In this document: piece by piece, positions 1-64,000 of the stretch | Layout of the letters: every line of letters begins with the position of its first letter | How positions within the stretch are numbered: the stretch's first letter is position 1 | Assembly: GCA_030054835.1 (NCBI GenBank) | Contig: JASGVS010000010.1 | Location: 10,276 to 74,275, forward strand | Direction of reading: 5' to 3' | Source of the DNA: Bacillota bacterium | Lineage (GTDB): Bacteria; Bacillota; Limnochordia; Darwinibacteriales; Darwinibacteriaceae | Length of the DNA: 64,000 nucleotides | Notes under the pieces: model-generated | Seen by the model: the letters and a program-made list of their open reading frames with translations, nothing else | The model's database searches: none | What the model was told of the DNA's origin: nothing | Position numbers and translations under genes: made by a program

Positions 1-386
1 CTCTCCACTGATGCATCTGGGCCCAGTAGAGGTCTACTCAAATCCCCTGCTAGCCGCTGGGCAATAGTTTCAGGTTCTGCGGTGAGAAGAATTAGGACAC
101 CCTTTTCCCGCAGGGCCCGGACATTCTCTGGGTCGAGCACAGCCCCTCCTCCGGTGGCCAGAACAAGTCCACGTTTTTGAGCCAGGCTGCGGATCGCTTC
201 TTTCTCCAATTTGCGAAAGGCTGCTTCACCTTTTGCGGCAAAAAACTCGGTGATGGAAACACCGAGTTTCGCTTCTAGAAGCTCATCTAGATCGACAAAC
301 TCCCTCTTTAGTCTAAGTGCCAGTTCTCTACCCACAGACGTCTTCCCCACACCCATAAAGCCCATGAGCACTATATTCCGCTTCAC
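1..386 (-). CDS. aroK: shikimate kinase; the window edge cuts the C-terminus, the start is a GTG overlapping the aroQ stop
   Basis: Reverse-strand translation gives [26 protein letters not shown]...; Walker A GxxGxGKT; shikimate-kinase architecture; 4-nt overlap (GTGA) with the upstream gene. Confidence 0.8.
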
Positions 387-826
387 TTTTCCGCCCCCCG
401 CATTTCAAACACCGCGTACAGGGCTAACAGGTATGACCTGACACCAAAGCCGCTGATCTGACCAACGCAGACCGGGGCAATGACCGATTTATGGCGGAAC
501 TCTTCCCTGGCTTGAATGTTGCTTAGGTGTACCTCAATGGTGGGGATCTCCACAGCAGCCAATGCATCCCTCAGGGCGTAGCTGTAATGACTGAAGGCAC
601 CCGGGTTGAAGATGATCCAGTCGTAGGCACCTACCGCCTGATGGATCTTTTCGATCAGAACCCCTTCCCGGTTGGACTGGGCGAAACTCACTTCAATGCC
701 CAACTGGTTGCCCAGGGAGGCGATCTCTTCGTTAATCTGATCCAGTGTCATGTAACCGTAGATTTCAGGTTCGCGCTGCCCCAAAAGGTTCAAATTGGGG
801 CCGTGGAGTACTAAGACCTTGGTCAT
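383..826 (-). CDS. aroQ: 3-dehydroquinate dehydratase, type II
   Basis: 147-aa [27 protein letters not shown]..., the characteristic type II DHQase N-terminus and size. Confidence 0.9.
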
Positions 827-1656
827 TTCTGTACCTCCTTAGCCATAACAGCCAGGATTTCTTCTCCCATTTCAGGGGAAGCCTTCCGCCCCTGCCAAAT
901 CTCCTGGGAGCGAATTCCCTGATAAACCAGCATGGGCAGGCCGTTCTCCACTAGACACCCTGCCTGTTCTGCCTGCTGCAGGAGCAGACTGCGGGCGGGG
1001 TTGTAGTTCAAGTCATAAACAAGTTCCGCGCCTTCCAAATAGCTGGGATGGATGGGCGAATGGCCCACCAATGGGGGCATGCCCACCGGTGTGGCGTTCA
1101 CAATCATCTCATACTTCTGCCTGGGTATCCGCTCGATGTTGCATACTTCCGAATCCACATTGGGAAAGCGTTTGTCTAAATACAATTTTAACTGGTAAGC
1201 GGTCTCCACTTCCCGGTTGGCAATGGTGAAGGAGCAGCCTAATCTAGCAAGCTCCAAGGCAACCGTGTAGGCGGCACCGCCCGCACCAAGGATCAAGATG
1301 TGTTTGTCCGTGGCGTCGTAATCTAGACGTTCCAGGCCCGCCATAAAGCCCACACCGTCTGTATTATACCCAATCAAGCGTCCGTCTTCGTTTTTTACCG
1401 TGTTCACTGCAGAAAAGATCTCGGCACTGAGATCCAGTTCGTCTAGGAGGGGAATAATCTCCTTTTTGTGGGGAGATGTGACGTTAAAGCCGGCAAAGTT
1501 GCGCCTAAACATCTCTACCCCCACTGCCAGCTCGCTAGGAAGTACTTCCCAAGCGATGTAGGTATGGGGAAGAGCCCAGGCGGTGAAGATCAGTTTGTGT
1601 AGAAACGGTGAATAGGTATGTTCTAAGGGATAACCAATCAAGGCATATGCTTTCAT
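823..1656 (-). CDS. aroE: shikimate 5-dehydrogenase
   Basis: 277 aa; GAGGAA Rossmann motif ([13 protein letters not shown]); NTDGVGF motif typical of AroE; sits inside the aro operon. Confidence 0.85.
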
Positions 1657-1660
1657 TTTC

Positions 1661-2923
1661 TCACCCCACTATTAACCCTGCCCAGGTTTCTTGAAAGCCT
1701 GGAAAGGAAAGATCTAGCAACCCGCCCGATTCTGTTTTGGCCAAGCCCCCACTGATTAGGGACACCACTTCCCAGGCCAGGGCCAGGCGGTGATCACCAT
1801 AGTTCTCAAGGAAACCACTACCCAGCTTAGTGGGTCCGGTAATCTCCAAACCGTCCGGCAGCTCAGTAATATTGGCCCCAATCTTATTCAGCTCCCGGGC
1901 GAGATTCGCTAGGCGGTCAGACTCCTTGCTCCTGAGTTCTGCCGCATTTCGGATAATCGTTGTACCTTCCGCCTGGGTTGCCACAACGGCTAGAATAGGT
2001 ATTTCATCCACCAAACGAGGAATGATCGCCCCTTCCACCGTCGCAGCTGCCAGCTCGTCTGCACCGCGGACAACGACAGTACCGAAGGGTTCGCCCCCCA
2101 CTTCCTGCAGATCCACAATCTCAACTAAGGCACCCATCTGTCCCAGCACTTCGAGGAAGCCAAGCCGGGTTGGATTGAGCCCAACGTTTTCCACAACAAG
2201 CTCAGAACCTGGCAAAAGAACGGCTGCCCCGATCAAAAAGGCAGCAGCAGATAAGTCGCCGGGAATGTATACTTCCCGGCCTTCCAAAGGAGTGCCGCCC
2301 GTGATTTGAATGGTCCCCTCGATGCGGCGCAGTTGGGCGCCGCTTTCCTTGAGCATACGTTCGGTGTGATCCCTTGACTGCACAGGTTCAACAATCTGGC
2401 TTGTCCCTTCTGCCTGCAGAGCAGCAAAGAGAATTGCCGATTTGACCTGGGCGTGGGGTATGGGCAGCTCATAGCGGATCCCCTTGAGTCCGCCGCCCCG
2501 GATGGTAAGGGGCGCCAGATTACTGCCCGCAGCACCGTACATATCCGCGCCCATCTTGCGCAGTGGATCAATGATGGCACCCATGGGACGGCTGCGCAGG
2601 GATGGTCCACCATCCAGGAAACTCAAGAAGTCCTGGCCGGCCAGTACACCGGCCAGCATGCGCAGGGTAGCCCCCGATTCATTACAAAAGAGCACTTCTT
2701 CCGTCCTGTCCAGACGAAAGCCGCGCCCTTCCACATGCCAAGCTTCCTTATTTTTGTGGATGGAAACGCCCAGCTGCGCCAAACAGCGCCTGGTACATGA
2801 ACAATCCAGACCTTCGTTTAACCCATGAATAACTGAAGGCCCATGGCTGAGGCTGCTGATAATAAGAGCCCGATGGGAAATGGCCTTGTCCCCGGGCACC
2901 ACAGTGCGACCCAGCAATTTCAT
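1661..2923 (-). CDS. aroA: 3-phosphoshikimate 1-carboxyvinyltransferase (EPSP synthase); start moved to the internal MKLLG, which has a G-rich RBS
   Basis: ORF of 443 aa; LRSRPMGAII, GDLSAAAF, RxKESDR motifs diagnostic of EPSP synthase; the ORF-track start at 2992 is probably too long. Confidence 0.9.
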   Translation of the reverse strand: MKLLGRTVVPGDKAISHRALIISSLSHGPSVIHGLNEGLDCSCTRRCLAQLGVSIHKNKEAWHVEGRGFRLDRTEEVLFCNESGATLRMLAGVLAGQDFLSFLDGGPSLRSRPMGAIIDPLRKMGADMYGAAGSNLAPLTIRGGGLKGIRYELPIPHAQVKSAILFAALQAEGTSQIVEPVQSRDHTERMLKESGAQLRRIEGTIQITGGTPLEGREVYIPGDLSAAAFLIGAAVLLPGSELVVENVGLNPTRLGFLEVLGQMGALVEIVDLQEVGGEPFGTVVVRGADELAAATVEGAIIPRLVDEIPILAVVATQAEGTTIIRNAAELRSKESDRLANLARELNKIGANITELPDGLEITGPTKLGSGFLENYGDHRLALAWEVVSLISGGLAKTESGGLLDLSFPGFQETWAGLIVG

Positions 2924-2981
2924 TGCGTTTCCCCCCTGCGAGATTACCACGGGCGATAGAATCGCATCGCTTCTATTACCT

Positions 2982-3011
2982 ATTTTACCCAACTTTGGAT
3001 CTATTTGTCAA
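2982..3011 (-). promoter_or_regulatory. sigma-A-like promoter for the aroA-aroE-aroQ-aroK operon (TTGACA-18-TAAAAT on the minus strand)
   Basis: The reverse complement reads TTGACAaatagatccaaagttgggTAAAAT about 55 nt upstream of the proposed aroA start. Confidence 0.4.
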
Positions 3012-3039
3012 TTAAACCCAAGCTGAGCGGCTAGTAGGC

Positions 3040-3897
3040 TCAGCCTTGACTCCGGTAAAGCATCCGCCACACGCCCAGAGTAAAGAAAACAAGGGCAGTA
3101 ACCACAAGGATGAGTAAACTCACCCAGGGACTGACCGCGCTGTCGCCGAACCTGAAAACCACACCCATCATGGTCTGAAACTCCTCGAGCACAGCGCCGG
3201 GAGCCCCAGCAAAGGCCAGATTCATGGGCACCTCCATCAAAACCTGCCGGAACAAACATGCGGCATGGGAGATGGGAAAGAGTTTGATCGCAGTTTGGAC
3301 GGACGGGGGCAGAACCCCTAGGGGAACGTAAATACCCATCAAAAAGCCGATCAGAGTCCCCACCACAGTACTAGCCACACCAAAGGCGTTCTGGGTTTTG
3401 AAAAACGAGACTAGGAAAAAGAGTATGGCTCCGCTCACAGTGGTGGAGAGGAGAATAAGGCCAAGGACCTTGACAAGGCCTGCAATTGGCAGGATGCTGC
3501 CGCCGTTAGCAACGATGTAAAGTTCAGTTAGAAGCAGAGCAACCAAGCCCATAACCACTCCCACCGTGAGGGTAGAAAGGAGGTAACCTCCCACGATGGT
3601 GCTGCGTTTGATGGGAGACGTCTGGAAGTCCTGGGCAATACCCCTGGCCCGGTCCTCCACCACCACACCGACGGCACCCATGGTTGTGGTGACTGCGGTT
3701 ACGGCCAAAAGACCCGCCATAATCCAGCTGTCCATAAGGAACCTGGCCGCCGGCACTCCTTCCATGTCTGCCATTACCGTATCACCAAGGAAAAGGACAT
3801 AGAGACCAATAATGATAAACACGGCTAGAAGGGAGAAAAAGACAGAGGCCCGATCTCTGAAAAAGAGCTTCAGATTGCGGAGAGCGAAGGTAATCAT
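3040..3897 (-). CDS. ABC-2 family transporter permease
   Basis: 285 aa with six hydrophobic segments; translationally coupled (4-nt overlap) to the upstream ATPase; DrrB-like architecture. Confidence 0.75.
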   Translation of the reverse strand: MITFALRNLKLFFRDRASVFFSLLAVFIIIGLYVLFLGDTVMADMEGVPAARFLMDSWIMAGLLAVTAVTTTMGAVGVVVEDRARGIAQDFQTSPIKRSTIVGGYLLSTLTVGVVMGLVALLLTELYIVANGGSILPIAGLVKVLGLILLSTTVSGAILFFLVSFFKTQNAFGVASTVVGTLIGFLMGIYVPLGVLPPSVQTAIKLFPISHAACLFRQVLMEVPMNLAFAGAPGAVLEEFQTMMGVVFRFGDSAVSPWVSLLILVVTALVFFTLGVWRMLYRSQG

Positions 3898-4811
3898 GGG
3901 CGGATCTCCTTTCCTGTGATGCCGATGAAGGCATCGTCCATAGTACCCTGGATTACTTCAAAGCCGGAAATATGGTCCCGCACCCTGTCGATTATGGGCA
4001 GGGCAGCGAAGGTAGAAGGAATGTCAATGGCTACCACATCTGCCTGTTCCCTAAAGCTTAAAGACATCTCCATGAGAAGTCCACGCAGCGTTTTCAGATC
4101 GTCTGTCCAGAGCCGCAGCTGATCCCGAGCGTATTCTTCCTTCAGCTGGGCAGGGGTACCCTTCGCTGCGATCTCCCCATGGTCGATCACGATCACATAG
4201 TCCGCACCTGCCGCCTCTTCCATGTAATGGGTGGTGAGAAAGACGGTCATCTCGTTTTCCCGCTGCAGGGCATGGATTCTATCCCACACATTACGGCGGG
4301 TTTGGGCGTCAAGACCGGTGGTGGGCTCATCCAAAAAGAGAATCTTGGGCCTATTCACAAGTGCCCGGGCCAGATCTGCCCGGCGCCGCTGGCCGCCCGA
4401 AAGCTGGCCGTAGGGACGGTTGAGAAACTCGGTTACCTCTGCCTCTTCTGCTGCCCGCTGGACTGCCTTCTCCAGGACTTGACCCTTTAGGCCGTAGAAA
4501 CTGCCCCGGGTCAAAAGATTCTCCTTCACGGTCAAAAGATCGTCAAGGTAGTTACCCTGAAAGACAACGCCGATGGAGGAGCGGATTTGACCATCCTCCC
4601 TACCCAGTTCATGGCCGTTGATTCTAGCACTGCCCCGGTCCGCTTTGAGGGCGGTGGAGAGAATACCGATGGTAGTAGTCTTACCCGCACCATTGGGCCC
4701 CAAAAAAGCAAAGAACTTGCCCTTCTCCACGTAAAAGTCAATACCCCGCACCGCCTCAATCTGGCCGTAGGATTTCCTCAACCCCTGTACTTCAATAGCT
4801 TTCTCCATCAC
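3894..4811 (-). CDS. ABC transporter ATP-binding protein (DrrA-like)
   Basis: Walker A GPNGAGKTTT, ABC signature LSGGQRRR, Walker B ILFLDEPTTGLD. Confidence 0.85.
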   Translation of the reverse strand: MMEKAIEVQGLRKSYGQIEAVRGIDFYVEKGKFFAFLGPNGAGKTTTIGILSTALKADRGSARINGHELGREDGQIRSSIGVVFQGNYLDDLLTVKENLLTRGSFYGLKGQVLEKAVQRAAEEAEVTEFLNRPYGQLSGGQRRRADLARALVNRPKILFLDEPTTGLDAQTRRNVWDRIHALQRENEMTVFLTTHYMEEAAGADYVIVIDHGEIAAKGTPAQLKEEYARDQLRLWTDDLKTLRGLLMEMSLSFREQADVVAIDIPSTFAALPIIDRVRDHISGFEVIQGTMDDAFIGITGKEIRP

Positions 4812-4939
4812 GAAACCGCCTTTGTCTTCGGCTCCCCCCTATAGACGTACCCAGTTTAGCCGTTTGGATTAGGGAACCGAATGGATTGTCTCTGAGTATT
4901 TCAGGCGCAGTCTCCCTTTTCCTTCCTCCCAAAGTGAAA

Positions 4940-4967
4940 CTCTCCCGGTCTGGTTTGCCCGGGAGAG
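4940..4967 (-). terminator. stem-loop downstream of the second dynamin gene (9-bp perfect inverted repeat CTCTCCCGG/CCGGGAGAG); the U-tract is weak
   Basis: Inverted repeat read directly; T-rich tract only partial on the minus strand. Confidence 0.35.
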
Positions 4968-5005
4968 AACAACCACCCACTCTTCATCATTTGACGGGTC
5001 GGTTC

Positions 5006-7573
5006 TCACGCTCTGGACCACTGCACCTGCAGCGACTCCTTCGCTTCTCCTAGACTGCGAAGTTGTGCCTGACGCCGTTTGAGCTCATTTGCAATACTTC
5101 TTGCTTCCTGAATGTAACGCTCCACTTCCCGTTTGTGGCGTTGGTGTTCCGCAATAAGTTCACGTACCTGGCTGTCATAGTTTTGGACATAGTGGGCAAT
5201 GTGTCTAAGAACTGCCTCACCCAGCTGTTCTTGCTGCTGATCGATCATCTTCTCCACTTCTGGCATAACCTCGTCATAGATAGCACGGTCTATGTGTTCC
5301 CAAATATGTTGTTGAACCTCTCGACGGACTTGCTCCAGGCTTGGGCCGAAGAAACGACCGAGAAATGAGCCGATTACTCCTCCCAAAATGGTCCCTATTC
5401 CAGGCAGAATGGCTGAACCGACCACTGCTCCGCCGATCACTCCCCACCCAGCTGTTGACTCCGAGGCCGTAAGTGCCGAGTCAATTTCTTCCAAAGCAGG
5501 TTGCAACAATGATGCTCCAAACGCTACATTCAGTGAAGATTTAACCCGTACTTCAATCTGTGCGAGTCTCTTGAGAGAGTACTGCCGTTCAAAGCGTTCC
5601 TCGAAGTTGTGGAAAGCCTGGGGTAAAATCGCGTTTAATTTCTTTTCCACTTCCTTTGTGGCGTCAGCGAGCTCACGCTCAACTGCCCTACGAAAACTGT
5701 TCATCATCCTACGCAACGTATCTTCACAGATAGTTTTTAACTCATCAAATGACGTCGCCTGCGCGAGCTCTTGCGAGATATCGTTCTTATATGCAGTTGC
5801 CAACGCACTGAGGCGCGAGTAGAAGATCTGCAGATACGCCTCCCTATCAAACCTTTCTGCGATGTAACGAAGCACGGGAGTTTTCTCGTTTTCCACAAAC
5901 GCGTTAATATCTGGGATTGTATACGCATTAAGTTCTTGCAGGCGCGCGTAAAAAGTTTGCTCCATATTAGACGCCTGCTTGGATAAGAGCTCCATTAGGC
6001 TGTGTTCCACTTTGAGTAAGTGGCGAATCATTATCGCCTCTCTGTTATGTGTCATCGTATCGATAACCGAACCGATAACCGCAGAGAACTCTTTCCCGTA
6101 CTTGGACTTCGGCTCTCGCAGAGCCATCAAAGGGCTCAAAGCCAGAATTTCAGGGTTTGAGATTCCGGTCTGCGCTCGGATCTTGTCCCGAATAATGTCG
6201 ACTATCTCCTGTAGATCCTCCTCATCTTCTGCCATGTCAGCTTTAGTAACGGCGAAAAGAATGGCTCCACTGACCCCTTCCAAATGCTCCCGTACAAAAT
6301 GGAAATCATAGCTTGTACCAGCCTGATCTGCGGGGTAGAGAAACATGGCTGCATCGGCTATCCGGTCTATCACATCCACCGTAATCTGACTGTGTATCTC
6401 CTCAGCATTTAGACCCGGTGTGTCAATGATCGTCAGACCTCCACGGAGGTAGTTCGACGGATACTCTAGCCGCACTGACTCGATCAATCCGTCCAATACA
6501 TTCACTTGCTTGGCCCGTGGAGCGGCAGTGAACTGGGCGATGAGTGGGCCGATCGCCTGCTTCTGTTCCTGTGATGTAATCACAAAACCCCTCCTGCTTG
6601 TGGCGAGCTCACTCAAAGGCCGCACAACCAATCGGCCCACTTCTGGAGAGAAACCGATCCAATAGTAGCCAGGTTCCGATATTTTTACGGTTGAAGTTTC
6701 AGGGGGTTGCGGAACCTTTCGGATTTTTTTCGTGTATGGGCGGTAGAGTCCCAGCGAACCCAGCAGTCTGGTCAGCAGTCGTCCCCACCCTTTCCTCTGA
6801 TACCTATACGGATAACGGCTCCGGAGGTAATCCCAGTTACATTCGATCCGTACGTTGTAAATGCCTGGCTCAAAGAATACTGCTCTCCCATACTCCCCCG
6901 AAAGGAAAAGATCGTTGAGAACCACCCTCTTTTTCGACCTCACGTTCGCTATCTGGACAAAGGGTCGGTTCTCTCCTTCCATAAATAGCACATCATCCCC
7001 TGTTGCTGTCTGATTGGCAATACTGCTGTAAAGAAACTGCACCTCCCTGTCCGCTTCCCAAACGTCCACATTGCCGGAACATACGGTTCTTCCTTGTGTC
7101 TTTATGTCGTAACTGAAAGAACCCGGTGTTTTTATTGTTAAAGTAACACCGTAGATACCGGGTCCAACTTGCGTGAGGATAACGTGCCCGTTCAGGAACT
7201 CACCCTCTAACGTCAGCTCCCCGATTACTTCCGTAACAACCTCCTGACTGGACGGCAACCCCCGAATCAAAAGGGATAGGGTGGGTCTGTCACCATAGGA
7301 GATGAAAGTAGGACAGATAGTAGTAGGGTGCAGGCGGCTCGTTAAGAGGTCTTCACCAAGGATAGCATTGATCAGCGTGGATTTGCCGGTTGAGAACCCA
7401 CCTACCAGCGCCAAATGGACCTGGTCCGTTGCCAACTTCCGGTCAATCAACGCGAGCGAATCCTGCACTCGCTGGGACACATCGTGCGGAAGATCTAAAT
7501 AAGTGCATTCCCTAACAACTCGCCTAAGGTAGGTCCGATTGTCCTCAATTACCTTCCGCGGCTGCACTCTCAT
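5006..7573 (-). CDS. bacterial dynamin-like GTPase (paralog 2, 855 aa) with a roughly 270-aa insertion between switch I and the DxxG motif, and a glycine-rich C-terminal membrane paddle
   Basis: G1 GGFSTGKST; G2 HPTT; G3 IIDTPGL roughly 310 aa downstream; G4 TKAD; long coiled-coil stalk; GGAVVGSAILPGIGTILGGVIGSFLG hydrophobic Gly-rich segment. Confidence 0.8.
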   Translation of the reverse strand: MRVQPRKVIEDNRTYLRRVVRECTYLDLPHDVSQRVQDSLALIDRKLATDQVHLALVGGFSTGKSTLINAILGEDLLTSRLHPTTICPTFISYGDRPTLSLLIRGLPSSQEVVTEVIGELTLEGEFLNGHVILTQVGPGIYGVTLTIKTPGSFSYDIKTQGRTVCSGNVDVWEADREVQFLYSSIANQTATGDDVLFMEGENRPFVQIANVRSKKRVVLNDLFLSGEYGRAVFFEPGIYNVRIECNWDYLRSRYPYRYQRKGWGRLLTRLLGSLGLYRPYTKKIRKVPQPPETSTVKISEPGYYWIGFSPEVGRLVVRPLSELATSRRGFVITSQEQKQAIGPLIAQFTAAPRAKQVNVLDGLIESVRLEYPSNYLRGGLTIIDTPGLNAEEIHSQITVDVIDRIADAAMFLYPADQAGTSYDFHFVREHLEGVSGAILFAVTKADMAEDEEDLQEIVDIIRDKIRAQTGISNPEILALSPLMALREPKSKYGKEFSAVIGSVIDTMTHNREAIMIRHLLKVEHSLMELLSKQASNMEQTFYARLQELNAYTIPDINAFVENEKTPVLRYIAERFDREAYLQIFYSRLSALATAYKNDISQELAQATSFDELKTICEDTLRRMMNSFRRAVERELADATKEVEKKLNAILPQAFHNFEERFERQYSLKRLAQIEVRVKSSLNVAFGASLLQPALEEIDSALTASESTAGWGVIGGAVVGSAILPGIGTILGGVIGSFLGRFFGPSLEQVRREVQQHIWEHIDRAIYDEVMPEVEKMIDQQQEQLGEAVLRHIAHYVQNYDSQVRELIAEHQRHKREVERYIQEARSIANELKRRQAQLRSLGEAKESLQVQWSRA

Positions 7574-9521
7574 TCACCCCCTTCTCAAGCAGGAGTGCCA
7601 ACTTCTGTTTGGTAAGTGTCAGTTCTGCGAGGGACGCTTTATACATGTCAATTGCGCCATATTTGTCCCTTTCCAGTTCAGTCCGGGCGCTCTTCAACTG
7701 GCGCTCCAGATTTGACAGCATAGCTCGGATCCCGTCATTGACAACCATAGCAAGCTGCTCCATGTGCTCCATAGCGTTCTTCTTAATCTGGCGTTCAGCC
7801 TTGTCCGGCATTTCCCCAACCGCTTCTCTCAGCTGTTGCGCGATCTCTACCCGGAGTTCCTCCAGCGCACGGGGGCTCATTGTTCGCCACAGAGTGTACG
7901 CGACCGCCCCAGACGCCATTAGCCCGGTTATGGGGTTCAAAAGTCCGAGAGCCCAGAGAACCGCATTGGCCGCCGTTACTCCTCCCAACTGGAGAATGGC
8001 ACCCTTAAGACCGAACACGCCTCCGGTAAACACTCCGCCCACATCACCCAGCAAAAGAGAACCTCCCGCAGCCAAGAGACGTTCAAAGCCGCTACCCGCT
8101 GTTGCGAGGCTGCTTGAGGCAGATCTGAATTCCGGTGCCAATTTCAGTTTAAGCTCGTCAATTTCCTCTAAGACACCCTGTACATGGCTTTCTACTAGAC
8201 GTTGAATCTGCTCCCCCTCCGTCCGGAGGATCTCCCTAGCTTCGCTTTCCTGCCAATCACGGATTTCACGCTGGATCCAGTCCTCAAGATAGGCAGCAAC
8301 TGCCTCCCGGTACTCAGTTTGAGCAAAGACACTGCCTTCCAGCTCAAGTTCTCGGGCCAGGGTCGGTAGATTACCTGCGATTGAACGGCAGCGTCTGGAA
8401 AAGCTATTGTAGAGCCGCTCGCCAATATGGGCACCCGCCTGCCCTATTCGCATTACGATGTACTCTTTTTTCTCGGAAATGCTCACTCGGCTCTTCTCAA
8501 ACTGCTTTTCCAACTTCTGCAGATCCTCGAGTTTGGACCGTTCCAGTAGATTCAGTCTAATCTCTGTCAACTCCCCAAGCTCGTCGATATATGTGTCTAA
8601 CATCCCCTGTGCGGACTGCAATTTAACATATCCCCGATCTCTCACCAGGAATGTCTCCAGAGCCTTTTCCAAACTTGGAAAACGACTGTTGGCAAGGGAG
8701 ATCTCATCGCCATGTAACCTGCCGTTGAGGGCGTCCCGGGCAGAAATAATGAAGGTGCGATCAGGGTTACCGATTTTTTCCCGCACCCGTTCCCAGATAT
8801 CCAGTTCATCGTCCTCTGTAAGGTGGTCTGCGTAATTAACTGCATAGAAGATATGATCGTAGCCCCGACCAATCAATTCTTCCCGGACAAATTTCAGCTC
8901 TTGCAACGAAAAGAGCTGTAGGCACGACAACACCATAATGGCCGTATCGCACTCATTCAAGAACCTAACGGTAAGCTTTTGACGGGTTTCATCTTCCTCT
9001 AAACCAGGCGAATCCACAATCTCTACGCCATTCTTACAAAGGTCCAACGGATAGTAGAGTTCAACCCTTTCAACCGGGGTTTCGATCCGACTCGAATAGG
9101 AACCGTGCTTGTGGTCCTTTCTCCGAATCAGAAGGTACTCCCTCAGATTCTCAGGGGAGACCTCCTCGGGTTCATCCCTATCCTTAAAATAGACCAATGC
9201 CCTGGGCTGCTCTCCGTATTTGATCACAGTGATCACTGCAGTAGTGGGAGTCATCTTCGCGGGCAGCACTTTGTCACCCAAAAGTGCATTAATCAGAGTG
9301 GACTTTCCGCGCGAGAATCCGCCTACCACGATAACCCGAAACATCGACTCGGTAACTAAATGCCTCAAACGCGTAAGCTTGTCCTGGTACTCCTCACTCA
9401 CTCCCAAAACCTGAGAAATGTCGTTCACATCCGAGACGAGCTCCTGGAGTCGATCTCTAAGAACATTGAACTCTTCATAGGTGGTAGCTGTCCCAGTTTC
9501 GATTCTGCCCATTTCCTTCAC
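7545..9521 (-). CDS. bacterial dynamin-like GTPase (paralog 1, 658 aa)
   Basis: G1 GGFSRGKST; G2 TPTT; G3 DSPG; helical stalk; Gly-rich hydrophobic paddle GGVFGLKGAILQLGGVTAANAVLWALGLL; 29-nt overlap with the downstream dynamin gene. Confidence 0.8.
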   Translation of the reverse strand: MKEMGRIETGTATTYEEFNVLRDRLQELVSDVNDISQVLGVSEEYQDKLTRLRHLVTESMFRVIVVGGFSRGKSTLINALLGDKVLPAKMTPTTAVITVIKYGEQPRALVYFKDRDEPEEVSPENLREYLLIRRKDHKHGSYSSRIETPVERVELYYPLDLCKNGVEIVDSPGLEEDETRQKLTVRFLNECDTAIMVLSCLQLFSLQELKFVREELIGRGYDHIFYAVNYADHLTEDDELDIWERVREKIGNPDRTFIISARDALNGRLHGDEISLANSRFPSLEKALETFLVRDRGYVKLQSAQGMLDTYIDELGELTEIRLNLLERSKLEDLQKLEKQFEKSRVSISEKKEYIVMRIGQAGAHIGERLYNSFSRRCRSIAGNLPTLARELELEGSVFAQTEYREAVAAYLEDWIQREIRDWQESEAREILRTEGEQIQRLVESHVQGVLEEIDELKLKLAPEFRSASSSLATAGSGFERLLAAGGSLLLGDVGGVFTGGVFGLKGAILQLGGVTAANAVLWALGLLNPITGLMASGAVAYTLWRTMSPRALEELRVEIAQQLREAVGEMPDKAERQIKKNAMEHMEQLAMVVNDGIRAMLSNLERQLKSARTELERDKYGAIDMYKASLAELTLTKQKLALLLEKGVNESAAAEGN

Positions 9522-9522
9522 C

Positions 9523-10464
9523 TCACATTTTTTCGTTCGCCACTTGGCGACCGCAAGCTATGCAATAAAAGGAGCCTTCCTCGAACGGTTCTCCGCAGGT
9601 ACATTGTCCAACAAACGCTTGTGATGCCTTGCGTTTCTTATTGAGAATAGCATCATAGACACCCCGATCGATCCACTGCAGCAGATCACTGAAACGGACT
9701 ATAACCCAAGGGTGAGTGTTCCACATCTGCCCCACAAACCGATAGAACCGATTTACCGAATCGGATGTCACCATCCGCTGAAAATCATCCGCCTGACGAT
9801 GGATCTCCTCAAGGTTGAGCCGATCAAACCAATCTCTAGGTACACCGGCGAAGCGACAGAAAACTGCTTTTGCTGCATTCAGGTCCTGACAGGCAAGCAG
9901 ACCGGCCCTGTCTGCACTAAACTCTGATTTCCTAATCCAATCGTACAAAGCAACTTCAAACCCGGTCCCAACCAACGCTCCTAACCCCAGTGTTGCACTA
10001 CCCATTAGAGTTATTAAGCGAGGAAGGTAAATCCCAATTTGGTGATAGAGTATATGCTGACAGTGGATATGACCCAATTCATGGCCCAGTACAAACCTAA
10101 GTTCTTCTTGTGTTAAATGGCTCAACAGCTCTGTGGTTAAGGTAACGTGGGGATACTCAACACCGGCAGCAAAGGCGTTCAGAGAAAATTGCTGTTGTAC
10201 AAAGAGGTCCACATGCCAGGAAATACCCAACACAGACTTGGTTTCCTGAAACAGCTCGTACAACTCTGGAAACTGCCGGGGTGTGACACGGACTTTACTA
10301 GCCATACTCTCAAGAATGAGGAGCCGATCATACCCAACCTCATTGAACTTCCTGACTACAGGTGTTAGCCCGGGAACCCTCTCTAACGCCGTTCGGGCTT
10401 CCCGGTCCATGGGATGTACATACTCAGCAGGATCTAGGCCAGACAAGATAACTCTATCGTCCAT
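9523..10464 (-). CDS. M48-family-like Zn metallopeptidase with a C-terminal C4 zinc ribbon
   Basis: HELGH (HExxH) followed by the EFSADRAG third-ligand motif typical of M48/HtpX-like peptidases; C-terminal CTCGEPFEEGSFYCIACG; 1-nt gap to the dynamin gene. Confidence 0.7.
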   Translation of the reverse strand: MDDRVILSGLDPAEYVHPMDREARTALERVPGLTPVVRKFNEVGYDRLLILESMASKVRVTPRQFPELYELFQETKSVLGISWHVDLFVQQQFSLNAFAAGVEYPHVTLTTELLSHLTQEELRFVLGHELGHIHCQHILYHQIGIYLPRLITLMGSATLGLGALVGTGFEVALYDWIRKSEFSADRAGLLACQDLNAAKAVFCRFAGVPRDWFDRLNLEEIHRQADDFQRMVTSDSVNRFYRFVGQMWNTHPWVIVRFSDLLQWIDRGVYDAILNKKRKASQAFVGQCTCGEPFEEGSFYCIACGRQVANEKM

Positions 10465-10468
10465 GCCC

Positions 10469-10792
10469 TCAGTCCGTTTTCACAGGCATACGCTCTCCGC
10501 AATACTCGCAGAGCAGCCTTGTTTTACTGTTTGCCGTTCCACAGCTCTCGCATATGTTGTATTTGGCGGGGTCAGGCTTCTCCTCAACCACGATCTCTTG
10601 CTCAGTTTGAACTTTCACATCCCTTGGCTTAACTGTCACAGTCCGGACACGTCTGGTTCCCGTGCTGGGCAGACCATTCTCCCTCAGATACTCTTCTGTA
10701 AATGTTCCCACCACAGCTCCCACGGCCGATCCAATGGGACCGCCCAAGAAGCTGCCAAATGCCGCACCGAGCGCAGCTCCGATCACATTCAT
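10469..10792 (-). CDS. small membrane protein, 107 aa: N-terminal glycine-zipper helix plus a C-terminal zinc ribbon
   Basis: N-terminal segment IGAALGAAFGSFLGGPIGSAVGAVVG (GxxxG repeats), C-terminal CESCGTANSKTRLLCEYCG; AGGAGG RBS 7 nt upstream; 4-nt gap to the M48 gene. Confidence 0.6.
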   Translation of the reverse strand: MNVIGAALGAAFGSFLGGPIGSAVGAVVGTFTEEYLRENGLPSTGTRRVRTVTVKPRDVKVQTEQEIVVEEKPDPAKYNICESCGTANSKTRLLCEYCGERMPVKTD

Positions 10793-10815
10793 CTTTTGAC
10801 CTCCTAGCAGGGTCT

Positions 10816-10842
10816 ATTCTACGATTTTCTATCATTTTCTAA
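10816..10842 (-). promoter_or_regulatory. candidate promoter of the 4-gene operon (TTAGAA-15-TAGAAT, weak spacing)
   Basis: Read on the reverse complement just upstream of the AGGAGG RBS of the small protein. Confidence 0.25.
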
Positions 10843-10951
10843 ATATTTCGCCCAAACAAGCCCATTTCCTGCCACAAGCGAGTGATTCACATCACAAAGT
10901 AAATAAAAAAACCGCCCGCTTCAAGGGAAACGGACGGGAAGATTAATTTCT

Positions 10952-12838
10952 TTAGGCTGCTGCCCGCAGTGATTGGAGCAGGGCGTTTAGGGTGCTGGCG
11001 GCATCCCCTTCGATCAACGTGCAGTTTGGTGCATCGTACAAGGTATTGGGCACTCCCGCGTAGCCCGGTGAGCGGTCTAGGTTGAAGACCAAGACATGGC
11101 GAGCTCTCTCCACGTGCAGGATGGGCATGCCGTAAATGGGTGTCCCCGGATGGGTTATGGCTGCCGGGTTAACAACGTCGTTCGCCCCCACAACTACCAC
11201 CACATCTACCTGCTCAAACTGGTCATTGATCTGATCCATCTCATACATCAACTCGTAAGGCACATCCACCTCTGCCAAAAGCACGTTCATATGCCCCGGC
11301 ATGCGTCCTGCCACCGGATGGATGGCAATCTGCACCTCCTTTCCCGCACTCTGTAGAATATCAATCAAACGCTTCACCTGCATCTGGGCTTGGGCTAAGG
11401 CCATGCCGTAACCGGGTACAATAACCACACGCTGAGCCGCTTCCAGCAGCTCGGCCGGCTGCAGTCCAGCCTCTCCACCTGCTGCAGGTTCACCCTCGAG
11501 AGCGTTAAGGATCTTCTCCAAACTGTCCTTAGCATCACCGACGAGCAGATGGACATGCCCCATACCGTACAGGCTGTTATCCACACCGGCGTAGCCCGGC
11601 TTGGTATCGTAGTTGCACACCAAGACCTGTTTGGCCTGATCGGCCCGGATGATGGGCATACCGTAAATAGGTGTCCCCTCCAGCTCGATGGCGGCTAGAT
11701 TAACCACATCGTTAGCACCGACAATAATGGCCAGATCAGCTGTCTGAAGAAAATCATTGATCTGTTCCAAATCGTAGAGATGCTCATACCAAACATCAGC
11801 CTCGGCCAGCAGTACGTTCATATGCCCGGGCATCCGGCCAGCAACCGGATGGATGCCGAATTTCACTTCTTTACCCTGGGCCTGGAGCTTGTCGGACAGC
11901 TCCTTCACCAGCTGCTGCGCCTGGGCGAGAGCCATACCGTAGCCGGGAATTATGGCCACTGTCTCAGCCGCCTGCAAGCTCTCCTCCCACTGATGCTGTT
12001 TCTCCTCACTGATCAGAGCCATTGGCGCAGTTGTCTTCACCGCCGCAGTGGTCTTGCCAAGGAGAATCTGCCAGAGGCTGCGGTTCATGGCCCGGCACAT
12101 AATCTGAGTTAAGATCAACCCAGAAGCACCAACTACCGCTCCCACCACAACCAGCAGAGTATGGTGGAGGGACATGCCTGCAATCGCACCGGCCACACCT
12201 GAAAGGGAGTTGAGCAGGGAAATGGTAATGGGCATATCCGCTCCCCCGACCCGGATGGTAAACAGGATACCGAAGCCAAGGGATACAACTGCCATAAGCA
12301 GCCCATGCAGAACAGGAGAACCTATTCCCACACTTAGCAGAGCTAGGCTGACCAGCATCAGCCCAGTGGTCAGCCACAGGGATAGATTATGGTGGTGGAT
12401 ATGAAACGGTCTCTGGCTTAACTTACCGTGGAGTTTGCCCGCTGCAACCAAACTTCCGCTTAGGGTTATGCCACCCACAATAATGGCAAGTCCCGTTGTG
12501 AACCAAGTAAACACATTCATTTCCCCACCCTGGCCAATGACCACTAAGGCAACCAAGGCCGAGGCGCCGCCGCCCAGACCGTTAAGGAGGGCGACCATCT
12601 GGGGCATCTGAATCATGAGCACCTTCAAGGCGAGCCAGACGCCAATGGCAGAACCAAGAATCAGGCCAGCCCACAGGAGGGGCAGGGTTAAAATCCCCTC
12701 TCCCAACAAGGTCAGGAGCACAGCACCTAACATAGCTCCCGCCCCAAGGAGGTTACCTGCCACCGCCGTTTTAGGCGAGCTCATGAGCCGAATGCCGTAG
12801 ACAAACCCTGCGATACAGATCAGCTGAAGGATGAGCAT
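10952..12838 (-). CDS. pntB: NAD(P) transhydrogenase beta subunit with a tandemly duplicated dIII (NADP(H)-binding) domain, 628 aa
   Basis: N-terminal polytopic membrane domain followed by two consecutive copies of the dIII signature (PGYGMALAQAQ ... HPVAGRMPGHMNVLLAE ... GANDVVN ... GTPIYGMPI ... PGYAGV). Confidence 0.85.
   Translation of the reverse strand: MLILQLICIAGFVYGIRLMSSPKTAVAGNLLGAGAMLGAVLLTLLGEGILTLPLLWAGLILGSAIGVWLALKVLMIQMPQMVALLNGLGGGASALVALVVIGQGGEMNVFTWFTTGLAIIVGGITLSGSLVAAGKLHGKLSQRPFHIHHHNLSLWLTTGLMLVSLALLSVGIGSPVLHGLLMAVVSLGFGILFTIRVGGADMPITISLLNSLSGVAGAIAGMSLHHTLLVVVGAVVGASGLILTQIMCRAMNRSLWQILLGKTTAAVKTTAPMALISEEKQHQWEESLQAAETVAIIPGYGMALAQAQQLVKELSDKLQAQGKEVKFGIHPVAGRMPGHMNVLLAEADVWYEHLYDLEQINDFLQTADLAIIVGANDVVNLAAIELEGTPIYGMPIIRADQAKQVLVCNYDTKPGYAGVDNSLYGMGHVHLLVGDAKDSLEKILNALEGEPAAGGEAGLQPAELLEAAQRVVIVPGYGMALAQAQMQVKRLIDILQSAGKEVQIAIHPVAGRMPGHMNVLLAEVDVPYELMYEMDQINDQFEQVDVVVVVGANDVVNPAAITHPGTPIYGMPILHVERARHVLVFNLDRSPGYAGVPNTLYDAPNCTLIEGDAASTLNALLQSLRAAA
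10955..12031 (-). repeat. intragenic tandem duplication (two units of about 537 nt) encoding the two dIII domains of pntB
   Basis: Amino-acid segments 270-447 and 448-628 align along their length. The opposite-strand shadow ORFs 11096..11356 and 11780..12112 show the same HMPGH-containing peptide about 537 nt apart. Confidence 0.6.
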
Positions 12839-13126
12839 TTAGGAGCCCTCCCTTCTGCGGCTGAACATCTTGAGCATACGGTGCGTAACCAGAAAACCGG
12901 CCACAACATTGATAGTAGCCAGCACAATGGCTAAAAAACCCAGAATTGCACTGCCCGTTGTGACGGCAGCAGCGGTTGAAACTAACGCCCCTAGAACGGT
13001 AATGCCGGATAGGGCGTTCATTCCGGACATTAACGGGGTATGGAGCAGGCTGGGCACATCACTGATCAGTTTGTAACCGAGTAATCCCGCCCCTGCAAAC
13101 GCCAGGACTAGAATCAACTCTCTCAT
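12839..13126 (-). CDS. NAD(P) transhydrogenase alpha subunit part 2 (membrane domain)
   Basis: 95 aa with three transmembrane helices; sits between pntAA and pntB as in split-alpha transhydrogenases. Confidence 0.8.
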   Translation of the reverse strand: MRELILVLAFAGAGLLGYKLISDVPSLLHTPLMSGMNALSGITVLGALVSTAAAVTTGSAILGFLAIVLATINVVAGFLVTHRMLKMFSRRREGS

Positions 13127-14310
13127 TGGCCTTCACCCCTTAGGCGCATTGACTCCAGCGTACCCTTGTGGACGATTTCGCCTCCCCGGGTAACCAGAGT
13201 CTCCCTCGTTATTTCATCCTCCAGATCAAGCACCAGTTTTCCAGCCTGGACTAAGTGATTGACCAGATTCAAGACGTTTTTGGAGAAGAGATCGGTGGAA
13301 CTGGCTGGCATGGTGCCGGGAATGTTCTTGGTACCATCAATCGTCACTCCGTATTTCTCCACTACCCTACCGGCTTCACTCAAGGCGCAGTTACCCCCCT
13401 GGTCAATGGAGATGTCTACTATCTGGGAACCGGGCCTCATCGCCTTAACCATCTCCTCCGTCAGCAAAACGGGCGCTTCTCTGCCGGGCACCAGAGCTGA
13501 GAGGATGACTATATCCGCCTGGCTGATGGCCGGCAGCAGAACCTCCCTTTCTTTGTCAAGCCATTCTTCACTTAGGGCTTGGGCGTAGCCCCCTTCACCT
13601 ATGGCCAGCTCGGCCGGGATACCCAGGTCAACTAACCGGGCGCCAAGACTTTTGGCCTGCTCTTGGGCGTCTGGCCGAATATCAGCGGCAAAAACCACTG
13701 CACCAAGCCTTTTGGCCGTTGCCAAAGCCTGCAGCCCCGCTACACCCGCTCCAATCACCAGCACCTGGGCAGGCTGAATCATACCCACTGCCGTACCTAG
13801 AAGAGGAAGAAACTTGGGCAGGCGGTTAGCTGCCATCAGTACCGCTTTGTAGCCGGCCACCGTACTCATGGATGTTAAGGCATCCATAGTTTGGGCTCTG
13901 GAAATGCGGGGAATGGAATCGAGTGTAAGGGAGGTTACCCCCCTTTCCGCCAGCTTGCGGACCAGATCGTGATTGCTGGGCGAGGCAGGATGGAGGAAAG
14001 TGATCAACGTCTGTCCCTCCCGCAGCAGATCCGCTTCATGCACCTCGTACTCCGCGTTGTACTGCGGTTCTTTCACCTTAAGAATCAGATCGGCCTGAGC
14101 GAAAATCTCCCTCACATCACCCATGAGCTTGGCCCCGGCCTCGGCGTAAGCCTCATCACTGAAAAACGCCCCGGCACCAGCCCCAGTTTCCACTAAGACA
14201 GTGGCTCCCTGCTGCACTAAAACAGAGACGGTTGCGGGCGTTGCCGAGACGCGCCTTTCTCCCGGTAATATTTCCTTCGGGATTCCGATCACTAAACCGC
14301 TGTATTTCAT
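13123..14310 (-). CDS. pntAA: NAD(P) transhydrogenase alpha subunit part 1 (dI, alanine-dehydrogenase-like)
   Basis: 395 aa; Rossmann motif VLVIGAGVAGLQA; alanine dehydrogenase/PNT N- and C-domain pattern; overlaps the next gene by 4 nt. Confidence 0.85.
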   Translation of the reverse strand: MKYSGLVIGIPKEILPGERRVSATPATVSVLVQQGATVLVETGAGAGAFFSDEAYAEAGAKLMGDVREIFAQADLILKVKEPQYNAEYEVHEADLLREGQTLITFLHPASPSNHDLVRKLAERGVTSLTLDSIPRISRAQTMDALTSMSTVAGYKAVLMAANRLPKFLPLLGTAVGMIQPAQVLVIGAGVAGLQALATAKRLGAVVFAADIRPDAQEQAKSLGARLVDLGIPAELAIGEGGYAQALSEEWLDKEREVLLPAISQADIVILSALVPGREAPVLLTEEMVKAMRPGSQIVDISIDQGGNCALSEAGRVVEKYGVTIDGTKNIPGTMPASSTDLFSKNVLNLVNHLVQAGKLVLDLEDEITRETLVTRGGEIVHKGTLESMRLRGEGQ

Positions 14311-14414
14311 GCTGTGCCTCCGTTCGTGTAATCTAGTATATTTACCTTTCGCAGAAAAGTACGAAATTCCTTGTGACTATAACAACTTTTTAACACTTTG
14401 TGAACGAATGCACA

Positions 14415-14459
14415 AAGAAAAAAGAACCTTACTGCCCTTTTTCGCAATAGGGCGGTAAG
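14415..14459 (-). terminator. rho-independent terminator downstream of the DAP-dehydrogenase gene
   Basis: 11-bp stem CTTACTGCCCT/AGGGCGGTAAG with one wobble or mismatch, followed on the minus strand by a TTCTTTTTTCTTT tract. Confidence 0.45.
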
Positions 14460-14482
14460 ATTCTTTGGAATTCGGGATTCTG

Positions 14483-15385
14483 TTAAACTAAGCGTTTGAT
14501 CAATTCACTGGGATGGCCGGGAAAATAATCTAGTAACGGAATCTCCAGCAGCGTGTAAGCACCGGGCTGTTGTTTCACACTAGCCCTAGCCGCCGAGACC
14601 ATTACTTGGGCAGTCAGGGCGGGATTATTGATCCGCATTTCCCACTTGAGCAGCTGATTGGCCGCCTGGCCCGATGTGCCTTTGCGCTCAATTATTACAC
14701 CGTGACCCACATCCTTCAACGCCTCCACCGAGCCCACTGGGTAGACGTGGGTTTCATCGCGGCTGAAGTAAGGATCCGCCTTGATCTGAGCAGCAATCTC
14801 GTCCTGCTCCGCACCCTCCGCCAACTCCACATACACCATGCGGCGATGCACACCGGAGCCAGTGGGGATAGTCATGGACAGGGCATCCCTCACGCCTGGA
14901 ATGGCTTTTGCAGCCACAGAATGGCCCAGACTCATCCCGGGACCGAAGTTGGTGAAGGTCAAACCCTTGGGTGCCATCAGTTCCATGAGCGCCCGCACCA
15001 TGGAATCTGTGCCCGGATCCCAACCGGCTGAGATAACTGCCACTGCTCCAGAGCTCCTGGCTGCCTCAGCCAGTTTATCACGATGATTAAGCAGTTCCTC
15101 CCCGTGAATGTCGAAGGAGTCCACTGTGTTGATCCCCTGCTTAAGACACTCTACCGCATACTCACCCACCATGCGAGTGGGCAGACTGAGCACTGCCACA
15201 TCTACGCTGTCCAATTCTGTTAGGCTCTGCACCACTGGTACGCCTACCAGTTCACTGGGGACCTCCTTTTGGGCAGAACGGACAACGCCTGCTAACTCTA
15301 GATCAGAAGCGGCCTTAATGGCCTCCACAGCCGCCCGGCCCACATTACCGTAGCCCACAACTGCAACTTTGATTTTCTTCTCCAT
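14483..15385 (-). CDS. ddh: meso-diaminopimelate D-dehydrogenase-like NAD(P) oxidoreductase
   Basis: N-terminus KIKVAVVGYGNVGRAAVEAI, the dinucleotide-binding motif typical of Ddh; about 300 aa; start taken at the second Met (MEKKIKVAVVG). Confidence 0.55.
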   Translation of the reverse strand: MEKKIKVAVVGYGNVGRAAVEAIKAASDLELAGVVRSAQKEVPSELVGVPVVQSLTELDSVDVAVLSLPTRMVGEYAVECLKQGINTVDSFDIHGEELLNHRDKLAEAARSSGAVAVISAGWDPGTDSMVRALMELMAPKGLTFTNFGPGMSLGHSVAAKAIPGVRDALSMTIPTGSGVHRRMVYVELAEGAEQDEIAAQIKADPYFSRDETHVYPVGSVEALKDVGHGVIIERKGTSGQAANQLLKWEMRINNPALTAQVMVSAARASVKQQPGAYTLLEIPLLDYFPGHPSELIKRLV

Positions 15386-15443
15386 CTCTTCACCCGATTT
15401 CAACGGAACAGACTGTGCTGTCCCTTGGTTTCATATGCTGATC

Positions 15444-17348
15444 TTAATCTACTGCTCCAGCAGCCGCTGCCTCCAATGCAGCAGGTTCCTGTTCGTTAGT
15501 AACCAGCTGGAAGCGGGGCAAAAACTGCTGAATGAACTTAACGGTAGCAGCCTGATCCCGCGGCATTATTTGCCCCGGAGCGCTATCGAACATAGTCAAC
15601 ACCTGCTCCAACAGCCCATCGTTTAGGGCAGTTGGCTTAGCCACGAAAATGCGTTCATGGGTTGTGGCAGTGACGCCCTCTTCCGCCGTGAGCAGTTCTT
15701 CAAACAGTTTCTCACCGGGGCGCATACCCACGATTTTAATGTCAATATCCCGGTAGGGCTCGTAGCCGGAAAGACAGATGAGCGTTCTGGCCAGATCCAA
15801 AATCCTGACGGGCTCACCCATATCTAACACAAACACTTCGCCGCCACCGGCTAAAGCGCCAGCCTGGATGATAAGCTGAACCGCTTCGGGAATGGTCATG
15901 AAATAGCGGATCATGTCCTTATGGGTTACAGTAACAGGGCCGCCAGCTAGGATCTGCTTGCGGAAAAGGGGAATCACGCTGCCCCTGCTGCCCAGAACGT
16001 TACCGAAACGAACCGCTGCGTAGTTGGTGGAACTGATGGTATCAAGGTGCTGGATTATCATTTCCGCAATACGTTTCGAAGCTCCCATCACACTTGTGGG
16101 GTTCACTGCCTTATCGGTGGAAACTAACACGAACCTGTCCGCCCCGTAGCGATGGGCGGCCCAGGCCACCGAGTATGTACCGTAAACGTTAGTCTTGATT
16201 GCCTCTTCCGGATTCGCTTCCATCAAGGGCACGTGCTTGTGGGCAGCGGCATGGAAGACCACGTTGGGCTGGTACTCGGCAAACACCTTGTCCACTGCAC
16301 TTTGATCCCGAATATCCTTAACCAACGGGATCACCTTCACATCACTACGCTCTGCTAGCTCCAGCTCAATATCGTACACGCTGTTTTCACAGTTGTCCAT
16401 AATTAAAAGGAGCCTGGGCTTGAAATCAACCACCTGTCGGCAGAGCTCTGAACCAATTGAGCCACCGCCGCCCGTAACCAAGACAACCCTGTCAGTCAGA
16501 TAGGCGCTGATGCCTTCCAGGTCTGCCTTGACGGGATCCCGGCCTAAAAGGTCCTGCAGCTCAATCTCCCGGATATTCTGCACTGTCACATTACCATCGA
16601 TCAGGTCATACACACCGGGCAGGATTTTTATCTTCTTACCGGTAGGTTGGCTCAACTCCACAATCCGGCGGATTGTCTTCCGGTCAACCGACGGCATGGA
16701 GATTACTATCTCATCCACCTGGTGCGTTTCCACAAGGGTCGAGATCTGTTCTGTACCGCCTAAAACAGGATAGCCAAAGACATGTTTGTTCTGCTTAACC
16801 GGATCATCGTCCACAAAGCCCACTACCCGAAAATCGTTGGCGTAGTGGTTGCGAAACTCCCGGGCAACCAAGACCCCGCCATCGCCTGCACCAACAATTA
16901 AGACCCGCTTGGCAGGCTCGCCGTTGGGCAGACTGGTCGGGCGAGAATAGAAAACGCGCCAGGCAAAGCGAGTGCCGCCAAAAAAGAAAATCTGCAGACA
17001 CCACACTAGGGCAAGCAGGCCCCTGGGTGGCAGTAAGTCAAAGGCTAGGCGGAGAATGAGTACGTTTGCTATACAACCCACGGTCGCAGAACTAACGATA
17101 GCAACAACCTCGTCGATGGATGCGTAGCGCCAAGCCCGTCTGTAAAGACCGAAAAAATAATTGCTCAAAAGCCAGACAGCGGTGATGGGAATCATGATGG
17201 CCCAGTACCGGGCCCAGTCGGAAATCAGGAACGCCTCAAAATACATGAAAAGGGAAATGATAACTGCGGCGTTCGCAAGCAGCGCATCGAAAAAAAGAAC
17301 AAGGCCTTGTTTTCCTAATCGATACATGACGATACCTCCATCGTTCAT
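15444..17348 (-). CDS. polysaccharide biosynthesis protein CapD/PglF-type membrane-anchored NDP-sugar 4,6-dehydratase
   Basis: 634 aa; N-terminal transmembrane helices, two Rossmann regions (VLIVGAGDGG; VLVTGGGGSIGSEL) and the YxxxK of the SDR-extended family. Confidence 0.8.
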   Translation of the reverse strand: MNDGGIVMYRLGKQGLVLFFDALLANAAVIISLFMYFEAFLISDWARYWAIMIPITAVWLLSNYFFGLYRRAWRYASIDEVVAIVSSATVGCIANVLILRLAFDLLPPRGLLALVWCLQIFFFGGTRFAWRVFYSRPTSLPNGEPAKRVLIVGAGDGGVLVAREFRNHYANDFRVVGFVDDDPVKQNKHVFGYPVLGGTEQISTLVETHQVDEIVISMPSVDRKTIRRIVELSQPTGKKIKILPGVYDLIDGNVTVQNIREIELQDLLGRDPVKADLEGISAYLTDRVVLVTGGGGSIGSELCRQVVDFKPRLLLIMDNCENSVYDIELELAERSDVKVIPLVKDIRDQSAVDKVFAEYQPNVVFHAAAHKHVPLMEANPEEAIKTNVYGTYSVAWAAHRYGADRFVLVSTDKAVNPTSVMGASKRIAEMIIQHLDTISSTNYAAVRFGNVLGSRGSVIPLFRKQILAGGPVTVTHKDMIRYFMTIPEAVQLIIQAGALAGGGEVFVLDMGEPVRILDLARTLICLSGYEPYRDIDIKIVGMRPGEKLFEELLTAEEGVTATTHERIFVAKPTALNDGLLEQVLTMFDSAPGQIMPRDQAATVKFIQQFLPRFQLVTNEQEPAALEAAAAGAVD

Positions 17349-17402
17349 TCACTTCATGTAGATAATTCTAGATAATTTCAAAAATCCCTGTCGTTGGTGT
17401 GG

Positions 17403-18731
17403 TCAAACCTTGCAGCTATCCGTGCGGGGATCGTGCCAGATCACCAAACCAAACTCGGTGTTTTCCCTTTCGCGCTGGTAGTGACTCTCCCCTTCTTTCA
17501 AGCATTGGGGGCACACGTGCCAGGGAATAAGCACTGCCGCACTGGGAGTGGGATGCACGTTGGAAACGGTGTAAATCACTCGCCAGCCTGCACAGCTGGG
17601 GCAGAGGCGAATGTACTCTTGCTGCTGCTCGTAAATGTTGTCCGTATCGTAGTGGATATGCCTCCTGCGCTCAAAGAAATCTTGCCTACCGAAGATTTCC
17701 TCCAGATCAGCCTCGCTGCGTCTTTCCCATAAAGACAACACCTCTGCACAGATCTGGGCTACCTGGGCTGTCAGGGAAGCACTTTGGCTCACTGTCTGCC
17801 GCTGCCAAGTGGGCTCTTGCACTTTAGAGTAATCAAGACCTGCCAGGGCCAACAGCAGCCCCAAGTTCACATAGGGCAGGGCGCTTTCGATGGAATAGCC
17901 CCCCTCCAGCACCACAATGTCCGGTGCCAACAGCTCTGTTAAGCGGGCGTAACCCTGGGCACTGAAGTTCATGTTGGTTAAGGGATCGGAATAGTGGTTG
18001 TCCTGACCCGCGGCGTTAACGATGTAATCGGGCTGCCAATCCTGCAAAATGGGCAGCACCACTCTCTCCATGGCCATGAGCATCCCCTCATCGCCTGTGC
18101 CAGGGGGTAGGGGAATATTCACTGTTTGACCATAGGCTGCGGGGCCGCCCCGTTCTGACAGGAAGCCGGTACCAGGATAAAGGGTTCTGCCGTCTTGGTG
18201 CAGGGAAATATGGAGCACCCCGGGGTCGTTGTAGAAAATATCCTGGGTGCCGTCGCCGTGGTGGGCGTCCGTATCCACTATGGCCACCTTTAAATCGGGT
18301 CCCAAGCGGTGGCGGAGATGATCCACCATGATCGCTTCATTGTTTATGGTGCAGAAACCTCTACTCCCGTGGACAACTCGGTTAGCATGGTGGCCCGGCG
18401 GTCTAAGCAGGGCAAAGGAACGGCCAACTAAGCCATCAACAACCAAATCCGCCGCCAAAATGGTTCCGCCAGCCGCAATGCGGTGGGACTCGGTTACGTG
18501 TTTTGCCAGACTGGGTACGAAAATATGTGTGCGGAGAATCTCTTCATCTTCCGCTAAGCGCGGCCTAAACTCCTTAATGGCCGGATGGTCAAAGAGGCCT
18601 TCCTCTTGAATCTGATCCCGTGTGTAAAGTAGGCGTTCCTGCCGTTCCGGATGGGTAGGTGAAATTGCCCAGTCAAAGGCAGGGAAAAAGACCAGCCCCA
18701 CGCTGGGTTTGTTCTCAGCCATTGCCTCCAC
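17403..18731 (-). CDS. histone-deacetylase-family (arginase/deacetylase fold) amidohydrolase with a Cys-rich C-terminal zinc-ribbon-like tail
   Basis: HHGDGTQDIFY and the DxH metal-binding pattern of the HDAC/AcuC family; C-terminal CPSCAGW...CPQC. Confidence 0.75.
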   Translation of the reverse strand: MEAMAENKPSVGLVFFPAFDWAISPTHPERQERLLYTRDQIQEEGLFDHPAIKEFRPRLAEDEEILRTHIFVPSLAKHVTESHRIAAGGTILAADLVVDGLVGRSFALLRPPGHHANRVVHGSRGFCTINNEAIMVDHLRHRLGPDLKVAIVDTDAHHGDGTQDIFYNDPGVLHISLHQDGRTLYPGTGFLSERGGPAAYGQTVNIPLPPGTGDEGMLMAMERVVLPILQDWQPDYIVNAAGQDNHYSDPLTNMNFSAQGYARLTELLAPDIVVLEGGYSIESALPYVNLGLLLALAGLDYSKVQEPTWQRQTVSQSASLTAQVAQICAEVLSLWERRSEADLEEIFGRQDFFERRRHIHYDTDNIYEQQQEYIRLCPSCAGWRVIYTVSNVHPTPSAAVLIPWHVCPQCLKEGESHYQRERENTEFGLVIWHDPRTDSCKV

Positions 18732-20403
18732 CCCTTATCCTCCGTACTCCCGGCCGCAGCTGGGTGCGGATCATATGGATCCTCCCTACAGTGCGAAAAC
18801 CCCTAACCAGGGGGAAACTTTCCTCTTCCACTATGTAAACTTCCTGCTCGGAGGAATAACCTGCCTGGACTGCGAGTTCTCTCAGTTTTTCCTCAGCCAT
18901 TTGTCTTGCCTGATGGAGATCAAACGATATGGGACTTGCGAGTTTCTCCCTGACACCCAGCTCCGGAATTGTGACAATGCCCAGTTCGGTGTCGGCGTGG
19001 AGGGTCAAGCTAAGGGTTGTCCGAGCAGCGGCTGCACCTACCGCATTGGCACCTGCCGCGAAGGGCACAATCTCCCACTCCAATCCAAGTATCCCTCCCA
19101 ACCTCGGAATGAACACTTCGGCAGGCGCACCAAGGCCCACCACCGCTTCCGGCCGTACCTTAGGCGGCATTAAGATCTCTGACACAGTGTACAGCGGCAC
19201 GTTCTCCAGCCCTGAATAGAGATCTTCAATCGCTTCAGCAAGCTGGGCTGTAAAAGCGTCTATCACCTTTTGGGCAAGTTCCTGCCAGGTGAGGCCCAGC
19301 CCCTCTGCCCAGATGTGCCAGGCGTTTACCGCCCGCTCCTTCTCCCCGATTTCCGCCATACCTAGAGCCACTGCCGCATCGGTTGGCGTCAGCTTTTCAC
19401 CGCCCAAGCACACGGGGGTACCAGCTCGCTGCGGGCCAATGTGGAACGTTCCCCTTTCCCGATCGTAGTTGAGTTCGCTGTCACCGCCCAGACCCACTGA
19501 GCGGGTGAGTAGGGCGGGCACTAATGTTTTGTTACCGGCGATGGTTGCCCCATCCCTGGCAAAGAGCACTTTCCCCTCCACAACGGCAGCCAAGTCCGTT
19601 GTGGTGCCGCCGATATCAACAATAACGTAATTGGGTTTGGCGCAGCTGGTTAAGGCCTGTACACCCATAATGCTGGCAGCGGGCCCCGAGAGTATGGTTT
19701 CAACGGGCCGCTCCTCTGAGTCGGCCAAAGTCATGGTGCCCCCATCCGCCTTGAGAATCACAATCTCCTCCAGCGGCACAGGCAGCTGCTCCCGCAGCCT
19801 CCGCCACATGACAGTAAATTCCAGCTGCTGTTTGGCCACGCTGGAATTTAAGTAGGCGGTTACGATACGTCTAGGGAAATTGGCCCGGCCTGCCAAACGG
19901 TGGCCACAGCTGATAACACCCGAAAACCACTGGGACAGTGCTGTTGCAACCTGCTGCTCGTGGCTGGGGTTGCGGTGAGAAAATTTGCCTACCACGGCGA
20001 GAGCTCTACAGTCTTTGGGAATTCTCGCCTTGAGTTCCTCAATCTCGCCGGCATCCAGCGGGCTTACCTCCCGCCCCCGGTGATCGATGTAACCGTCCAG
20101 CTCAATGAGGGGAAAGGGAAACTGGTAACTGGCCAAATTAACCCCGGGTCCGGGAATGGCCACCACCACGGTGGGTACGCCCTTCCCCTCCACAATCAAG
20201 TTGGTGGAAAGGGTGGTGGATAAATGGAGCCGGAGCGGCTCTTGACCTTGGCAGTGCCTTAGCACCTCCTCCAAGGCGGTACTGGTGCTGGCAAAGAGGT
20301 CAGCGTGCCTAGTTGGCGTTTTGGCCATAGCCACAACCTCATCGCCTTTGATTAAGGCCGCATCCGTATTGGTTCCCCCCACATCGATGCCGATGATGTA
20401 CAA
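18715..20403 (-). CDS. hydantoinase/oxoprolinase-N-terminal-like ASKHA-fold protein
   Basis: N-terminal IIGIDVGGTNTDAAL and a second DIGGTTTD phosphate-binding motif, typical of hydantoinase A-like ATPases; 562 aa. Confidence 0.55.
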   Translation of the reverse strand: MYIIGIDVGGTNTDAALIKGDEVVAMAKTPTRHADLFASTSTALEEVLRHCQGQEPLRLHLSTTLSTNLIVEGKGVPTVVVAIPGPGVNLASYQFPFPLIELDGYIDHRGREVSPLDAGEIEELKARIPKDCRALAVVGKFSHRNPSHEQQVATALSQWFSGVISCGHRLAGRANFPRRIVTAYLNSSVAKQQLEFTVMWRRLREQLPVPLEEIVILKADGGTMTLADSEERPVETILSGPAASIMGVQALTSCAKPNYVIVDIGGTTTDLAAVVEGKVLFARDGATIAGNKTLVPALLTRSVGLGGDSELNYDRERGTFHIGPQRAGTPVCLGGEKLTPTDAAVALGMAEIGEKERAVNAWHIWAEGLGLTWQELAQKVIDAFTAQLAEAIEDLYSGLENVPLYTVSEILMPPKVRPEAVVGLGAPAEVFIPRLGGILGLEWEIVPFAAGANAVGAAAARTTLSLTLHADTELGIVTIPELGVREKLASPISFDLHQARQMAEEKLRELAVQAGYSSEQEVYIVEEESFPLVRGFRTVGRIHMIRTQLRPGVRRIRGGGNG

Positions 20404-20406
20404 AGC

Positions 20407-21141
20407 CTATCTCCTCTCATACACGTTGGATGTTACACCCTCTAGTTGCGAAACAACAGAGTAGGTGTCTCCCTCCGCAGTAAACAGGGTTTCCCGTTTG
20501 ATCAGGCCCATGTTTTGGGCGTAGTATTCGTACGTAACGGACTCTTCCCCCGGGACAGGTTCAGCTAAGGGAGTGCTCTTTACCACAACAACCCCATGGA
20601 AAGTGCCCATGGGCACCGTCAGAACTTCATCCACCCCAGCGATTTCCCGTCTGTACAGGGCGTCTTCCCAGCTGTTCCCAATCTCAAGCGGTGTCTGCAG
20701 GAGGATCAGATTCTCCAGCCGACCCGGTCCCGCCTCCTGCTGGGGAAAGTCGTCCAGCAAGCTGTCACGGCTGTAAAACTCCTCCCTGGACCAGAGCACT
20801 TTAAGCTGGGAATCGCTCACCTCATACACCCTGGCCAGGTTAGTGCCGCTCAGGTCCTCCACCTGAAGCAGACCACCGCTGGCATAGGTGATGCGGCGGG
20901 TGAAGGCGGCAAACTCCATCCCTTCCCCAGCGTAATGATAGGTTAAGCCCAAAAATGCGGGAAAATAGGAGCTCACATCCTTTACCATCACTTCTACCTG
21001 CTGTTCAGGGGCACCGGAGACGTCCACCGGTTCCCTCACCCTATCCGGCCCTGAGCGCGTCAGAATCCGTACCGCGCCTAAGGCTAGCAGAACAATCAGG
21101 AGGACCAACAGAGGAGTCTTCCACCGCCCGTTACTATTCAT
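20407..21141 (-). CDS. hypothetical signal-anchored extracytoplasmic protein
   Basis: 244 aa, N-terminal transmembrane anchor LLVLLIVLLALGAV, no recognisable catalytic motifs; 4-nt gap to the downstream gene. Confidence 0.45.
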   Translation of the reverse strand: MNSNGRWKTPLLVLLIVLLALGAVRILTRSGPDRVREPVDVSGAPEQQVEVMVKDVSSYFPAFLGLTYHYAGEGMEFAAFTRRITYASGGLLQVEDLSGTNLARVYEVSDSQLKVLWSREEFYSRDSLLDDFPQQEAGPGRLENLILLQTPLEIGNSWEDALYRREIAGVDEVLTVPMGTFHGVVVVKSTPLAEPVPGEESVTYEYYAQNMGLIKRETLFTAEGDTYSVVSQLEGVTSNVYERR

Positions 21142-21151
21142 ACCTAATCCC

Positions 21152-22630
21152 TCACTTTATTCTCCTTTTCTTCCACTGTCCGGAGTTGTACCGCAGCAGG
21201 ACCAAGAGGGAGCGGAGCAGCTGGTCAGCGGAAATGGCCAACCAAGCACCGTCCAGACCCAAATTGAAGAAGTTGATAGCCGCATAGGCAAAGCCGGGCC
21301 GCACAAGAAGCACGGTGAGGAAGATGATTACTGCTGTTGCCCTCGTATCTCCAGCACCCCGCAGGGCACCGGTTAGGATAAACTGGGACGACTGGAAGGG
21401 TACAATAAACGCGATCAGCCTCAAGATGCGGGCACCCTGGTCAATGATGTGGGGATCGTCTGTGTACAAGCCCACAATCTGCCTGCCCAAGAAGAAGAAC
21501 GTTACAGATAACACAATAGATGTGAGCATCCCCAAGCGCCGGGTATGGTTGGCGTAGCTCTCCGCCATATCCCCCCTGCGCTTACCCAAACTTTGGCCCA
21601 CCAGCGAAGTGGCCGAAACGGCAAAGGCCTGTCCTGTCATGAAAGTCATGGCCTGGATGTTCATGGCCACCTGATGGGTAGCGTAGGCCAGCGTGCCGAG
21701 GCTGGCCACCGTTTTCACGAAGATAATATTCCCGGTCCGCATAATCAACTGCTCGAACATGGCGGGAATACCGATGTCTAAAATGTTGCGCAGGTGATTC
21801 TTTTTCGGTTTGAATCCCTTGCGCGGCTGCAGGTGGAGATAGTGATTGCCCCGCAGCACAACGATGAGAGCTATCGCAAACGCCACAAACTGTCCGATGA
21901 TGGTAGCCAGCGATGCACCGGCAACCTCCATGCGGGGAAAGCCAAAGTGGCCGTGAATGAGTACGTAGTTCATCACAACGTTTACAAAGTTGGCGATTAA
22001 GTTATAAATCATTGCGATCCTGGTGTGGCCCACACCCCGCAGCGTAGCGGTGAGGGTGGACGTTAGGGCCATGGGTACAAAGCCTAGGAACTGGATCTTA
22101 AGATACGTCGTTCCCCCTATTAACGTCTGTTCCTCGGCGGCTCCCATAAACCGCACCAAATCTTCCGAGAAGATGTAGCCTACAACCGAAGCAATAGAAG
22201 ATAAAATGAAAGATAATAGCAACGCCTGCCGCAGAATCTCATTCGCTTTCTCCGGTTCACCTGCACCCCTATAGCGGGCCACCAAGGCGGTAGCACCTAC
22301 GTTCATGGCAATAAACATGGTCATTAACAAAAATTTGGGCTGGGTGGTCAGGCCAACGGAAGCAATTGCCCAAGGCCCAAGGCCGCCCACCATCATCAGG
22401 TCCACCATGGACGTGAGCTGTGTAAGTGTCAGCTCCACTAGGGAGGGCCAGGCAATGCGCACCACGTCGGAATAGAGCATGCGGGAGGTAATGCCCTTGG
22501 GTAGCCGCTTGCTCACCCGTTCAACGGTGGTACTCTCATCACCGAACTCCACAGAATCGAGGGCAATCCGATTTACCCCGCGAACCTGTTCCTCCTCCTG
22601 AAGCTGTTTGTCAAGGTTTTCTGCTGTCAA
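21152..22630 (-). CDS. MATE family efflux transporter
   Basis: 492 aa, 12 predicted transmembrane segments, a duplicated 6-TM pattern typical of NorM/MATE. Confidence 0.8.
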   Translation of the reverse strand: MTAENLDKQLQEEEQVRGVNRIALDSVEFGDESTTVERVSKRLPKGITSRMLYSDVVRIAWPSLVELTLTQLTSMVDLMMVGGLGPWAIASVGLTTQPKFLLMTMFIAMNVGATALVARYRGAGEPEKANEILRQALLLSFILSSIASVVGYIFSEDLVRFMGAAEEQTLIGGTTYLKIQFLGFVPMALTSTLTATLRGVGHTRIAMIYNLIANFVNVVMNYVLIHGHFGFPRMEVAGASLATIIGQFVAFAIALIVVLRGNHYLHLQPRKGFKPKKNHLRNILDIGIPAMFEQLIMRTGNIIFVKTVASLGTLAYATHQVAMNIQAMTFMTGQAFAVSATSLVGQSLGKRRGDMAESYANHTRRLGMLTSIVLSVTFFFLGRQIVGLYTDDPHIIDQGARILRLIAFIVPFQSSQFILTGALRGAGDTRATAVIIFLTVLLVRPGFAYAAINFFNLGLDGAWLAISADQLLRSLLVLLRYNSGQWKKRRIK

Positions 22631-22758
22631 TTAAATCCTATCCTTTACTCCTGAAATCTTTACTACCCTACTTACTTCCCCATTGCTCCGCCAGTTCCTT
22701 CCCCGCAGGCGAATAGGAGTTCGCCCCGGGGGCATTCTAACAGGGGAGTGATGACCAC

Positions 22759-22941
22759 ATGCCACGTCGTCGAGGAGTAATGTCAGAACGTCTGAAGTAC
22801 GAACTCGCCGATGAACTCGGCTTTCTCCACAAGGTGAAAGACGGGGACTGGGGTAATATCACCACCCGGGAAGCCGGGTCCATGGTACGGGCCGCCATTA
22901 AGCGGGCCGAAGAGGCAATGGCTAAACAGGGACCCGGTTAA
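22759..22941 (+). CDS. alpha/beta-type small acid-soluble spore protein
   Basis: 60 aa; SERLKYELADELGF...GNITTREAGSMVRAAIKRAEE matches the two conserved SASP alpha/beta helices. Confidence 0.8.
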   Translation: MPRRRGVMSERLKYELADELGFLHKVKDGDWGNITTREAGSMVRAAIKRAEEAMAKQGPG

Positions 22942-22970
22942 GAAAAGAGGGGGTTTTACCCCCTCTATCC

Positions 22971-23354
22971 CTATTTAGATGTGTAACGGAAATAAACGCC
23001 GGTCCGCGGGCCTATCCAGTTATGGGTCACTTTCAAGTTTACCGTACCCCGGGGCACGCCGCTGATGTAGAAGTAACCTTGATGATCGGTGACGATCCTC
23101 TTGCCCGTTTCTAACACCATAACCTGAGCCTCCTTCAAGGGCAGGTAATACTTATCCCTATTAGGACGTCTGGTAATTGTGATGTGGTTGGTACGGTAGT
23201 CATAGGAAACATAGCCTTCCACATAATGGCGGTACTGGGGCGATGGCTGAGGTTCAATCACAACCGGCATATCAAGCCGGAGAAATACATACCCATCGCA
23301 GCCTGTTAGAACTAAGGCCATAAGAAGTAACGGCACAACCAAAAGCTTTCGCAT
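22971..23354 (-). CDS. hypothetical lipoprotein
   Basis: MRKLLVVPLLLMALVLTGC lipobox; beta-rich; start moved to the internal Met before the signal peptide. Confidence 0.5.
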   Translation of the reverse strand: MRKLLVVPLLLMALVLTGCDGYVFLRLDMPVVIEPQPSPQYRHYVEGYVSYDYRTNHITITRRPNRDKYYLPLKEAQVMVLETGKRIVTDHQGYFYISGVPRGTVNLKVTHNWIGPRTGVYFRYTSK

Positions 23355-23474
23355 GCTCTCTTCCCCCTCTCGTAATAAACTTCGTTTCTCTCCGCTCAAT
23401 TTTTGCCGCTCCCTTGGCAGGAAAAACCTTTTTTGGTATGTTTAGGGCAGAAAAGAAAAGAAAGGGTGCCATGG

Positions 23475-23921
23475 ATGAAATACAGGAAACCACCCCGGGA
23501 AGAACTGCGCAAAAAACTTACCCCAGAGCAGTTCTACATTACCCAGGAAAACGGCACAGAGCGCCCATTTCAAAACGAGTATTGGGACAACACCAAAGAG
23601 GGTATCTACGTTGATATCGTCTCGGGCGAACCCCTGTTTTCCAGCTTGGATCAATATGATGCGGGTTGCGGCTGGCCCAGCTTCACCAAACCCATCGATA
23701 AAGAGTATGTCCAATTCCGCAAAGACACTTCCCATGGGATAATTCGCACCGAGGTCCGTAGTACTTCCGCCGACTCCCATTTAGGCCACGTCTTTTCAGA
23801 TGGTCCGCAGGATAGGGGCGGTCTCCGCTATTGTATTAACAGCGCAGCTCTGAGGTTCATCCCCCGGGCCGACTTGGAAAAGGAAGGCTACGGCCACTAC
23901 GCAAAGTTATTCGAAAAATAG
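23475..23921 (+). CDS. msrB: peptide-methionine (R)-S-oxide reductase
   Basis: [47 protein letters not shown]: canonical MsrB; start at MKYRK. Confidence 0.9.
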
Positions 23922-24021
23922 GCAGAATCCTGCCTAAAATCATTAGATCCCCTTCTGCCTTTCCCGCGGCAGGACTTCGTCGCGGCATGTAGAACCGAAA
24001 GGACAAAGGAGGTTAGATAAT

Positions 24022-24603
24022 ATGTCATTTACTTTACAACTAGGCAGTAAAGCAATTGATTTCAATCTTCCGGCCACGGATGGCAAAACCTACAGTCTGA
24101 AGGACTTCGCCGAATATCCGTATCTGGTAGTGTTCTTTACCTGCAACCATTGTCCGTATGTAGTGAACTCGGACGAGATCACCCGGGCAACGGCAGAGAA
24201 GTTTGCAGACAAGGGCGTCCGCTTTGTGGCCATTAACTCCAACAGCGCTAACACCTATGCAGAAGACTCCTTCGAAAACATGGTCAAGCGCATGGATGAG
24301 CAGAAGTTCCCCTGGGTCTATCTCCACGATGAGAGCCAGGATGTGGCCCGGGCCTACGGCGCTCTGCGCACACCCCACTTCTTCGTATTCAACCAGGAGC
24401 GCAAGCTCGTTTACACCGGTCGCGGCGTTGACAGCCCCCGCCAGCCGGAAAACATCACTGTGAACGATCTGGAAAACGCCCTGACCGAACTGACCGAGGG
24501 CAAGGAGATCACCACACCGCTCACCAACCCTGTCGGCTGCAACGTCAAATGGGACGGCAAACCGCCCCACTGGATGCCGGCGGAGGCCTGCGATCTGGTT
24601 TAG
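24022..24603 (+). CDS. thioredoxin-fold redoxin (AhpC/TSA / thiol-disulfide oxidoreductase family)
   Basis: FTCNHCPY CxxC active site in a redoxin context, 193 aa. Confidence 0.7.
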
Positions 24604-25691
24604 CCCAGATTGTCATAGAGAAAATCCAGCACATCTTTGGCCGTGGGAGGACAACCGGGTACATGCCGGGAAAAGCCCCTGGTGCAGCTGCCTGCACCAA
24701 GCCCATCCTGCTTAACACCCTTAAACCCTTGGCCAATGGCAACTTTTTGGGTCAGCTGTTGCAGCTGGCCCTTTTCATTTAGCCGGGCCAAGGCGTGGAT
24801 CAGACTGCCGAAACAAGCAGAGCAGGCATCCCGCTCGTCAATGTGTTTGGCTAAGTGTTCCACCGAACGGCTAGGCTCAATGCGTTTGGTAGTATGGCTG
24901 TCGTTAATTACCCTCACCGTTGTCTTTTCACTGTACAGCTCCCCTACTCCAAGCTCAGCGGCGAGGGTTATGTACGGGACATCTTCCACCCCATAGCCCA
25001 GCAGGGCTGCCACATAAGAATCCACCAGAACCGGGTCGGTACCCACTATCACCCGATCCATCTGCACTGGGTTACCCCCCTCCTCAAAGTCCAAATCGCC
25101 AATAAAACCGTCCACAACCACTAAGTTGGTGTGTATCGCTTTATTCAGGGCCGCTATGGGCGTATGGAGCCCCAAAGTATGAAAACGGCGTTTTTCCCGA
25201 TCCGGGATGCACCCTTTCAGGTTCTTCAGGGCGCAGGTGATTCTGGTTTGACAGTGACCCTTTAAAACGGGCAGATTGATCAGGTAGTCAATCCTAGACA
25301 TTTCATCGCAGACCAGCAGTTCCAAATCCTCCACCCTGCGCGTGTGATAGCTATCCCGCTGCAGGTCCACCAACTCCACCCCGTAACGCTCCGCAAGATC
25401 AGTATAACCGCAGGCGCGAAAGGCTCGGGCTGTGCTGTCCCCGATCCAAGATCCCTCTGCTATTACCAGATCCCTAAACCCGTGATCTAACAGGTATTCT
25501 AAGACACCAGCCACCAAATCGGGTGAGGTGGTTGCCCCTTCCCAGGCAGGGCGGGCAACTACTAAGTTAGGCTTCAGACCAACGCGGGAGCCGGCGGGAA
25601 CTCCCTCCGCCAGTTTGATTGTATCCAGGATTTCCTTAACCATCTCCCGGGGCCTTTGGCCATAGCTGATTAGTAGTTCGTTTCTTAGCAT
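24600..25691 (-). CDS. DUF362-domain protein (putative Fe-S binding)
   Basis: N-terminal GLKPNLV motif of DUF362; C-terminal Cys clusters CSACFG...CTRGF...GCPP. Confidence 0.55.
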
Positions 25692-25806
25692 TCCCTTCCC
25701 CTTTCCCAGTACCCAAAATTACCAAACTCTGCCAACCTGCGCCGATCTGAGCAGGAATTAGGCTCAAATGACTGAAATAATCAGTAAAAGCTAGGGGGCG
25801 AGGATA

Positions 25807-26730
25807 ATGACAGAGCGGACTTTTTTCTTTGAGGCCGATGATCAAGTTGAAATTTTCGTACGCCAATGGGCGAAGGTTGATAACCCCAGGGCGGTACTGC
25901 AGATCGCCCACGGTATGGCAGAGCATTCTGCCCGTTATGCCAGGTTTGCCCGGGCCTGCAACGAACAGGGTATCATAGTTGTTGCTAACGACCACAGGGG
26001 TCACGGTCATACCGGTGAAAGGGCCGGTGTATTGGGCTATTTCTCCCCAGACAACGGCTTTGACCGGGTGGTAGATGATCTCCACCTGCTCAACCAGTGG
26101 CTGGGGGCCCAGTATCCTGACCTGCCCATTTTCCTTCTGGGCCACAGTATGGGTTCTTTCCTAGCCCGGCGGTATATACAGAAATACGCTAGCACGATAA
26201 GGGGCGTAATCCTGATGGGTTCAGGGGGAGATCCCGGGTTTGCCGTAAAAATAGCCAAGTTCATTGCCCTTCAGCAGATGAAAAAGGATCCAACAAAACC
26301 GAGCCCACTCCTGCACAAACTCACCTTAGGCGGTTACAACCGCAGCGTGAAAAACCCCCGTACTGCCTTTGATTGGCTCACCCGGGATCACGCCGAAGTT
26401 GACAAGTACATTGCCGATCCCTTCTGCGGCTTTATGTGCAGTTCAGGCTTCTATTACGATCTGTTCACCGGTCTAGAGTTAATTCACGCTCCAGATGAAA
26501 TCAAAGCGGTTCCCCCTGACCTACCTATCTTAGTGGTAAGCGGAGAAGCGGATCCGGTTGGCGCGAACGGCAAAGGCATCAGGCAGTTTGTCAAGTTGTA
26601 TGAAGAGTGCGGGCTGAAGCGGATTAAGACTATCCTCTACCAAGAAGCCCGCCACGAGCTCTTGAACGAAACCAACCGGGAAGAAGCAATAAGGGACATC
26701 TTCGCCTGGCTAGAAGAGCAGCTGGCCTAA
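25807..26730 (+). CDS. alpha/beta hydrolase (lysophospholipase / monoacylglycerol lipase family)
   Basis: HGMAEHSARY, nucleophile elbow GHSMGS, 307 aa. Confidence 0.75.
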   Translation: MTERTFFFEADDQVEIFVRQWAKVDNPRAVLQIAHGMAEHSARYARFARACNEQGIIVVANDHRGHGHTGERAGVLGYFSPDNGFDRVVDDLHLLNQWLGAQYPDLPIFLLGHSMGSFLARRYIQKYASTIRGVILMGSGGDPGFAVKIAKFIALQQMKKDPTKPSPLLHKLTLGGYNRSVKNPRTAFDWLTRDHAEVDKYIADPFCGFMCSSGFYYDLFTGLELIHAPDEIKAVPPDLPILVVSGEADPVGANGKGIRQFVKLYEECGLKRIKTILYQEARHELLNETNREEAIRDIFAWLEEQLA

Positions 26731-26736
26731 GCTAGC

Positions 26737-26769
26737 AAAAACCCCGTTTGATTGGTCAAACGGGGTTTT
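26737..26769. terminator. bidirectional rho-independent terminator between convergent genes
   Basis: AAAACCCCGTTTGAttggTCAAACGGGGTTTT: 12-bp perfect stem flanked by an A-run and a T-run. Confidence 0.65.
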
Positions 26770-26776
26770 ATAGCAC

Positions 26777-27796
26777 TTAGAGAGCGAGCAGCTTGAGCTT
26801 TTCACTTAACACGTCGGCAGGGATAGTCTTCTTCACCCCGATCACATCGGCTAAAGGCTGAGACTTAATCTCTTTACCTGCTAAGCCAACCATTTCACCG
26901 GTTCTGCCCGCTAAGGCCAGGTCAACCGCCTTATTGGCAAAGCCGGCAGCCAGTTCCACGTCAGCCGGTACAGGGGTACCACCCCGCATTAAGTAACCTA
27001 ATACCTGAACCCGCGGCGAGCGGCCGGTGGCCTTCTTGTACTCGGCAGCCACACCGTGGCTGACACCTTCGTAGGCAATGTTGCCGAAGGCGTCCCGGGC
27101 AGCGGTGGAGCGGTCAAAGCTCTCCAGTTCAATACCTTCTGCCACAACCGCCAAGGCAGCTTTGCCCGTGCGGCGCTTGTAGTTCTGCATCGCTTCGATC
27201 ATTTCATCCAAATCCATCCGGCCTTCCGGCACCATGACGGCGCAGGCAGGTGTGTTGATGGCAATGGCCAAAGCGAGCCAACCCGCATCCCTACCCATTG
27301 CTTCCACAATCATATCCCGGTCATGGGCGATGTTGCTGTTCACAGTAGCGTTAACCGCATCGGCAGACATTTTCACAGCGGTGGCATAACCCAGACTGCG
27401 CTCAGTACCCCGCAGGTCATCGTCGATGGTTTGGGGAACGCCAATCACGGTTAGACCTTGCTTAGCCAACTCGTTAGCAACACCGAGGGTATCGTCGCCG
27501 CCCATGGCGATTAACACATCCACACCCCTGTCTTCCAGGGTAGCCAAAACGTCATTGGTTTTGCCTTCTTTAATTGGGTTGCGGCGGGCCGTACCCAAGA
27601 GAGTTCCCGGTGTGAAGCGCTGGGCTTCGAGCTGATTGTGATCGAGCTCCCGGGCCTTATTTAGTATTAAACCTTCCCAGCTGTTTTCAAAGCCGATAAG
27701 GTTGTGGCCTTCCCTATACAAGCGCTGAGCTAGAAAATAGAGAAAGTCGTTGATTCCTGCAGAGTCTCCTCCTCCAGTTAAAACTCCAAATCTCAC
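26777..27796 (-). CDS. pfkA: 6-phosphofructokinase (GTG start after the GGGAGGGG RBS)
   Basis: VRFGVLTGGGDSAGIN, MGGDDT, PQTIDDD; PFK family. The GGDDT aspartate hints at PPi-type specificity, but the second specificity position is Gln. Confidence 0.85.
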   Translation of the reverse strand: MRFGVLTGGGDSAGINDFLYFLAQRLYREGHNLIGFENSWEGLILNKARELDHNQLEAQRFTPGTLLGTARRNPIKEGKTNDVLATLEDRGVDVLIAMGGDDTLGVANELAKQGLTVIGVPQTIDDDLRGTERSLGYATAVKMSADAVNATVNSNIAHDRDMIVEAMGRDAGWLALAIAINTPACAVMVPEGRMDLDEMIEAMQNYKRRTGKAALAVVAEGIELESFDRSTAARDAFGNIAYEGVSHGVAAEYKKATGRSPRVQVLGYLMRGGTPVPADVELAAGFANKAVDLALAGRTGEMVGLAGKEIKSQPLADVIGVKKTIPADVLSEKLKLLAL

Positions 27797-27859
27797 ATGA
27801 ACCCCTCCCAACAAGTAATGTGATTATTTTCTGCAGAGGCTGGCAAAATCCTCTTGTTC

Positions 27860-28771
27860 TTAAGACTGAACGAGCCTTAAACCTAAAGAACTGGCAAACT
27901 CCAAGGCCTCGTTGTATTCATCCCTCGTCAACCTACGTCCCAATTCAGGAAACTGAAAGGCGCGGAAGTGGGGATAATACTGGTCCATCAGATTGACCAA
28001 GCAATCGGCAGAAAGATTGTCGTTGATAAATCGCAGCACCTTTTTTGTATCGGCCAATCCTCCGGGCAGCATCAGATGCCTGATCAGAAGGCCCCGCACT
28101 GCGATGCCCCGCCCATCAGTCTTAAGTCCCCCAACCTGCCGATCCATCTCAAGCAGTGCTTCCTTGGCCTTTTGGGGGTAATCCTCAGCCCCAGAGTATT
28201 TTTCCGCCCGCTCCGGTTCGGCGTATTTGAAATCGGGCATGTAGATGTCTATTATTCCATCTAAGAGTTCTAAGGTGGCTGGGTTTTCGTAGCCGCCGCA
28301 GTTGTATACCAGCGGCAGGCGAAAGCCCCGCTCCACCGCATAGAGCAGCCCCGCCAAAATGCTGGGTACAAAATGGGTGGGGCTGACCAAATTCACGTTT
28401 GGGCAGCCATGGCCCTTCTGCAGCTCCAGCATAATTTCCCCCAGCTCCGACCCACTTACCGCTCTACCCCTACCGCCCAAGCTGATCTCGCTGTTTTGGC
28501 AGTACACACAGGCTAAAGTGCAGTGGGCAAAGAAGATGGTGCCCGAGCCCCGGCTGCCCACTAACACCCTTTCTTCCCCGTAGTGGGGACCAAAGCTGGA
28601 CACAACCGCCTGCTCCGGTGCGCGGCAGACGCCCGCCTTTGTGCTGCGGTCAATACCGCAGCGGTGCGGGCATAAGCTGCACTCCTCGTATACTTCCAAC
28701 GCCCATTCTACCCTTGCCGCCAGTTCACCCCGGCGGTAGAGTTCAAGATAGGCCGGCAGCAAAACCCTCAC
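27860..28771 (-). CDS. radical SAM enzyme of the AmmeMemoRadiSam (AmrS-like) type
   Basis: CSLCPHRCGI...G.C N-terminal motif, CTLACVYCQNSEIS (CxxxCxxC followed by QN-EIS), about 300 aa. Confidence 0.6.
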   Translation of the reverse strand: MRVLLPAYLELYRRGELAARVEWALEVYEECSLCPHRCGIDRSTKAGVCRAPEQAVVSSFGPHYGEERVLVGSRGSGTIFFAHCTLACVYCQNSEISLGGRGRAVSGSELGEIMLELQKGHGCPNVNLVSPTHFVPSILAGLLYAVERGFRLPLVYNCGGYENPATLELLDGIIDIYMPDFKYAEPERAEKYSGAEDYPQKAKEALLEMDRQVGGLKTDGRGIAVRGLLIRHLMLPGGLADTKKVLRFINDNLSADCLVNLMDQYYPHFRAFQFPELGRRLTRDEYNEALEFASSLGLRLVQS

Positions 28772-30630
28772 CTACCCTGCTTTAGGGCGTATTCCGCATG
28801 GGCCAGGTTGCCCAGGGCCGTTTCAATCCTAGACTCAATTCCCAGCCGCTTACCCCCTTTGTCAACTACCACAACGCCGCCCCGCTCCAGCTTGGTGGAC
28901 CAGCCTCTGGCATGGCGATAAAGCTCAGCTTGGTTCCACAGGTATGGTACAGGTAAAAAGCCACTCACAAAGATCTTAAAGAAGCCTTCGGCGCTGTACG
29001 GCTCAGAAATGTGGGTTTCGATGGCCTCAATTACCCGGCGGGCATCTTGCCTTAGCCTGGCCGCCCTTTCCTGCACTTCCAGATTTGTACTCAAATCATC
29101 GACTATACCTTTTCGCCGCAGCTCCCGGTATTTTCTTAAAGAATAGGCAGTGATGCGAACACTTTCGTCAATCACCTCGGGCGTTGCCAGATCGCGCCCC
29201 TCGGAATAGCTCACCACATGGATCAGGGGTGGGCTCTGCTCATTGCGGGGGTCAATGTCATCCATTAGTGCTGTCACGGCAGCGAGCTGGGCTTTGGCCT
29301 TGTCTTGATCTGGGCTGAAGTAATCCAGTCCCGCCCTGGGTTGGAGCAGCACCTGAAACTTCTCGTCTTCCAGTGACTTAACCAGGCTCAACAGAGCTCG
29401 GGATTTAGCCAAGTCCTGCAGACCCCAGGTCTGCCTGGGCGTATTCAGCATGTTCTGAAGCACAAAGGTGCGGATGCCCATTTTCTTAGCCAGCTTGGCT
29501 GCTAAATAAGCGGAAACGATGTATGTTACATCATCGGCCCCCCGGAAGGCAAAGTGATGGGATACGTTGGCCTCCAAGGGTTTTTGCGTCTGGACGATGT
29601 AGCGGACCGTATCCACATGCTGGCGCAGGTTTTCCAAAAGGCCGTAGGGCCCCCTGCCGTCCAGTTGATTGAACCACCAAAAGGAAAGGGCATGCCAGCA
29701 AATATTGATCGTCTCCTCGTGAATAGCGGCCAAGTGGGGCACATTCTTGGTCCCCGCATAGGTCCTAAGGAGCAGGGGTCTGGACTGGGCCCAAACCTGC
29801 TCATAATCAGCTGCGGAGTTGATGGGTACTCCCCCTCCGTTTGGCTTTTCTCCCCACTCTTCTCCGAAATTGGACTGGGTGAGCTGGGATGTGCCGATGG
29901 AGAGGATGTCCAAAAAGCCGGTATGGGCAAGCTGCTTAACCCAGGTTAAAAAGTCCTCCACTGTGGTATAGGGTCCGGCATGGGCTCGCATTAGGGGCCG
30001 GGTAATGTCTGCCCTGGCAGCGAGCCTCTTCTCCACCGTATCCTGCTTGGTACCAAATTCGCTGTACTGCTTGATAACCGCGGGAGTACGTTCTTCCTTC
30101 AGGTACGCCTCAGAAGCGATGAGCTCTTCCCCAAAGGCCAAGCGATCCCCATCGTATTTCTGCCCACTTCTAATCTCCGCGGGAATCTTTTCCTCTGGGA
30201 CTTCGAACTTTTTGAGCGTTTCGGCCGGCGTTTCGCCGCCCTCAAATGTCTTCACCAAACCGTGGTAGGCCTGGTCAATCCTGCGGCAGGCTTCTGGCAG
30301 CCCGGCGAAATAAAAGGCGCGAAGGGGTCCCCCTTGGTGAGCAAGGAGCTTGTTGTTAAGCAGCTCATGCAAAAGGTAACCTACCATATCAACCGCCTGG
30401 TTCACGTCGAGCCTATAGCTCACGCCCAGGCGGGTGATATTCTCTGCCTTTATCCAATCTATTATCCTGCGGCGCTGGGCCTGGTATTTCACATTATCCA
30501 AGGCCTCGGCCAGCTCGGCCGAGCCGAAGACAACTTCGTAGCCGCAGTCTTTGAGCAGCTCCGCCAGGGAGTTGATACCCAGGGTGTGGGCATCAACTGC
30601 TGGCTTGAGCAAACCAACTCGTTCCATCAT
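28768..30630 (-). CDS. B12-binding-domain protein (N-terminal DxHxxG Rossmann) fused to a roughly 480-aa domain of unknown function
   Basis: N-terminus VGLLKPAVDAHTLGINSLAELLKDCGYEVV matches the cobalamin-binding DxHxxG...GxxxxxG pattern; 4-nt overlap with the rSAM gene. Confidence 0.55.
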   Translation of the reverse strand: MMERVGLLKPAVDAHTLGINSLAELLKDCGYEVVFGSAELAEALDNVKYQAQRRRIIDWIKAENITRLGVSYRLDVNQAVDMVGYLLHELLNNKLLAHQGGPLRAFYFAGLPEACRRIDQAYHGLVKTFEGGETPAETLKKFEVPEEKIPAEIRSGQKYDGDRLAFGEELIASEAYLKEERTPAVIKQYSEFGTKQDTVEKRLAARADITRPLMRAHAGPYTTVEDFLTWVKQLAHTGFLDILSIGTSQLTQSNFGEEWGEKPNGGGVPINSAADYEQVWAQSRPLLLRTYAGTKNVPHLAAIHEETINICWHALSFWWFNQLDGRGPYGLLENLRQHVDTVRYIVQTQKPLEANVSHHFAFRGADDVTYIVSAYLAAKLAKKMGIRTFVLQNMLNTPRQTWGLQDLAKSRALLSLVKSLEDEKFQVLLQPRAGLDYFSPDQDKAKAQLAAVTALMDDIDPRNEQSPPLIHVVSYSEGRDLATPEVIDESVRITAYSLRKYRELRRKGIVDDLSTNLEVQERAARLRQDARRVIEAIETHISEPYSAEGFFKIFVSGFLPVPYLWNQAELYRHARGWSTKLERGGVVVVDKGGKRLGIESRIETALGNLAHAEYALKQGR

Positions 30631-31690
30631 TTCCCTGCGCTCCTTTCCGCCTGAACAAGATGTGGAAATCGTACACCTTACGCCCTTCCGCTCGGAAGTC
30701 CCGCTCCATAATGCTTGAGGCCAGGTCGATGATTAACCCCGTTTCCCGCATGGGCAGGCCAAGGGCATGACCCACACCTTCTAAGGGAACCAAACCAAAG
30801 GGTACATCCTCTAGGATATAACGATGTTCGAGGCGGGAAGGGGCTTCAATCGTCCGATAGGCCTTGTTCTGCTGAATGGCATCAAAGAGCGTGCTCCCCT
30901 TCAAACCGTAGCTGCGGTTCAGCCAGTCCTTGGTAGCTTCTAACTCCCAGCCCAGCCCCTCGGCTACCTGCAGCCGTTCGCCGTCGATTTTCTCCAAAAG
31001 CCGCCCCACAGACGGGGTGATGCCGTCGTAATAGTACTTGTAGGTGCTGTGGACATTCTCGGTCCAGCCTGCGTTGAGCAGAAGCGGGGCGCAGTGCAGG
31101 ATCATCCCCACATTCCCGATGGATGTTTCCACCATAGACCGGGCAGGCTTGAGATGGGCCCGCAGACAGCGGGGCATGCGGGCAATGATGCTGCGATTCT
31201 CGGCGGGATTGAAGGTGGAAAGGAGCACCTCCGTTTTGAGGGCCACCACGTTCACCGCATCGGGGGCTGTTTTTCGGCAGGTGTAGATAATCGTTTGGGT
31301 CTCCGCAATTGTCTGCGGGTACTCTTGGTTAAACTGTTCGTACACTTCCTTGAATTCCAGGGCACCAAAGGTACGACCCGGATTGAGCACTATCAAGGTG
31401 GATCTTTTGATGTACCTGCCGATCAGTTCAGCCAATTCCCTGTGGGCGGTGGCCGGTGTTGTAATCAGAATCAAATCGGGATCGCTCACCGCTACCTCAA
31501 TATCTGCCGTTACGGCATGAATGGTGCAGCTCCCTTCAATTACACCTTCACAATGGATTGTCTTTGTTTCCAGTAATTCTTTGATCGTCTCTTCTGAGCG
31601 GTTCCAGAGAGTTACGCTATGCCCCTCCATGCTTAGATGGGCGGCCGTAGCTAACCCTGAATTGCCCGCTCCCATCACAGTGATGTTCAT
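30593..31690 (-). CDS. opine/octopine-dehydrogenase-like NAD(P)-binding oxidoreductase
   Basis: MNITVMGAGNSGLATAAHL Rossmann N-terminus; roughly 365 aa with the two-domain pattern of the opine DH / G3P-DH-like family; GAGGTGG RBS 6 nt before the chosen ATG. Confidence 0.5.
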   Translation of the reverse strand: MNITVMGAGNSGLATAAHLSMEGHSVTLWNRSEETIKELLETKTIHCEGVIEGSCTIHAVTADIEVAVSDPDLILITTPATAHRELAELIGRYIKRSTLIVLNPGRTFGALEFKEVYEQFNQEYPQTIAETQTIIYTCRKTAPDAVNVVALKTEVLLSTFNPAENRSIIARMPRCLRAHLKPARSMVETSIGNVGMILHCAPLLLNAGWTENVHSTYKYYYDGITPSVGRLLEKIDGERLQVAEGLGWELEATKDWLNRSYGLKGSTLFDAIQQNKAYRTIEAPSRLEHRYILEDVPFGLVPLEGVGHALGLPMRETGLIIDLASSIMERDFRAEGRKVYDFHILFRRKGAQGNDGTSWFAQASS

Positions 31691-31755
31691 AACGTACCAC
31701 CTCATTTCCAAGTGTTTTTAGTCTGTACACTGCCGTTTCCAGCTCAGCTTTTGAG

Positions 31756-31786
31756 AAAAAAACCCCACCTTACAGACAAGATGGGG
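31756..31786 (-). terminator. intrinsic terminator / attenuator hairpin inside the leader, 66 nt upstream of the opine-DH-like start
   Basis: Minus-strand stem CCCCATCTT/AAGGTGGGG (8 of 9 bp) followed by a 7-nt U-tract. Confidence 0.4.
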
Positions 31787-31863
31787 GCAGGAAATCAACA
31801 CACGTTATTAAGTTGTTCCGGTTTTAATTCGGCCTTCTGGTGATCAATTCCCCCGCATTTCTC

Positions 31864-31893
31864 TATATAAATCACTCCATATTATTCTCTCAA
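31864..31893 (-). promoter_or_regulatory. sigma-A-like promoter TTGAGA-18-TATATA upstream of the terminator-containing leader
   Basis: Read on the reverse complement: ctTTGAGAgaataatatggagtgattTATATAgag. Confidence 0.35.
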
Positions 31894-31979
31894 AGTTAAA
31901 AAGATCCTCCCTAAAAGGGCCATTTCTTTTGGGGTCGCTGGTAAAACATGGTATTGTTTTCCCAGCTAACCGCCGTAAA

Positions 31980-34004
31980 TTACATTGCAAACTGTCTAGA
32001 AAGGAAACTGTAAACGTCTGCGTGCTCGTCAATAATCTTGGCAGTGGGCTTACCATGCCCGTGGCCCGATTTTCTGTCCACCCGCAGCAGAATTGGTGCC
32101 GACCCCTGCTGTCCTTCCTGCAGTGCAGCTGTGAACTTGAAGGCATGGCCGGGTACTACCCGATCATCCCCCTCCGCCGTCACAACCAACGTGGCGGGAT
32201 AGCTAGCCGGCTTTACGTTATGGAGGGGAGAATAGCGGTAGAGGAAGGCAAAATGCTCAGGATTTTCTTCCGCGTTACCATATTCGGGGATCCAATAACG
32301 GCCCACCGTCCATTTGTGGTAGCGCAGCATATCCGTTACCGGCACGCCGCAGATTACTGCACCAAAGAGATCGGGCCTTTGGACCATACAGGCCGAAACC
32401 AAAAGTCCACCGTTACTCCGCCCTTCAATGGCCAGCTTCTCCGTCCTAGTGTATTTGTTTGCAATCAACCACTCCGCGGCTGCGATGAAATCGTCAAAGA
32501 CGTTCTGTTTGTTGGCAAGCATTCCAGCTTGGTGCCACTCTTCTCCGTATTCACTGCCTCCCCTAAGGTTTACTTCCACGTACACTCCCCCCTGCTCCAG
32601 CCACCATATCCTCGAGGGGGCAAAGGAGGGAGTGATGGAGATGTTGAAGCCGCCGTAGCCGTACAGTAGGGTCGGGTTATCACCGTTCAGCTCCAGGCCT
32701 TTTTTGTGCACCAAATACATGGAAACCATTGTCCCATCCTTGGACGGGTAAAAGACCTGGTTCACTTGGAACTGATCCGGATCGAAGTTGTACTTCTGCT
32801 CCGCAAAGAACTCCAACTCTCCCGTAGCGAAGTCGTACCTCAAGCTCACTGTGGGATAGAGGAAGGAGGTAAAGCCCAGGAAAAACTCGGTATGGCTCTG
32901 CCTGCCTGCTATTCCAGTCACCGTACCCAATGTGGGCAGGGGTAGTTCCTTCACCAGCTTACCATTCAGATCATACAGCCGGACCCGTGAATGGGCGTTG
33001 TGCATAAAGGAGACAACAAAGTGGTTATTTATCAAACGGGCATCGGAAATGACGTCCTCCTGCTCCGGCAGGATCTCCACCCAGTTTTCCCGCTCCGGTC
33101 TGGCAATATCAATGGAGATCAAACGGCCCCTGGGTGCATTCAAGTCGGTGAAGAAGTAGAACGTAGTTCCGTCACTACCCAAAAAGTTGTAACTCGCCTC
33201 TGCGTGCTGCAGCAGTTCTATAAAGGGTCCATCGCTGTCTAAGGGTTTGTAATAAAACCCGTTGCGGGAATCGGTGCCAAGGTAGACATGGAGTACAAGA
33301 TACTTTTCATCCTGGGTCAAGCGAGGATAAAAACTCAATTCCTTGGCATCGGGGCGCTCATAGATCAAAACATCCTGTTCCTGTTCGGTGCCCAACTGAT
33401 GCCAAAAAACCTGGTTGAAGTTGTTCTCATCTTCGGGCGCCACCGTGCCCGGTTTGGGATAGCGGGTGTAGAAAAACCCTTCCTCACCCCGCCAGGCCAT
33501 ATTAGTAAAACGGCAGTACTTGATCACTTCCGGCAGGTGTTCACCCTTTTCCAGATCGAGGATGCGGATCTCCTGTCGGTCACTACCATGGGCCGATACG
33601 GTGTAGGCCAAATATCTGCCCTTCTCCTCCGGACTGTAGCCGCTGAGGGCGATTGTGCCGTCTTCGCTCCAAGCATTGGGATCAATAATCTCTTTTGGAT
33701 CAGCCGCTACGCTTTCCTGGCGGAACAACACAGGCTGATTCTGGAGCCCGCTGTTTTTCTGGAAATAATACCAGCTGCCCACTTTGAAGGGTAATGAGCT
33801 GCGGGGATAATCCCAAAGCTCCGTTAACCGCTGTTTTATGGAAGGCCTTGCTTCTATTCCACTGAGAAACTCTTCCGTAATCTCACCCTGGCTCCGCACC
33901 CAATCCAGTACTTCCGGATCTTCCGCGTTTTCCAGCCAACGGTAGGGGTCTGCCACCATAGTACCGTGGTAATTCTCCACCACATCCACTTTCCGTGTTC
34001 GCAT
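31980..34004 (-). CDS. prolyl oligopeptidase (S9A family serine peptidase)
   Basis: 674 aa; beta-propeller N-domain; GRSNGGLL catalytic Ser in GxSxGG; C-terminal Asp/His region. Confidence 0.85.
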   Translation of the reverse strand: MRTRKVDVVENYHGTMVADPYRWLENAEDPEVLDWVRSQGEITEEFLSGIEARPSIKQRLTELWDYPRSSLPFKVGSWYYFQKNSGLQNQPVLFRQESVAADPKEIIDPNAWSEDGTIALSGYSPEEKGRYLAYTVSAHGSDRQEIRILDLEKGEHLPEVIKYCRFTNMAWRGEEGFFYTRYPKPGTVAPEDENNFNQVFWHQLGTEQEQDVLIYERPDAKELSFYPRLTQDEKYLVLHVYLGTDSRNGFYYKPLDSDGPFIELLQHAEASYNFLGSDGTTFYFFTDLNAPRGRLISIDIARPERENWVEILPEQEDVISDARLINNHFVVSFMHNAHSRVRLYDLNGKLVKELPLPTLGTVTGIAGRQSHTEFFLGFTSFLYPTVSLRYDFATGELEFFAEQKYNFDPDQFQVNQVFYPSKDGTMVSMYLVHKKGLELNGDNPTLLYGYGGFNISITPSFAPSRIWWLEQGGVYVEVNLRGGSEYGEEWHQAGMLANKQNVFDDFIAAAEWLIANKYTRTEKLAIEGRSNGGLLVSACMVQRPDLFGAVICGVPVTDMLRYHKWTVGRYWIPEYGNAEENPEHFAFLYRYSPLHNVKPASYPATLVVTAEGDDRVVPGHAFKFTAALQEGQQGSAPILLRVDRKSGHGHGKPTAKIIDEHADVYSFLSRQFAM

Positions 34005-34085
34005 CTATTCTCTCCCTTTCCCTGCAGAAAAAACTGGCATTTTTCCCAGTTATTCTGTCCCCTGTACCGAATTCCTCCTGAGCAG

Positions 34086-34110
34086 AAAAAAGGCCCGCCT
34101 TATTGGCGGG
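34086..34110 (-). terminator. rho-independent terminator downstream of hsp20
   Basis: CCCGCC-ttatt-GGCGGG stem, with the reverse-complement T-run (AAAAAA on the plus strand) immediately adjacent. Confidence 0.5.
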
Positions 34111-34126
34111 TCCACGTCAGTGAGAT

Positions 34127-34552
34127 TTACTGAATCGGTATGCGGCGTCCATTCCCATTGCCGGTCGCTTTGGGGAACTTGACCTCCAGCACCCCGTCTC
34201 TGTAGCTTGCGGTCACATCTGCGGGGTCGATGTTCCCCACGTAGAAACTACGCTGGCTGGAGATGTGCCTCCGCTCCCGGCAGATGTAATTGGCCTGGTC
34301 CTCGGACCGGAACTCATCTTGCCGGACACCGATGGTCAAATAACCGTTGTCCACATCCAGGGTGATGTTATCCTTGGCAACACCGGGTAAATTGGCTTGG
34401 AGAACATAACCCTGATCAGACTCCTGTACGTCTACTTCGAAGCCCTGCACGGACACCTCAGGCCAATTGGGCCAGTTGAACCAGTCCCCAAAGACCCGCG
34501 GCATCATGGAGTCCAACCTGTGCGGCCTTCTATAAGGAGCAAGTCTAAACAT
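34127..34552 (-). CDS. Hsp20/alpha-crystallin family small heat shock protein
   Basis: 141 aa; alpha-crystallin domain with the GVLEVKFPK C-terminal motif; AGGAGGTG RBS. Confidence 0.85.
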   Translation of the reverse strand: MFRLAPYRRPHRLDSMMPRVFGDWFNWPNWPEVSVQGFEVDVQESDQGYVLQANLPGVAKDNITLDVDNGYLTIGVRQDEFRSEDQANYICRERRHISSQRSFYVGNIDPADVTASYRDGVLEVKFPKATGNGNGRRIPIQ

Positions 34553-34595
34553 ACAACAGCCACCTCCTGGTGTTACTTTTTTGTGTTTGCACCCT

Positions 34596-34624
34596 TAGAT
34601 TACCATTAACGTCAGGGAACGTCA
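34596..34624 (-). promoter_or_regulatory. sigma-A-like promoter for hsp20 (TTGACG-17-TAATCT)
   Basis: Read on the reverse complement about 44 nt upstream of the hsp20 ATG. Confidence 0.4.
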
Positions 34625-34709
34625 AAGGTCAGAATTCGGGCTTAAACACTGTTAGCATTAGTATTTCCCAAATATCCATAAAAAAACTGTCTTTCCCTCA
34701 CCTTTTCAA

Positions 34710-34726
34710 GGTCAAAGAAAGTCAAA
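34710..34726 (+). promoter_or_regulatory. CtsR-box-like tandem heptad GGTCAAA-gaa-AGTCAAA upstream of hsp20
   Basis: Matches the (A/G)GTCAAA-NAN-(A/G)GTCAAA CtsR operator consensus; sits in the hsp20 upstream intergenic region. Confidence 0.35.
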
Positions 34727-34784
34727 CGCATTATTCCTACCTAGTCTGTCACCAAACTAAACCACCCACGGTATGGCGAGCCCA

Positions 34785-36002
34785 CTATACATCCACCGCT
34801 GCGCCCGCTTCACGTTCTCCCGGACTTTCTAGCGTACTCTCCTGCCAAAAAGCAATCCGGTTTTTCCCTTCCCCTTTGGCAAGGTAGAGGGCCTTATCAA
34901 CCGAGGAGAGGTAGTTCTTAGTCTCCTCAACAGTCTCCAAGGGCGCCACCCCAAAACTGGCCGTGATCTGTACCTGACATCCTTCCACATTGAACACGTG
35001 GTCCCCAACCTGGCTGCGCAAACGATCGGCCAGGCTGACAGCTTCACTGAGGGGTGTGTCCGGAACCAGCAGGATAAACTCCTCCCCGCCTAGGCGGACT
35101 AAAATGTCGCTGCCGCGCATCGACTTCTGCAGCAGTTTGGCCATTTCACACAAAACCCCGTCCCCCACTGGGTGGCCGTAGGTGTCATTGACCCGCTTGA
35201 AGTCGTCAATGTCGAACATGATCAGGCAGGATTGGCGGCCGTTGCGGCCCATCCGCTTCAATTCAGCCTGCACAACCAAATCTAAGAACCTGCGGTTAGG
35301 CAGCCCGGTTAAGGGATCTTGGTACGCCATTTTCTCCAGTATAGCCTGCTGGGATTCGATCTGTTCCCGCTGCTGTTCTGTGAGGCGGAAGTTACGCCAG
35401 TTGATCAGGGAGAGGGAAAAGCCCAAAGAAACGGCTAAGATGCCATTACTAAGACTGACTGAAAGGGCGCTCAGGGGTAGTTCGCTTAAGTGGATCAGGC
35501 TGAAGTAATAGATCAGGCCGAAACTGAAAAAGACGACCACAGCGCGGGAAGGGCGAAGGTAATAGAAGGTGCCCACGATGGTGGAAACAAGCAGGATGGG
35601 TGTTACTGAAATAAGCATCCTTTGGTCGATCACCGCTTTTACGATGCCAAAAAGTAAAAGGGCCCCTACAACCGCATATTGAAACACAACGAGGGAACGG
35701 TCACTTGCTGGCCGTTTGCGCAATTTAGCAGCAATGACCCAACCGACTAAGGAGCCTATACCGCCAAGGGCGTTAACCACCATGGTCTGGCGGCGCCAGT
35801 CCGCCAAGACAGGCGAAGCGGCCTCCAGTGTCAGGGCGTGGAAAGCCCCAACCCCAAACAAGGTCAGGGTCATAATGGGCGCGGTCCAATAAATCCGCTG
35901 TACATTGACCATACGCGCCTTTTCTGAAATTGCGGTATTCATCCCGATCCAAGTAGTAAGCCTACTGTGGACCAGACGAAATCTCGCCCTGATACGCCGC
36001 AC
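34785..36002 (-). CDS. diguanylate cyclase (GGDEF) with an N-terminal multi-TM sensor domain
   Basis: RLGGEEFILLV active-site motif (GGEEF), RFLDLVVQAELKR, six or seven N-terminal transmembrane segments. Confidence 0.8.
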   Translation of the reverse strand: MRRIRARFRLVHSRLTTWIGMNTAISEKARMVNVQRIYWTAPIMTLTLFGVGAFHALTLEAASPVLADWRRQTMVVNALGGIGSLVGWVIAAKLRKRPASDRSLVVFQYAVVGALLLFGIVKAVIDQRMLISVTPILLVSTIVGTFYYLRPSRAVVVFFSFGLIYYFSLIHLSELPLSALSVSLSNGILAVSLGFSLSLINWRNFRLTEQQREQIESQQAILEKMAYQDPLTGLPNRRFLDLVVQAELKRMGRNGRQSCLIMFDIDDFKRVNDTYGHPVGDGVLCEMAKLLQKSMRGSDILVRLGGEEFILLVPDTPLSEAVSLADRLRSQVGDHVFNVEGCQVQITASFGVAPLETVEETKNYLSSVDKALYLAKGEGKNRIAFWQESTLESPGEREAGAAVDV

Positions 36003-36104
36003 TGGTTACACCCTTCCAACTCTGAAAAAGCTGTGCCTTTTTTCGACAAGTGCCTTCCCTGTTCCTGCTAGTGCCATTTTGCTCCCACGGCCGGCCAGCA
36101 GGAT

Positions 36105-37097
36105 CTAGGAAAAGTTCTTCTCAAAATTCCACGCATCCCGACACATATCAACTATGCCGTATTGGGCTTCCCAATCAAGTTCCGCCTTGGCTTTGGCAGG
36201 ATCGGCATAAACAACGGCCAGATCACCCGGCCTGCGTGGGCCAATGCTGTAGGGAATCTTGATCCCGGTAGCCTCGGCAAAGGCGTGTACCAGTTCCAAC
36301 ACGCTTGTGCCCCGGCCAGTGCCTAGGTTGTAAACTTCAACGCCCGGATTCAGTTTCTCCAGTGCAGCCAAGTGACCCTTGGCCAGATCCACCACATGGA
36401 GGTAGTCCCGCACTCCTGTACCATCCGGGGTGGGGTAATCGCCCCCAAACACTTTCAGCTCTGCCAACTTACCCCTGGCCACTTGGGTAATATACGGCAT
36501 AAGATTGTTGGGAATGCCCCTGGGTGCCTCACCGATTAACCCACTAGGATGGGCTCCCACCGGGTTGAAATAGCGCAGGAGGGCAACGGCAAACTCGGGA
36601 TTGACGTTGGCCGCATCCTTGAGAATCTGCTCGGACATGGCCTTTGTCTGTCCATAGGGGTTAGCAGCGGAGCGCAGCTCCATCGTCTCGATCAACGGTG
36701 AGGGATTGTCACCGTAAACGGTGGCCGAAGAGCTGAACACAAATTTCCCAACCCCGTGTTTCAGGCACTGCTCAGCTAACACGATCGTTCCTAAAACATT
36801 GTTTTGGTAGTAAAGAAGCGGCTTCTCCACCGACTCACCCACTGCCTTTAACCCCGCTAGGTGAATAACTCCATCGATGTAATGGGTGGAGAAAATGAGA
36901 TCCATGTACTTGGCATCGGTCACATCTGCCTCGTAAAAGAGGGGCCTCTTACCCGTAATCTGCTCAATCCGGTCCACAACAGCCCGGTCGCTGTTGGCCA
37001 GGTTATCGACAATAATAACTGAATGGCCTTCATTTAACATCTCAACGCAGATGTGGCTGCCGATGTAACCGGTACCGCCTGTGACTAATATAAGCAT
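36105..37097 (-). CDS. galE: UDP-glucose 4-epimerase
   Basis: MLILVTGGTGYIGSH N-terminus; YGDNPSPL, YxxxK, 330 aa. Confidence 0.9.
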   Translation of the reverse strand: MLILVTGGTGYIGSHICVEMLNEGHSVIIVDNLANSDRAVVDRIEQITGKRPLFYEADVTDAKYMDLIFSTHYIDGVIHLAGLKAVGESVEKPLLYYQNNVLGTIVLAEQCLKHGVGKFVFSSSATVYGDNPSPLIETMELRSAANPYGQTKAMSEQILKDAANVNPEFAVALLRYFNPVGAHPSGLIGEAPRGIPNNLMPYITQVARGKLAELKVFGGDYPTPDGTGVRDYLHVVDLAKGHLAALEKLNPGVEVYNLGTGRGTSVLELVHAFAEATGIKIPYSIGPRRPGDLAVVYADPAKAKAELDWEAQYGIVDMCRDAWNFEKNFS

Positions 37098-37112
37098 GCT
37101 TCTACCCCTTCC

Positions 37113-37868
37113 CTAACGTTTCCATTCTGCCAAGAGTTCTTCAGCCTCCGCCTTTAGCTCCAGATCCTGTTCAATGGCAGGCCTGCTCAAAAGCTCCTCC
37201 AGAACCTCAACTGCCTCGCTGCGGCGGTTGTTGTGGTTGAGAGCCCGGGCGAGTTGAATGGGATACTCAATGTTGTCCGGTGCCAGTTCCACCGCCTTCC
37301 GGGCCGTTTCCAACGCCAGCTTTTTGTTGCCGATGCTGAGGGGAAATCCTGGGGCCTGTTCGTAAAGCATACTAAGCACGTGGTAGGCATCGGCGTAGTT
37401 TTCATCAAGTTCCAAGGCGCGATCCAAGGCGTCCTTCATGGGCCTCACCATGAACAGACTCTGGAGGATCCCCCGGGTTTGACCGATGCGGCCGATGAGC
37501 GATGCCTGCCAGAAGAAGGCATCAGGGGAAGTGGGGACAAGCTCCACTGCCCGATCCGCGTACTCTTTACCCTTCTGGAAGGTTTCCAAGACATCTTCGC
37601 TAACCCGGTCCCCCAGATACAAATAGGCCTTGGCAATTACCCAATTGGCATGACCATCCTCCGGATTATCTGCCAAATAGGATGTCAAGTCAGCTATCAC
37701 CGCTTCAATATTGGCCAGCTGCTTGCTCTCAATTAGCACGTTAGCCGTGTCCAAGTCAACCGCTAACGAGGGCAGAGAAACAGCTAACATTACACACATT
37801 ACGATTGCTAGTTTCCGTAGTATTCTGCCCACTTTCCTCTCTCCCATCTCTATTCTGTGGTCTTTCAT
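37113..37868 (-). CDS. secreted tetratricopeptide-repeat protein
   Basis: Signal peptide followed by several 34-aa TPR-like helical repeats (W/LG/Y/A/F/A/P pattern). Confidence 0.55.
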   Translation of the reverse strand: MKDHRIEMGERKVGRILRKLAIVMCVMLAVSLPSLAVDLDTANVLIESKQLANIEAVIADLTSYLADNPEDGHANWVIAKAYLYLGDRVSEDVLETFQKGKEYADRAVELVPTSPDAFFWQASLIGRIGQTRGILQSLFMVRPMKDALDRALELDENYADAYHVLSMLYEQAPGFPLSIGNKKLALETARKAVELAPDNIEYPIQLARALNHNNRRSEAVEVLEELLSRPAIEQDLELKAEAEELLAEWKR

Positions 37869-37904
37869 ACCAATTCACGGCTTCCGTCCGTTTTCCTCCC
37901 CTAA

Positions 37905-37930
37905 GAAAAAAAGCCCCTTTTGCAAAGGGC
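37905..37930 (-). terminator. rho-independent terminator downstream of the FapA/DUF342 gene
   Basis: Minus strand: GCCCTTT-gca-AAAGGGGC followed by TTTTTTT. Confidence 0.45.
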
Positions 37931-37958
37931 TCTCTTAACCTAGACTGGGTCCCACTTA

Positions 37959-39821
37959 CTAGACGGAACCCCAGCTGAAGTATTCTTCACTCCACTTCCC
38001 GTCGTCAAATCTGAAGATAACGTTTTTCCGCAGTTCCCGGATGGTCATCTTGGCGTGTCCGATTTGAATCCTGACCCCGGGATAGAAGGTTTCGGCTGCA
38101 ATAAAGCCGCCTTCATCCACAGCCAAGGAAGTGCGCACCGTTTCGTTCAAACCGGCATAGCGGACCGCAATGGATGAACCGGCGAAATAGCGGCCGTTGC
38201 GGCATGAACCGGCAATTCTGATCCTCTGCCCAGCAGACATACGGCAGGCGTACACGAGTAGTCCATTGACGATAATATCGCCTGTTGCCTCCAGTTCGGC
38301 GTTTTGGGCGTAACTTAACTTAATGTCCGCCGGGGCACTCAACACATCCTCCAGGAAGGCTACTACCTTGCTCAGTGCCTTCTCACTGGTCTGCACCTCT
38401 CGAATGGACTGAATGCGCAGCGGGTTTGCTCCCTGATAGCGCCTGGCGATGTGGTGCAGTATATTCCAAATTCGATCCTGCTCCCTGTCTAATTCGAGTT
38501 CCTCAGTTCTGGGCAGCAGTTCTAGCACGTCCGCAAACAACTCAGGAATGGAGGGGAGTTTAGTTTCTAATACCGCCTTGATCAGGTGCCCGTCGCCGCT
38601 GCCGTTTTGTTCCTCCCCTGCAAAACCCGTGTGGGTTTTGATCTGCAGCGTCAAGGTCTGGAGCTGCCTCAAAAGGGGAATGATCCTCTTGAGCAAGGCC
38701 GCCATTTTGATGGTGACAATCATGTCGCCCCCAGCCGACACCCTACCGCCAATGACGTTACGGCGAACATCCACACTGCTCCCAGCCCGGATGTCCGCGT
38801 GGTAGGAATTGTGGCCGATGGTAACAAGCCCACCCGCCTTAACCTCCAAACCCTCCCGCACACTACCCATCACCAACACATCGCCAGTGAAATCAATGTT
38901 ACCGGTGGCAATATCCACGTCGGAGTCGATCACAAGTTCAGGCTTGACACAGATCTGTCCCCATTCGATGGTGGGCCGTCCCGCTATCTCCGCTACCGCA
39001 ATGGTACCGTCTTCAACCAGTTTGACACCGCGTCCGGCCGTAAAGCGTGCCCATTTTGGCTGTCTGGGGTCAACCCGTTCTCCAAACACGTTCCAGCCTG
39101 GCTTGCCCTCCACCGGGGGATGCCAAAACGCCAAAACTTCGCCCGGTTCAACACAATCTATCTTTCCCCGGTCGAACCAATCGACGCGGTCGCCCTGTTC
39201 CTCCCTTACCCGGATACCGGTTAGGTCATGGAACGCTTCAATTCTACCATCTACGGGCGGTTCGGGCTTAATTCCCCGCACAATCAAAACACGACTGTTC
39301 TCACCGCTCTGGCAGGCGCTTTCCAGCGTTTCCGCATCCGCCCCCATCTTCACGCCCATTTTCTCCAGCTCGTCCAACACCCGCTGGGGATCGATGGGTT
39401 TCGGGGCATGCCTCCGTTTTTCCCGGGAAACAACCACCAGGTCGGGAACGTAATCGCTGTCCGCAACCCTGTATTCTATTCCCTCTTCGAATTCTGTTTC
39501 GAGCCAAACCTCCATTTTGTCCGACGATACTCCCAGTCGGAACTCACTTTTGGCAGGTCGATGGAAAAGCCTAAACGCTATCCCTTGAGTGGTCTCTAAC
39601 ACCAGAGGTTGTTCCACCATTTTGCCATGGTAAAGGACCTGAACATGGCGATCAGGTCCGGTGACAATAGTGGGCCATTTCCCGCCTCGGCTCGGCTTTT
39701 TCATCAGGAGTTTCCCGTCCAGAAGAGCCAAGCAACCGTCCTCTGTCTCAGGCATCTCGACTTGATCTTTCTCGCCAATTTTCAACTCATCAAGCCACTC
39801 CAACATGGACTCAATGTTCAA
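37959..39821 (-). CDS. FapA/DUF342-family protein (polymer-forming, beta-helix-rich)
   Basis: 620 aa; N-terminal domain then repetitive GxxV/I beta-helix-like repeats (VDIATGNIDFTGDVLVMGSV...), typical of DUF342. Confidence 0.65.
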   Translation of the reverse strand: MNIESMLEWLDELKIGEKDQVEMPETEDGCLALLDGKLLMKKPSRGGKWPTIVTGPDRHVQVLYHGKMVEQPLVLETTQGIAFRLFHRPAKSEFRLGVSSDKMEVWLETEFEEGIEYRVADSDYVPDLVVVSREKRRHAPKPIDPQRVLDELEKMGVKMGADAETLESACQSGENSRVLIVRGIKPEPPVDGRIEAFHDLTGIRVREEQGDRVDWFDRGKIDCVEPGEVLAFWHPPVEGKPGWNVFGERVDPRQPKWARFTAGRGVKLVEDGTIAVAEIAGRPTIEWGQICVKPELVIDSDVDIATGNIDFTGDVLVMGSVREGLEVKAGGLVTIGHNSYHADIRAGSSVDVRRNVIGGRVSAGGDMIVTIKMAALLKRIIPLLRQLQTLTLQIKTHTGFAGEEQNGSGDGHLIKAVLETKLPSIPELFADVLELLPRTEELELDREQDRIWNILHHIARRYQGANPLRIQSIREVQTSEKALSKVVAFLEDVLSAPADIKLSYAQNAELEATGDIIVNGLLVYACRMSAGQRIRIAGSCRNGRYFAGSSIAVRYAGLNETVRTSLAVDEGGFIAAETFYPGVRIQIGHAKMTIRELRKNVIFRFDDGKWSEEYFSWGSV

Positions 39822-40083
39822 TGGAAAGACCTCCTAAAGCAAAAAAACTTTTCACCCAGGCGCGATGAAAAGTACTTTTGCGCAACTGGCTGGCATGCAC
39901 GTGCTGTGGTTAGCCCCTTTAGCTTTGCGTCCCAGGGTTTCCCCTGGTTTGCCAAATTTTTAATTGTAACCGCTCTCTTTAACAAGTAGTTTAGTATAGC
40001 ATACTTACCATTTTTTGCAAGCGTTGTCAAACGAAAAAATTAAATTTCGTCGATCCGTCTCAAATCCCTTTGCCAACGGGATT

Positions 40084-40938
40084 TCAGTAGTTTCTTACCA
40101 GTAGTTCCTCCACCGGTCCCCGCAGATCTCCCCTGGAATTAACAACTCGGTTGGCCTGTACAATTTCAATATGATAGTCTTTGTAGAGATCCAGAATAAA
40201 GTCGGTGGCCGCATTGGAAAGGAGAAATTTCACGCCCCGCTTTGTAAGTTCATCGCACAAATTCCTTAACCGCTCCTGCTCCCCGCGGCAGAAACCGCCG
40301 CTGGCATAACCGGTAAAATTGGCACTGTCAGAGAGGGGATCGTAGGGAGGATCGAAATAAACAAAATCCCCTTCTTCACTATCCTCCATTGCTGCAGCAA
40401 AATCGCCGCATCTGAAGGTGACCTCAGCTCGGTTAAAATACCTGTGGACCGCGCTGATCGTCTCTTCATTTAAAATATTCGGATTTACATAGGCGCCAAA
40501 GGGCGCATTGAACTGTCCCTTACTGTTGACCCGGTAAAGGCCGTTGTAGCAGGTTTTATTCAGGTACAAAATACGGGATGCCCGTTCCACGTCACTCAAC
40601 TTTTCGTAAACGGCAGGATCTCGATCTAGAGCCCGTATTCTGTAAAAATACTCCCGTTCATTGCGGTGTTTGCTCAGATCTGCCAATAGCTCTTGGCAGC
40701 TCGTTTTGATCACTTTATATACATTAATCAGTTCGGGATTAATATCGTTTACAACAGCCCGTGCTGGCTGGAGATGGAACAGAACGGCACCGCCGCCCAC
40801 GAATGGCTCGTAGTAAGTGTTAAAAGCAGGGGGCAGCAAACGTTCAATTTCGGGCAGGAGCTGCCTTTTCCCCCCAACCCATTTCAGTACGGGTGCAACA
40901 GCAGCATCTCTTTCCATGATAAACACCCTCTCATCCAA
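40084..40938 (-). CDS. Dam-family N6-adenine DNA methyltransferase (D12 class)
   Basis: N-terminal KWVGGKRQLLPEI and FVGGGAV (SAM motif I), catalytic DPPY. Confidence 0.85.
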   Translation of the reverse strand: MDERVFIMERDAAVAPVLKWVGGKRQLLPEIERLLPPAFNTYYEPFVGGGAVLFHLQPARAVVNDINPELINVYKVIKTSCQELLADLSKHRNEREYFYRIRALDRDPAVYEKLSDVERASRILYLNKTCYNGLYRVNSKGQFNAPFGAYVNPNILNEETISAVHRYFNRAEVTFRCGDFAAAMEDSEEGDFVYFDPPYDPLSDSANFTGYASGGFCRGEQERLRNLCDELTKRGVKFLLSNAATDFILDLYKDYHIEIVQANRVVNSRGDLRGPVEELLVRNY

Positions 40939-41024
40939 ATTTGTCCCGGCTGTTAAAGGTATTAGGGAGAGGAAAACGAAAATCCTTTTTAGAAAAGCTT
41001 TGGCCCAGAAAACGGAGGTATTTT

Positions 41025-42629
41025 ATGCAGGCTACTAACTCAGAGAGTAAACTCTTTTACAACGCCAACTTTATTACTCTGGATGACCGCTACCCCAGGG
41101 CGGAAGCAATGCTTGTCACGGGGGAACGCATCGCAGCCATTGGCACGCTGGAAGCGGTTACTACGGCAGCGCCTGTGGAAGCGGAGCGCATAGACCTTAA
41201 CGGCCTCACAGTTGTGCCCGGATTCAACGACAGCCATCTCCACCTGCTTAATTGGGGTTTGAGCATGGCAGGTATCGATTTGACCCAAGTTCGTTCTATC
41301 CACGAAATGATAGCACTTGGACGCAATTACTTACAGACCCAACCGGATGCAAGGGTGATCATGGGTCGCGGCTGGAGTGATGAGAAATTCGACTCCAAAC
41401 GGCTGCCTAACAGATGGGACTTGGATCAAATAGCTCGGGATGTCCCGGTCCTTTTCACCCGCGTGTGCGGCCACGTATGTGCAGTGAACTCTAAAGCGCT
41501 GGAACTGGCCGGTATTAACGCAAACACAGATAATCCGGCCGGAGGCAGTATTGATCGGGATCCCCTCTCAGGCGAACCCACTGGGATCCTGCGGGAGACA
41601 GCGATAGAACTGATCTACAAACTCATCCCCACCCCCTCCATTTCCGAACTAAAGGGCATCCTGCGCGGCGCAGCCCAAGCTGCCGCAGCAGTTGGCCTTA
41701 CCTCTGTGCAGGCTAACGACATTCAGGGAGCGGCGGGGTTAAGCACGCAACTGGAGGCCTACCGCCAACTGGCGGAAGCGGACGAACTGCCCATTCGTGT
41801 CAACTTACAGGCGAGCATGCCCACACTCAGCGACATTACCAGCTACCTAGCGGCTGTTGAGGGGTCCCGCGATTTCGGGACTTATTTGGCCCTGGGCCCT
41901 GTCAAACTTTACGCCGACGGATCATTGGGAGCCAAAACGGCTGCCATGAGTGAGCCCTATCTGGACGCGCCGGAAACGCGGGGCGTTCCCATTTACAGCC
42001 AACCAGAGCTCGACGAGCTTGTTCTAGCAGCTGCCCAGGCTGATCTCCAGGTGGCGGTGCACGCCATTGGCGATTGGGCCTTGGATATGGTACTCACAAG
42101 CTACGCCAAGGCAAAGGCAGCGGTTCCCGCTTGGAGCAAAAGACCCCGGGTCGTTCACTGCCAGATTGCCCGTTTAGAACAGCTGGAACGCATGGCTGAG
42201 CTTAGGGTTGTAGCCGATATTCAGCCCATTTTCGTCCCCACCGATCGCCACTTCGTGGAGGCGAGAATCGGCACCACAAGGGCCCGCTACGCCTACGCCT
42301 GGAAAACAATGGTGGAACTTGGCATCGCCACCGCCGGCAGTTCAGACTGCCCCATCGAAAACTGCAATCCCCTCCTGGGCCTCCAGGCAGCCATCACCAG
42401 GGACGGCTGGCACCCGGAAGAGTGCCTCACTCCCCTGGCGGCGCTCAAACTCTTCACCATTGGTTCGGCCTACGCTGCCCACGAAGAAAACGAAAAGGGC
42501 ACCCTCAGCCCGGGCAAACTAGCCGATTTTGTGGTACTGCCCCAAGATCCCCTGACTGTGGAGCCAGAAGCGTTGGGGCAGATGGAAGTTGCTGCCACCT
42601 ATGTGGGCGGCAGGCGTGTTACACAGTAA
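41025..42629 (+). CDS. amidohydrolase-family metal-dependent hydrolase (YtcJ-like)
   Basis: GFNDSHLHL metal-binding HxH, TIM-barrel amidohydrolase_3 architecture; GGAGG RBS before the internal ATG chosen as start. Confidence 0.75.
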   Translation: MQATNSESKLFYNANFITLDDRYPRAEAMLVTGERIAAIGTLEAVTTAAPVEAERIDLNGLTVVPGFNDSHLHLLNWGLSMAGIDLTQVRSIHEMIALGRNYLQTQPDARVIMGRGWSDEKFDSKRLPNRWDLDQIARDVPVLFTRVCGHVCAVNSKALELAGINANTDNPAGGSIDRDPLSGEPTGILRETAIELIYKLIPTPSISELKGILRGAAQAAAAVGLTSVQANDIQGAAGLSTQLEAYRQLAEADELPIRVNLQASMPTLSDITSYLAAVEGSRDFGTYLALGPVKLYADGSLGAKTAAMSEPYLDAPETRGVPIYSQPELDELVLAAAQADLQVAVHAIGDWALDMVLTSYAKAKAAVPAWSKRPRVVHCQIARLEQLERMAELRVVADIQPIFVPTDRHFVEARIGTTRARYAYAWKTMVELGIATAGSSDCPIENCNPLLGLQAAITRDGWHPEECLTPLAALKLFTIGSAYAAHEENEKGTLSPGKLADFVVLPQDPLTVEPEALGQMEVAATYVGGRRVTQ

Positions 42630-43380
42630 TCAGTTGTAGGAGTTCAGCGTGGATGATGCCGTTGGTGGCAATTACATCCCGGCCGAAGGGATCGAAGGGG
42701 CTGTCCGCCCAGGCAGTCACCCTTCCCCCTGCCTCTGCCACAATCAGGCTAGCAGCAGCAATATCCCACGGTTTGAGGTCCCGTTCCCAAAACCCATCGA
42801 GGCGACCGCAGGCAACATGGCACAGATCGAGTGCTGCTGCGCCGAAGGAGCGCACTCCCTGGGACGCTTTCATGGCCCGCTTAAAGGGAAGCATGTTATC
42901 CCGTTCAGTTGTGGCCACGTCATAGGGAAAGCCTGTGGCAAGCAGACTGTCTATCACCCGTTCCGTTCGGGAAACTTCAACGGGCTTACCGTTCAAAAAG
43001 GCTCCACCGCCTTTTTCAGCACTGAAGCACTCATCCAAAACTGGATTATAGACCACACCCAACACGATTTCGCCCCCTTTAGCCAAAGCCATGGATACGG
43101 CGTAATGGGGGTAACGGTGGGCGAAGTTGGTGGTGCCATCGAGGGGATCGATTACCCAGACGTACTCTTCGGAGCGGGCGGTAAAGCCCCCCTCCTCCGC
43201 CATAATGCTGTGCTGGGGGAACAGGCGCTGCAGCTCAGAAACAGCAAAATCCTCAGCAGCCCGATCCGCGTCCGTCACCGGGTCGATGGTACCCTTGTAT
43301 TCAATCTCAAAACCAGTCCGGGTCTTTTCCAGTAAAACCTGGCCCGCACCTCTTGCTATGGCCTCTGCCTTTGCTAACAA
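42619..43380 (-). CDS. suhB: inositol monophosphatase family protein
   Basis: WVIDPLDGT and the WDIAA (WD-x-AAG) motifs. Confidence 0.8.
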   Translation of the reverse strand: MLAKAEAIARGAGQVLLEKTRTGFEIEYKGTIDPVTDADRAAEDFAVSELQRLFPQHSIMAEEGGFTARSEEYVWVIDPLDGTTNFAHRYPHYAVSMALAKGGEIVLGVVYNPVLDECFSAEKGGGAFLNGKPVEVSRTERVIDSLLATGFPYDVATTERDNMLPFKRAMKASQGVRSFGAAALDLCHVACGRLDGFWERDLKPWDIAAASLIVAEAGGRVTAWADSPFDPFGRDVIATNGIIHAELLQLITV

Positions 43381-43472
43381 AGTTTTTCCTCCTCGAGTAT
43401 ATACTTCGTCAAAAAAGGGGGAGAATGCCTCCCCCTCAAAAAAACTTCACTGCCGCTGCGGCAGAACCCGAT

Positions 43473-44555
43473 CTAGTTCTTATTCTTGAACGCCAGCATG
43501 AAGTCGCGCAGGGCTTCACAGGCAGCGGGAGGTACCGCGTTGTAAATGGAAGCCCGGCAGCCGCCAATGGAGCGGTGACCCGCTAAGCCCACAAAGCCTT
43601 GGGCAGCGGCCTCCTGTAGGAACTTTTGTTCCAATTCCTTAGTAGCTAAATTGAAGGTCACGTTCATCAGTGAGCGGCTGTCCTTGGCGGCATGATCAGT
43701 GTAGAAGCCGTCGCTCTGATCGATGGCGTCGTAGATAACAGCCGCCTTAGCCTCGTTCTGCTCCTCAATGGCCTTCACTCCGCCTAAGCTGTCAACCCAC
43801 GCCAGTACTCTACCCAGCAGGTAAATGCCGAAGGTAGGAGGAGTGTTGAAGAGGGAGTTGCTCTTTACATGGGTCGAATACTTAAGCATAGTCGGCAGAT
43901 CCTGTTCAGCCTGGTCCAGCAGATCATCGCGGACAATCACAACGGTAACACCGGAAGGTCCTAAGTTCTTCTGGGCTCCGGCATAGATCAAGCCGAATTT
44001 GCTCACGTCTATCGGTTTGGAGAGGATATCGCTGGACATGTCCGCAATCAAGGGTACACCCTTGGTGTCGGGGAATTCACGCCACTGGGTGCCGTAGATC
44101 GTGTTGTTGGAGGTAATATGCACGTAGGCTTCATCTCCACTGATCTCCAAGCTGTCTAGGGCAGGAATATAACTGTAAGTCTCCCCTTTACTACTCCCCC
44201 CGATTTTCACCTGACCAAAGCGCTCCGCTTCGTCCCGAGCCTTTTCGGACCAGGAACCGGTGAGGATGTAATTGGCCGTCTTATCTTGCGACAAGAAGTT
44301 CATGGGCACCATGGCGAACTGCAGACTGGCTCCGCCCTGCAAAAAGAGAATTTGATAGTTACTGGGTATATTTAACAGTTTGCGCAGCAGTTCTTTAGCC
44401 TCGTTATGTACCGCATCGTAATCTTTACTGCGGTGGCTTAACTCCATGACAGACATGCCCGTGCCCCTAAAGTCCAGAAGTTCCGCCTGGGCTTCCTGCA
44501 GCACTGCCAAAGGCAGAGCGGCGGGACCGGCGTTGAAGTTATACGCTCTGTTCAT
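43473..44555 (-). CDS. serC: phosphoserine aminotransferase
   Basis: NFNAGPAALP N-terminus, 360 aa, class V aminotransferase pattern. Confidence 0.9.
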   Translation of the reverse strand: MNRAYNFNAGPAALPLAVLQEAQAELLDFRGTGMSVMELSHRSKDYDAVHNEAKELLRKLLNIPSNYQILFLQGGASLQFAMVPMNFLSQDKTANYILTGSWSEKARDEAERFGQVKIGGSSKGETYSYIPALDSLEISGDEAYVHITSNNTIYGTQWREFPDTKGVPLIADMSSDILSKPIDVSKFGLIYAGAQKNLGPSGVTVVIVRDDLLDQAEQDLPTMLKYSTHVKSNSLFNTPPTFGIYLLGRVLAWVDSLGGVKAIEEQNEAKAAVIYDAIDQSDGFYTDHAAKDSRSLMNVTFNLATKELEQKFLQEAAAQGFVGLAGHRSIGGCRASIYNAVPPAACEALRDFMLAFKNKN

Positions 44556-44635
44556 CTAACTGCCTCCTCCTGGTTTCCACTTTTCTCTATCCTATCATAA
44601 ACTAAGCAGGAAACCAACTATTCTACGGATCCCTT

Positions 44636-44663
44636 TTGATAATGTTACTCATTATGGTATAAT
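44636..44663 (+). promoter_or_regulatory. sigma-A promoter TTGATA-16-TATAAT for the serA-like/DUF1015 operon
   Basis: Read directly: TTGATAatgttactcattatggTATAAT, then the GGAAGGAGG RBS and a GTG start at 44705. Confidence 0.5.
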
Positions 44664-44704
44664 TAACCCACAATCACAACGGAAAGTGCGGAAGGAGGAT
44701 TTTC

Positions 44705-45640
44705 GTGTTTCGAGTGCTCGTTTCTGACAAGATTGATGAACTGGGCTTAGCCCCCCTTTTAACGAATGACCAGATTGAGGTTGTACAGAAAAACGTGGCT
44801 GAGGTGGATGACCTGGACAGCTATGACGCCATCTTGGTGCGCAGCGCAACCAAGGTGACGGCAGAAGTTATCGAGAAAATGCCGCGGCTCAAGATAATTG
44901 GCCGGGCAGGCGTCGGTGTGGATAATATCGACCTTGCAGCGGCAACCGCCAAGGGCATTAACGTGGTCAACGCTCCCTGGGGCAACATCGTTTCCACCGC
45001 TGAGCATACCTTTGCCATGATGATGGCCCTAGTCCGCAGCATCCCCCAAGCCCACAACTCCCTGAAGAACCACGAGTGGAAGCGCTCTTCTTTTCTAGGT
45101 ACGGAGCTGAAGGGCAAGACGTTAGGCTTAATTGGCTTTGGCCGTGTAGGTACAGAACTTGCCAAGCGGGCGGTAGCCTTTGAGATGAACGTCCTCGCCT
45201 ACAGTCGTTCCATCACGCCCGAACGGGCGGAGAAATACGGGGCAAAGGCAGCTACCTTCGAGGATATCCTGAGGGAGAGCGACATCATATCGGTCCATAC
45301 CGGCCTGACGGAACAAACCAGAGGCCTGCTTAACGCCGAGAGTCTAGCCAAAACGAAAAAGGGCGTTCTGATCATTAACTGTGCCCGGGGCGGCATTGTG
45401 GATGAAAAAGCCCTGCAAGAGCTCCTAGCCAGCGGTCATGTGGCCGGAGCTGCCCTTGATGTGTACTCCCAGGAGCCCCCGACAGATTTCTCCCTCATCG
45501 ACATGGATAATGTCATTGTCACTCCTCACATTGCCGCCTCAACCAAGGAAGCCCAGCTTAATGTGGCGGTGATGGTGGCGGAAGAGGTGCTAAACTTCGC
45601 CCAAGGCAAACCGGTACAGAACAGCGTCAACTTTCCCTGA
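44705..45640 (+). CDS. serA: D-3-phosphoglycerate dehydrogenase-like 2-hydroxyacid dehydrogenase (short form without ACT/ASB domains)
   Basis: GxGxxG LGLIGFGRVG, catalytic R/E/H of the D-2-hydroxyacid DH family; 311 aa, ends after the catalytic domain. Confidence 0.75.
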   Translation: MFRVLVSDKIDELGLAPLLTNDQIEVVQKNVAEVDDLDSYDAILVRSATKVTAEVIEKMPRLKIIGRAGVGVDNIDLAAATAKGINVVNAPWGNIVSTAEHTFAMMMALVRSIPQAHNSLKNHEWKRSSFLGTELKGKTLGLIGFGRVGTELAKRAVAFEMNVLAYSRSITPERAEKYGAKAATFEDILRESDIISVHTGLTEQTRGLLNAESLAKTKKGVLIINCARGGIVDEKALQELLASGHVAGAALDVYSQEPPTDFSLIDMDNVIVTPHIAASTKEAQLNVAVMVAEEVLNFAQGKPVQNSVNFP

Positions 45641-45656
45641 AGGAGGGTGATGGATA

Positions 45657-46898
45657 ATGGCAGTAATAAAACCGTTCCGGGCAGTAAGACCCAGGCAGGA
45701 TCTTGCCCACCAGATCGCGGCGTTGCCCTATGATGTTATGGATTCGGTTGAGGCCAAGGAGATGGTGAAAGGAAACGAATACTCCTTCCTCCGCATCGAT
45801 CGGGCTGAGATCAACTTCCCTGAAATGGCCGATCCCCTCGAAGAGCGGGTGTACGCCAAAGCAGGGGAGATTTTCAACAGGATGATGGCAGAAGGGCAGT
45901 TCATCCAGGAGAAGCAGGACGCATTTTATATCTACCGTCAGATTATGGACGGCAGGGCCCAGACCGGACTTGTGTGCTGTGCCTCCATTGATGACTACGA
46001 GAACAACATAATCAAGAAACACGAATTTACCCGTCCCGACAAGGAAATTGACCGGATTAACCATATCAAAGCGCTGGATGCCCAATCGGGCCCCATTTTC
46101 CAGACCTATCTGGACCGGGCCGAAATCAATGCCATCATCAACGATTGGGCGAACAGTCGGAAACCGGTTTACCAGTTCACTGCCCACGGCGTAGAACAGA
46201 TCGTCTGGATCATTGACGACCAGGCTGTCGTGCAGAAGTTGGTGGATCTGTTTGCGGAGGTCGACTACCTCTACATCGCCGACGGGCACCACCGCTCCTC
46301 CGCCGCTGTCCAGGTCGGCCTGGAAATGCGGAGGCTGTACCCAGACGCACCGGCAGACGCAGAATTCAACTATTTTCTCTCCGTCCTCTTCCCCGCCGGG
46401 GATCTGAAGATCTGGCCTTACAACCGCTTAGTAGCAGACTTGGCCGGAGCAAAGCCCGAGGAATTCCTTGCGCGAGTGGCTGAGAGATTTACAGTAATGC
46501 CGGCACCGGTAAGCCCATTTGAGCCAAGGGAGCGCCAGACGTTTGGCATGTACCTGGAGGGGAAATGGTATAAACTAATCCCAAAACCGGAGTTAATACC
46601 AACTGACGATCCCATCGGCAGACTGGATGTGGCTATCCTCCAGAATAACCTGCTAGGCCCCATCCTGAAAATCGATGATCCCCGCACCGATGGGCGCATC
46701 GACTTTGTGGGTGGTATCCGCGGTGTGAAGGAGTTAGAGCGGCGGGTGGCGGAAGATATGACAGTCGCTTTTTCCATGTACCCCACCGCTATTGAAGACG
46801 TGATCTCTGTGGCGGACAGTGACGGTGTGATGCCGCCCAAATCTACCTGGTTTGAACCAAAACTGCTGAGCGGCTTATTCATTCACAAACTGAAATAA
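45657..46898 (+). CDS. DUF1015-domain protein
   Basis: MAVIKPFRAVRPR N-terminus and ADGHHR motif characteristic of DUF1015; commonly partnered with short serA. Confidence 0.65.
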   Translation: MAVIKPFRAVRPRQDLAHQIAALPYDVMDSVEAKEMVKGNEYSFLRIDRAEINFPEMADPLEERVYAKAGEIFNRMMAEGQFIQEKQDAFYIYRQIMDGRAQTGLVCCASIDDYENNIIKKHEFTRPDKEIDRINHIKALDAQSGPIFQTYLDRAEINAIINDWANSRKPVYQFTAHGVEQIVWIIDDQAVVQKLVDLFAEVDYLYIADGHHRSSAAVQVGLEMRRLYPDAPADAEFNYFLSVLFPAGDLKIWPYNRLVADLAGAKPEEFLARVAERFTVMPAPVSPFEPRERQTFGMYLEGKWYKLIPKPELIPTDDPIGRLDVAILQNNLLGPILKIDDPRTDGRIDFVGGIRGVKELERRVAEDMTVAFSMYPTAIEDVISVADSDGVMPPKSTWFEPKLLSGLFIHKLK

Positions 46899-46921
46899 GA
46901 AGAGACATCTAGTTGAATATA

Positions 46922-46954
46922 GGCCGTGGGCCCGGTGCCCACGGCTCTTTGTTT
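46922..46954 (+). terminator. rho-independent terminator after the DUF1015 gene
   Basis: GCCGTGGGC-ccggt-GCCCACGGC perfect 9-bp stem then TCTTTGTTTT. Confidence 0.65.
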
Positions 46955-47024
46955 TCATCTTGACAGAAAACTGCCGCCAAAAGCAGAATAAAATTAGCTA
47001 ATTTAACTAAGAAGGGGTGATGTC

Positions 47025-47753
47025 ATGCTCACGATCAGTTCCACCGAAGCTCAAAACAATTTCGGAAAATATCTGCTGCTGGCCCAAGAGCAGGACATAA
47101 TCATTACCCGTAACGGACAAGAAGTGGCCAAACTCACTGCCCTGAGGGATAAGGCAGGTTTTGGGGCTGAATCTGCTCGTGTAAGCGGTTACGGACTCGG
47201 CAAAGCGACCTACCAGGCGTTTCTGGAGTTGAGCAAGAACAGTGCTGAGCGCTATGAGTACATTGACGGTGAGATATTCCTGCTGACATCCCCAAAAACA
47301 GAGCACCAACTGGCTTTGACCCAATTGTTTGGGGCATTCCACCGCTTTTTTGACGGTAAGGAATGCATTCCCTTCGTTGCTCCTTAGGATATTACCATCA
47401 GCCGTTTTGCCGGTGATATTAACGTAGTACAGCCTGACCTAATGGTAATCTGCGATCTAGCCGAGCAGCTCGCACCCGATGGCTATTACAAAGGGGTGCC
47501 CACTTTAGTGTGTGAAATACTCTCCGCATCAAGTCGCAAACATGATTTGCTGAAAGAATTGTCCCTTTACCTGGATGGGGGTGTGAAAGAGTACTGGATT
47601 GTTGACCCGCAGAACAAAACGATCGCTATTTACCGTTTTTCAGATGGGGAAATAACTGAGCACCTGACCTTTAAGGCACCGGAAAACGCCCATTCCCCCA
47701 CCTTCCCCGCTCTGGTGGTTGATTTAACGCGAGTCTTTCGCCCCATTCCTTAA
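47025..47753 (+). pseudogene. Phd/YefM-like N-terminal domain fused to a Uma2-family (DUF820) endonuclease, interrupted by a single in-frame TAG at 47385..47387
   Basis: The two track ORFs (47025..47387 and 47442..47753) are in the same frame. Reading through the TAG gives one continuous Uma2-like sequence (ERYEYIDGEI...TEHQLA...VVQPDLMVICD...EYWIVDP). The first 45 aa look like a Phd/YefM antitoxin. Confidence 0.55.
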
Positions 47754-47838
47754 TCCACTTTTCGCCCGGCATGAGCAGGTATTTTACTGATACGCGGGAA
47801 GTAACTAACTAAAATTTAATGGAATTGGAGGGATTGTT

Positions 47839-49962
47839 GTGAAAAGGCTTTGCGAATTTACAAAAAAGCCCCGGGGGATGCTTCTCTTCTCATTGGCACT
47901 CATCATTATCGCCAGCTTCCTAGCGGGCATGTTCCACACCTCGCTCTATTCAGTCAAAGTGGAACGGATCGAATTTGAAACTGAACGGGGTACCCTCACG
48001 GGCCTCCTGTACATGCCCAAGGGAGCCGGAGCGAATGATCCCCGTCCCGTGATCATCACTACCCACGGTTACCTCAACACCAAGGAGATGCAGGACGCAC
48101 CGGCAATTGAAATGTCCCGGCGCGGCTACATCGTCTTGGCCCTGGATATGTACGATCACGGCGACTCCAGATGGGCAGAGCCCATCCCGCCGGGCGGCCA
48201 TTTCGGTACATTCTGGATTTACGCCCAGTTCGATGCGGCCAAGTACATATACGAACAGGATTTCACTAAGAAAGATGCGAACGGTAATGCCTACGTGGCT
48301 GTGAGCGGCCATTCCATGGGTGGTTTTTCCTCCTTTATTGCCATGTACATGGATGAAATGGCTGCGCTGCAAAACGGCTACCGGATGATCTACACCGGTA
48401 TTTCAGTCGGTTCGGACTTTTCCTATGCCGCGGCGGTAGCATCCCAGGAACAGTTCATGGCGGCATTCGGCTCCCGTACCGTCGGTATGATTGCAGCCCA
48501 TTACGATGAGTTTTTCTTTAATAAGTCTGCGGCGGAGAAAACTGAAGCGGAAAAAGCTGTGGTGGGCACCGTCGTCTACAAAGACTTCCCCGCAACCATC
48601 TCGGGTAAGGCTTTCCTCGGCTTAGAACCAACCGCGACTCCAGGCGAGGCAGGCAGGTTCTACACCGTTGATTCGGGCCCGGTCATGATCAATGACATGA
48701 TAGTGCGCGCTTCCGAGCTGGGCCGCCGCGTCATTTACACACCCAATGAGATTCATCCCTGGAACCACTTTTCCAAGCGGACAACGGCACATCTGATCGA
48801 TTTTTACACCAACGCCTTTGCCGGTGTAACATCTCCCAACCAGACTAAGGTAAACCTGAACCCAAGCAACCAAATCTGGTGGCTGAAGGAAGGCTTTAAC
48901 TTCCTTGCCCTGATCGGCTTCTTCCTCTTTGTCATCTCCCTAGTCAGAATACTGCTCACCCTGCCCTTCTTCCAAAAGGCAAGAGTGGCTCAGCCACAGG
49001 TGGTTTCAGCAGGGAAAACCAGAAACGGGAAGATCATTTCTTGGCTGGTAATCATCCTTGCCACACTGCTGCCCGCCATCTTCTTCCCTGCCCTGTTCAA
49101 CAAGACCGCGGCAGGTATGAAGCCCCTCCTCTGGGGAACAATTGTGGTGGCGGTACTCAGCATCGCTTGGCTCTTCTACAAACGCCAGGAGCAGCAAGGA
49201 GAGGACAGCCCCATCTGGATGCAGGCCGGTGCTATCGCCTTCTTCGCACTCCTTTTGGTGATCTGGATCTTGAGAGCCAATTCCCTGCTGGTTTTGGGCA
49301 GCACCTACAACCAGCCCACCACTAACCAGATTGCCTATTGGGCAGTTGCCAGCGGGTTAATTGCCGCCCTAATCAACGTGATTGTCTACTACCTAGACAG
49401 AAAGGGAAAAGGGGCCCGTTTGGAAGCTTATGGGCTGGTGCTTGAGCCCATGGTCATCGTCTCAGCCTTGGCAGCTGCTTTGGTGGCAGTTGTGGCAGGC
49501 TACATCGTGCTCTGGCTGATGCAGGCTCTCTTTGGAGTTGACTTCAGGATCTGGACATTAGCGGTACGCACCTTTAAGTTCGAACATGTCCGCACCGCCC
49601 TCAGGTATCTTCCCTATTTCTTCGTGTTCTACCTGATCAACGCAGTTGCGGTCAATGCCAATACGCGTGGATTGAAGAAATGGGGCTGCCTGGCCGCTGT
49701 GGCCTTGAACTCGGGCGGTCTCATCCTCTGGCTGCTGTACCACTACGGTAAAGTGTTCCTAACGGGAGTGGCCGGTTTCCCAACCGAAACGCTGAACGGC
49801 ATCCTCCTCATTGCCCTGGTACCCGTCTTGGGCATTGCCGGGGTGTATGCCCGTAAGCTGTTTGAGGAAACGGGTAACGTCTGGTTGGCCGCTTTCTTGA
49901 ACGCCATTCTCTTCACTATGATTACCGCAGCCAACACCGCCATGTTCTGGAATTTAATGTAG
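47839..49962 (+). CDS. membrane-anchored alpha/beta hydrolase fused to a C-terminal polytopic (about 8-TM) domain
   Basis: N-terminal TM, then VIITTHGY...GHSMGG nucleophile elbow, then hydrophobic helices from about residue 330 to the end. Confidence 0.55.
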   Translation: MKRLCEFTKKPRGMLLFSLALIIIASFLAGMFHTSLYSVKVERIEFETERGTLTGLLYMPKGAGANDPRPVIITTHGYLNTKEMQDAPAIEMSRRGYIVLALDMYDHGDSRWAEPIPPGGHFGTFWIYAQFDAAKYIYEQDFTKKDANGNAYVAVSGHSMGGFSSFIAMYMDEMAALQNGYRMIYTGISVGSDFSYAAAVASQEQFMAAFGSRTVGMIAAHYDEFFFNKSAAEKTEAEKAVVGTVVYKDFPATISGKAFLGLEPTATPGEAGRFYTVDSGPVMINDMIVRASELGRRVIYTPNEIHPWNHFSKRTTAHLIDFYTNAFAGVTSPNQTKVNLNPSNQIWWLKEGFNFLALIGFFLFVISLVRILLTLPFFQKARVAQPQVVSAGKTRNGKIISWLVIILATLLPAIFFPALFNKTAAGMKPLLWGTIVVAVLSIAWLFYKRQEQQGEDSPIWMQAGAIAFFALLLVIWILRANSLLVLGSTYNQPTTNQIAYWAVASGLIAALINVIVYYLDRKGKGARLEAYGLVLEPMVIVSALAAALVAVVAGYIVLWLMQALFGVDFRIWTLAVRTFKFEHVRTALRYLPYFFVFYLINAVAVNANTRGLKKWGCLAAVALNSGGLILWLLYHYGKVFLTGVAGFPTETLNGILLIALVPVLGIAGVYARKLFEETGNVWLAAFLNAILFTMITAANTAMFWNLM

Positions 49963-50001
49963 GCGGGGTTCAGAGCAGAACAATTTTGTCTAGAAAAGAA
50001 G

Positions 50002-50030
50002 ACGCCCGGGCAATGCCCGGGCGTTTTTGT
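50002..50030. terminator. bidirectional rho-independent terminator between convergent genes
   Basis: ACGCCCGGGC-aat-GCCCGGGCGT perfect 10-bp stem with TTTTT on the plus side and an A-rich/T-rich tract on the other. Confidence 0.65.
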
Positions 50031-50046
50031 GTCAAATTGGAGTCGC

Positions 50047-50958
50047 CTATCCCTTTACAAACAGCGTAACTGCACCTTTTTTGGTTATGGCCTCCGCAGC
50101 CAGGGCATTGCCTTGGGCAAGCCACTCCTGGGGACTGCCGCCCTTTAGGTAAGCGGCCAAAAAGCCTGCGTTAAACACATCCCCTGCCCCTGTGGTATCC
50201 ACAACATCCACCTTGGGTGCCGGGGCAAAGTGTTCCACTGCGCCGTCCTCCGTTTTAGCCGTAAGCAGGGAGCCTTTACCACCCAGCTTCAGCACAATGT
50301 TCCTTGTCCTCTCTCGCAGCACGGCAAGGCCTTCTTCCACAGACTCCTCACCGGTCAGTAGTTTCAGTTCCAATCGGTTGGGAAAGGTGAAGTCCGCTTC
50401 CGCCAGCAGCTTGGTCAACACAGCCTTATCCACCGCATGCACCAGTGGCGATGGATCCCAGGCCACAATACCGCCCGCCCTTTTCACGATCTCCACCGCC
50501 TTAAGGACGAAGTCCGCTTGACCCGGGTCTAGGAGGAAATAGCCTGAGAGAAAGAGCAGTTTTGCCTCGCGCAGGCCGTTAATCACCTCTTCTGTTAACT
50601 CAGGCGTTTCAGCAGAAGCCCCTCGGTAGGAGAACATGGTACGCTCCGCGCTGGCATCGATCATGGTTATGGTGTACCCGGTGGCGCTGCCGTACTGAAT
50701 GCAGCTGGTATCAATCTGAAAGGACTCTAACTGCTCCCTAATCTCTTCCCCCGCGGCATCTCTGCCGATCCTGCCGCAAAACAGGCAGGGGACACCCTGA
50801 TAGGCCAAAGCTATTGCCGTATTGGCCGCGGAACCGCCGGTGTTCCGGATAGATTCCAAGATAGCGGCCTCTTCCCCCGGTTGGGGGAAGCGGTCAAGCC
50901 AATACTGATGATCGAGAAGCAGGTCGCCGATGATAAATACCTTACCTGGAGTAGTCAA
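50047..50958 (-). CDS. psuK: PfkB-family carbohydrate kinase, probably pseudouridine kinase
   Basis: Ribokinase-family GG and DTxGAGD motifs; immediately downstream of psuG. Confidence 0.55.
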   Translation of the reverse strand: MTTPGKVFIIGDLLLDHQYWLDRFPQPGEEAAILESIRNTGGSAANTAIALAYQGVPCLFCGRIGRDAAGEEIREQLESFQIDTSCIQYGSATGYTITMIDASAERTMFSYRGASAETPELTEEVINGLREAKLLFLSGYFLLDPGQADFVLKAVEIVKRAGGIVAWDPSPLVHAVDKAVLTKLLAEADFTFPNRLELKLLTGEESVEEGLAVLRERTRNIVLKLGGKGSLLTAKTEDGAVEHFAPAPKVDVVDTTGAGDVFNAGFLAAYLKGGSPQEWLAQGNALAAEAITKKGAVTLFVKG

Positions 50959-50968
50959 TGTGCTCCCC

Positions 50969-51898
50969 CTAAATCGGGCCCAGTTTGCTGTATTCTACCG
51001 CAATCTGGGCGGCAAGGGCAGCGTTGTTTAAAACGAGCTGAATATTGGCTTCCAGGCTCTTACCTGCCGTTGCCTTTTGGATTGCATCAAGCAGGAAGGG
51101 TGTTGTATCCTTACCTTTAATCCCCAGCCTGTCTGCTTCCGCTAGAGCTTCGTTGATTTTAGCATCGATGTAATCCCTGTCCATGGCAAACTCTTCGGGA
51201 ATGGGATTACCAACTACCATACCCTGGCGACTACCAAGTTCCAGCTGGGCCTTGAAAATCCGGGCGATCTCTGCCGGGTCATCCACCCGGTAGTCAACGC
51301 CAAAGCCGCTGCTGATGGTGTAAAAGGCCGGGAGCTCATCCGTTTTGTAACCCAAGACGGGCACGCCTTGTGTCTCCAAGTATTCAAGGGTCAAGCCAAG
51401 GTCGAGAATAGACTTGGCCCCGGCACAGACAACCATAACCGGTGTCCTGGCCAGTTCTTCTAAGTCAGCGGAAATGTCCATCGTTTCAGTTGCACCGCGG
51501 TGGACACCACCAATACCTCCGGTGCAGAACACCGAAATGCCTGCTAGGTTAGCAACTGCCATTGTTCCTGCCACAGTTGTGGCACCCATGGAACCCCGGG
51601 CAGCTAAAACTGCTAGATCTCGCCTGCTGGCTTTCGGCACCGCTGCCCCTTCCTTACCGAGCAGTTCAATTTCATCGACCGATAAGCCGGCCCGCATTTT
51701 TCCGTTGATTATGGCGATGGTAGCTGGAATGGCACCGTTGTCCCTAACAACCTGTTCAACAGCTAAGGCAGTTTCCACGTTTTTCGGATAAGGCATACCG
51801 TGGGCAATGATGGTAGATTCTAATGCCACCACCGGACCTCCGGCCGCCAGAGTTTCTTCAACTTCTGCCGATCTTACCACCCAATTTGTCTGCAGCAT
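50969..51898 (-). CDS. psuG: pseudouridine-5'-phosphate glycosidase
   Basis: GGPVVALESTIIAHGMPYP, GGIGGVHRGA and the indigoidine-synthase-A-like pattern; GAGGAGGG RBS before the chosen ATG. Confidence 0.85.
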   Translation of the reverse strand: MLQTNWVVRSAEVEETLAAGGPVVALESTIIAHGMPYPKNVETALAVEQVVRDNGAIPATIAIINGKMRAGLSVDEIELLGKEGAAVPKASRRDLAVLAARGSMGATTVAGTMAVANLAGISVFCTGGIGGVHRGATETMDISADLEELARTPVMVVCAGAKSILDLGLTLEYLETQGVPVLGYKTDELPAFYTISSGFGVDYRVDDPAEIARIFKAQLELGSRQGMVVGNPIPEEFAMDRDYIDAKINEALAEADRLGIKGKDTTPFLLDAIQKATAGKSLEANIQLVLNNAALAAQIAVEYSKLGPI

Positions 51899-51963
51899 AT
51901 CGCAGCCCTCCTCAAAAGAATCCGTTCTTTTCTGATTCGTCATAGATCTGGGAGTTCCTTGAA

Positions 51964-53178
51964 CTAAGTGATCAAATGGAGAAAACTTGTGCCGTTTTCC
52001 GGCTCCTCCACAGCAAAGTAATCTGCAATGGTGGCAGCCAAGTCGGAAAGGGTCTCCCTCTCTCCAATCTCAGTGGACCGAATGCCCTGGCCGTAGGCCA
52101 AGACAAACGTCTTTTCCCGGGTGTGCTGGCTGAAACCGATGGTGGGATCATTACCGTGGTCCGCAGATACTAAAAGCAGATCACCCGGCAGCATAGCCTC
52201 CATTATCTTCCCAAGATACTCATCGACGATCATAAGTTTTTCGGCGTAGGTATCGACGTTTTGGGCATGGCCGGCCAAATCCGTTTCCTGTACCGTTCCT
52301 GCCACAAGCCCGGTCATGAACCTATCTAGGGAGCAGTAGATCTCTTCCATCACCTGTGTCGTTTCCACCGCAGGGATTTTCACCGCACCTTCGCATTCAA
52401 TCACATCCTGCATCTTGCCAACCAGCGTTACGGTGTAAAGCCTGCGGGCTAGAATGGAACTGATCTGGCTCTGGGGATCCACACCATAGCCCAGATGTCT
52501 GCTCACATAACCTTTCTTGTACACACCGGACTTGGGCGAATTGACGCCAGTTAAGCCATCTGCCCGGGTTTCTATACTGCCAAGGAGTTGTTCCCGGCTT
52601 ACTCCCCTACCCCCTAGGGCGATCACCCTGTTTACCTTCACCACCGCCCGGACAATGCGGGCGATGGCCAATACCTCTTCAAAGTCGATCTCATCGAGGG
52701 GAGCACTGACGTTGTAAATCTGGCCGTAGTCCGTTTCAATGTTATCCGCTACCACAACGCGATCATCAACCAAAATGTATGGCTTGTCCTGTTCGGGAAA
52801 ACTGACCCGGTGCCCCGCCCTGGTCAGCTCCGTGATTACCTCATCCCGGAAGTAGCTGAAGGGCTTAAGCAGGGGCTTTTTGGGCTTGGTACCCATAATT
52901 TCCTGGTGACCCATATAACTGTCCGCACCGGCGTGGGCCAAGTTCAAAACACCCACTGCACCCAGCTGCTTATCACCGGACAAACGGGGATGCATTAGGA
53001 TCTGATTGATCCCGAGCCTCTCCAAATTGGGGATTTCCAAACGTTCTGCCTGATCCAAAATGTGCTTAAATGTGTTGGCCCCCATATCCTGGGACCTGAC
53101 TTCCGCCACGTCGTCCATGGCTCCGACACCTAGGCTGTCTATAATCACTAAAATAACTCTTTTCATTGCATCACCCAT
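51964..53178 (-). CDS. phosphopentomutase-family protein (DeoB/YhfW-like)
   Basis: KRVILVIIDSLGVG metal-binding N-terminus, ADHGND; about 400 aa; start overlaps the upstream stop (ATGGGTGA). Confidence 0.7.
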   Translation of the reverse strand: MGDAMKRVILVIIDSLGVGAMDDVAEVRSQDMGANTFKHILDQAERLEIPNLERLGINQILMHPRLSGDKQLGAVGVLNLAHAGADSYMGHQEIMGTKPKKPLLKPFSYFRDEVITELTRAGHRVSFPEQDKPYILVDDRVVVADNIETDYGQIYNVSAPLDEIDFEEVLAIARIVRAVVKVNRVIALGGRGVSREQLLGSIETRADGLTGVNSPKSGVYKKGYVSRHLGYGVDPQSQISSILARRLYTVTLVGKMQDVIECEGAVKIPAVETTQVMEEIYCSLDRFMTGLVAGTVQETDLAGHAQNVDTYAEKLMIVDEYLGKIMEAMLPGDLLLVSADHGNDPTIGFSQHTREKTFVLAYGQGIRSTEIGERETLSDLAATIADYFAVEEPENGTSFLHLIT

Positions 53179-54352
53179 TGCGTATTAAGTTGCCCCAGCT
53201 GTCGTAAATCCCGACTAGATGAGGTTCTCCCGTACTGATGCCCTCCACAACCGCCACTTCTGAACGGGTAACAAAGATCTGGGTCCTAAAGGCGTAGACT
53301 ACCGTATCCCCCACCTTTACTGGACTGCCGTTAAGGAGGAGTTCACCGTAATAATCGATGTTTTCCGCCGAACGGGGAGCAGCCGGCAAAATGTTCTCCA
53401 CCGCCCCATCCCAGTTGGTGCCCACCATGGCCTTCTGCACATGGCCCCGGGGGTAAAAGCCTCCGCCGTAGGTGTACGCCTTACCATCGTAGAGATGGGA
53501 TACTTCACTAACGTAGACCAGGGCAGGTGTTTCAGGCTGGCTGCCGTTGGCATTCAAGGGCGTTGTGCCTGTAAAGGCGTGCCCCGGCTCCGCGTGGGTA
53601 CCACCCAGTTCACGCACATGGGCCAGGGAAGCGACTGAGTTTGCACTTGGGGCGTTGATTTGGCTTAGTTCTAGACCCAATTCATCACGCAGGAGCTGAG
53701 CCCCCCGTATGAGCGTTTGGGCATTAGACGTGGCCTCCACCGCACCTGAGTCGTTGTTGTACAAAAAGCAGGGAAAGACGGTAACCCCCGCGATACGGAC
53801 ACCTGTCAGCGCCATAATCTCCCTGGCCGATACTACAAGTCTCTCTAAGCTAAAACCACCCGTTTGGCCGGGGTAAATCAGGTCACCTTCGCCTACTACC
53901 CTCAATAGTAGATCCTGCACCCTACCCTGCTTTTCTGCCTCGAGCGATATTTCCTTTGCTTTTTCCACCGAAAAAACGGTGATCACTTCCGGTTGATACG
54001 AAAGAATCTCAGTAATCATACTAGAGGGAATCTGGACGAGATGACCCACATTACCAAGTCTAATGCCGGCGCGGGCCAGCGTTAAAGCCTCCCATGGGTC
54101 CACTGCCACCGCCTGCTCGATGCCGGTTGCGGCAATGCGCTGGGCTACATGGGGATTGCGGCCGATTTGTTTTGTCATCATATAAAGCTTAAGGCCTAAA
54201 CGATCTGCTTCTTCCTTGAGCAGAACTGCGTTGGCTGTAATTCGGTCCACGTCTAACACATAGGTATTGGGGCCGATCTGACCCCTGTGGTGTAGCTCAA
54301 TGGCGGCCTCAATCAGTGCCCTGTTCCGTTTTATTGTTGCGTCTAAAAACAT
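53171..54352 (-). CDS. alanine-racemase-fold PLP enzyme (YhfX-like)
   Basis: N-terminal TIM-barrel alanine-racemase-N-like pattern with KQIGRNPH (PLP Lys region) and a C-terminal beta domain. Confidence 0.6.
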   Translation of the reverse strand: MFLDATIKRNRALIEAAIELHHRGQIGPNTYVLDVDRITANAVLLKEEADRLGLKLYMMTKQIGRNPHVAQRIAATGIEQAVAVDPWEALTLARAGIRLGNVGHLVQIPSSMITEILSYQPEVITVFSVEKAKEISLEAEKQGRVQDLLLRVVGEGDLIYPGQTGGFSLERLVVSAREIMALTGVRIAGVTVFPCFLYNNDSGAVEATSNAQTLIRGAQLLRDELGLELSQINAPSANSVASLAHVRELGGTHAEPGHAFTGTTPLNANGSQPETPALVYVSEVSHLYDGKAYTYGGGFYPRGHVQKAMVGTNWDGAVENILPAAPRSAENIDYYGELLLNGSPVKVGDTVVYAFRTQIFVTRSEVAVVEGISTGEPHLVGIYDSWGNLIRNG

Positions 54353-55477
54353 TTAACCACCCCGTACATCTGCCTTGTCCACTGCTTCCTGCAGTACCCT
54401 GAGGACAGTATCTGCCCCTGCCCGCATGGGATTAATCCTGATCATGTAGTCTGCCAATTTGGGGTCTTGGGCCAGGAAAGTGCCTGAAACCCTGTAAAAC
54501 ATGGCCGCCACTTCATACCTCGACTCAGCTCCCACCGGATAGGGTGCTCCCCCTAGAAGATTAGTTTGCTCCAGCACCTTTTTGGCAATGGGCTGTTCAA
54601 ATTCTACCAAAATCACTCTGCTCTGGGCATTGGCAATGAAAGCAGACCTGATGCCCTTTACCTCGCCTGCGTTGAGCCTAGCCACAACCTCATCGGCCGC
54701 TTCCTTCTGCAGGGCAAGCATAACAGGGGCGTAGACGAGGGAGCGCAGTGCCTCCAGCGCTTCGTGGCCCTGTACCTGGCTTCCACCTGAGTAATTTAGC
54801 TCGTTAAGCTTATCGATTGTGCTTTGATCAGCCAGAACGCAGCCTATCCCTTCCGGGCCAAGGAGCTTAAAGAGGGAAAAGGCACTGGCGCTTCCCCCTG
54901 CCTCTACGCCAATTTTTTCCGCCTTCATTACAGCGTAGTTATCATCTACTAGAATAAAGAGGGATGGGTTGATTTCCTTAAGCAGTTCAATTGTCTCGCC
55001 TAAGTGATAGCGATCGGAAGGAATCTGTCTGGTATGCTGGACTAGGCAGAAATCAACCGCCTGGATCACGTTTTTGTCCCAGGTCTGCGGTTCGTTAAAG
55101 TCCACCGCCACTGTTTCTAAGCCCATGGACTCAATGATCACCCTCGTGGTGGGATAGATGGGTGCGGTATGGACCAGGATTTTCTGTCCCGGTCCGGCTT
55201 TGGCGTTAAAGACAGAGCGGAGGGCACCCGTGCCTGCTCCCCGCACGAGGGCGCAGGCCTCGGCGTGGAAAAACTCGGCCAAAACCCTTTCCACCTTTTC
55301 CGTGTAAACAGGCTTGCCCTTTCCGGGAACAACACCGTAGTCACCGGCCTGGAGAAACTCATCGCCGCGAAACTCGCGCATGATCAAATCGACCAGTCTG
55401 AATTGAAACTCCTTAGCCTGTTCTAAATCGATTGTGGCAATGGGATAAGTCCGCATCTCTATCCTCCTAAACCGCAA
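54353..55477 (-). CDS. PLP-dependent enzyme (YhfS-like, Cys/Met-metabolism fold)
   Basis: Fold type I pattern with the S-x-x-K motif FSLFKLLG; 374 aa. Confidence 0.5.
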   Translation of the reverse strand: MRFRRIEMRTYPIATIDLEQAKEFQFRLVDLIMREFRGDEFLQAGDYGVVPGKGKPVYTEKVERVLAEFFHAEACALVRGAGTGALRSVFNAKAGPGQKILVHTAPIYPTTRVIIESMGLETVAVDFNEPQTWDKNVIQAVDFCLVQHTRQIPSDRYHLGETIELLKEINPSLFILVDDNYAVMKAEKIGVEAGGSASAFSLFKLLGPEGIGCVLADQSTIDKLNELNYSGGSQVQGHEALEALRSLVYAPVMLALQKEAADEVVARLNAGEVKGIRSAFIANAQSRVILVEFEQPIAKKVLEQTNLLGGAPYPVGAESRYEVAAMFYRVSGTFLAQDPKLADYMIRINPMRAGADTVLRVLQEAVDKADVRGG

Positions 55478-56366
55478 GCAACCTGCGGGGGTTATGAATG
55501 AGCATCTGATCCAGCTGTTCGTCGGTTATACCGTGCTCCTTCGCTTTGGGTATAAACTCCTCAAAGAGATAGTTGAAACCAATACCGCCGTTCTTCTTCA
55601 GGTGACTCTTACGGGTCATGTCCTGGGAGAGGACAATCTGGTCCAGGTGACCGCGCTCAATCAGGTACTTAATATGTTCGATCCTCACATCATCACTTTC
55701 GTACTTAGCCTTGCCGATGGTGTCAAAGCCCAAGTAACAGCCGCGATCGGCAATCTTAAGGTGGTAGTCCCGATTGCAGTTCAGATCCAAATGACCAATC
55801 AGGATCTTACCTGGATCCACTTTGTACTGGGCAAAGAGGTCTAGCTGTTCCAGGGCCATGGTACCCAAGGTAGTATGGGTGAAGATGGGATGGCCTGTCT
55901 CTAGGTGAGTTAGGATACTGGCCTTGAGCATTCTCATCTCCATGGGCGTGATCTCGTTCTTACTTGTTCCGACCTCGCCAATGATGTGTGCCTTAACTCC
56001 CGTACCGTCCATACCTTCCTCAATTTCCCGAATAAAGATCTCAGCTATTTCCCCTTCACTTAACTGGTACATCTCAGCGGGAATAAACGGTTCTTTGTAA
56101 CAGCCGGTGCTGGCAATAACATTTACGCCGGTCGTTTGACTGATCCGGCGCAGAGTTTCCACATCCCGGCCCATGCCGATGTTGGTTACCTCCACAAGGG
56201 ATTGGATCTGGCTGTTGGCAAGTTCGGTAATAACCGCCTCAACGTCATCGAACTTGGCATCTTCATCCTGCTTAACCCCGGAAAGGTCTATGTGCAAATG
56301 TTCATGGATATAAGTCCTGCCCAAGTCTTCACTCTTAATTTTACCGTTCACAGTATAAATGGCCAT
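55467..56366 (-). CDS. php: phosphotriesterase homology protein (Php/YhfV-like TIM-barrel metal hydrolase)
   Basis: N-terminal LGRTYIHEHL metal-binding HxH; about 300 aa with further His/Asp ligands. Confidence 0.8.
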   Translation of the reverse strand: MAIYTVNGKIKSEDLGRTYIHEHLHIDLSGVKQDEDAKFDDVEAVITELANSQIQSLVEVTNIGMGRDVETLRRISQTTGVNVIASTGCYKEPFIPAEMYQLSEGEIAEIFIREIEEGMDGTGVKAHIIGEVGTSKNEITPMEMRMLKASILTHLETGHPIFTHTTLGTMALEQLDLFAQYKVDPGKILIGHLDLNCNRDYHLKIADRGCYLGFDTIGKAKYESDDVRIEHIKYLIERGHLDQIVLSQDMTRKSHLKKNGGIGFNYLFEEFIPKAKEHGITDEQLDQMLIHNPRRLLAV

Positions 56367-57458
56367 CTAAATCAACCCTTCCTCTTTCCGCTGGTAGCTG
56401 TGGAGAAAATAGCGCTGGAAAAGCTCGGGAGGTGAAAAGGCTTGTGCCAGCATTCTGCCCACCGAGAGAGACAACGATCCACCCCGTTTGCCTTCCGGCC
56501 CCAACACCAAAAGCCCCGATGCCAGTTCACCCGTTGGAATACTCACTGCGGTGGCATTCAGCATGTTTGCTACCCTGATTAAGCCCTTGCCGCCCCTAAT
56601 CTGCATCTCTTTCCCCGTTTCACCCCACGTACCCAGGACCGAATCTCCCCGGCCCCACAGATCTACTGGGCCCTCCTGGGAGAGGATCAGATCAATGCCT
56701 GCAGCTAGCAACTCCCCACACTTGGCTATCAGTTCTTCCCTGCTCGGCAGCGCCAAGTCAGCGGCACCAAAGTCAGCTTCCACAATCTCCACCCAATCCT
56801 CCAGTTTGCCCAGGGCGTGCTGCAAGCCGCTGTTTTCCCGGCTACCGTGTGGGACAGCAACCTTGACTCTCTCCGCCTTCATTTCGTCTGCGCACAGAAG
56901 CTGGTAGTCAGCAACGTGAGCCAATACTTCAAGGCCAAGTTGGTAGTCGTAGGTTATTATACCCACTCCCGGGACGAACTCAATCTTGTCTGTGGAGATC
57001 CTTGGGTTCTGACCCTTGAGACCAAGTCCTTTAGCCATAAAACCAAAAAGCCCGGTGCTGATTGCCGGACCCAGAACAGAACCGCCCCCGTCTGTACCCA
57101 GGGCAAAATCATTAATTCCGAGCAGAATGTTAAGACAGGATCCACTGGATGAGCCGGTCATAACCCCGCCTGTGAGTGGATTGACAAGGTCCACATCGAT
57201 TGCCCTCCCGCCCCGGGCCATACTGTCAATGGTGTGGAAAAGATAGCCGGCTGCTGTCAGTTTGTCAATGAGATTCCAGCTGATCTGCTTGGTGTTCTTT
57301 ACCCCAAAGAGGTAGACATCCCGTTCTCCCTGCTGGATAAGCTCTGCCGCCTCATCCAACACCTCTGGCCTGGCGTACTCCACCGTACGCCTCAGGTTTT
57401 TTTCTGCTGCCAAGGCCGCTTTGGCTACCTTGAGCATTTGAGTGAGGTTATGTTGCAA
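56367..57458 (-). CDS. hypothetical protein (cluster member, function unknown)
   Basis: 363-aa ORF with strong coding pattern and operon context; the GSSSGS stretch only loosely resembles the amidase signature. Confidence 0.4.
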   Translation of the reverse strand: MQHNLTQMLKVAKAALAAEKNLRRTVEYARPEVLDEAAELIQQGERDVYLFGVKNTKQISWNLIDKLTAAGYLFHTIDSMARGGRAIDVDLVNPLTGGVMTGSSSGSCLNILLGINDFALGTDGGGSVLGPAISTGLFGFMAKGLGLKGQNPRISTDKIEFVPGVGIITYDYQLGLEVLAHVADYQLLCADEMKAERVKVAVPHGSRENSGLQHALGKLEDWVEIVEADFGAADLALPSREELIAKCGELLAAGIDLILSQEGPVDLWGRGDSVLGTWGETGKEMQIRGGKGLIRVANMLNATAVSIPTGELASGLLVLGPEGKRGGSLSLSVGRMLAQAFSPPELFQRYFLHSYQRKEEGLI

Positions 57459-57518
57459 AGCAAATCACTTCCTAAAAGGGGCGAAGCCGGTTTTCCCGGC
57501 TCCACCCTCCCTTACTGT

Positions 57519-58787
57519 TTACAAAAGACCAAGTACGGACAGTACGTTGGCCAGCACGCCAACCAAAATGGCTGCGATGGGTCCAACTGCCATCCTTACA
57601 ACGGGCGTACCGGCGATTTCGTTTAAGATGTAAAGACCGGCCACCGTGAAGAAACCCAAACCGGGAGCAATGGCGTTGGCTGCATTCATACCGCCAACCA
57701 ACAGGGCGATCTCCAGCAGCTTGCTCATGGCGTTCCGGATGTTATCCCCAGCATTTCTAATACCGGGGTATTTATCCAAGGAAGCACCCAAGCGCTCCAG
57801 CAACAGGACTTCTACGCCCATTACGGCTGCACCTACCACAAGAGCCAAAATTGGTGTGCGGATGAAAAGACCAACTGCAAAGACCAGAGTCATTCCCACC
57901 GGTCCGTAGACGCCTGTGGCGATGGCGGTGGAGGCAATGAGGGGGATAAACCCAATACCCCTAGCCAAAGCGGCTAGGCCTGCATCAATGTAGTTGCCCT
58001 CTGCTGCCAGGTTCAAGGAAATGGGGTCACCGGCGATAATCCCATAGGATGTGGCAGCAGCGACCAAACCACCCATGACCATGAGGGGAATGATGTTGCT
58101 CTTAATGCGCTTCACACGCTCGCCAAAGACGGAGGCCAAATCGACGCCGTCTTCCTCCCCTTTCTCCCGGGCAGCAAAGAAGATCAAAACCAGCATACCG
58201 ACGATCAGGGCCATACCTTCTGCGTTAAGTGTAACGGTGGCCGAGCCGATGCTGATTGCGCCGATCATGACTGTAAGCTGCCTGGCGAGAATGGAAAGGA
58301 CCAAGTTGATAATACCCTTCCGTACGCCGAACTGATAGGCGGTAGCCAATGCCGGGAATACGGCAAAGGCCGCCACGATGGGCGTACCAACTGCGCCAAG
58401 GTTGTCCATAACGTTGACAGGCAGCTTCTGGAATACGTTGACAATAGCTTCTAAGCCTACTACCAAACCGGCACCGTAAACAGCACCTACAACACCGGCA
58501 ATGATTGTACCCCGATTACCATCAGGACTGAACGAACCGATGATATCTGTTCCTAACAAAATACTGTGAATAAGAATGATGGTTGAAGTTAGCGAAAAGG
58601 GAATTCCGAACCCGATAACCAGTCCGAAACTCATGGCAAAGGATGTTGCAGCCAATTCCGCTCTGCTCATGCGGCCTTCCAAATGCTCGGGCATGATTGG
58701 CCTGAGACCGTCGTTAAACACGGCTATGCCGCGGTTAGCCATAATGGCGGCCAAGGCACTTACTACCGCCGCTAATAACATCTTCAT
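57519..58787 (-). CDS. polytopic membrane protein (YhfT-like putative transporter)
   Basis: 422 aa, 10-12 predicted transmembrane helices. Confidence 0.5.
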   Translation of the reverse strand: MKMLLAAVVSALAAIMANRGIAVFNDGLRPIMPEHLEGRMSRAELAATSFAMSFGLVIGFGIPFSLTSTIILIHSILLGTDIIGSFSPDGNRGTIIAGVVGAVYGAGLVVGLEAIVNVFQKLPVNVMDNLGAVGTPIVAAFAVFPALATAYQFGVRKGIINLVLSILARQLTVMIGAISIGSATVTLNAEGMALIVGMLVLIFFAAREKGEEDGVDLASVFGERVKRIKSNIIPLMVMGGLVAAATSYGIIAGDPISLNLAAEGNYIDAGLAALARGIGFIPLIASTAIATGVYGPVGMTLVFAVGLFIRTPILALVVGAAVMGVEVLLLERLGASLDKYPGIRNAGDNIRNAMSKLLEIALLVGGMNAANAIAPGLGFFTVAGLYILNEIAGTPVVRMAVGPIAAILVGVLANVLSVLGLL

Positions 58788-58800
58788 TTACCGTTCCTCC

Positions 58801-59199
58801 TTAATTGTCTTCCCCTTTTTTCAACAGTTCCCTCACTAGAACCGGAATGACCTGTTTGTAATGATCACCGGTAAAACCAAAGGCAACCTTGCCGGCTTTG
58901 ACCGCCTGGACAATTTCTTCCTCCTGTGGCGGGCGCCCGGGCATGGAGAGGGAAACGCACTTGTCCCGTGTCAAAAGTGCGATAGCCATGCTCAAAGCCC
59001 CACCGCCCCCGGTGTGACAAGCGCCGACATAATAGTCTGCTTTGCCCGTTTTGACATCATTGGCGGCGGCCAGATCCGACTTAACTTCCGCTGTCACCTT
59101 CCCCTCACCCAACTCCTCGATGAGGTTCTTAATGTTCTGCTTCTCCATCTGTCCCCCAACTACGATTTTCGACTTCATCACCTCCCATCCCTTATTCAA
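58801..59199 (-). CDS. small soluble protein, YhfU-like (DUF2620-like)
   Basis: 132 aa, motif GACHTGGGGALSMAIALL; position in the cluster matches yhfU. Confidence 0.4.
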   Translation of the reverse strand: MNKGWEVMKSKIVVGGQMEKQNIKNLIEELGEGKVTAEVKSDLAAANDVKTGKADYYVGACHTGGGGALSMAIALLTRDKCVSLSMPGRPPQEEEIVQAVKAGKVAFGFTGDHYKQVIPVLVRELLKKGEDN

Positions 59200-59602
59200 C
59201 GTCTTCTACTAACGCGCAAAGGTGCAGCGCTAAAAAATCCTTTTCTGTCTGGGGCAGAGTTATCTGCAGTCTCTTTTCCAGGGGAAGGTAAAGTTCGTGC
59301 AGTTCCCGATAGGTCTGGGTCTGTTTCACCTCGGCGAAGATGTCTTCATCTATTGGCTCCAGCTCTTCGCCCCTTTTGATCCTACCCAGCGCCATGGCCA
59401 AATGGCTGACCAACATAGCCCCGTTGTCTTCAGTGATAGTCAGGGAGTACCTTTTCTCCACAGCCTGAACAAGTTCAATTACCGCATCCCTTACCGCTTC
59501 GTCAATTTCCTTGGCATTAACCAGTAGATCCAACCTAAACAACAATAGTTCGTCCATCAAGGTACCCCCTGCACTAATACTTTGGAATGATGCTGCCGGC
59601 AA
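59192..59602 (-). CDS. PRD-domain-like small regulator (YhfY-like)
   Basis: 136 aa, helical, with a conserved His in LVSHLAMAL and LALHLCAL reminiscent of PRD phosphorylation sites. Confidence 0.45.
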   Translation of the reverse strand: MPAASFQSISAGGTLMDELLLFRLDLLVNAKEIDEAVRDAVIELVQAVEKRYSLTITEDNGAMLVSHLAMALGRIKRGEELEPIDEDIFAEVKQTQTYRELHELYLPLEKRLQITLPQTEKDFLALHLCALVEDVE

Positions 59603-60518
59603 GAACCCCTTCCTGCACAGCCGTGATCATTTCACTGTCTATTATCCTGAGCAATGTCGTCTTTATTTCCGGCCTCTCTTTGTTGATAACCAAGACTGCC
59701 GTGGCCGCTTGGGAACTGACTTCCATACTCTTGGGATTTGTGAGCTCACCTAGGTTATAATTTAGCCCCTTCTCCATAATTTCATCCTTGTTCCACACAG
59801 CCGCATCGATCTCGCCGCTTTGGAGTTTGTTGAGGATCTGGTTGTAAAATGTCTCAACATACTCCACTTCTAAACCTTCACATTCATATTTTGTCAAAAG
59901 AAACTGGTCGGGCGATTGGGGATCGAGCCCAACGCGCATACCCGGTTCGATTTTGGTGTGGGTACTGTCCCGGAAAATGACCATATGACTACCCACGTAA
60001 GTACCTGGGCTAAACAGAAACAGAACCTCAAGATTGTCATGTTTAGCCAGCTCGTACCAGACGGCCAGCTGGGAAGTCACTGCAAAGTCATAGTCGCCTG
60101 CAGCAAGGGCTTCCACCCTTTTGTCAGCCCCCCGCATAAAAGCAAGGCTGAAGGGCCATTCCTCCCCTTCGAACGCTCTGTAAAGACCCGTAGCCATTCC
60201 CTCATAGCGTTTGGAGTAAGGCAGGGGCATGACACCCCGAATTGTCCCTAGGCCCGCCACGCGCCACAACTTTTGGTAGTCAATTGCGCTGATAAATGTC
60301 CCCAAGTGGCCGCGGCTCTCCAAACTGACTGCCCCTTCAGCCTGCAGCAGTTTCAAGGCAGCTTGGACTGTTCCGCGTCCAGTCTCATACTGTTTGGCGT
60401 AATCTCCTATAGTCGAAATCCGGTCTGACGGGCCTAGGGAAATGAACTCCCGGGCCAAGAGAACGGCTACCGCTCCATTTTTAGACATGAGCTTCTTAGC
60501 AGCAAACACTAGCATCAT
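59574..60518 (-). CDS. YhfZ-like regulator (N-terminal HTH-like segment plus a substrate-binding-protein-like domain)
   Basis: 314 aa; first gene of the cluster; 29-nt overlap with the next gene. Confidence 0.5.
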   Translation of the reverse strand: MMLVFAAKKLMSKNGAVAVLLAREFISLGPSDRISTIGDYAKQYETGRGTVQAALKLLQAEGAVSLESRGHLGTFISAIDYQKLWRVAGLGTIRGVMPLPYSKRYEGMATGLYRAFEGEEWPFSLAFMRGADKRVEALAAGDYDFAVTSQLAVWYELAKHDNLEVLFLFSPGTYVGSHMVIFRDSTHTKIEPGMRVGLDPQSPDQFLLTKYECEGLEVEYVETFYNQILNKLQSGEIDAAVWNKDEIMEKGLNYNLGELTNPKSMEVSSQAATAVLVINKERPEIKTTLLRIIDSEMITAVQEGVLAGSIIPKY

Positions 60519-60541
60519 CCTTAAGATTCAAAGGCATTATA

Positions 60542-60558
60542 CAATATACCGTATATTG
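60542..60558. promoter_or_regulatory. perfect 8-1-8 palindrome CAATATAC-c-GTATATTG immediately downstream of the -10 of the cluster promoter; candidate operator
   Basis: Inverted repeat read directly from the sequence. Confidence 0.35.
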
Positions 60559-60587
60559 ATTTTACCAGATCCAGAAGTGGTTGGCAA
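60559..60587 (-). promoter_or_regulatory. sigma-A promoter TTGCCA-17-TAAAAT for the yhf-like cluster
   Basis: Read on the reverse complement: TTGCCAaccacttctggatctggTAAAAT. Confidence 0.45.
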
Positions 60588-60742
60588 TACTTCTTAGCAT
60601 TTTGTAAAAGCCCGGTTCACAAAGGGGACCAACAGATTCCACCTCACGATGGACACCCTTGCGCTTGGCTAACGGTTGGCAACTGCCAGCCCCCGTAGCG
60701 GACTTTCACCGCCAGGTTACGCGCCATGCGTGGCGCACATGA

Positions 60743-60777
60743 AAAAGCCGTATCTGCAGCAGTGTGCAGATACGGCC
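60743..60777 (-). terminator. rho-independent terminator downstream of the 5'-nucleotidase gene
   Basis: GCCGTATCTGCA-gcagtg-TGCAGATACGGC perfect 12-bp stem followed on the minus strand by TTTTT. Confidence 0.65.
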
Positions 60778-60789
60778 CATTTTAACTTA

Positions 60790-62754
60790 TTAACGATAGA
60801 TTTTCCTAGCACGCTCCTTGCGCCTACGCCTGATCCGACCAGTAATCAAGGAGGCGGTGACGCCCAAAGCAATTATCACTCCGTACACGACCAAGGAGAT
60901 TTTATTCGGGTTTTTCAAAAGGTCGATGGGATGCAAACTGAAATCTACAATTTTCCTTCCTTCAGCTTCCCTGTATTTGGCCGGAATTTCCGGCAGCCCA
61001 TCCACTTCCCCAAAGGACTGGAGGTACTGGGCAATGGCATACCATTCCTTGACCTCCCGGGGCTCGCCTTGGGAGTAATCGTAAATGATGTGTTCCTCAA
61101 AATCCTCAATTGGATTGCCGTACCTATCCTTGGGCACTAAAGACAGGAGACCAAAGGACTTGGCACTTACAGCGGGCAGCATCTGCCCCGCGTATAACCC
61201 CGCCACCACCCGATAGAGCTTGTCGTTTTCAAGCTCCACTAAACTGCCATCTGGGTTCTGCAGCTTAACAGTAGTGACCTTGTTAAAGAACAAACGCCTG
61301 GGGTTGAACTCATACCTGAGACCGGACATGTAAAGCTGGGCTGATCCCATAATAGGTGCTACGGACGCATCCACTTCACAAAGCGTCTTCAGCTCCTTTC
61401 CGGTTAAATAGACAGAAACCAGTGGATAACCGGGGACCCCATCGGCACCTATACCGAGCGAACTTACAATAAACACCTGGGAGGTGGTTATATCGCCCTC
61501 CACAAAGGAGCCGCGGATGGTACCGGCAGGGACAATGGCCACCGCTACCGGTTCGTAAGCGTCACCTTCCGCCTGTTCTACCGCGTAGATGTAGGCGTCG
61601 CTAATTAGACTACCCAAAGGCTCTTCCCTATGTTGGGCACCAATTTCAAAGGAAGGTGTGAAACTGAAAGGTGAGTGGGCCAATACCTGATCAAACTCCA
61701 GGCCAAAACGGGCTAGATACTCCGTTTCCACTATCTCTTTGTACTCGGCAATAACCCCCAATAGCTCACCGTCTTCCGCCACACTCTCGTCAATAGGCTT
61801 AAGACTGTATTCCACCAACTCCCAGCCATCCCCCTGTCTGGCCAGGCGGATAACCCCTAAGTTCATCCCGTATTCACCGCAGGATCCTATCACAGTATTG
61901 CCAACAAGCAGCGGTTCAGGCAGCAGCGTGTGGCTGTGACCAGAGACAATCACATCGATCCCAGGAACTTCCTTGGCTAACATCTCATCTTCCGTTTTGG
62001 GGCTCTTCCCGTCCGTACCTGCGTGGGAGAGGCAGATTACCAAGTCTACGCCCTCTTCGTTTCTGAGAATGTCGACAATGCGCTGGGCGGCATCCAGGTA
62101 CTCCTCAAAGGCAACCTCGGACATGGGTGCGTTAGAAGCGGCGTCCCTGCCCATTAGGCCGAAGACACCAATCTTAACGCCTTTTTTCTCCAGCACCACA
62201 TAGCTTTTCACCGGGTATCTGTGCATAGCAGTCTGAAGCTGCTCTAGGGTGGGCGTTAGGTTCCCCTCTTCATCCAGGGGAAAGAGGATGTTCGAGGCCA
62301 CTATCTGGGGTAACCGTTCCCCACTCTCCTTAGCCGCCGTTATACTCTCCGCTAAACCCTTGGCCCGAAAATCATATTCATGGTTGCCAAAAGTAACCAC
62401 ATCATAGCCCATCCTACCCATCAGACGGAGTTGGGGCGCATGGCTCGCGAAAATGGTTTGGAAAAGCGTACCCATGGAGAAATCTCCCCCGTCCAGGAGG
62501 AGCAACTCCGGATCCCGCTCTCTCTCGGCATTAATGGCTGCAAGCAGCCTGGCATAGCCACCCACAGCCGTTATCTCCCCATCCAACAGCACTGTATAGG
62601 GCAGCAGATGGTCATGGAGATCGTGGGTGAACAGGATGGTCAAACTCTCAGCCCCCGCCGCCGCTGGCGCGAACAGGATGCTGAACATAAGGAACAAAAT
62701 TAGTACGACTTTACGCGGTGATTGCCTCTTCTCCACTTTCCAACCTCTTTCCAT
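60790..62754 (-). CDS. secreted, C-terminally membrane-anchored bifunctional 5'-nucleotidase / 2',3'-cyclic phosphodiesterase-like metallophosphatase
   Basis: Signal peptide, calcineurin-like GDxxDRG-type metal motifs (HDLHDHL; GNHEYD), 5'-nucleotidase C-terminal domain, terminal TM helix plus an RRRRK stop-transfer; GAGGAG RBS before the chosen ATG. Confidence 0.8.
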   Translation of the reverse strand: MERGWKVEKRQSPRKVVLILFLMFSILFAPAAAGAESLTILFTHDLHDHLLPYTVLLDGEITAVGGYARLLAAINAERERDPELLLLDGGDFSMGTLFQTIFASHAPQLRLMGRMGYDVVTFGNHEYDFRAKGLAESITAAKESGERLPQIVASNILFPLDEEGNLTPTLEQLQTAMHRYPVKSYVVLEKKGVKIGVFGLMGRDAASNAPMSEVAFEEYLDAAQRIVDILRNEEGVDLVICLSHAGTDGKSPKTEDEMLAKEVPGIDVIVSGHSHTLLPEPLLVGNTVIGSCGEYGMNLGVIRLARQGDGWELVEYSLKPIDESVAEDGELLGVIAEYKEIVETEYLARFGLEFDQVLAHSPFSFTPSFEIGAQHREEPLGSLISDAYIYAVEQAEGDAYEPVAVAIVPAGTIRGSFVEGDITTSQVFIVSSLGIGADGVPGYPLVSVYLTGKELKTLCEVDASVAPIMGSAQLYMSGLRYEFNPRRLFFNKVTTVKLQNPDGSLVELENDKLYRVVAGLYAGQMLPAVSAKSFGLLSLVPKDRYGNPIEDFEEHIIYDYSQGEPREVKEWYAIAQYLQSFGEVDGLPEIPAKYREAEGRKIVDFSLHPIDLLKNPNKISLVVYGVIIALGVTASLITGRIRRRRKERARKIYR

Positions 62755-62786
62755 TCTTTTCTCCTCAAGCTGGTTAGTTTTCCACA

Positions 62787-64000
62787 CTAAGCCAAATGGC
62801 TGATTAAATCGTCGCGCTCACTTAAGGCGAACTGCCCCCGCTCCAGTTTCCAATACTGAACTGGGCTGTTGAGCTTACTCAGGCGTTCGAGCAGGCTGCC
62901 GTGGCAAGTTAGCACAAAGATCTGGTGCCGTTTGGCAACTTCGCTCAAAATCCCTAACGTTTCGTCCAGATGGGGCCCATCGAAATTGGCCATGGAATCG
63001 TCGATGATGATGGGCAGGGCAGGCTCAATCTCCAGAATCCGGCTTAAACGCACAGATAGATACAGCTGTTCCCGTGTTCCCCGACTCAGAATGGCTGCCC
63101 CTTGCCGATCATCCGTACCGGACAGCACTGCCTGGAAATCCTCTTCCAAAAGGTTTTTGCCAGGTTCCACCCCGTCATACTCCCCCTGGGTAATGCGGCT
63201 GAAGATGCGACCCGCACCTGCCATCAGGCTGTCCTTCATCTGATCAAGGAGAGTACGCTCCGTCTCCTGGAGGAGGAACTCGGCCGTCCGGTTCAGGGCA
63301 TATGCCTCTGCCAGGCGCCGCAGTTCGCTGCGGTTGTGATCTATTTTCTGCTTGGCCACCTCAAAGTCCCGCTGGCTGAAGAGCCGTTTCAACTCTTCCT
63401 TCACCTGCCGCTCTTCGTCCTGCAGATTCCCCAATTGGGCAGCTAGTTCGGTCCTTTTGTTTAATGCGGCGGCATGGGCACGCTCCGCTTCTTCCCCCGC
63501 AGGGAAAGGTTTGCAATGGTCCTTAAAGACTGCCAATACATCTGCCCCATCCTCGAGCTCAAAGGCTTCCCGCACCGCATCGGAGGCAAACGAGGCCCGC
63601 ACTTCCCGCTCCAGCTCAACTAGTCTAGCGGCTAGTTTCTCCGTTTCCCTGGCTCGGGCTGCTTGGACGAGGAAAAGATCAATCCCTTCATCCAATCCCG
63701 CAGCTGGAACAGAGAAACTGCTCCGCTCCATAATTTCTCCAATCTCACGTTGTTTGGCGGTCAGTTCTCGCTCCTTTCTCCGTAAAGTTTCTGCCTCAGC
63801 CAGCTTAGCCTGCCAATCCTGGACGAGGACGAACAGCAAGTTCCAGTCTTGCTCCCGCTCACCGCTGGCCTGAACAGGCAGATCGGATGCCAGTTCCGTT
63901 AGGAACTCTAGGTAACGACGGTAATCCTCATCGAGCTGCTCACCCAGGCTCACTACATCCAAGTTGAGCCTGTTCAGTTCGGTGATCTGCTCCTGCAGAC
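62787..64000 (-). CDS. SbcC/YhaN-like SMC-type ATPase, C-terminal part (the N-terminus lies beyond the window edge)
   Basis: Long coiled coil, then the ABC-type signature/Walker B/D-loop region LPIIIDDSMANFD; the reading frame stays open to position 64000. Confidence 0.6.
   Translation of the reverse strand, partial: LQEQITELNRLNLDVVSLGEQLDEDYRRYLEFLTELASDLPVQASGEREQDWNLLFVLVQDWQAKLAEAETLRRKERELTAKQREIGEIMERSSFSVPAAGLDEGIDLFLVQAARARETEKLAARLVELEREVRASFASDAVREAFELEDGADVLAVFKDHCKPFPAGEEAERAHAAALNKRTELAAQLGNLQDEERQVKEELKRLFSQRDFEVAKQKIDHNRSELRRLAEAYALNRTAEFLLQETERTLLDQMKDSLMAGAGRIFSRITQGEYDGVEPGKNLLEEDFQAVLSGTDDRQGAAILSRGTREQLYLSVRLSRILEIEPALPIIIDDSMANFDGPHLDETLGILSEVAKRHQIFVLTCHGSLLERLSKLNSPVQYWKLERGQFALSERDDLISHLA

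Follow-up and report, generated by a model that had tools for sequence, protein, structure and literature searches.

A four-gene cassette that places an M48 peptidase and a small glycine-zipper/zinc-ribbon protein beside a pair of bacterial dynamin-like GTPases

How bacterial dynamin-like proteins (DLPs) are switched and targeted is poorly understood, and what they do in membrane repair and phage resistance has only started to become clear; recent reports connect them with the protection of membranes and with resistance to phages (bioRxiv 10.1101/2022.05.11.491447; PMC12998192). The 64,000-nt stretch of Bacillota DNA considered here (the window) contains a minus-strand block in which two dynamins lie beside three candidate regulators: an M48 protease, a paddle-like zinc-ribbon anchor and an Ig-like module. 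Are these genes a functional unit, and if so, what might the additional parts do for the dynamin pair?

The operon and its four products

ORF calling resolves the block (10792-5006) into four tightly packed genes separated, in transcription order, by 4 nt, 1 nt and a 29-nt overlap (Table 1), exactly as the first-pass annotation had stated. Such spacing indicates translational coupling, and the four genes are probably co-transcribed. The single upstream promoter and ribosome-binding region proposed earlier is also recovered, i.e. one AGGAGG motif and one sigma-70-like promoter candidate, which is defined by its consensus match only and is the sole such site from pntB to the first cassette gene. 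As for the downstream hairpin, it is indeed present, beginning 39 nt past the last stop codon, but its role as a terminator is only plausible, since its 10-nt loop made a simple terminator scan miss it, its U-tract is weak and the z-score of its fold is just −1.24. Rfam models found no element in or beside the block, their only match in the window being a distant c-di-GMP riboswitch.

Table 1. Features of the cassette and its borders, numbered by position in the window
Feature	Position	Strand	Details	Basis
pnt terminator	10937-10912		upstream of cassette	
Promoter candidate, sigma-70-like	10816-10843	-	TTTAGA-16-TAGAAT, downstream of pnt terminator	9/12 consensus
Ribosome-binding site	10801-10806	-	AGGAGG, 8 nt before small-gene ATG	
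Small protein gene	10469-10792	-	107 aa	ORF
Small protein, N-terminal glycine-zipper hydrophobic hairpin	10697-10786	-	residues 3-32	
Small protein, variable charged linker		-	residues 33-78	
Small protein, C-terminal zinc ribbon	10499-10552	-	CxxC...CxxC, residues 81-98	
M48 peptidase gene	9523-10464	-	313 aa	ORF, Pfam
M48, HELGH	10069-10083	-	residues 128-132	active site
M48, Gly-rich hydrophobic helical hairpin	9934-10038	-	residues 143-177	
M48, RKSEFSADR		-	residues 178-186; third ligand E181	active site
M48, C-terminal C4 zinc ribbon	9553-9603	-	residues 288-304	
BDLP-like dynamin gene	7545-9521	-	658 aa, GTG start	ORF, Pfam, PDB match
658-aa dynamin, Gly-rich hydrophobic paddle	7896-8078	-	residues 482-542	
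Second dynamin-like GTPase gene	5006-7573	-	855 aa; start overlaps upstream gene by 29 nt	
855-aa GTPase, Ig-like (filamin/X25-like) beta-sandwich insertion	6560-7252	-	~230 aa, residues ~108-338	
855-aa dynamin, glycine-zipper paddle	5342-5458	-	residues 706-744	
Terminator-like hairpin	4940-4967	-	9-bp GC-rich stem, 10-nt loop, then UUUCACUUU	

The two larger products exceed the Pfam Dynamin_N cut-off of 27 bits, with 99.4 bits for the 658-aa and 66.8 bits for the 855-aa protein, and each contains a Gly-rich paddle segment, in agreement with the earlier description of two paddle-bearing dynamin-like proteins. Both keep G1 (GGFSxGKST), the switch-I Thr, DxPG and NxxD or TKxD, and these G motifs (GGFSRGKST/GGFSTGKST, PTT, DSPG/DTPG and NYAD/TKAD) are conserved in all cassette homologues. 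The 658-aa dynamin additionally matches the bacterial dynamin helical domain PF21808 (39.2 bits; cut-off 28.3) and, over almost its full length, Nostoc BDLP (2j68; E 3.9e-40; residues 36-619), while a helical stalk in the 855-aa protein is predicted only from the coverage of residues 40-842 by the PADLOC LeoBC model. Among PDB sequences, Cj-DLP1/2 (5owv) and IniA (E 6.5e-14 with the 658-aa protein) match both dynamins, as do the PADLOC LeoA and LeoBC models (E 1e-16 to 1e-20).

In the 855-aa protein, the Dynamin_N match falls in two stretches, and the Ig-like insertion sits between switch I (G2) and G3, splitting the GTPase domain. Only ~10 proteins among 1.84 billion representatives share this insertion, and none like it is known to us from the bacterial dynamins described so far. 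Such a position would be an unusual way of coupling a binding module to a GTPase, and the insertion could reveal what dynamin machines sense.

The 313-aa product reaches 69.8 bits with Pfam Peptidase_M48 (cut-off 20.3), and among its homologues H128, E129, H132, E181, D185 and R186 vary hardly or not at all. An AF2 model (pLDDT 88.7) places the Gly-rich segment at the tip of a helical hairpin, and the top 21 Foldseek matches of this model in the PDB are M48/M56 or related minimal metallopeptidases—including 3c37, BepA, BlaR1, HtpX, ZMPSTE24, Ste24 and selecase—all of them weak (best E 4.5e-3, TM 0.3-0.5) and similar in the core only. Judged by its sequence and model, the protein has the M48 catalytic fold and motifs that the first-pass annotation had ascribed to it, and four Cys at its C-terminus account for the zinc ribbon of its own. 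HtpX orthology was considered and rejected: the NCBIfam HtpX equivalog scores 44.7 bits where its cut-off requires 355, and covers the N-terminal half only, and a single hydrophobic hairpin stands in place of the four transmembrane helices expected of HtpX. With HtpX, Ste24 and BepA the peptidase shares the HExxH...ExxAD active site and the catalytic core fold, whereas it has a Gly-rich hairpin and a C-terminal C4 ribbon instead of their multi-pass membrane domain.

For the small protein, motif inspection recovers the anatomy claimed previously, i.e. a small protein with a GxxxG zipper and a second zinc ribbon. All four Cys of the C-terminal ribbon are present; Pfam Gly-zipper and Zn-ribbon models match below their cut-offs only. 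Over 32 aa, its N-terminus and the paddle in the 855-aa dynamin share 41% identity, a resemblance between low-complexity sequences, and an uncharged Gly-rich hydrophobic segment is present in all four cassette proteins.

Distribution and origin of the cassette

About 10 metagenomic lineages, unrelated to one another, carry the cassette set, each time with different flanking genes. Four-gene sets were found at the loci L004-6/L092, L087/88, L089, L090/L172-174, L091, L001-3 and L170/171, and the linkage survives rearrangement, since the gene order at L176/177 is small-DLP-DLP-M48. Such co-conservation across lineages shows that the arrangement is not due to chance. Two three-gene versions (L175 and L179/180) retain the small gene and have no adjacent M48, so the protease is facultative; the core can do without it, and its substrate may lie outside the cassette. 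The small gene, by comparison, is kept upstream of the dynamin pair in every lineage examined, meaning that the conservation of this ORF with dynamin pairs elsewhere, on which the earlier proposal depended, is found throughout. A search of 156 loci placed 11 of the 15 small-partner matches in cassette loci, and together these data support the small protein as a cassette-specific, dedicated partner.

For the protease, linkage depends on relatedness: dynamins lie near M48 relatives of at least 45% identity at 12 of 13 loci, versus 1 of 94 below 45%, and in an NJ tree the M48s of the cassette stand together in a clade without other members. This supports reading the cassette protease as a probable dedicated partner as well. 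A general M48-dynamin linkage across the M48 and zinc-ribbon family can be rejected, given one case among those 94 loci and one among the 80 best M48-relative loci kept when 185,579 species-representative genomes were scanned, where the one example is a different operon in Prevotella. M48-dynamin pairing as a general feature of Firmicutes, a possibility that the first-pass annotation had raised, therefore does not hold: the cassette is rare and, save for Prevotella, such pairing is absent from the best 80 loci. Separate M48-dynamin operons exist in this Prevotella MAG (three M48 genes and two DLPs) and at L161. The wider M48 family has no conserved neighbour, its commonest neighbour family occurring in 10 of 154 loci, and what its members do in general may be quality control unconnected with dynamins. 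That this M48-plus-zinc-ribbon family is not dynamin-adjacent in 93 of the 94 loci below 45% identity counts against the reading of proteolytic control favoured below.

In the window, the cassette is the lowest-GC 5.8-kb stretch (0.506 versus a mean of 0.532, sd 0.010), and GC3 is 0.49-0.57 in its genes versus 0.57-0.68 in the flanks; the lower GC content noted earlier by eye is thus real by calculation. Its surroundings there are housekeeping genes (aroQ/E/A, ABC-2 transporter, pntAB, DAP dehydrogenase) without defence genes or, as had been observed before, mobility genes. AroA from the window has its best named match, at 58%, in a 'Firmicutes bacterium', which places the DNA in an uncultured Bacillota lineage and no more closely. 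ABC-2 exporters adjoin the cassette both in the window and at L170. A comparison between the window and the other cassette loci, aimed at insertion boundaries, detected no flank synteny. Defence or toxin–antitoxin neighbours occur in about 4 of 11 lineages, namely CRISPR-Cas, WYL and UvrD at L087, ParE and HepT/MNT at L004, a HerA-like protein and a nuclease at L175, and an MTase, UvrD-RNaseT and PLD at L178; among 60 flanking ORFs, PADLOC returned mostly Cas1 models and little beyond Cas1, WYL and UvrD. Deletions or frameshifts affect the dynamin genes in several relatives. Taking the low GC, the non-syntenic flanks, the defence neighbours and the loss of dynamin genes together, the best reading is that of an accessory, horizontally acquired cassette. 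An origin from a phage or plasmid was rejected, as no phage match was obtained and plasmid matches stayed below 35% identity and lacked the cassette; PHROG profiles matched only low-complexity sequence or HExxH.

Kinship with described dynamin systems

Neither the literature nor PADLOC yielded a system of the same four-gene composition, and a literature search for dynamins with M48/HtpX metalloprotease or glycine-zipper/zinc-ribbon partners returned nothing relevant, so that the arrangement, as suspected at the outset, does not appear to be catalogued. Like the heterotypic pairs represented by Nostoc BDLP and Campylobacter Cj-DLP1/2, the cassette has two adjacent dynamin genes of the GTPase/stalk/paddle type; in B. 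subtilis DynA, by contrast, the pair is fused rather than encoded separately. Beyond what is known of dynamin pairs, the cassette adds the peptidase and the small protein, and its 855-aa partner has the ~230-aa insertion in its GTPase domain.

In mycobacteria, the iniBAC operon, in which a glycine-rich iniB precedes the dynamin-like iniA and iniC, is induced by envelope stress. Its layout is that of the three-gene core of the cassette, and IniA is among the PDB matches of both dynamins. However, iniBAC has neither an M48 peptidase nor an Ig-like insertion, and IniB is larger than the small protein and has no zinc ribbon; the likeness drawn here is one of layout.

The dynamins cannot be filed under Eleos/LeoABC, since they miss the NCBIfam LeoA/HP0731 threshold (NF041922; 38.1 and 25.2 bits versus 325). 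Of the DynA/LeoABC-type pair originally envisaged, the paddle-bearing, BDLP-like pair stands and the LeoA assignment does not. In addition, 4AUR, the solved LeoA structure, is missing from the PDB matches of both dynamins at E<=0.01, which do contain BDLP, Cj-DLP1/2 and IniA; the cassette dynamins are closer to BDLP than to LeoA. What they share with Eleos is a two-gene dynamin operon found in varied genomic contexts, some of them beside defence genes. Mutation of the P-loop in either Eleos protein abolished defence (bioRxiv 10.1101/2022.05.11.491447), and both P-loops are intact in the cassette dynamins. As described, Eleos includes no protease and no small partner (bioRxiv 10.1101/2022.05.11.491447).

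What the cassette might do

The reading we favour, tentatively and at somewhat under an even chance, is that the cassette encodes an accessory dynamin machine at the cytoplasmic face of the membrane, the assembly of which would be under proteolytic control. Its core would be a heterotypic pair of the 658-aa and 855-aa dynamins plus the small protein, whose glycine-zipper hairpin may share a leaflet with the paddle of the 855-aa dynamin and whose zinc ribbon, on a long flexible linker, may recruit or nucleate the pair. The M48 peptidase, presumably held at the membrane via its Gly-rich helical hairpin, would be a regulatory add-on with a substrate inside the cassette, the likeliest being the small protein's exposed linker and the alternative a dynamin, and this cut would toggle GTP-driven assembly on or off for the tethering, resealing or remodelling of damaged membrane. 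The likely trigger would be envelope damage by phage or membrane-active agents. Membrane association, binding partners, protease substrate and physiological role are what we infer from sequence, and the same holds for proteolytically triggered remodelling or abortive defence, the function suggested by the first-pass annotation.

A precedent for this kind of control comes from mitochondria, where the M48 protease OMA1 acts on the dynamin-like GTPase OPA1 (PMC2806285). There, too, an M48 metallopeptidase is tied to a membrane dynamin, in a stress-induced control of membrane remodelling to which M48 control of dynamin assembly in the cassette would be analogous. The coupling in the cassette is a genomic one, the cassette M48 has a zinc ribbon and lacks full transmembrane helices, and the parallel is one of functional analogy within M48.

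Other explanations read the same genes differently. That the protease and the small gene merely happen to lie beside a dynamin pair, with no functional unit, would fit the fact that most members of the M48 family are not dynamin-linked, but runs counter to the comparison across genomes—about 10 lineages share the set although their flanks are unrelated, its linkage outlasts the rearrangement at L176/177, its M48s form a clade of their own and the gene spacing indicates translational coupling—and must be considered very improbable. A membrane-repair kit with parallel activities deserves more weight, even if it is unlikely. Here, the dynamins would reseal or tether membranes and the M48 would independently degrade damaged or misfolded membrane proteins at these sites in the manner of HtpX, with no substrate in the cassette and with the small protein merely marking or anchoring the damage site. 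HtpX does provide the best NCBIfam partial matches of the peptidase, quality-control and sensor proteases (BepA, HtpX, BlaR1, Ste24) are its fold matches, the three-gene versions do without it, the wider family is mostly a stand-alone gene, and the exporters next to the cassette in the window and at L170 would suit this role. Yet the cassette M48s constitute an exclusive clade that has evolved together with the dynamins and retained a zinc ribbon, which exceeds what one would expect of a generic housekeeping protease; the HtpX equivalog score far below its cut-off and the lack of HtpX-type transmembrane helices argue in the same direction.

Anti-phage defence or abortive infection akin to Eleos is a further, rather improbable alternative, in which the dynamin pair would detect infection, with the Ig-like insertion as its sensor, and the M48 would either free the small protein as a pore effector or destroy it as an antitoxin. 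Glycine zippers occur in pore-forming proteins, and that of the small protein would suit such an effector. The patchy distribution, low GC and frequent gene loss also fit, as do the defence-type neighbours at L087, L004, L175 and L178 and the PADLOC LeoA/LeoBC matches of both dynamins. Moreover, a two-gene dynamin operon shields B. subtilis from jumbo phages (bioRxiv 10.1101/2022.05.11.491447). Against this stand the NCBIfam LeoA/HP0731 scores and the missing LeoA structure discussed above; furthermore, PADLOC gives no significant match for either the M48 or the small protein, no phage or plasmid copies of the cassette were found, most contexts, the window included, are not defence islands, and the small protein is kept without the protease in the three-gene versions.

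Returning to the favoured reading of a dynamin machine under proteolytic control, a more specific form of it would be a prokaryotic protease-gated dynamin switch, in which M48 cleaves the small anchor or the Ig-bearing dynamin upon membrane damage or phage attack and the Ig-like insertion serves as a sensor coupling a ligand to GTPase assembly; in this detail, the proposal is speculative and probably incorrect in part or whole, with perhaps one chance in a few of being right. If the protease does act on this machine, proteolytic control of dynamin-like GTPases by M48 enzymes would operate in bacteria too and not in mitochondria alone, and could be studied in a system of four genes. Should the switch itself prove true, bacteria would have their own equivalent of OMA1-OPA1 regulation, dynamin-based envelope defence would gain a new class, and the operons of Prevotella and L161 would point to a wider spread of its logic.

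A cassette conserved as a unit

The four packed minus-strand genes picked out by the first-pass annotation, encoding a small glycine-zipper/zinc-ribbon protein (107 aa), an M48 peptidase (313 aa) and two dynamin-like GTPases (658 and 855 aa), are a real finding, and their anatomy had been correctly described. They amount to a pair of bacterial dynamins served by two dedicated accessory proteins, and one of the GTPase domains carries an unusual Ig-like insertion, overlooked at first pass. The ORF listing returns the same spacings from the 107-aa to the 855-aa gene, namely 4 nt, 1 nt and a 29-nt overlap.

Loci for comparison (L-numbers) were fetched by homology to the cassette M48, comprising the best 80 from 185,579 species-representative genomes and 80 JGI metagenome loci, and individual proteins were also traced back to their source contigs. 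This four-gene set recurs, in identical order, in no fewer than eight further lineages (L170/171, L001-3, L090/L172-174, L089, L091, L004-6/L092 and L087/88). The closest intact relative, L170, shares 65% identity in the M48, 61% and 46% in the two dynamins and 50% in the small protein, and even retains the 29-nt overlap. At L176/177 the order is small protein, dynamin, dynamin, M48, meaning that all four components persist through rearrangement. L175 and L179/180 carry the small protein and both dynamins without the M48; thus, the small protein is an obligate partner, conserved with dynamin pairs as well as in the four-gene lineages, and the protease is a facultative add-on.

The expected conservation of an M48 and dynamin neighbourhood holds among close M48 relatives and is seldom seen beyond them: counting only loci with enough downstream sequence, some of them near-duplicates, dynamins are present at 12 of 13 loci whose M48 is at least 45% identical and at 1 of 94 below 45%. 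L094, the sole exception in the former group, encodes a truncated M48. Neighbour-joining places the cassette M48s in a clade of their own. The wider M48-plus-ribbon family is spread over bacteria and archaea, with no conserved neighbour found among the fetched loci. Overall, the cassette is rare and confined to uncultured organisms; in the window, the host is an uncultured Bacillota lineage whose AroA is at most 58% identical to any named match, a 'Firmicutes bacterium'.

Two distant M48 loci are M48-dynamin linkages independent of the cassette and differently built. A Prevotella sp. MAG (Bacteroidota, L044) has a larger operon of three tandem M48 genes and two dynamins of 714 and 637 aa, interspersed with unknowns of 548 aa (before the first dynamin), 171 aa (between the two) and 502 aa (after the second). 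At L161, a 464-aa M48 with a long N-terminal extension lies 7 nt ahead of a dynamin-like gene, of which only the start is on the contig.

Coordinates of the cassette, its signals and related features
Feature	Sequence	Position	Strand	Remark
107-aa protein gene	window	10469-10792	minus	ORF listing
313-aa protein gene	window	9523-10464	minus	ORF listing
658-aa protein gene	window	7545-9521	minus	ORF listing; GTG start
855-aa protein gene	window	5006-7573	minus	ORF listing
Terminator at end of pntB	window	10937-10912		strong
Promoter-like site	window	10843-10816		between pntB terminator and cassette
9-bp GC-rich hairpin	window	4967-4940		39 nt past last cassette stop codon, then UUUCACUUU
Untranslated stretch	window	4812-4939	minus	~130 nt, hairpin to GTG start of ABC ATPase gene
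ABC-2 type exporter genes	window	3040-4811	minus	directly adjoin cassette
pntB	window	10952-12838	minus	628 aa
c-di-GMP-I riboswitch aptamer	window	39878-39963	minus	RF01051, 70 bits
IS21-type transposase genes	L170	1273-3573		3 kb upstream of cassette
ABC-2 type exporter genes	L170	14731-16949		beside cassette
A7 frameshift site	L090	~11940-11950		658-aa-type dynamin gene
Truncated M48 gene	L094	1-489		
M48-dynamin operon	L044	9196-19547		
464-aa M48 gene	L161	953-2643		

The four proteins

The 313-aa protein is assigned by sequence to M48 rather than HtpX, with a Pfam Peptidase_M48 match of 69.8 bits (cut-off 20.3), an active site of HELGH (residues 128-132) and RKSEFSADR (178-186), and, as had been claimed, a four-Cys ribbon of its own, which is C-terminal and conserved among homologues. 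The metal ligands and the Asp-Arg vary little or not at all across 35 homologues, whose alignment yielded a confident AlphaFold model (pLDDT 88.7). The PDB structures most similar to it all belong to M48/M56 or related minimal metallopeptidases (3c37, BepA, BlaR1, HtpX, ZMPSTE24/Ste24, selecase), alike in the core only (best E-value 4.5e-3, TM 0.3-0.5). HtpX orthology was rejected at 44.7 bits against a cut-off of 355. The protein lacks a multi-pass membrane domain, and hydrophobicity is limited to a Gly-rich segment (residues 143-177), which the model places at the tip of a long helical hairpin.

Both GTPases retain G1-G4 and the Gly-rich paddle, the hydrophobic membrane segment of dynamins, and are classed as members of the bacterial dynamin-like family, in line with the earlier reading. 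The 658-aa protein is a typical BDLP-like dynamin (Dynamin_N 99.4 bits, bacterial dynamin helical domain 39.2 bits), with residues 36-619 aligning to Nostoc BDLP (2j68, E 3.9e-40). The 855-aa protein is more divergent, its Dynamin_N match being split in two by an insertion of ~230 residues (~108-338) after switch I and before the G3 motif. Modelled from just six sequences, the insertion is all-beta (confident model, pLDDT 83). Of 1.84 billion representative proteins searched with its profile, only ~10 matched in one long stretch, and all seven of these scanned against Pfam contain Dynamin_N; the remaining matches were filamin-type repeats in giant proteins, covering the first module only. To our knowledge, no described bacterial dynamin has a binding-type module grafted into its GTPase domain.

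The small protein has the predicted architecture. Its glycine-zipper segment spans 30 uncharged residues around a central GGP, and a charged linker, variable in length and poorly conserved, connects it to a second zinc ribbon (CxxC...CxxC). Over 32 residues, the N-terminus of the protein and the paddle of the 855-aa dynamin are 41% identical, a resemblance that is suggestive only because the match is of low complexity. An upstream ORF with a C-terminal ribbon occurs at 15 of 156 loci, 11 of which are cassette loci.

Possible function and known relatives

Functional motifs are intact in all four proteins, which are inherited together, and each contains an uncharged, Gly-rich stretch of the type that serves BDLP-type dynamins as their lipid-inserting paddle. 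We tentatively favour a serial, protease-gated model, in which all four would sit on the cytoplasmic leaflet. The small protein might co-insert with or nucleate the dynamin pair while presenting its zinc ribbon on a flexible tether, and the M48 would cut a cassette-internal substrate, most obviously the small protein's linker, which is exposed and variable, thereby gating GTP-driven assembly. The Ig-like insertion would be a candidate sensor or docking site, and the trigger could be phage or other envelope damage, both of which have been tied to bacterial dynamins (bioRxiv 10.1101/2022.05.11.491447; PMC12998192). A mitochondrial precedent for an M48 protease acting on a dynamin-like GTPase is OMA1, which processes OPA1 under stress (PMC2806285). 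That the genes instead encode a parallel repair kit, with the M48 as an HtpX-like quality-control enzyme, seems unlikely, and an abortive-infection system akin to Eleos (the two-gene LeoABC anti-phage system), with the small protein as effector, is rather improbable. Mere chance adjacency, given the joint inheritance of the four proteins, hardly merits consideration. The protease-dynamin coupling of the gated model is directly testable and would interest the dynamin, membrane-repair and phage-defence fields.

The arrangement is indeed uncatalogued as far as our searches reach: PADLOC gave no significant model match for the M48 or the small protein, and the literature searches turned up no dynamin operon described as having an M48 peptidase or a partner of zinc-ribbon/glycine-zipper type. 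Membership of the dynamin pair in the LeoA/Eleos family was rejected by NCBIfam thresholds (38 and 25 bits versus 325). The three-gene core of small protein and two dynamins calls to mind the mycobacterial iniBAC operon, which is induced by envelope stress and in which the gene for the Gly-rich IniB precedes those for two dynamins. IniA also appeared in the PDB matches.

Signs of exchange and decay, and genomic context

The differing flanks of the cassette, its varied neighbours, its damaged dynamin genes and its low GC together fit an accessory module that is exchanged horizontally. Flanking genes differ in every lineage and are syntenic with the window in none. Among the neighbours are Cas1/Cas2/Cas10, a WYL regulator and UvrD (L087), ParE and HepT/MNT (L004), a HerA-like ATPase and nuclease (L175), and a methyltransferase, UvrD-RNaseT, MazG and PLD (L178); the surroundings are ordinary genes in the window, L170, L172, L001, L089 and L179. 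No copy was found on known phages or plasmids. Mobility genes were seen near one copy alone, that of L170, and are of IS21 type (IstB and a Mu-transposase-like gene).

Damage to the dynamin genes is frequent across relatives. L001, L002 and L003, contigs >99.5% identical with the same M48 gene, carry three different nested deletions of 0.3-2.2 kb that take out parts of both dynamin genes, so the cassette is structurally variable or decaying within one population. In L090, a frameshift located precisely at an A7 tract (A_AAA_AAT) splits the 658-aa-type gene, and the site is identical in four assemblies of one lineage (L090, L172-174). A -1 shift restores the full-length protein; the cause could be slippage, either transcriptional or ribosomal, or phase variation, or the gene may be a recent pseudogene. 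L094, the closest M48 relative (75% identity), ends early without its zinc ribbon and has chemotaxis and diguanylate cyclase genes, with no dynamin gene within 7 kb downstream; it looks like the remnant of a lost cassette.

The lower GC noted by eye is borne out in the windowed calculation: at 0.506 against a window mean of 0.532 (sd 0.010), the cassette is the lowest-GC 5.8-kb stretch of the 64 kb, with GC3 of 0.49-0.57 versus 0.57-0.68 in flanking genes. Its flanks are housekeeping (aroQ, aroE, aroA, ABC-2 exporter, pntB/A, DAP dehydrogenase), and, as first stated, no mobility genes lie beside it in the window. Shared upstream signals were likewise recovered, as a single promoter-like site and an AGGAGG 8 nt 5′ of the first ATG; the proposed downstream hairpin is present but weak, a plausible terminator with a fold z-score of -1.24. 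The untranslated stretch beyond it matches no Rfam family.

ABC-2 type exporter genes also lie beside the cassette in L170, there with a histidine kinase/response regulator pair; this adjacency may reflect a link to membrane-active peptide resistance, or coincidence. On the other side, pntB is longer than the usual ~460 aa and apparently contains its C-terminal NADP(H)-binding domain twice in tandem, with two copies of the motif PGYGMALAQAQ...HPVAGRMPGHMNVLLAE and a Pfam PNTB match in two stretches. The sole Rfam match within the window is the c-di-GMP-I riboswitch aptamer.

Follow-up and report, generated by a model that had tools for sequence, protein, structure and literature searches.

An opine dehydrogenase family gene overlaps the gene of a predicted single-chain, glutamate mutase-like B12 protein in a Limnochordia-related bacterium

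Three overlapping genes lie on the minus strand of the window, by which we mean the whole stretch of 64,000 nucleotides that was analysed. In the order of transcription, the open reading frames encode a 365-aa opine dehydrogenase family protein (30593-31690, with a GAGGTGG ribosome-binding site immediately 5′ of its ATG at 31690), a 620-aa mutase-like protein (28768-30630) and a 303-aa radical SAM protein (27860-28771). The original prediction of overlapping genes was correct: the dehydrogenase and 620-aa genes share 38 nt, and the mutase stop and radical SAM start share 4 nt (GTGA). Numerous close homologues of each protein, along with identical copies, turn up in metagenomes from anaerobic digesters and in Limnochordia/Bacillota MAGs; these are real genes and not chance reading frames. 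A terminator-like hairpin (31763..31786, minus strand; a 10-pair stem, then TTTTTTT) sits between an upstream prolyl-oligopeptidase gene and the dehydrogenase gene, and likely forms the 5′ boundary of the transcription unit. No terminator-like site was found between the 620-aa and radical SAM genes, or between the latter and a 6-phosphofructokinase (PFK) gene (26777..27814, minus strand; Pfam PFK, E = 2.6e-70). The 6-phosphofructokinase gene is possibly co-transcribed downstream of the radical SAM gene, and is outside the dehydrogenase-mutase module. A search near the locus for an adenosyltransferase, B12 transport or MutL-type gene, or a cobalamin riboswitch, found none.

Judged by its sequence matches, the 365-aa protein is a genuine member of the opine dehydrogenase family, the NAD(P)-dependent dehydrogenases that form or cleave secondary amines, as had been proposed. 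Two Pfam models match it, Octopine_DH (E = 1.5e-43) as well as NAD_Gly3P_dh_N (E = 6.9e-12). Across nearly its whole length (residues 4-339) it also matches Arthrobacter N-(1-D-carboxyethyl)-L-norvaline dehydrogenase (CENDH; PDB 1BG6; E = 4.4e-68), to which it is about as near as members of the family come. Residues H199, R290 and D295 align with H202, R292 and D297 of 1BG6, the proposed catalytic residues. Unlike the window dehydrogenase, neither CENDH nor the octopine and nopaline synthases nor the staphylopine-type enzymes have been described as coupled to a B12 mutase.

The 620-aa protein begins with a B12-binding domain (about residues 1-130; 30241..30630, minus strand) that is supported by Pfam, by a family profile and by the AlphaFold model, in which strands and helices alternate in a manner consistent with a Rossmann-like domain. 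Taken alone, the window protein scores below threshold for Pfam B12-binding (E = 7.9e-4; 19.7 bits vs. a cut-off of 32.1), and 32 of 43 family members match this model (PF02310; best E = 1.1e-10). When the family profile was compared with solved B12-binding domains, the best matches were 4jgi, an O-demethylase corrinoid protein (E = 3e-5), and 2yxb (E = 1e-4), with weaker matches to the B12-binding domains of HcmB (2-hydroxyisobutyryl-CoA mutase), MetH, IcmF and GlmS. The B12-binding fold that had been predicted is thus upheld at the level of the family profile. So is the cobalamin-ligand motif (DxHxxG) read from the sequence as DAHTLG (30577..30594, minus strand; D13, H15 and G18). We judged residue conservation in 38 close homologues, in which D13, H15 and G18 are all invariant, and in 43 diverse relatives, in which H15 and G18 are conserved at 90% or more. 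The motif lies nearly where it does in E. coli GlmS and, because it begins at residue 13, there is no helical cap domain ahead of the B12 domain. Less in keeping with a B12 domain, the usual GG motif is replaced by AG (A109-G110) in the window protein. The other features point to a GlmS-like domain that would bind cobalamin base-off/His-on through H15.

The rest of the chain, in which no motif had been recognised, contains a GlmE-like TIM barrel. In the AlphaFold2 model of the 620-aa protein (pLDDT 85, pTM 0.88), about residues 205-480 (29191..30018, minus strand) form a (β/α)8 barrel with strands at 213-217, 242-245, 287-291, 310-315, 352-354, 388-395, 425-433 and 469-471, which putatively encloses the substrate and adenosyl chamber. 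Its invariant or near-invariant residues are R215, D241, Y291, D324, R326, E353, D367, K409, R432, H471 and E477. Model secondary structure places a helical and small β region after the barrel (residues 481-620; 28771..29190, minus strand), and hhalign aligned this region to GlmE residues of about 330-440. The top Foldseek matches in the PDB were all adenosylcobalamin isomerases, led by the glutamate mutase subunit GlmE (6h9e_B/1cb7_B; E = 1e-9, TM 0.62-0.64 on the target) and followed by lysine 5,6-aminomutase alpha chains (ranks 3-5; E = 2e-8 to 1e-7) and IcmF (E = 2e-5); generic TIM barrels scored 1e-4 or worse. The family profile also aligned with GlmE by hhalign (probability 78%, E = 1.8e-5, 200 columns) over the C-terminal half of the barrel only, where strands 6-8 correspond and the near-invariant E477 falls opposite GlmE E329. 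No alignment to GlmE was obtained for the N-terminal, substrate-side half of the barrel, which in GlmE holds the substrate-binding arginines. Pfam Met_asp_mut_E was matched by 7 of the 43 relatives (26-38% identical; best E = 1e-6) and was not matched by the window protein itself. Three relatives carry a fused C-terminal MutL domain, and one a fused ATP-grasp domain; in E. coli O157, MutL/GlmL is encoded between glmS and glmE. From sequence and model together, we consider the 620-aa protein to be, with fair confidence, a fused GlmS- and GlmE-like isomerase, a single-chain equivalent of glutamate mutase, with adenosylcobalamin as its presumed cofactor form.

Members of the mutase family occur in at least 469 species genomes, and their conserved neighbour is the dehydrogenase. 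At 58 of 74 species loci the dehydrogenase gene immediately precedes the mutase gene, in the same orientation, and the two usually overlap or lie no more than 80 nt apart; this arrangement recurs at the locus of a 41%-identical relative. In the metagenomic protein P0277, the dehydrogenase and mutase are fused in frame. The dehydrogenase and 620-aa genes therefore probably make up a translationally coupled two-gene module that is conserved as a functional unit. At 13 of the 74 loci there is no dehydrogenase within 8 kb, so the mutase apparently can work without an adjacent one. Amino-acid ABC transporter genes recur among the loci, and adjoin the mutase where the dehydrogenase is absent.

These observations also bear on other readings of the B12 protein. 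Glutamate mutase itself (GlmS/GlmE or MutS/MutE; Clostridium cochlearium 1CB7, E. coli O157 glmS-glmL-glmE) shares with the 620-aa protein the GlmS-like domain, with DxHxxG near residues 13-18, as well as the GlmE-like barrel and C-terminal region. The window protein could thus be a fused isozyme of the ordinary enzyme that converts L-glutamate to 3-methylaspartate, with glutamate supplied by the peptidase genes of the neighbourhood and the dehydrogenase an incidental neighbour. We regard this as improbable: the barrel half that would hold the substrate resists alignment to GlmE, the window protein misses Met_asp_mut_E, and an adjacency seen at 58 of 74 loci, together with an in-frame fusion, is not incidental. 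The organisation differs as well, since glutamate mutase has two subunits and the window protein is one chain with the B12 domain first; in place of the glmL/mutL, methylaspartase (methylaspartate ammonia-lyase) and mesaconase genes of the E. coli O157 cluster, none of which is nearby, the gene conserved beside that of the 620-aa protein encodes an opine dehydrogenase. Another reading is a PLP-assisted aminomutase that moves an amino group, with the dehydrogenase oxidising the new amine. Such pairs act in lysine and ornithine fermentation, where lysine 5,6-aminomutase (KamD/KamE) and D-ornithine 4,5-aminomutase are followed by NAD(P) dehydrogenases (3,5-diaminohexanoate and 2,4-diaminopentanoate dehydrogenase, respectively) that oxidise the new amine, and the succession of aminomutase and NAD(P) dehydrogenase is well established in Clostridia. 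These aminomutases share the TIM barrel and B12-binding domain, are second-best in fold, and would suit the amino-acid transporters next to mutases that lack a dehydrogenase. Even so, this reading is unlikely. GlmE, a carbon-skeleton mutase, is the better match in both fold and profile, the Pfam matches of the relatives are to Met_asp_mut_E, and the aminomutases have a different domain order. No PLP-binding lysine could be identified in the 620-aa protein (K9 is invariant among close homologues only, and falls short of 90% in the 43 relatives), and the dehydrogenase belongs to the opine (secondary-amine) family rather than to the diamino-acid dehydrogenase families. Finally, a corrinoid (methylcobalamin) methyltransferase-type protein, with a barrel that, like those of MetH or the MtaB/MtaC systems, activates the donor or the acceptor of a methyl group, would fit the rank of 4jgi, which is followed by several MetH chains, the presence of the BHMT and MTHFR TIM barrels among the weaker fold matches, and the kinship that Zhang et al. 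(2009; PMC2667541) saw between the domain and COG5012 of MetH and methyltransferases. We think this very unlikely, however, as adenosylcobalamin isomerases lead the fold search by 4-5 orders of magnitude in E-value, there are relatives that match Met_asp_mut_E or have MutL fused to them, the helical cap is missing, and the neighbourhood conserves neither a methyltransferase partner nor a reductive activase.

The 303-aa protein was correctly recognised as a radical SAM protein, though its assignment to the AmmeMemoRadiSam (AmrS) type did not hold. It narrowly passes Pfam Radical_SAM (30.1 bits vs. a cut-off of 29.5), and carries a CX3CX2C [4Fe-4S] motif, CTLACVYC (28499..28522, minus strand), whose cysteines C84, C88 and C91 are invariant in 24 homologues. 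Foldseek places 3c8f, the PFL-activating enzyme, first among its matches (E = 3.7e-10, TM 0.75 on the target), and the protein shares with the activase-like group a QN after the cluster motif. The NCBIfam activase and AmrS models all score far under their cut-offs (TIGR04337 for AmrS, 14.2 bits vs. 220; PFLA, 10.6 vs. 232), and, unlike PflA and AmrS, its homologues are stand-alone genes. Within 10 kb, the neighbourhood shows no gene for a glycyl-radical enzyme, AMMECR1 or MEMO1. The protein is best described as a PflA-like (PflX/COG1313-type) radical SAM protein. It was probably an extra N-terminal segment with four cysteines (C31, C34, C38 and C49; 28625..28681, minus strand), all invariant in the homologues and of low pLDDT in the model, that suggested AmrS in the original prediction.

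That prediction went further, and proposed an undescribed B12/radical-SAM pathway in which all three genes take part. The radical SAM enzyme would then work with the B12 protein, for example to activate it, to repair it or to use it in methylation, and a small molecule from the dehydrogenase would be modified in this way. The overlapping stop and start codons, with no terminator-like site between the genes, are what one would expect of such a pathway, as is the radical SAM gene directly 3′ of the mutase at loci L007, L011 and L019 (mutases 59-77% identical to that of the window); four other mutase loci also have a 36%-identical radical SAM relative on the opposite strand, at a distance of 3-5 kb. 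As a unit, however, the trio is not conserved: the mutase is immediately followed by the radical SAM gene at just 3 of 71 species loci, and the close relative L008, with a 68%-identical mutase, has the order dehydrogenase-mutase-PFK, with the phosphofructokinase gene directly after the mutase and no radical SAM gene. The radical SAM protein belongs to a widespread and very large family (at least 7,971 matches), and its 59-60%-identical homologues occur by themselves, in unrelated surroundings, in three other genomes, including [Clostridium] ultunense strain Esp; in another strain of that species, DSM 10521 (L020), the 8 kb around the recovered mutase locus contain no radical SAM gene. Moreover, B12-dependent radical SAM enzymes hold both domains in one chain, whereas the B12 protein here has an isomerase architecture. 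Because enzymes of the adenosylcobalamin isomerase class make their own 5′-deoxyadenosyl radical, a radical SAM partner is neither needed nor indicated, and we consider a pathway of all three genes quite unlikely. The radical SAM gene is probably a lineage-specific (Limnochordia-related) neighbour, co-transcribed with the mutase here but outside the chemistry. Since it overlaps the mutase stop and keeps its adjacency at L007, L011 and L019, a functional link to the mutase may nonetheless exist in this lineage.

If the 620-aa protein is a glutamate mutase-like isomerase, adenosylcobalamin would be positioned between the GlmS-like domain and the GlmE-like barrel, and substrate binding would trigger homolysis of the Co-C bond. 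The resulting 5′-deoxyadenosyl radical would strip a hydrogen atom from a substrate lodged in the barrel, either a small carboxylate or an amino acid, and a 1,2-rearrangement would follow before the hydrogen is returned. We think a shift of the carbon skeleton more likely than an amino shift. The dehydrogenase would handle an amine on one side of the mutase step. Most likely it acts second, and joins the rearranged, branched amino acid to pyruvate or another 2-oxo acid to yield an imino acid of the opine type. Alternatively, it could work in reverse, as the cleaving enzyme of a catabolic pathway.

The wider neighbourhoods suggest where such a product might go. Ddl-like ATP-grasp genes occur at 9 loci and other ATP-grasp genes at L005 and L091, an AsnB-like amidoligase gene sits between dehydrogenase and mutase at L082, and surface-polysaccharide clusters (Wzx/Wzy/Wzz/DegT/glycosyltransferase) accompany the mutase at several loci. 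In some lineages, the product is probably handed to ATP-grasp or AsnB-type ligases that are encoded within cell-envelope or polysaccharide clusters. The pairing of dehydrogenase and B12 protein is itself not new. Zhang, Rodionov, Gelfand and Gladyshev (2009; BMC Genomics 10:78, PMC2667541) predicted from 11 genomes a novel B12-dependent family ‘always adjacent’ to pfam02317 (octopine/nopaline dehydrogenase), with Ddl and Asn synthase nearby, a B12 domain related to COG5012, and a C-terminal part that was assigned no further than a ‘TIM-barrel-like structure’. Equated by description alone, the 620-aa family matches theirs on every point checked. Our analysis extends that description by tying the barrel to GlmE and the adenosylcobalamin isomerases, by following the family through its present range of species genomes, and by defining a subset of loci at which the mutase has no dehydrogenase beside it.

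The three genes lie on the minus strand and overlap one another. The opine-dehydrogenase-like gene (30593-31690, 365 aa) starts with an ATG at 31690, preceded by GAGGTGG, and shares 38 nt with the gene for the 620-aa protein (28768-30630; hereafter the mutase), which shares four bases, GTGA, with the radical SAM gene (27860-28771, 303 aa). In translation, the DAHTLG (DxHxxG) motif of the 620-aa protein maps to 30577-30594 (minus strand) and the CTLACVYC (CX3CX2C) motif of the radical SAM protein to 28499-28522 (minus strand). A terminator-like hairpin with a T-run (31763-31786) lies between an upstream prolyl-oligopeptidase gene and the trio; no such site was found ahead of the downstream phosphofructokinase (PFK) gene. 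A functional link via PFK was rejected, as this adjacency is confined to three close relatives. The three ORFs are real genes. Each of the encoded proteins has identical copies in anaerobic-digester and biogas metagenomes, as well as in MAGs labelled Limnochordia or Bacillota, and the source is an uncultured bacterium of Limnochordia type within the Bacillota.

We retrieved 80 species-level loci in which a relative of the 620-aa protein is encoded, queried the ORFs of these loci with the proteins of the window, and restricted the neighbour counts to loci with sufficient flanking DNA (74 for the dehydrogenase and 71 for the radical SAM gene). The opine dehydrogenase was directly upstream of the mutase, on the same strand, in 58 of 74 loci. 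A more distant dehydrogenase was adjacent in another arrangement in 3 of the 74, and in 13, belonging to the Tissierellia / [Clostridium] ultunense group, the dehydrogenase was absent within 8 kb. In contrast, the radical SAM gene was directly downstream in only 3 of 71 loci (the window's own locus and those of two other genomes, L007 and L011), with a truncated fourth case at L019. The locus of a close relative, L008, has the order dehydrogenase-mutase-PFK and lacks the radical SAM gene. The dehydrogenase still overlaps the start of a relative that is 41% identical to the mutase, and in a metagenomic fragment (P0277) the C-terminus of the dehydrogenase is fused in frame to the mutase. Thus, the neighbour counts and the fusion identify the dehydrogenase-mutase pair as the conserved unit, rather than the trio that had been proposed. 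In ORF clustering across 83 loci, the dehydrogenase was the sole frequent neighbour; all other clusters reached at most 17 loci, and the 17-locus cluster was a generic ABC ATPase.

The third gene encodes a true radical SAM enzyme with a PflA-like fold. It scored 30.1 bits against PF04055 (Pfam cut-off 29.5), it contains the CTLACVYC motif, and its best fold match was PflA (3c8f; E 3.7e-10, TM 0.75 on target). The original prediction had assigned it to the AmmeMemoRadiSam (AmrS) type, an identity ruled out by its score against TIGR04337 (14.2 bits, E 0.014, cut-off 220), and the AMMECR1 and MEMO1 Pfam families were found neither within 10 kb on either side nor beside three homologues in other genomes. 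The protein carries the label "putative pyruvate formate lyase activating enzyme" in JGI/IMG and in some NCBI records; when scored with activase models, it fell equally far under every cut-off. The radical SAM family is very large, and in three other genomes homologues 59-60% identical to this protein occur as stand-alone genes in unrelated contexts. Strain Esp of [Clostridium] ultunense is among these genomes; at the mutase locus of another strain, DSM 10521 (L020), the radical SAM gene is absent within 8 kb. A radical SAM gene next to the mutase should not be taken as evidence of a B12/radical-SAM pathway, and we excluded it from the module. Ahead of the radical SAM core, residues 31-49 hold four extra invariant N-terminal cysteines (CSLCPHRCGIDRSTKAGVC); this segment, which is of low confidence in the model, may form an auxiliary metal site.

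The dehydrogenase matched Octopine_DH strongly (PF02317; E 1.5e-43, 148.8 bits, cut-off 30) and carries an N-terminal NAD(P) Rossmann domain (NAD_Gly3P_dh_N, E 6.9e-12), so that both the helical and the Rossmann domain of the family are present. Its nearest solved structure is the N-(1-D-carboxyethyl)-L-norvaline dehydrogenase (CENDH) of Arthrobacter (1BG6; E 4.4e-68, nearly full length), which joins L-amino acids to pyruvate by reductive condensation. H199, R290 and D295 align with H202, R292 and D297 of 1BG6, which we take to be the catalytic residues of the CENDH active site.

For the 620-aa protein, the match to the Pfam B12-binding family PF02310 (E 7.9e-4, 19.7 bits) fell below the cut-off of 32.1, and 32 of 43 relatives matched the same family, the best at 1.1e-10. 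The family profile matched solved B12-binding domains (4jgi, 3e-5; 2yxb, 1.3e-4; 4r3u_C, 2.8e-3), among them that of 2-hydroxyisobutyryl-CoA mutase, and more weakly those of MetH, IcmF and GlmS. The DAHTLG motif is invariant across close homologues, S71 and L74 align opposite the S..L of 4jgi, and the canonical GG position is occupied by A109-G110, of which only G110 is invariant. As in GlmS, the DxHxxG motif begins at residue 13, and no cap domain precedes the B12 domain. The 620-aa protein is thus predicted to bind B12.

Direct sequence searches of the 620-aa protein returned only noise from the PDB and no match in NCBIfam. An AlphaFold model built on 38 homologues (pLDDT 85, pTM 0.88) consisted of a strand-helix domain (residues 1-130), an eight-stranded barrel (residues ~205-480), and a C-terminal helical and small beta region. 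When this model was compared with the PDB by Foldseek, the epsilon subunit of glutamate mutase (GlmE) occupied the first two ranks (6h9e_B and 1cb7_B; E 1e-9, prob 1.00, TM 0.62-0.64 on target), followed by lysine 5,6-aminomutase alpha (ranks 3-5; E 2e-8 to 1e-7), IcmF (rank 6 on; E 2e-5 or weaker) and generic TIM barrels (rank 11 on; E 1e-4 or worse). An hhalign comparison of the family profile with a GlmE alignment (prob 78%, E 1.8e-5, 200 columns) covered the C-terminal half only, namely barrel strands 6-8 and the C-terminal region, and placed the near-invariant E477 of the family opposite GlmE E329. A GlmE-like TIM-barrel fold was therefore recovered by both Foldseek and hhalign.

Against a single GlmE sequence, the hhalign probability was 31%, and restricted local and global runs with the N-terminal half of the barrel gave <1%. 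Conserved arginines R215, R289 and R432 lie at barrel strand ends; we take the substrate-binding arginines and active-site Glu of GlmE to be R66, R100, R149 and E171 (C. cochlearium numbering). Equating the QPRAG motif of the family with that of GlmE was discarded, since the two fall on different strands. The 620-aa protein gave no match to Met_asp_mut_E (PF06368) even at E ≤ 1, and only 7 of 43 more distant relatives did (best 1e-6); the relatives matching Met_asp_mut_E or B12-binding are 26-38% identical to it. The protein is thus homologous to the Met_asp_mut_E family without being a member. Based on the Foldseek ranking, the distant relatives, the profile matches, the position of DxHxxG and the missing cap, we conclude that it belongs to the adenosylcobalamin isomerase class, as a GlmS+GlmE-like enzyme in a single chain, and that its C-terminal part, in which no motif had been recognised, is a GlmE-like barrel. 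The substrate of the mutase need not be glutamate.

The family is large and tightly conserved, with 2,863 matches among scored candidates, 434 clusters at 50% identity, and relatives encoded in at least 469 matched stretches among GTDB species genomes. It dominates anaerobic-digester Bacillota, and existing annotation calls these genes merely "cobalamin-binding protein" or "hypothetical". Three relatives bear a C-terminal MutL domain, and one bears a C-terminal ATP-grasp domain. Such fusions, seen in the distant metagenomic relatives P0223, P0265, P0246 and P0193, contain either a complete MutL/GlmL domain, in proteins of 826-1266 aa, or an ATP-grasp domain of the glutathione-synthetase/RimK type, in a protein of 863 aa; we have not seen these architectures described. 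In P0277, the aspartate of DxHxxG is substituted (CVHVAG).

Ligases, polysaccharide genes and transporters accompany the mutase in subsets of loci. Divergent D-Ala-D-Ala-ligase-like ATP-grasp genes were found in nine loci (154-188 bits, subfamily cut-off 243), other ATP-grasp genes lie beside the pair at L005 and L091, and at L082 an AsnB-like amidoligase sits between dehydrogenase and mutase. Several loci contain surface-polysaccharide genes (DegT, Wzx, Wzy, Wzz, glycosyltransferases and an acyltransferase). A polar-amino-acid ABC transporter is encoded directly 3' of the mutase in three dehydrogenase-less loci. This arrangement, with SBP_bac_3, permease and ATPase genes following a mutase that has no adjacent dehydrogenase, is seen at L010, L014 and L022 (Tissierellia / Clostridium sp.), and a DUF6483 gene lies immediately 5' of the mutase in several related loci. 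At three Mageeibacillus-like and Bacillota loci (L075, L077 and L080), the pair is followed on the same strand by a flavin amine oxidoreductase (PF01593) and a large DUF2298 membrane protein.

A family with a distant N-terminal B12-binding domain was predicted in 2009 (PMC2667541), and by its description it matches the 620-aa family in every respect that we checked. The pairing of dehydrogenase and B12 protein, which the original prediction regarded as undescribed, is therefore a known prediction. In the literature covered, that paper was the only one found to connect opine dehydrogenase with glutamate mutase, adenosylcobalamin or cobalamin, and no later paper on the family turned up. Our analysis adds the GlmE-like barrel assignment, a far wider distribution, the dehydrogenase-less subset, the fusion proteins and the removal of the radical SAM gene from the module. 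We place the locus in an uncharacterised GlmS+GlmE-like B12 family, within the adenosylcobalamin mutases, that is paired with an opine dehydrogenase. What had been observed at this locus was largely confirmed; of its interpretation, the predicted B12 binding and the opine dehydrogenase held up, whereas the AmrS type, the three-gene unit and the novelty of the pairing did not.

From established knowledge of adenosylcobalamin isomerases, we infer that cobalamin would be bound base-off/His-on by H15, where the B12 domain meets the barrel. Substrate binding would lead to Co-C homolysis in the mutase, and the 5'-deoxyadenosyl radical would then take a hydrogen atom from the substrate, which would undergo a 1,2-shift before the hydrogen is given back. 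Because GlmE is the nearest relative and no PLP lysine is evident, we consider it more likely that the mutase rearranges the carbon skeleton of a small carboxylate or amino acid than that it shifts an amino group. Most plausibly, the dehydrogenase would either convert the mutase product or furnish the mutase with its substrate, in the form of an opine-type imino acid. Amino-acid transporters at dehydrogenase-less loci suggest a free amino acid as the mutase substrate, with the dehydrogenase acting afterwards; the nearby ligase and polysaccharide genes suggest that the product is joined to envelope polymers in some lineages. Our tentative reading, to which we give somewhat less than an even chance, is that the pair carries out an uncharacterised adenosylcobalamin-dependent isomerase reaction whose substrate differs from those of all known B12 mutases. 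Ddl-like, ATP-grasp or AsnB-type ligases would put the product, an unusual branched amino or imino acid, on Bacillota envelope glycans or peptides. The substrate could be a dicarboxylic amino acid, with the rearranged product going on to an opine, or it could be an opine-type imino acid itself.

Other readings account for parts of these data. The lysine 5,6-aminomutase matches would fit a PLP aminomutase, which we consider unlikely given the better-ranked GlmE and the PLP lysine that is not evident. Somewhat less probable is an ordinary glutamate mutase isozyme with the dehydrogenase as an incidental neighbour. GlmE is the best fold match, but the dehydrogenase recurs far too regularly for chance company, and the operon context of the E. 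coli O157 glutamate mutase cluster, in which MutL/GlmL is encoded between glmS and glmE, is absent here: neither methylaspartate ammonia-lyase nor glmL/mutL was found within 10 kb in the window or recurred in the 83 loci. Nicotinate-pathway genes, the context of 2-methyleneglutarate mutase (Mgm) in Eubacterium barkeri, were likewise missing from the neighbourhoods examined, and no riboswitch or T-box naming a ligand was detected near the operon in the window or in eight related loci. A three-gene B12/radical-SAM pathway, as originally proposed, is about as improbable as the isozyme; the overlapping genes agree with it, and the rarity of the third gene elsewhere argues against it. Least probable is a methylcobalamin methyltransferase-type protein, which the weak profile match to MetH would allow and the GlmE-like barrel would not lead one to expect.

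If the envelope-directed isomerase reading is true, this widespread orphan family, acting on a new substrate, would extend by one the adenosylcobalamin-dependent isomerase reactions, of which only about a dozen are known. It would also bring together B12 radical chemistry and opine-type imino-acid formation, a link that, to our knowledge, has yet to be described. The ligase and polysaccharide genes that recur nearby hint at a new non-sugar decoration of Gram-positive envelopes. No feature of the window reveals the chemistry of the 620-aa family, which makes a good target for enzymology.

Elsewhere in the window, a minus-strand gene run (13123-20403) encodes an alanine dehydrogenase-like protein (13123-14310), a DAPDH-like oxidoreductase (14483-15403), a CapD-like Polysacc_synt_2 protein (15444-17348), a histone-deacetylase-family protein (17403-18731) and a hydantoinase-A-like protein (18715-20403). 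The last, ~8 kb from the trio, was considered as a MutL and rejected, its faint MutL hit reflecting the Hydantoinase_A fold. A DUF362 protein (24600-25691, minus strand) matched NCBIfam Npun_F2552 weakly (85.8 bits, cut-off 500). Finally, a c-di-GMP-I riboswitch (RF01051; 39878-39963, minus strand; 70 bits, E 1.1e-11) lies directly 5' of a gene for a FapA-domain protein, also of 620 aa (~37958-39820, minus strand), and a GGDEF diguanylate-cyclase-type gene is located nearby (34785-36002, minus strand).

Follow-up and report, generated by a model that had tools for sequence, protein, structure and literature searches.

Results

The window (the whole 64-kb stretch of DNA analysed, from a Clostridia-type bacterium of an anaerobic digester) carries on its minus strand, at 50047-60518, 11 tightly packed genes that comprise a complete copy of php-yhfSTUWXYZ with an added amidase gene, followed at the 3' end by a two-gene psuG/kinase pair (Table 1). 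We read this block as probably a YhfZ-controlled operon for a sugar(-phosphate)/amino-acid conjugate that carries a portable pseudouridine module at its 3' end.

Table 1. Genes and transcription-related elements of the 11-gene block, in order of transcription
Feature	Coordinates	Strand	Likely start	Description	Identity to E. coli counterpart
Hairpin of upstream 5'-nucleotidase gene	60745-60778	-		terminator-like; insulates the operon on its 5' side	
Promoter-like site	60559-60587	-		TTGCCA, 17 nt, TG-TAAAAT; 10/12 consensus matches, best-placed site	
Palindrome	60542-60558	.		perfect, 17 bp, CAATATAC-G-GTATATTG; directly after the -10 element	
yhfZ	59574-60518	-	GTG 60509	GntR-type HTH regulator with YhfZ_C ligand-binding-like domain	34%
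yhfY	59192-59602	-		PRD domain (51.5 bits) spanning the entire protein	31%
yhfU	58801-59199	-	Met8 at 59178	DUF2620 (148 bits)	
yhfT	57519-58787	-		polytopic membrane protein; Pfam YhfT (583 bits)	37%
amidase	56367-57458	-		short amidase-signature (AS) hydrolase, 363 aa; AS fold and triad	
php	55467-56366	-		phosphotriesterase-family binuclear-metal hydrolase; PTE (285 bits)	43%
yhfS	54353-55477	-		fold-type I PLP enzyme; YhfS-like_C (157 bits)	52%
yhfX	53171-54352	-		fold-type III (alanine-racemase-like) PLP enzyme; YhfX-like_C (117 bits) and Ala_racemase_N	47%
yhfW	51964-53178	-		phosphopentomutase paralogue, alkaline-phosphatase superfamily	43%
psuG	50969-51943	-	ATG 51898, after a GAGGAGGG ribosome-binding site	pseudouridine-5'-phosphate glycosidase; Indigoidine_A (442 bits)	60%
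PfkB kinase	50047-50958	-		ribokinase-like; PfkB (182 bits)	
Hairpin at operon end	50002-50024	-		strong, terminator-like; 10 bp, 9 G-C pairs, then a T-run	

Gene content of the cluster

The original prediction listed every member of php-yhfSTUWXYZ, and profile searches with Pfam and NCBIfam supported each assignment. BLASTP against the E. coli K-12 locus (L001) returned eight full-length one-to-one matches (31-52% identity, E values from 3e-18 to 7e-126), and comparison with that locus bore out that the gene order differs. YhfZ scored 380 bits against the NCBIfam YhfZ equivalog (cutoff 260) and 258 bits with Pfam YhfZ_C, and matched PDB 2OZZ, while YhfY gave a weak match to the EF_0829 PRD family (TIGR03582). 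The best NCBIfam model for Php was the phosphotriesterase-related protein, with phospho-furanose lactonase next (4e-45). The closest characterised relatives of YhfS (E. coli structure, PDB 4J8L) were methionine gamma-lyase, Cys/Met-metabolism enzymes and cysteine desulfurase, and those of YhfX (PDB 4KBX) were alanine racemase, YggS and D-threonine aldolase; the solved structures of the E. coli cluster were deposited as uncharacterised. YhfW scored 537 bits with PRK12383 (cutoff 254), and 184 and 147 bits with DeoB models, under their cutoffs.

In 74 of 80 loci, yhfT lay directly 3' of yhfU. The best PDB fold matches of the YhfU AF2 model (pLDDT 94) were RpiB (TM 0.69/0.60/0.64, probability 1.0), and its predicted fold is RpiB-like, with a Cys-x-Thr-GGGG (C-x-T-GGGG) loop invariant in DUF2620/YhfU. 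Instead of an isomerase, YhfU may be a regulatory partner or a phospho-carrier: PRD and DUF2620 are fused in one protein (P0146), and DUF2620 shows weak similarity to the EF_0830 'SFCGS' family. YhfT, presumably a transporter, had no detectable relation to other Pfam families.

The 363-aa protein between yhfT and php, originally described as an unknown, proved to be an amidase-signature enzyme. The top Foldseek matches of its AF2 model (pLDDT 92.6) were all AS amidases (E about 1e-13), among them urethanases and allophanate hydrolase, which cleave carbamoyl/ureido links. Its Ser-cisSer-Lys triad was intact, with K54, S103 and S127 invariant in 40 homologues. The amidase was encoded in 39 of the 60 complete yhf loci and was anticorrelated across yhf loci with a beta-lactamase-family hydrolase (Fisher p = 0.017), which in some loci occupied the usual cluster region of the amidase; this anticorrelation suggests that an amide-hydrolysis step is required.

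Operon layout and candidate regulatory sites

All ORFs of the block lie on the minus strand, and neighbouring ORFs either overlap or are separated by no more than 65 nt. The scan for strong terminator-like hairpins found none inside the block, only the two outside it listed in Table 1, of which the one at the operon end also lies at the end of the convergent gene 47839-49962. The yhfW-psuG gap was unstructured (z = +0.94), in agreement with the original claim that no terminator precedes psuG. From this layout all 11 genes would be co-transcribed; psuG and the kinase may also be transcribed separately, since weak promoter-like hexamers occur within yhfW and psuG. The promoter-like site 5' of yhfZ is a consensus match only, such sites being near chance level region-wide (12 found versus 8.3 +/- 2.8 expected). 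The palindrome adjoining it, a candidate YhfZ operator, occurs once in the window, and at least 12 other loci, among them L007, L010, L022, L058, L028, L042, L045 and L084, have related palindromes (AATATACA..TGTATATT or TACAAAATTTTGTA) about 40-100 nt 5' of yhfZ.

The psuG/kinase pair

PsuG scored 363 bits against PDB 4GIJ, and the residues aligned to E31, K93, D149, K166 and N289 were all conserved, as expected of an orthodox PsuG. The original assignment of the pair as psuGK was thus upheld for psuG (60% identity to E. coli PsuG) and revised for the kinase. Orthology of the latter with E. coli PsuK was rejected, since it shared 24% identity with PsuK versus 30% with RbsK. Kinase homologues of 41-48% identity adjoined psuG in loci lacking yhf genes (L095, L097, L102 and L103), in both gene orders. 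Because this subfamily pairs with psuG in such loci, psuG and the kinase are a self-contained module, and the label 'pseudouridine kinase' follows from context only; pseudouridine would be the kinase's substrate.

The join is lineage-specific

Eighty other species-level yhf loci were compared, and gene order and presence of the amidase were counted in 60 complete loci. The commonest order, Z-Y-U-T-amidase-Php-S-X-W (25 of 60 complete loci), was that of the window. The link to psuG was not shared: psuG lay within 10 kb of the cluster in none of the 80 other yhf loci. Conversely, none of the 80 closest psuG loci had yhf genes. The yhf-psuG join is lineage-specific, being seen solely in the window lineage (the window species and one MAG), plus one Thermoanaerobacterium adjacency, about what chance would give, in which a psuK-psuG pair and an ECF transporter lie directly upstream of yhfZ across a 700-bp gap. 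The 11-gene arrangement was kept in L088, whose shared proteins that were compared are 60-86% identical to those of the window. Since the join is confined to one lineage, it does not by itself demonstrate a modified-nucleoside role for the core cluster, and as a clue to the core's function it is weak.

The neighbour genes of yhf clusters were split between hexosamine/cell-wall sugars (NagB, MurQ, MupG) and pentose/nucleoside metabolism. Pointers to the latter were psuG, a ribokinase in two loci, and relatives typed as DeoB, RpiB and phospho-furanose lactonase.

Discussion

We found no functional paper on the yhf cluster in the searchable literature. In the reading that we favour, the conserved nine-gene Firmicute php-yhf form would serve uptake and breakdown of an amide-containing sugar(-phosphate)/amino-acid conjugate. 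YhfT would be the membrane carrier, partnered by the small RpiB-like YhfU, and the PRD protein YhfY would couple expression or activity to the phosphotransferase system (PTS); PTS Enzyme II, HPr and Enzyme I were absent from the window. The amidase would open the amide bond, and Php would hydrolyse a (phospho)lactone- or lactam-type bond. The amino-acid part would be processed by YhfX (racemase-like) and YhfS (gamma/beta-lyase-like), with YhfW (phosphomutase type) and YhfU (isomerase type) delivering the sugar phosphate to central metabolism. The second unit would be a portable two-gene pseudouridine salvage module, and we propose that its placement at the operon's 3' end in the window lineage switches on both units together. 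A sugar/amino-acid conjugate fits the presence of two PLP enzymes, an amidase, a phospho-sugar mutase, an RpiB-like protein and the lactonase-like Php, as well as NagB, HPr and Enzyme I directly 3' of yhfW on the same strand in other genomes. Of the two substrate types originally put forward, the conjugate was thus supported in general terms; the weight originally given to the psuG link was not.

An alternative, which we regard as unlikely, is that all 11 genes form one pathway for RNA-derived modified nucleosides or ribosyl/amino-acid conjugates, for example amino-acid-bearing tRNA nucleosides alongside pseudouridine. A surface 5'-nucleotidase would supply nucleosides for import by YhfT, the PfkB kinase would phosphorylate the ribose 5'-OH, the amidase, Php and the PLP enzymes would remove the amino-acid side group, and PsuG, YhfW and YhfU would yield ribose phosphate. 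A 5'-nucleotidase with a signal peptide and membrane anchor is indeed encoded directly upstream of the operon in both the window and L088, the closest characterised relatives of YhfW, YhfU and Php (DeoB, RpiB and phospho-furanose lactonase, respectively) act in pentose-phosphate chemistry, and in L013 and L017 the cluster has a true ribokinase gene nearby. The urethanases and allophanate hydrolase among the amidase's fold matches, the shared operon of psuG and a ribokinase-like kinase, conserved in L088, and the Thermoanaerobacterium adjacency also fit. That adjacency is a single case at roughly chance level, however, and the absence of psuG from the 80 other yhf loci, and of yhf genes from the 80 closest psuG loci, argues against a common pathway. 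The deaminase adjoining the Geosporobacter yhf cluster is housekeeping TadA, and the neighbours that most often share the strand of the cluster in other loci (NagB, HPr/Enzyme I and MurQ/MupG) point to hexosamine or cell-wall sugars.

Those same neighbours are the basis of a further explanation, which we consider doubtful: the core would degrade a hexosamine/amino-acid conjugate of cell-wall or glycation origin (a muropeptide-like compound, a glucosamine-amino-acid amide, or a Heyns or Amadori compound) to glucosamine-6-phosphate, with psuG and the kinase as unrelated passengers. NagB, which passes its equivalog cutoff beside yhf clusters, was encoded no more than 6 kb away in 9 loci, usually as the gene that immediately follows yhfW, and MupG was found in 4 loci, MurQ in 3, HPr in 5, Enzyme I in 3, Opp-type ABC ATPases in 12 and the beta-lactamase-family hydrolase, whose wider family includes D-peptidase-type enzymes, in 14. 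The fructoselysine frl operon adjoins the E. coli cluster, and a racemase-like YhfX would suit D-amino acids. NagB, MurQ and MupG occur in a minority of loci, however, where they may belong to neighbouring sugar operons, and are absent from the window; moreover, YhfW and Php are closer to pentose/furanose than to hexose enzymes. Retention of the added psuG and kinase genes in two lineages as divergent as the window and L088 argues against a purely neutral passenger.

Comparison with known systems

The E. coli K-12 php-yhfSTUWXYZ locus (b3376-b3383), like the window, encodes all eight proteins contiguously and on a single strand, starting with the regulator gene. Its order is Z-Y-X-W-php-U-T-S, whereas the window adds the amidase gene and the 3' psuG and kinase genes and lacks a neighbouring frl operon. 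The nine-gene Firmicute/Thermotogae form, as in Geosporobacter ferrireducens (L005) and Thermoanaerobacterium thermosaccharolyticum (L002), matches the window in the content and order of these nine genes; here too, the short AS amidase gene separates yhfT from php. These loci end at yhfW or run into nagB, HPr or Enzyme I; continuation from yhfW into psuG and PfkB was seen only in the window lineage and L088.

The E. coli genes for pseudouridine catabolism are psuK (yeiC) and psuG (yeiN) (PsuK structure, PMC9247573). The window resembles this system in its PsuG, with conserved aligned active-site residues, and in the PfkB-family kinase adjoining psuG. It differs in that the kinase is ribokinase-like and lacks an HTH domain, psuG precedes the kinase, no psuT-type transporter is present, and both genes form part of a larger operon.

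A looser likeness is to the EF_0829/EF_0830 (AHA_3910/3911) cluster, which, going by TIGRFAM descriptions, we take to consist of a PRD protein, a 'glycine-rich SFCGS' protein and membrane proteins. Both systems place a PRD-only protein and a small Cys/Gly-rich protein beside polytopic membrane protein(s). DUF2620 weakly matched PF14272 (EF_0830 'SFCGS') in 28 of 34 members, but these matches and that of YhfY to TIGR03582 are below the family cutoffs, the enzyme sets differ, and YhfT lacks detectable similarity to other families.

YhfU, finally, shares with RpiB/LacAB the fold and the placing of its invariant Cys54-x-Thr56 after strand 3, the position of RpiB's catalytic CGTG loop. Their sequence similarity was not significant (hhalign E 0.024, probability 2%; Pfam LacAB_rpiB unmatched), YhfU is shorter, GG takes the place of the Asp-His that follows strand 1 in RpiB, and YhfU, unlike RpiB, is genetically coupled to a membrane protein.

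Organization of the php-yhf operon

Eleven minus-strand ORFs (50047-60518) were arranged head to tail, as determined by ORF calls together with Pfam and NCBIfam searches. Each of the eight php/yhf proteins of E. coli K-12 had one full-length counterpart among them (31-52% identity by BLASTP), and YhfT, DUF2620, YhfZ_C, YhfS-like_C, and YhfX-like_C were matched above the Pfam cutoffs. Eight co-linear orthologues are beyond what chance can produce. The original prediction had placed a php-yhf cluster here from the sequence; its membership and coordinates were correct, with every assignment from YhfS to YhfZ backed by profile searches and one-to-one BLASTP. The order of the genes was the commonest one in Firmicutes (25/60 loci).

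Features of the php-yhf operon, its flanks, and the compared loci (window coordinates unless a locus is named)
Feature	Coordinates	Strand	Description
Upstream gene	60790-62787	minus	5'-nucleotidase / 2',3'-cyclic-nucleotide phosphodiesterase family
Terminator-like hairpin, strong	60778-60745	minus	Ends upstream gene, flanks operon
G+C-rich stretch	60600-60745	minus	~140 nt, between upstream terminator and yhfZ promoter; starts GTGCG
Promoter-like site	60587-60559	minus	TTGCCA, 17 nt, TG-TAAAAT
Perfect 17-bp palindrome	60542-60558		CAATATAC-G-GTATATTG, directly after -10 element
yhfZ	59574-60518	minus	HTH_41 + YhfZ_C; NCBIfam YhfZ equivalog, 380 bits (cutoff 260)
yhfY		minus	PRD-only protein (Pfam/NCBIfam)
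yhfU		minus	DUF2620 (Pfam/NCBIfam)
yhfT		minus	Pfam YhfT, 583 bits
Gene for 363-aa protein	56367-57458	minus	Amidase signature match, sub-threshold
php		minus	Phosphotriesterase family, 285 bits
yhfS		minus	Fold-type I PLP enzyme + YhfS-like_C domain
yhfX		minus	Ala_racemase_N + YhfX-like_C
yhfW	51964-53178	minus	Phosphopentomutase paralogue, PRK12383, 537 bits
psuG	50969-51943	minus	Indigoidine_A, 442 bits; likely start ATG 51898
PfkB kinase gene	50047-50958	minus	Last gene of operon in transcription order
Terminator-like hairpin, strong	50024-50002	minus	10 bp, 9 G-C pairs, T-run; 3' of kinase gene
Convergent gene	47839-49962	plus	707 aa; weak N-terminal alpha/beta-hydrolase match only
Uma2 ORF	47442-47753	plus	Remainder of Uma2 nuclease domain
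Phd/YefM-Uma2 ORF	47025-47387	plus	Phd/YefM antitoxin domain fused to N-terminal part of Uma2
Beta-lactamase-family serine hydrolase	12192-13421		In compared locus L049
Beta-lactamase-family serine hydrolase	7321-8541		In compared locus L057

Adjacent genes of the operon overlapped or were separated by at most 65 nt. The largest gaps were located between yhfT and the gene for the 363-aa protein (60 nt) and between yhfW and psuG (65 nt), the latter presupposing that psuG starts at the ATG at 51898, which is preceded by a GAGGAGGG ribosome-binding site and agrees with the gene calls on three independent assemblies. No terminator-like site of any strength was found inside the 11-gene block by a consensus scan. 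The yhfW-psuG gap was free of terminators by the same scan and folded no better than shuffled sequence (z = +0.94), in agreement with the earlier claim that no terminator precedes psuG. Promoter-like hexamers within the block were at chance level (12 found, 8.3 ± 2.8 expected). The sequence thus lends good support to the predicted co-transcription of the eleven genes. The palindrome next to the yhfZ promoter-like site occurred once in the 64-kb window, and at least 12 other genomes had related palindromes ~40-100 nt ahead of yhfZ; the window palindrome is a likely candidate for the operator of YhfZ, a GntR-type regulator. A scan of 49000-62000 at E ≤ 1 gave no Rfam family match for a riboswitch, leader or antiterminator; the sole hits were two matches below threshold, attributable to chance, at the 3' terminator.

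The flanks of the operon were also inspected. The product of the gene directly upstream carried an N-terminal signal peptide and a C-terminal membrane anchor, and its placement was kept in L088, a MAG (GCA_040364275.1) of a second lineage; this protein could supply nucleosides outside the cell. The G+C-rich stretch downstream of that gene folded as a long imperfect hairpin (-57 kcal/mol, z = -1.7), matched no Rfam family, and had no second copy in the window. It may be the remnant of a mobile or structured RNA. On the other side, the 707-aa gene converged on the operon, with which it shared the hairpin at 50002-50024. Its product matched no NCBIfam family; the gene was found at the same position in same-species contigs and was absent from L088. 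The two ORFs beyond it are a split or decayed toxin-antitoxin-like gene (47025-47753), the same split being common to three independent assemblies.

The join of psuG to the yhf genes is lineage-restricted

The last two genes had been described as psuG and psuK. PsuG was 60% identical to its E. coli counterpart, scored 363 bits to PDB 4GIJ, and conserved all residues aligned to E31, K93, D149, K166, and N289 of that structure, which we take to be catalytic; with its Indigoidine_A match, this part of the description stood. The psuK label did not. The kinase was 24% identical to E. coli PsuK (E 5e-7) versus 30% to RbsK (E 5e-29), and it scored 20 bits against the NCBIfam PsuK model, far below the cutoff of 540. 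Its best solved relatives were ribokinases, and none of its 39 PDB matches at E ≤ 1e-10 was a chain named pseudouridine kinase. A true ribokinase was rejected as well, since the score was 145 bits against an equivalog cutoff of 300. Kinases 45-48% identical to it adjoined psuG in loci without yhf genes (L095 and L097), on contigs of Anaerolineaceae-type and others, and two metagenomic loci without yhf genes (L102 and L103) carried psuG followed by a kinase 41-47% identical to that of L088. The psuG-kinase pairing is therefore a portable, self-contained module, and judged from context the kinase is most simply a putative non-orthologous pseudouridine kinase.

We further investigated how widespread the joining of psuG to the yhf genes is. 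Of about 186,000 genomes, one per species, 453 encoded a relative of YhfT; they came from Enterobacteria, Bacillota, Thermotogae, Fusobacteria, and Spirochaetes. The best 80 loci, taken with as much as 10 kb of sequence on either side, all lacked psuG. Conversely, when the closest 80 metagenomic PsuG loci were examined (63-72% identity), none had a yhf gene; a kinase detected beside psuG in them was usually PsuK-type and located upstream. With two independent samples, one from each side, both empty, a broad psuG-yhf link was rejected. The 11-gene arrangement recurred only in same-species anaerobic-digester contigs and in L088, where the amidase, PsuG, and kinase were 62%, 74%, and 60% identical to those of the window and the same surface 5'-nucleotidase gene lay upstream. 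In Thermoanaerobacterium thermosaccharolyticum, genes for an ECF transporter, psuK, and psuG were located just upstream of yhfZ across a ~700-bp gap; unlike the window kinase, the kinase there was PsuK-type (35% identity, 5e-61). One independent adjacency in roughly 80 loci is not significant against a rough chance expectation of ~0.3. The psuG join is a minor, lineage-restricted operon variant, in which the psuG-kinase pair was added at a later stage.

The 363-aa protein is a predicted amidase

The 363-aa protein between YhfT and Php had been listed as an unknown. It belonged to a family of 394 hits, mostly ~350-390 aa, chiefly from Clostridia, Halanaerobium, and Thermoanaerobacter, many of them annotated as "amidase family protein". 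Its Pfam Amidase score, 25.1 bits, was below the cutoff of 27, and the matched part was the signature stretch only (residues 99-140). When the AlphaFold (AF2) model, for which 40 homologues were used (pLDDT 92.6), was searched against the PDB with Foldseek, all 50 listed matches were amidase-signature (AS) enzymes (E 1e-13 to 4e-11), among them urethanases, allophanate hydrolase, FAAH, GatA, malonamidase, and 6-aminohexanoate cyclic-dimer hydrolase. In an alignment of 40 homologues K54, S103, and S127 were invariant, corresponding to the Ser-cisSer-Lys triad; S103/S104 fell on the GGSS motif of solved amidases and S127 on their GGS motif, and K54 is the putative triad lysine by position rather than by superposition. 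Because the fold matches were AS enzymes only, the model was confident, and the three residues were invariant and aligned with the motifs, the protein is very probably an active amidase, unusually short at ~100 residues less than typical AS enzymes. Fold, motifs, and triad thus replace the earlier "unknown" by an AS enzyme.

Among the yhf loci taken at species level, 60 comprised 18 kb of sequence or more; 39 of these had the AS amidase gene, which usually lay between yhfT and php as in the window. A gene for a beta-lactamase-family serine hydrolase was found in 8 of the 21 loci without the amidase versus 4 of the 39 with it (Fisher p = 0.017), and in Streptobacillus and Sneathia it was located inside the cluster, between php and yhfS. 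This hydrolase looks like a non-orthologous replacement for the amidase at an amide-hydrolysis step.

Core proteins and recurrent neighbours

YhfU likely starts at Met8, giving 125 aa as in its homologues. Its model (pLDDT 94) best matched type-B ribose-5-phosphate isomerases in the PDB (TM 0.69, 0.60, and 0.64), and an invariant loop, G-A-C54-x-T56-G-G-G-G, followed the third strand, at the place of the catalytic C-G-T-G loop of RpiB. DUF2620 had no match to Pfam LacAB_rpiB even at E ≤ 10. Comparison of the YhfU profile with E. coli RpiB by hhalign was not significant (probability 2%), yet the Cys and the Thr of the two were paired in the alignment. That YhfU is a classical PTS IIB protein was rejected, in that the match to lactose IIB was poor (TM 0.41) and the Cys comes after strand 3 instead of strand 1. 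YhfU may act as an isomerase of the RpiB type or else as a phosphate-handling partner of the membrane protein; yhfU was directly 5' to yhfT in 74 of 80 loci. DUF2620 weakly matched the "glycine-rich SFCGS" family PF14272 in 28 of 34 members, and a PRD-DUF2620 fusion protein (P0146, 216 aa) was found with 11 member sequences. There are hints here of a module of PRD, small Cys/Gly-rich, and membrane proteins shared with the EF_0829/EF_0830 cluster. Even at E ≤ 10, no Pfam transporter family besides its own showed a relation to YhfT. Two Bacillota/Negativicutes MAG loci (L050 and L053) contained two divergent yhfT copies (~57% and 43% identity to the window YhfT) in one rearranged cluster. The nearest characterised relatives of YhfS were methionine gamma-lyase, Cys/Met-metabolism enzymes, and cysteine desulfurases, and those of YhfX were alanine racemase, YggS, and D-threonine aldolase. 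For Php, the phospho-furanose lactonase model was the next best in NCBIfam behind the phosphotriesterase-related-protein model.

Recurrent genes were counted up to 6 kb from yhf clusters, whose strand they usually shared. Beta-lactamase-family hydrolases (14 loci, L049, L057, and 12 others) and Opp-type ATPases (12) were the most frequent; next in number was NagB (9), which lay directly after yhfW in six loci and whose representative passed the nagB equivalog cutoff. HPr was found in 5 loci, MupG in 4, PTS Enzyme I and MurQ in 3 each, and a true ribokinase in 2 (L013 and L017). A cytidine-deaminase-like neighbour in Geosporobacter is TadA and was discarded as nucleoside evidence. Four Bacilli loci without yhfW (L044, L051, L073, and L084) had a PHP-domain phosphatase gene within ~6 kb, chained directly downstream in L084; a phosphatase may replace the mutase step there. 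Among the operon genes and five adjacent ORFs of the window, Pfam found no PTS Enzyme II, HPr or Enzyme I, and the only PTS-related domain was the PRD of YhfY.

Discussion

The reading that fits best is that the yhf core handles a phosphorylated sugar/amino-acid conjugate, the sugar being either a hexosamine or a pentose. It would mediate the regulated uptake and breakdown of a conjugate with an amide bond, with YhfZ binding the operator and the PRD protein YhfY coupling the system to the PTS. Neighbouring NagB, MurQ, and MupG, together with the frl neighbour in E. coli, favour a hexosamine; the DeoB-, RpiB-, and furanose-lactonase-type relatives point to a pentose, as do psuG and ribokinase where they are neighbours. 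The neighbour set (NagB, HPr/Enzyme I, MurQ/MupG, psuG, and the kinase) narrows the substrate to such a phosphorylated conjugate.

The original prediction had proposed a modified nucleoside or a sugar/amino-acid conjugate. That proposal was supported in part: the general idea of a conjugate was upheld; the link to psuG, empty in both 80-locus samples, gives no proof of a nucleoside. The psuG-kinase addition implies co-regulation with the yhf core and may reflect a shared scavenging lifestyle; taken alone, it does not establish nucleosides as the substrate of the core. We consider it unlikely that the core salvages an amino-acid-bearing ribosyl compound (for example, a modified nucleoside from tRNA or a ribosyl/amino-acid conjugate) within a modified-nucleoside recycling operon. 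In that case the surface nucleotidase would be followed by uptake, the kinase, side-chain removal, and then PsuG, mutase, and isomerase, yielding ribose phosphate. If true, this would provide a substrate class for eight E. coli genes lacking an assigned function, and DUF2620 would be a new branch of RpiB-like enzymes.

The main use of this locus is that its comparison set sharpens testable hypotheses on the yhf genes. It offers as handles a predicted, catalytically intact amidase as the ninth cluster member, together with what seems to be its non-orthologous substitute, the RpiB-like fold of DUF2620, and a candidate YhfZ operator. It also flags a subfamily of ribokinase-like kinases as a probable alternative, non-orthologous pseudouridine kinase. 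Searches of the literature for functional studies of yhfS-Z, php in the sense of this cluster, DUF2620 or the EF_0829/SFCGS cluster found none, one paper giving the genes only in a list, and the E. coli structures 4J8L, 4KBX, and 2OZZ were all deposited as uncharacterised. The php-yhf cluster is conserved, and structures of three of its proteins have been solved. The 11-gene block is a real, well-formed operon and a variant of this known cluster. All eight members and their contiguity on a single strand are common to the window and to php-yhfSTUWXYZ of E. coli K-12, and comparison with the K-12 locus bore out the claim that the order of the genes differs.
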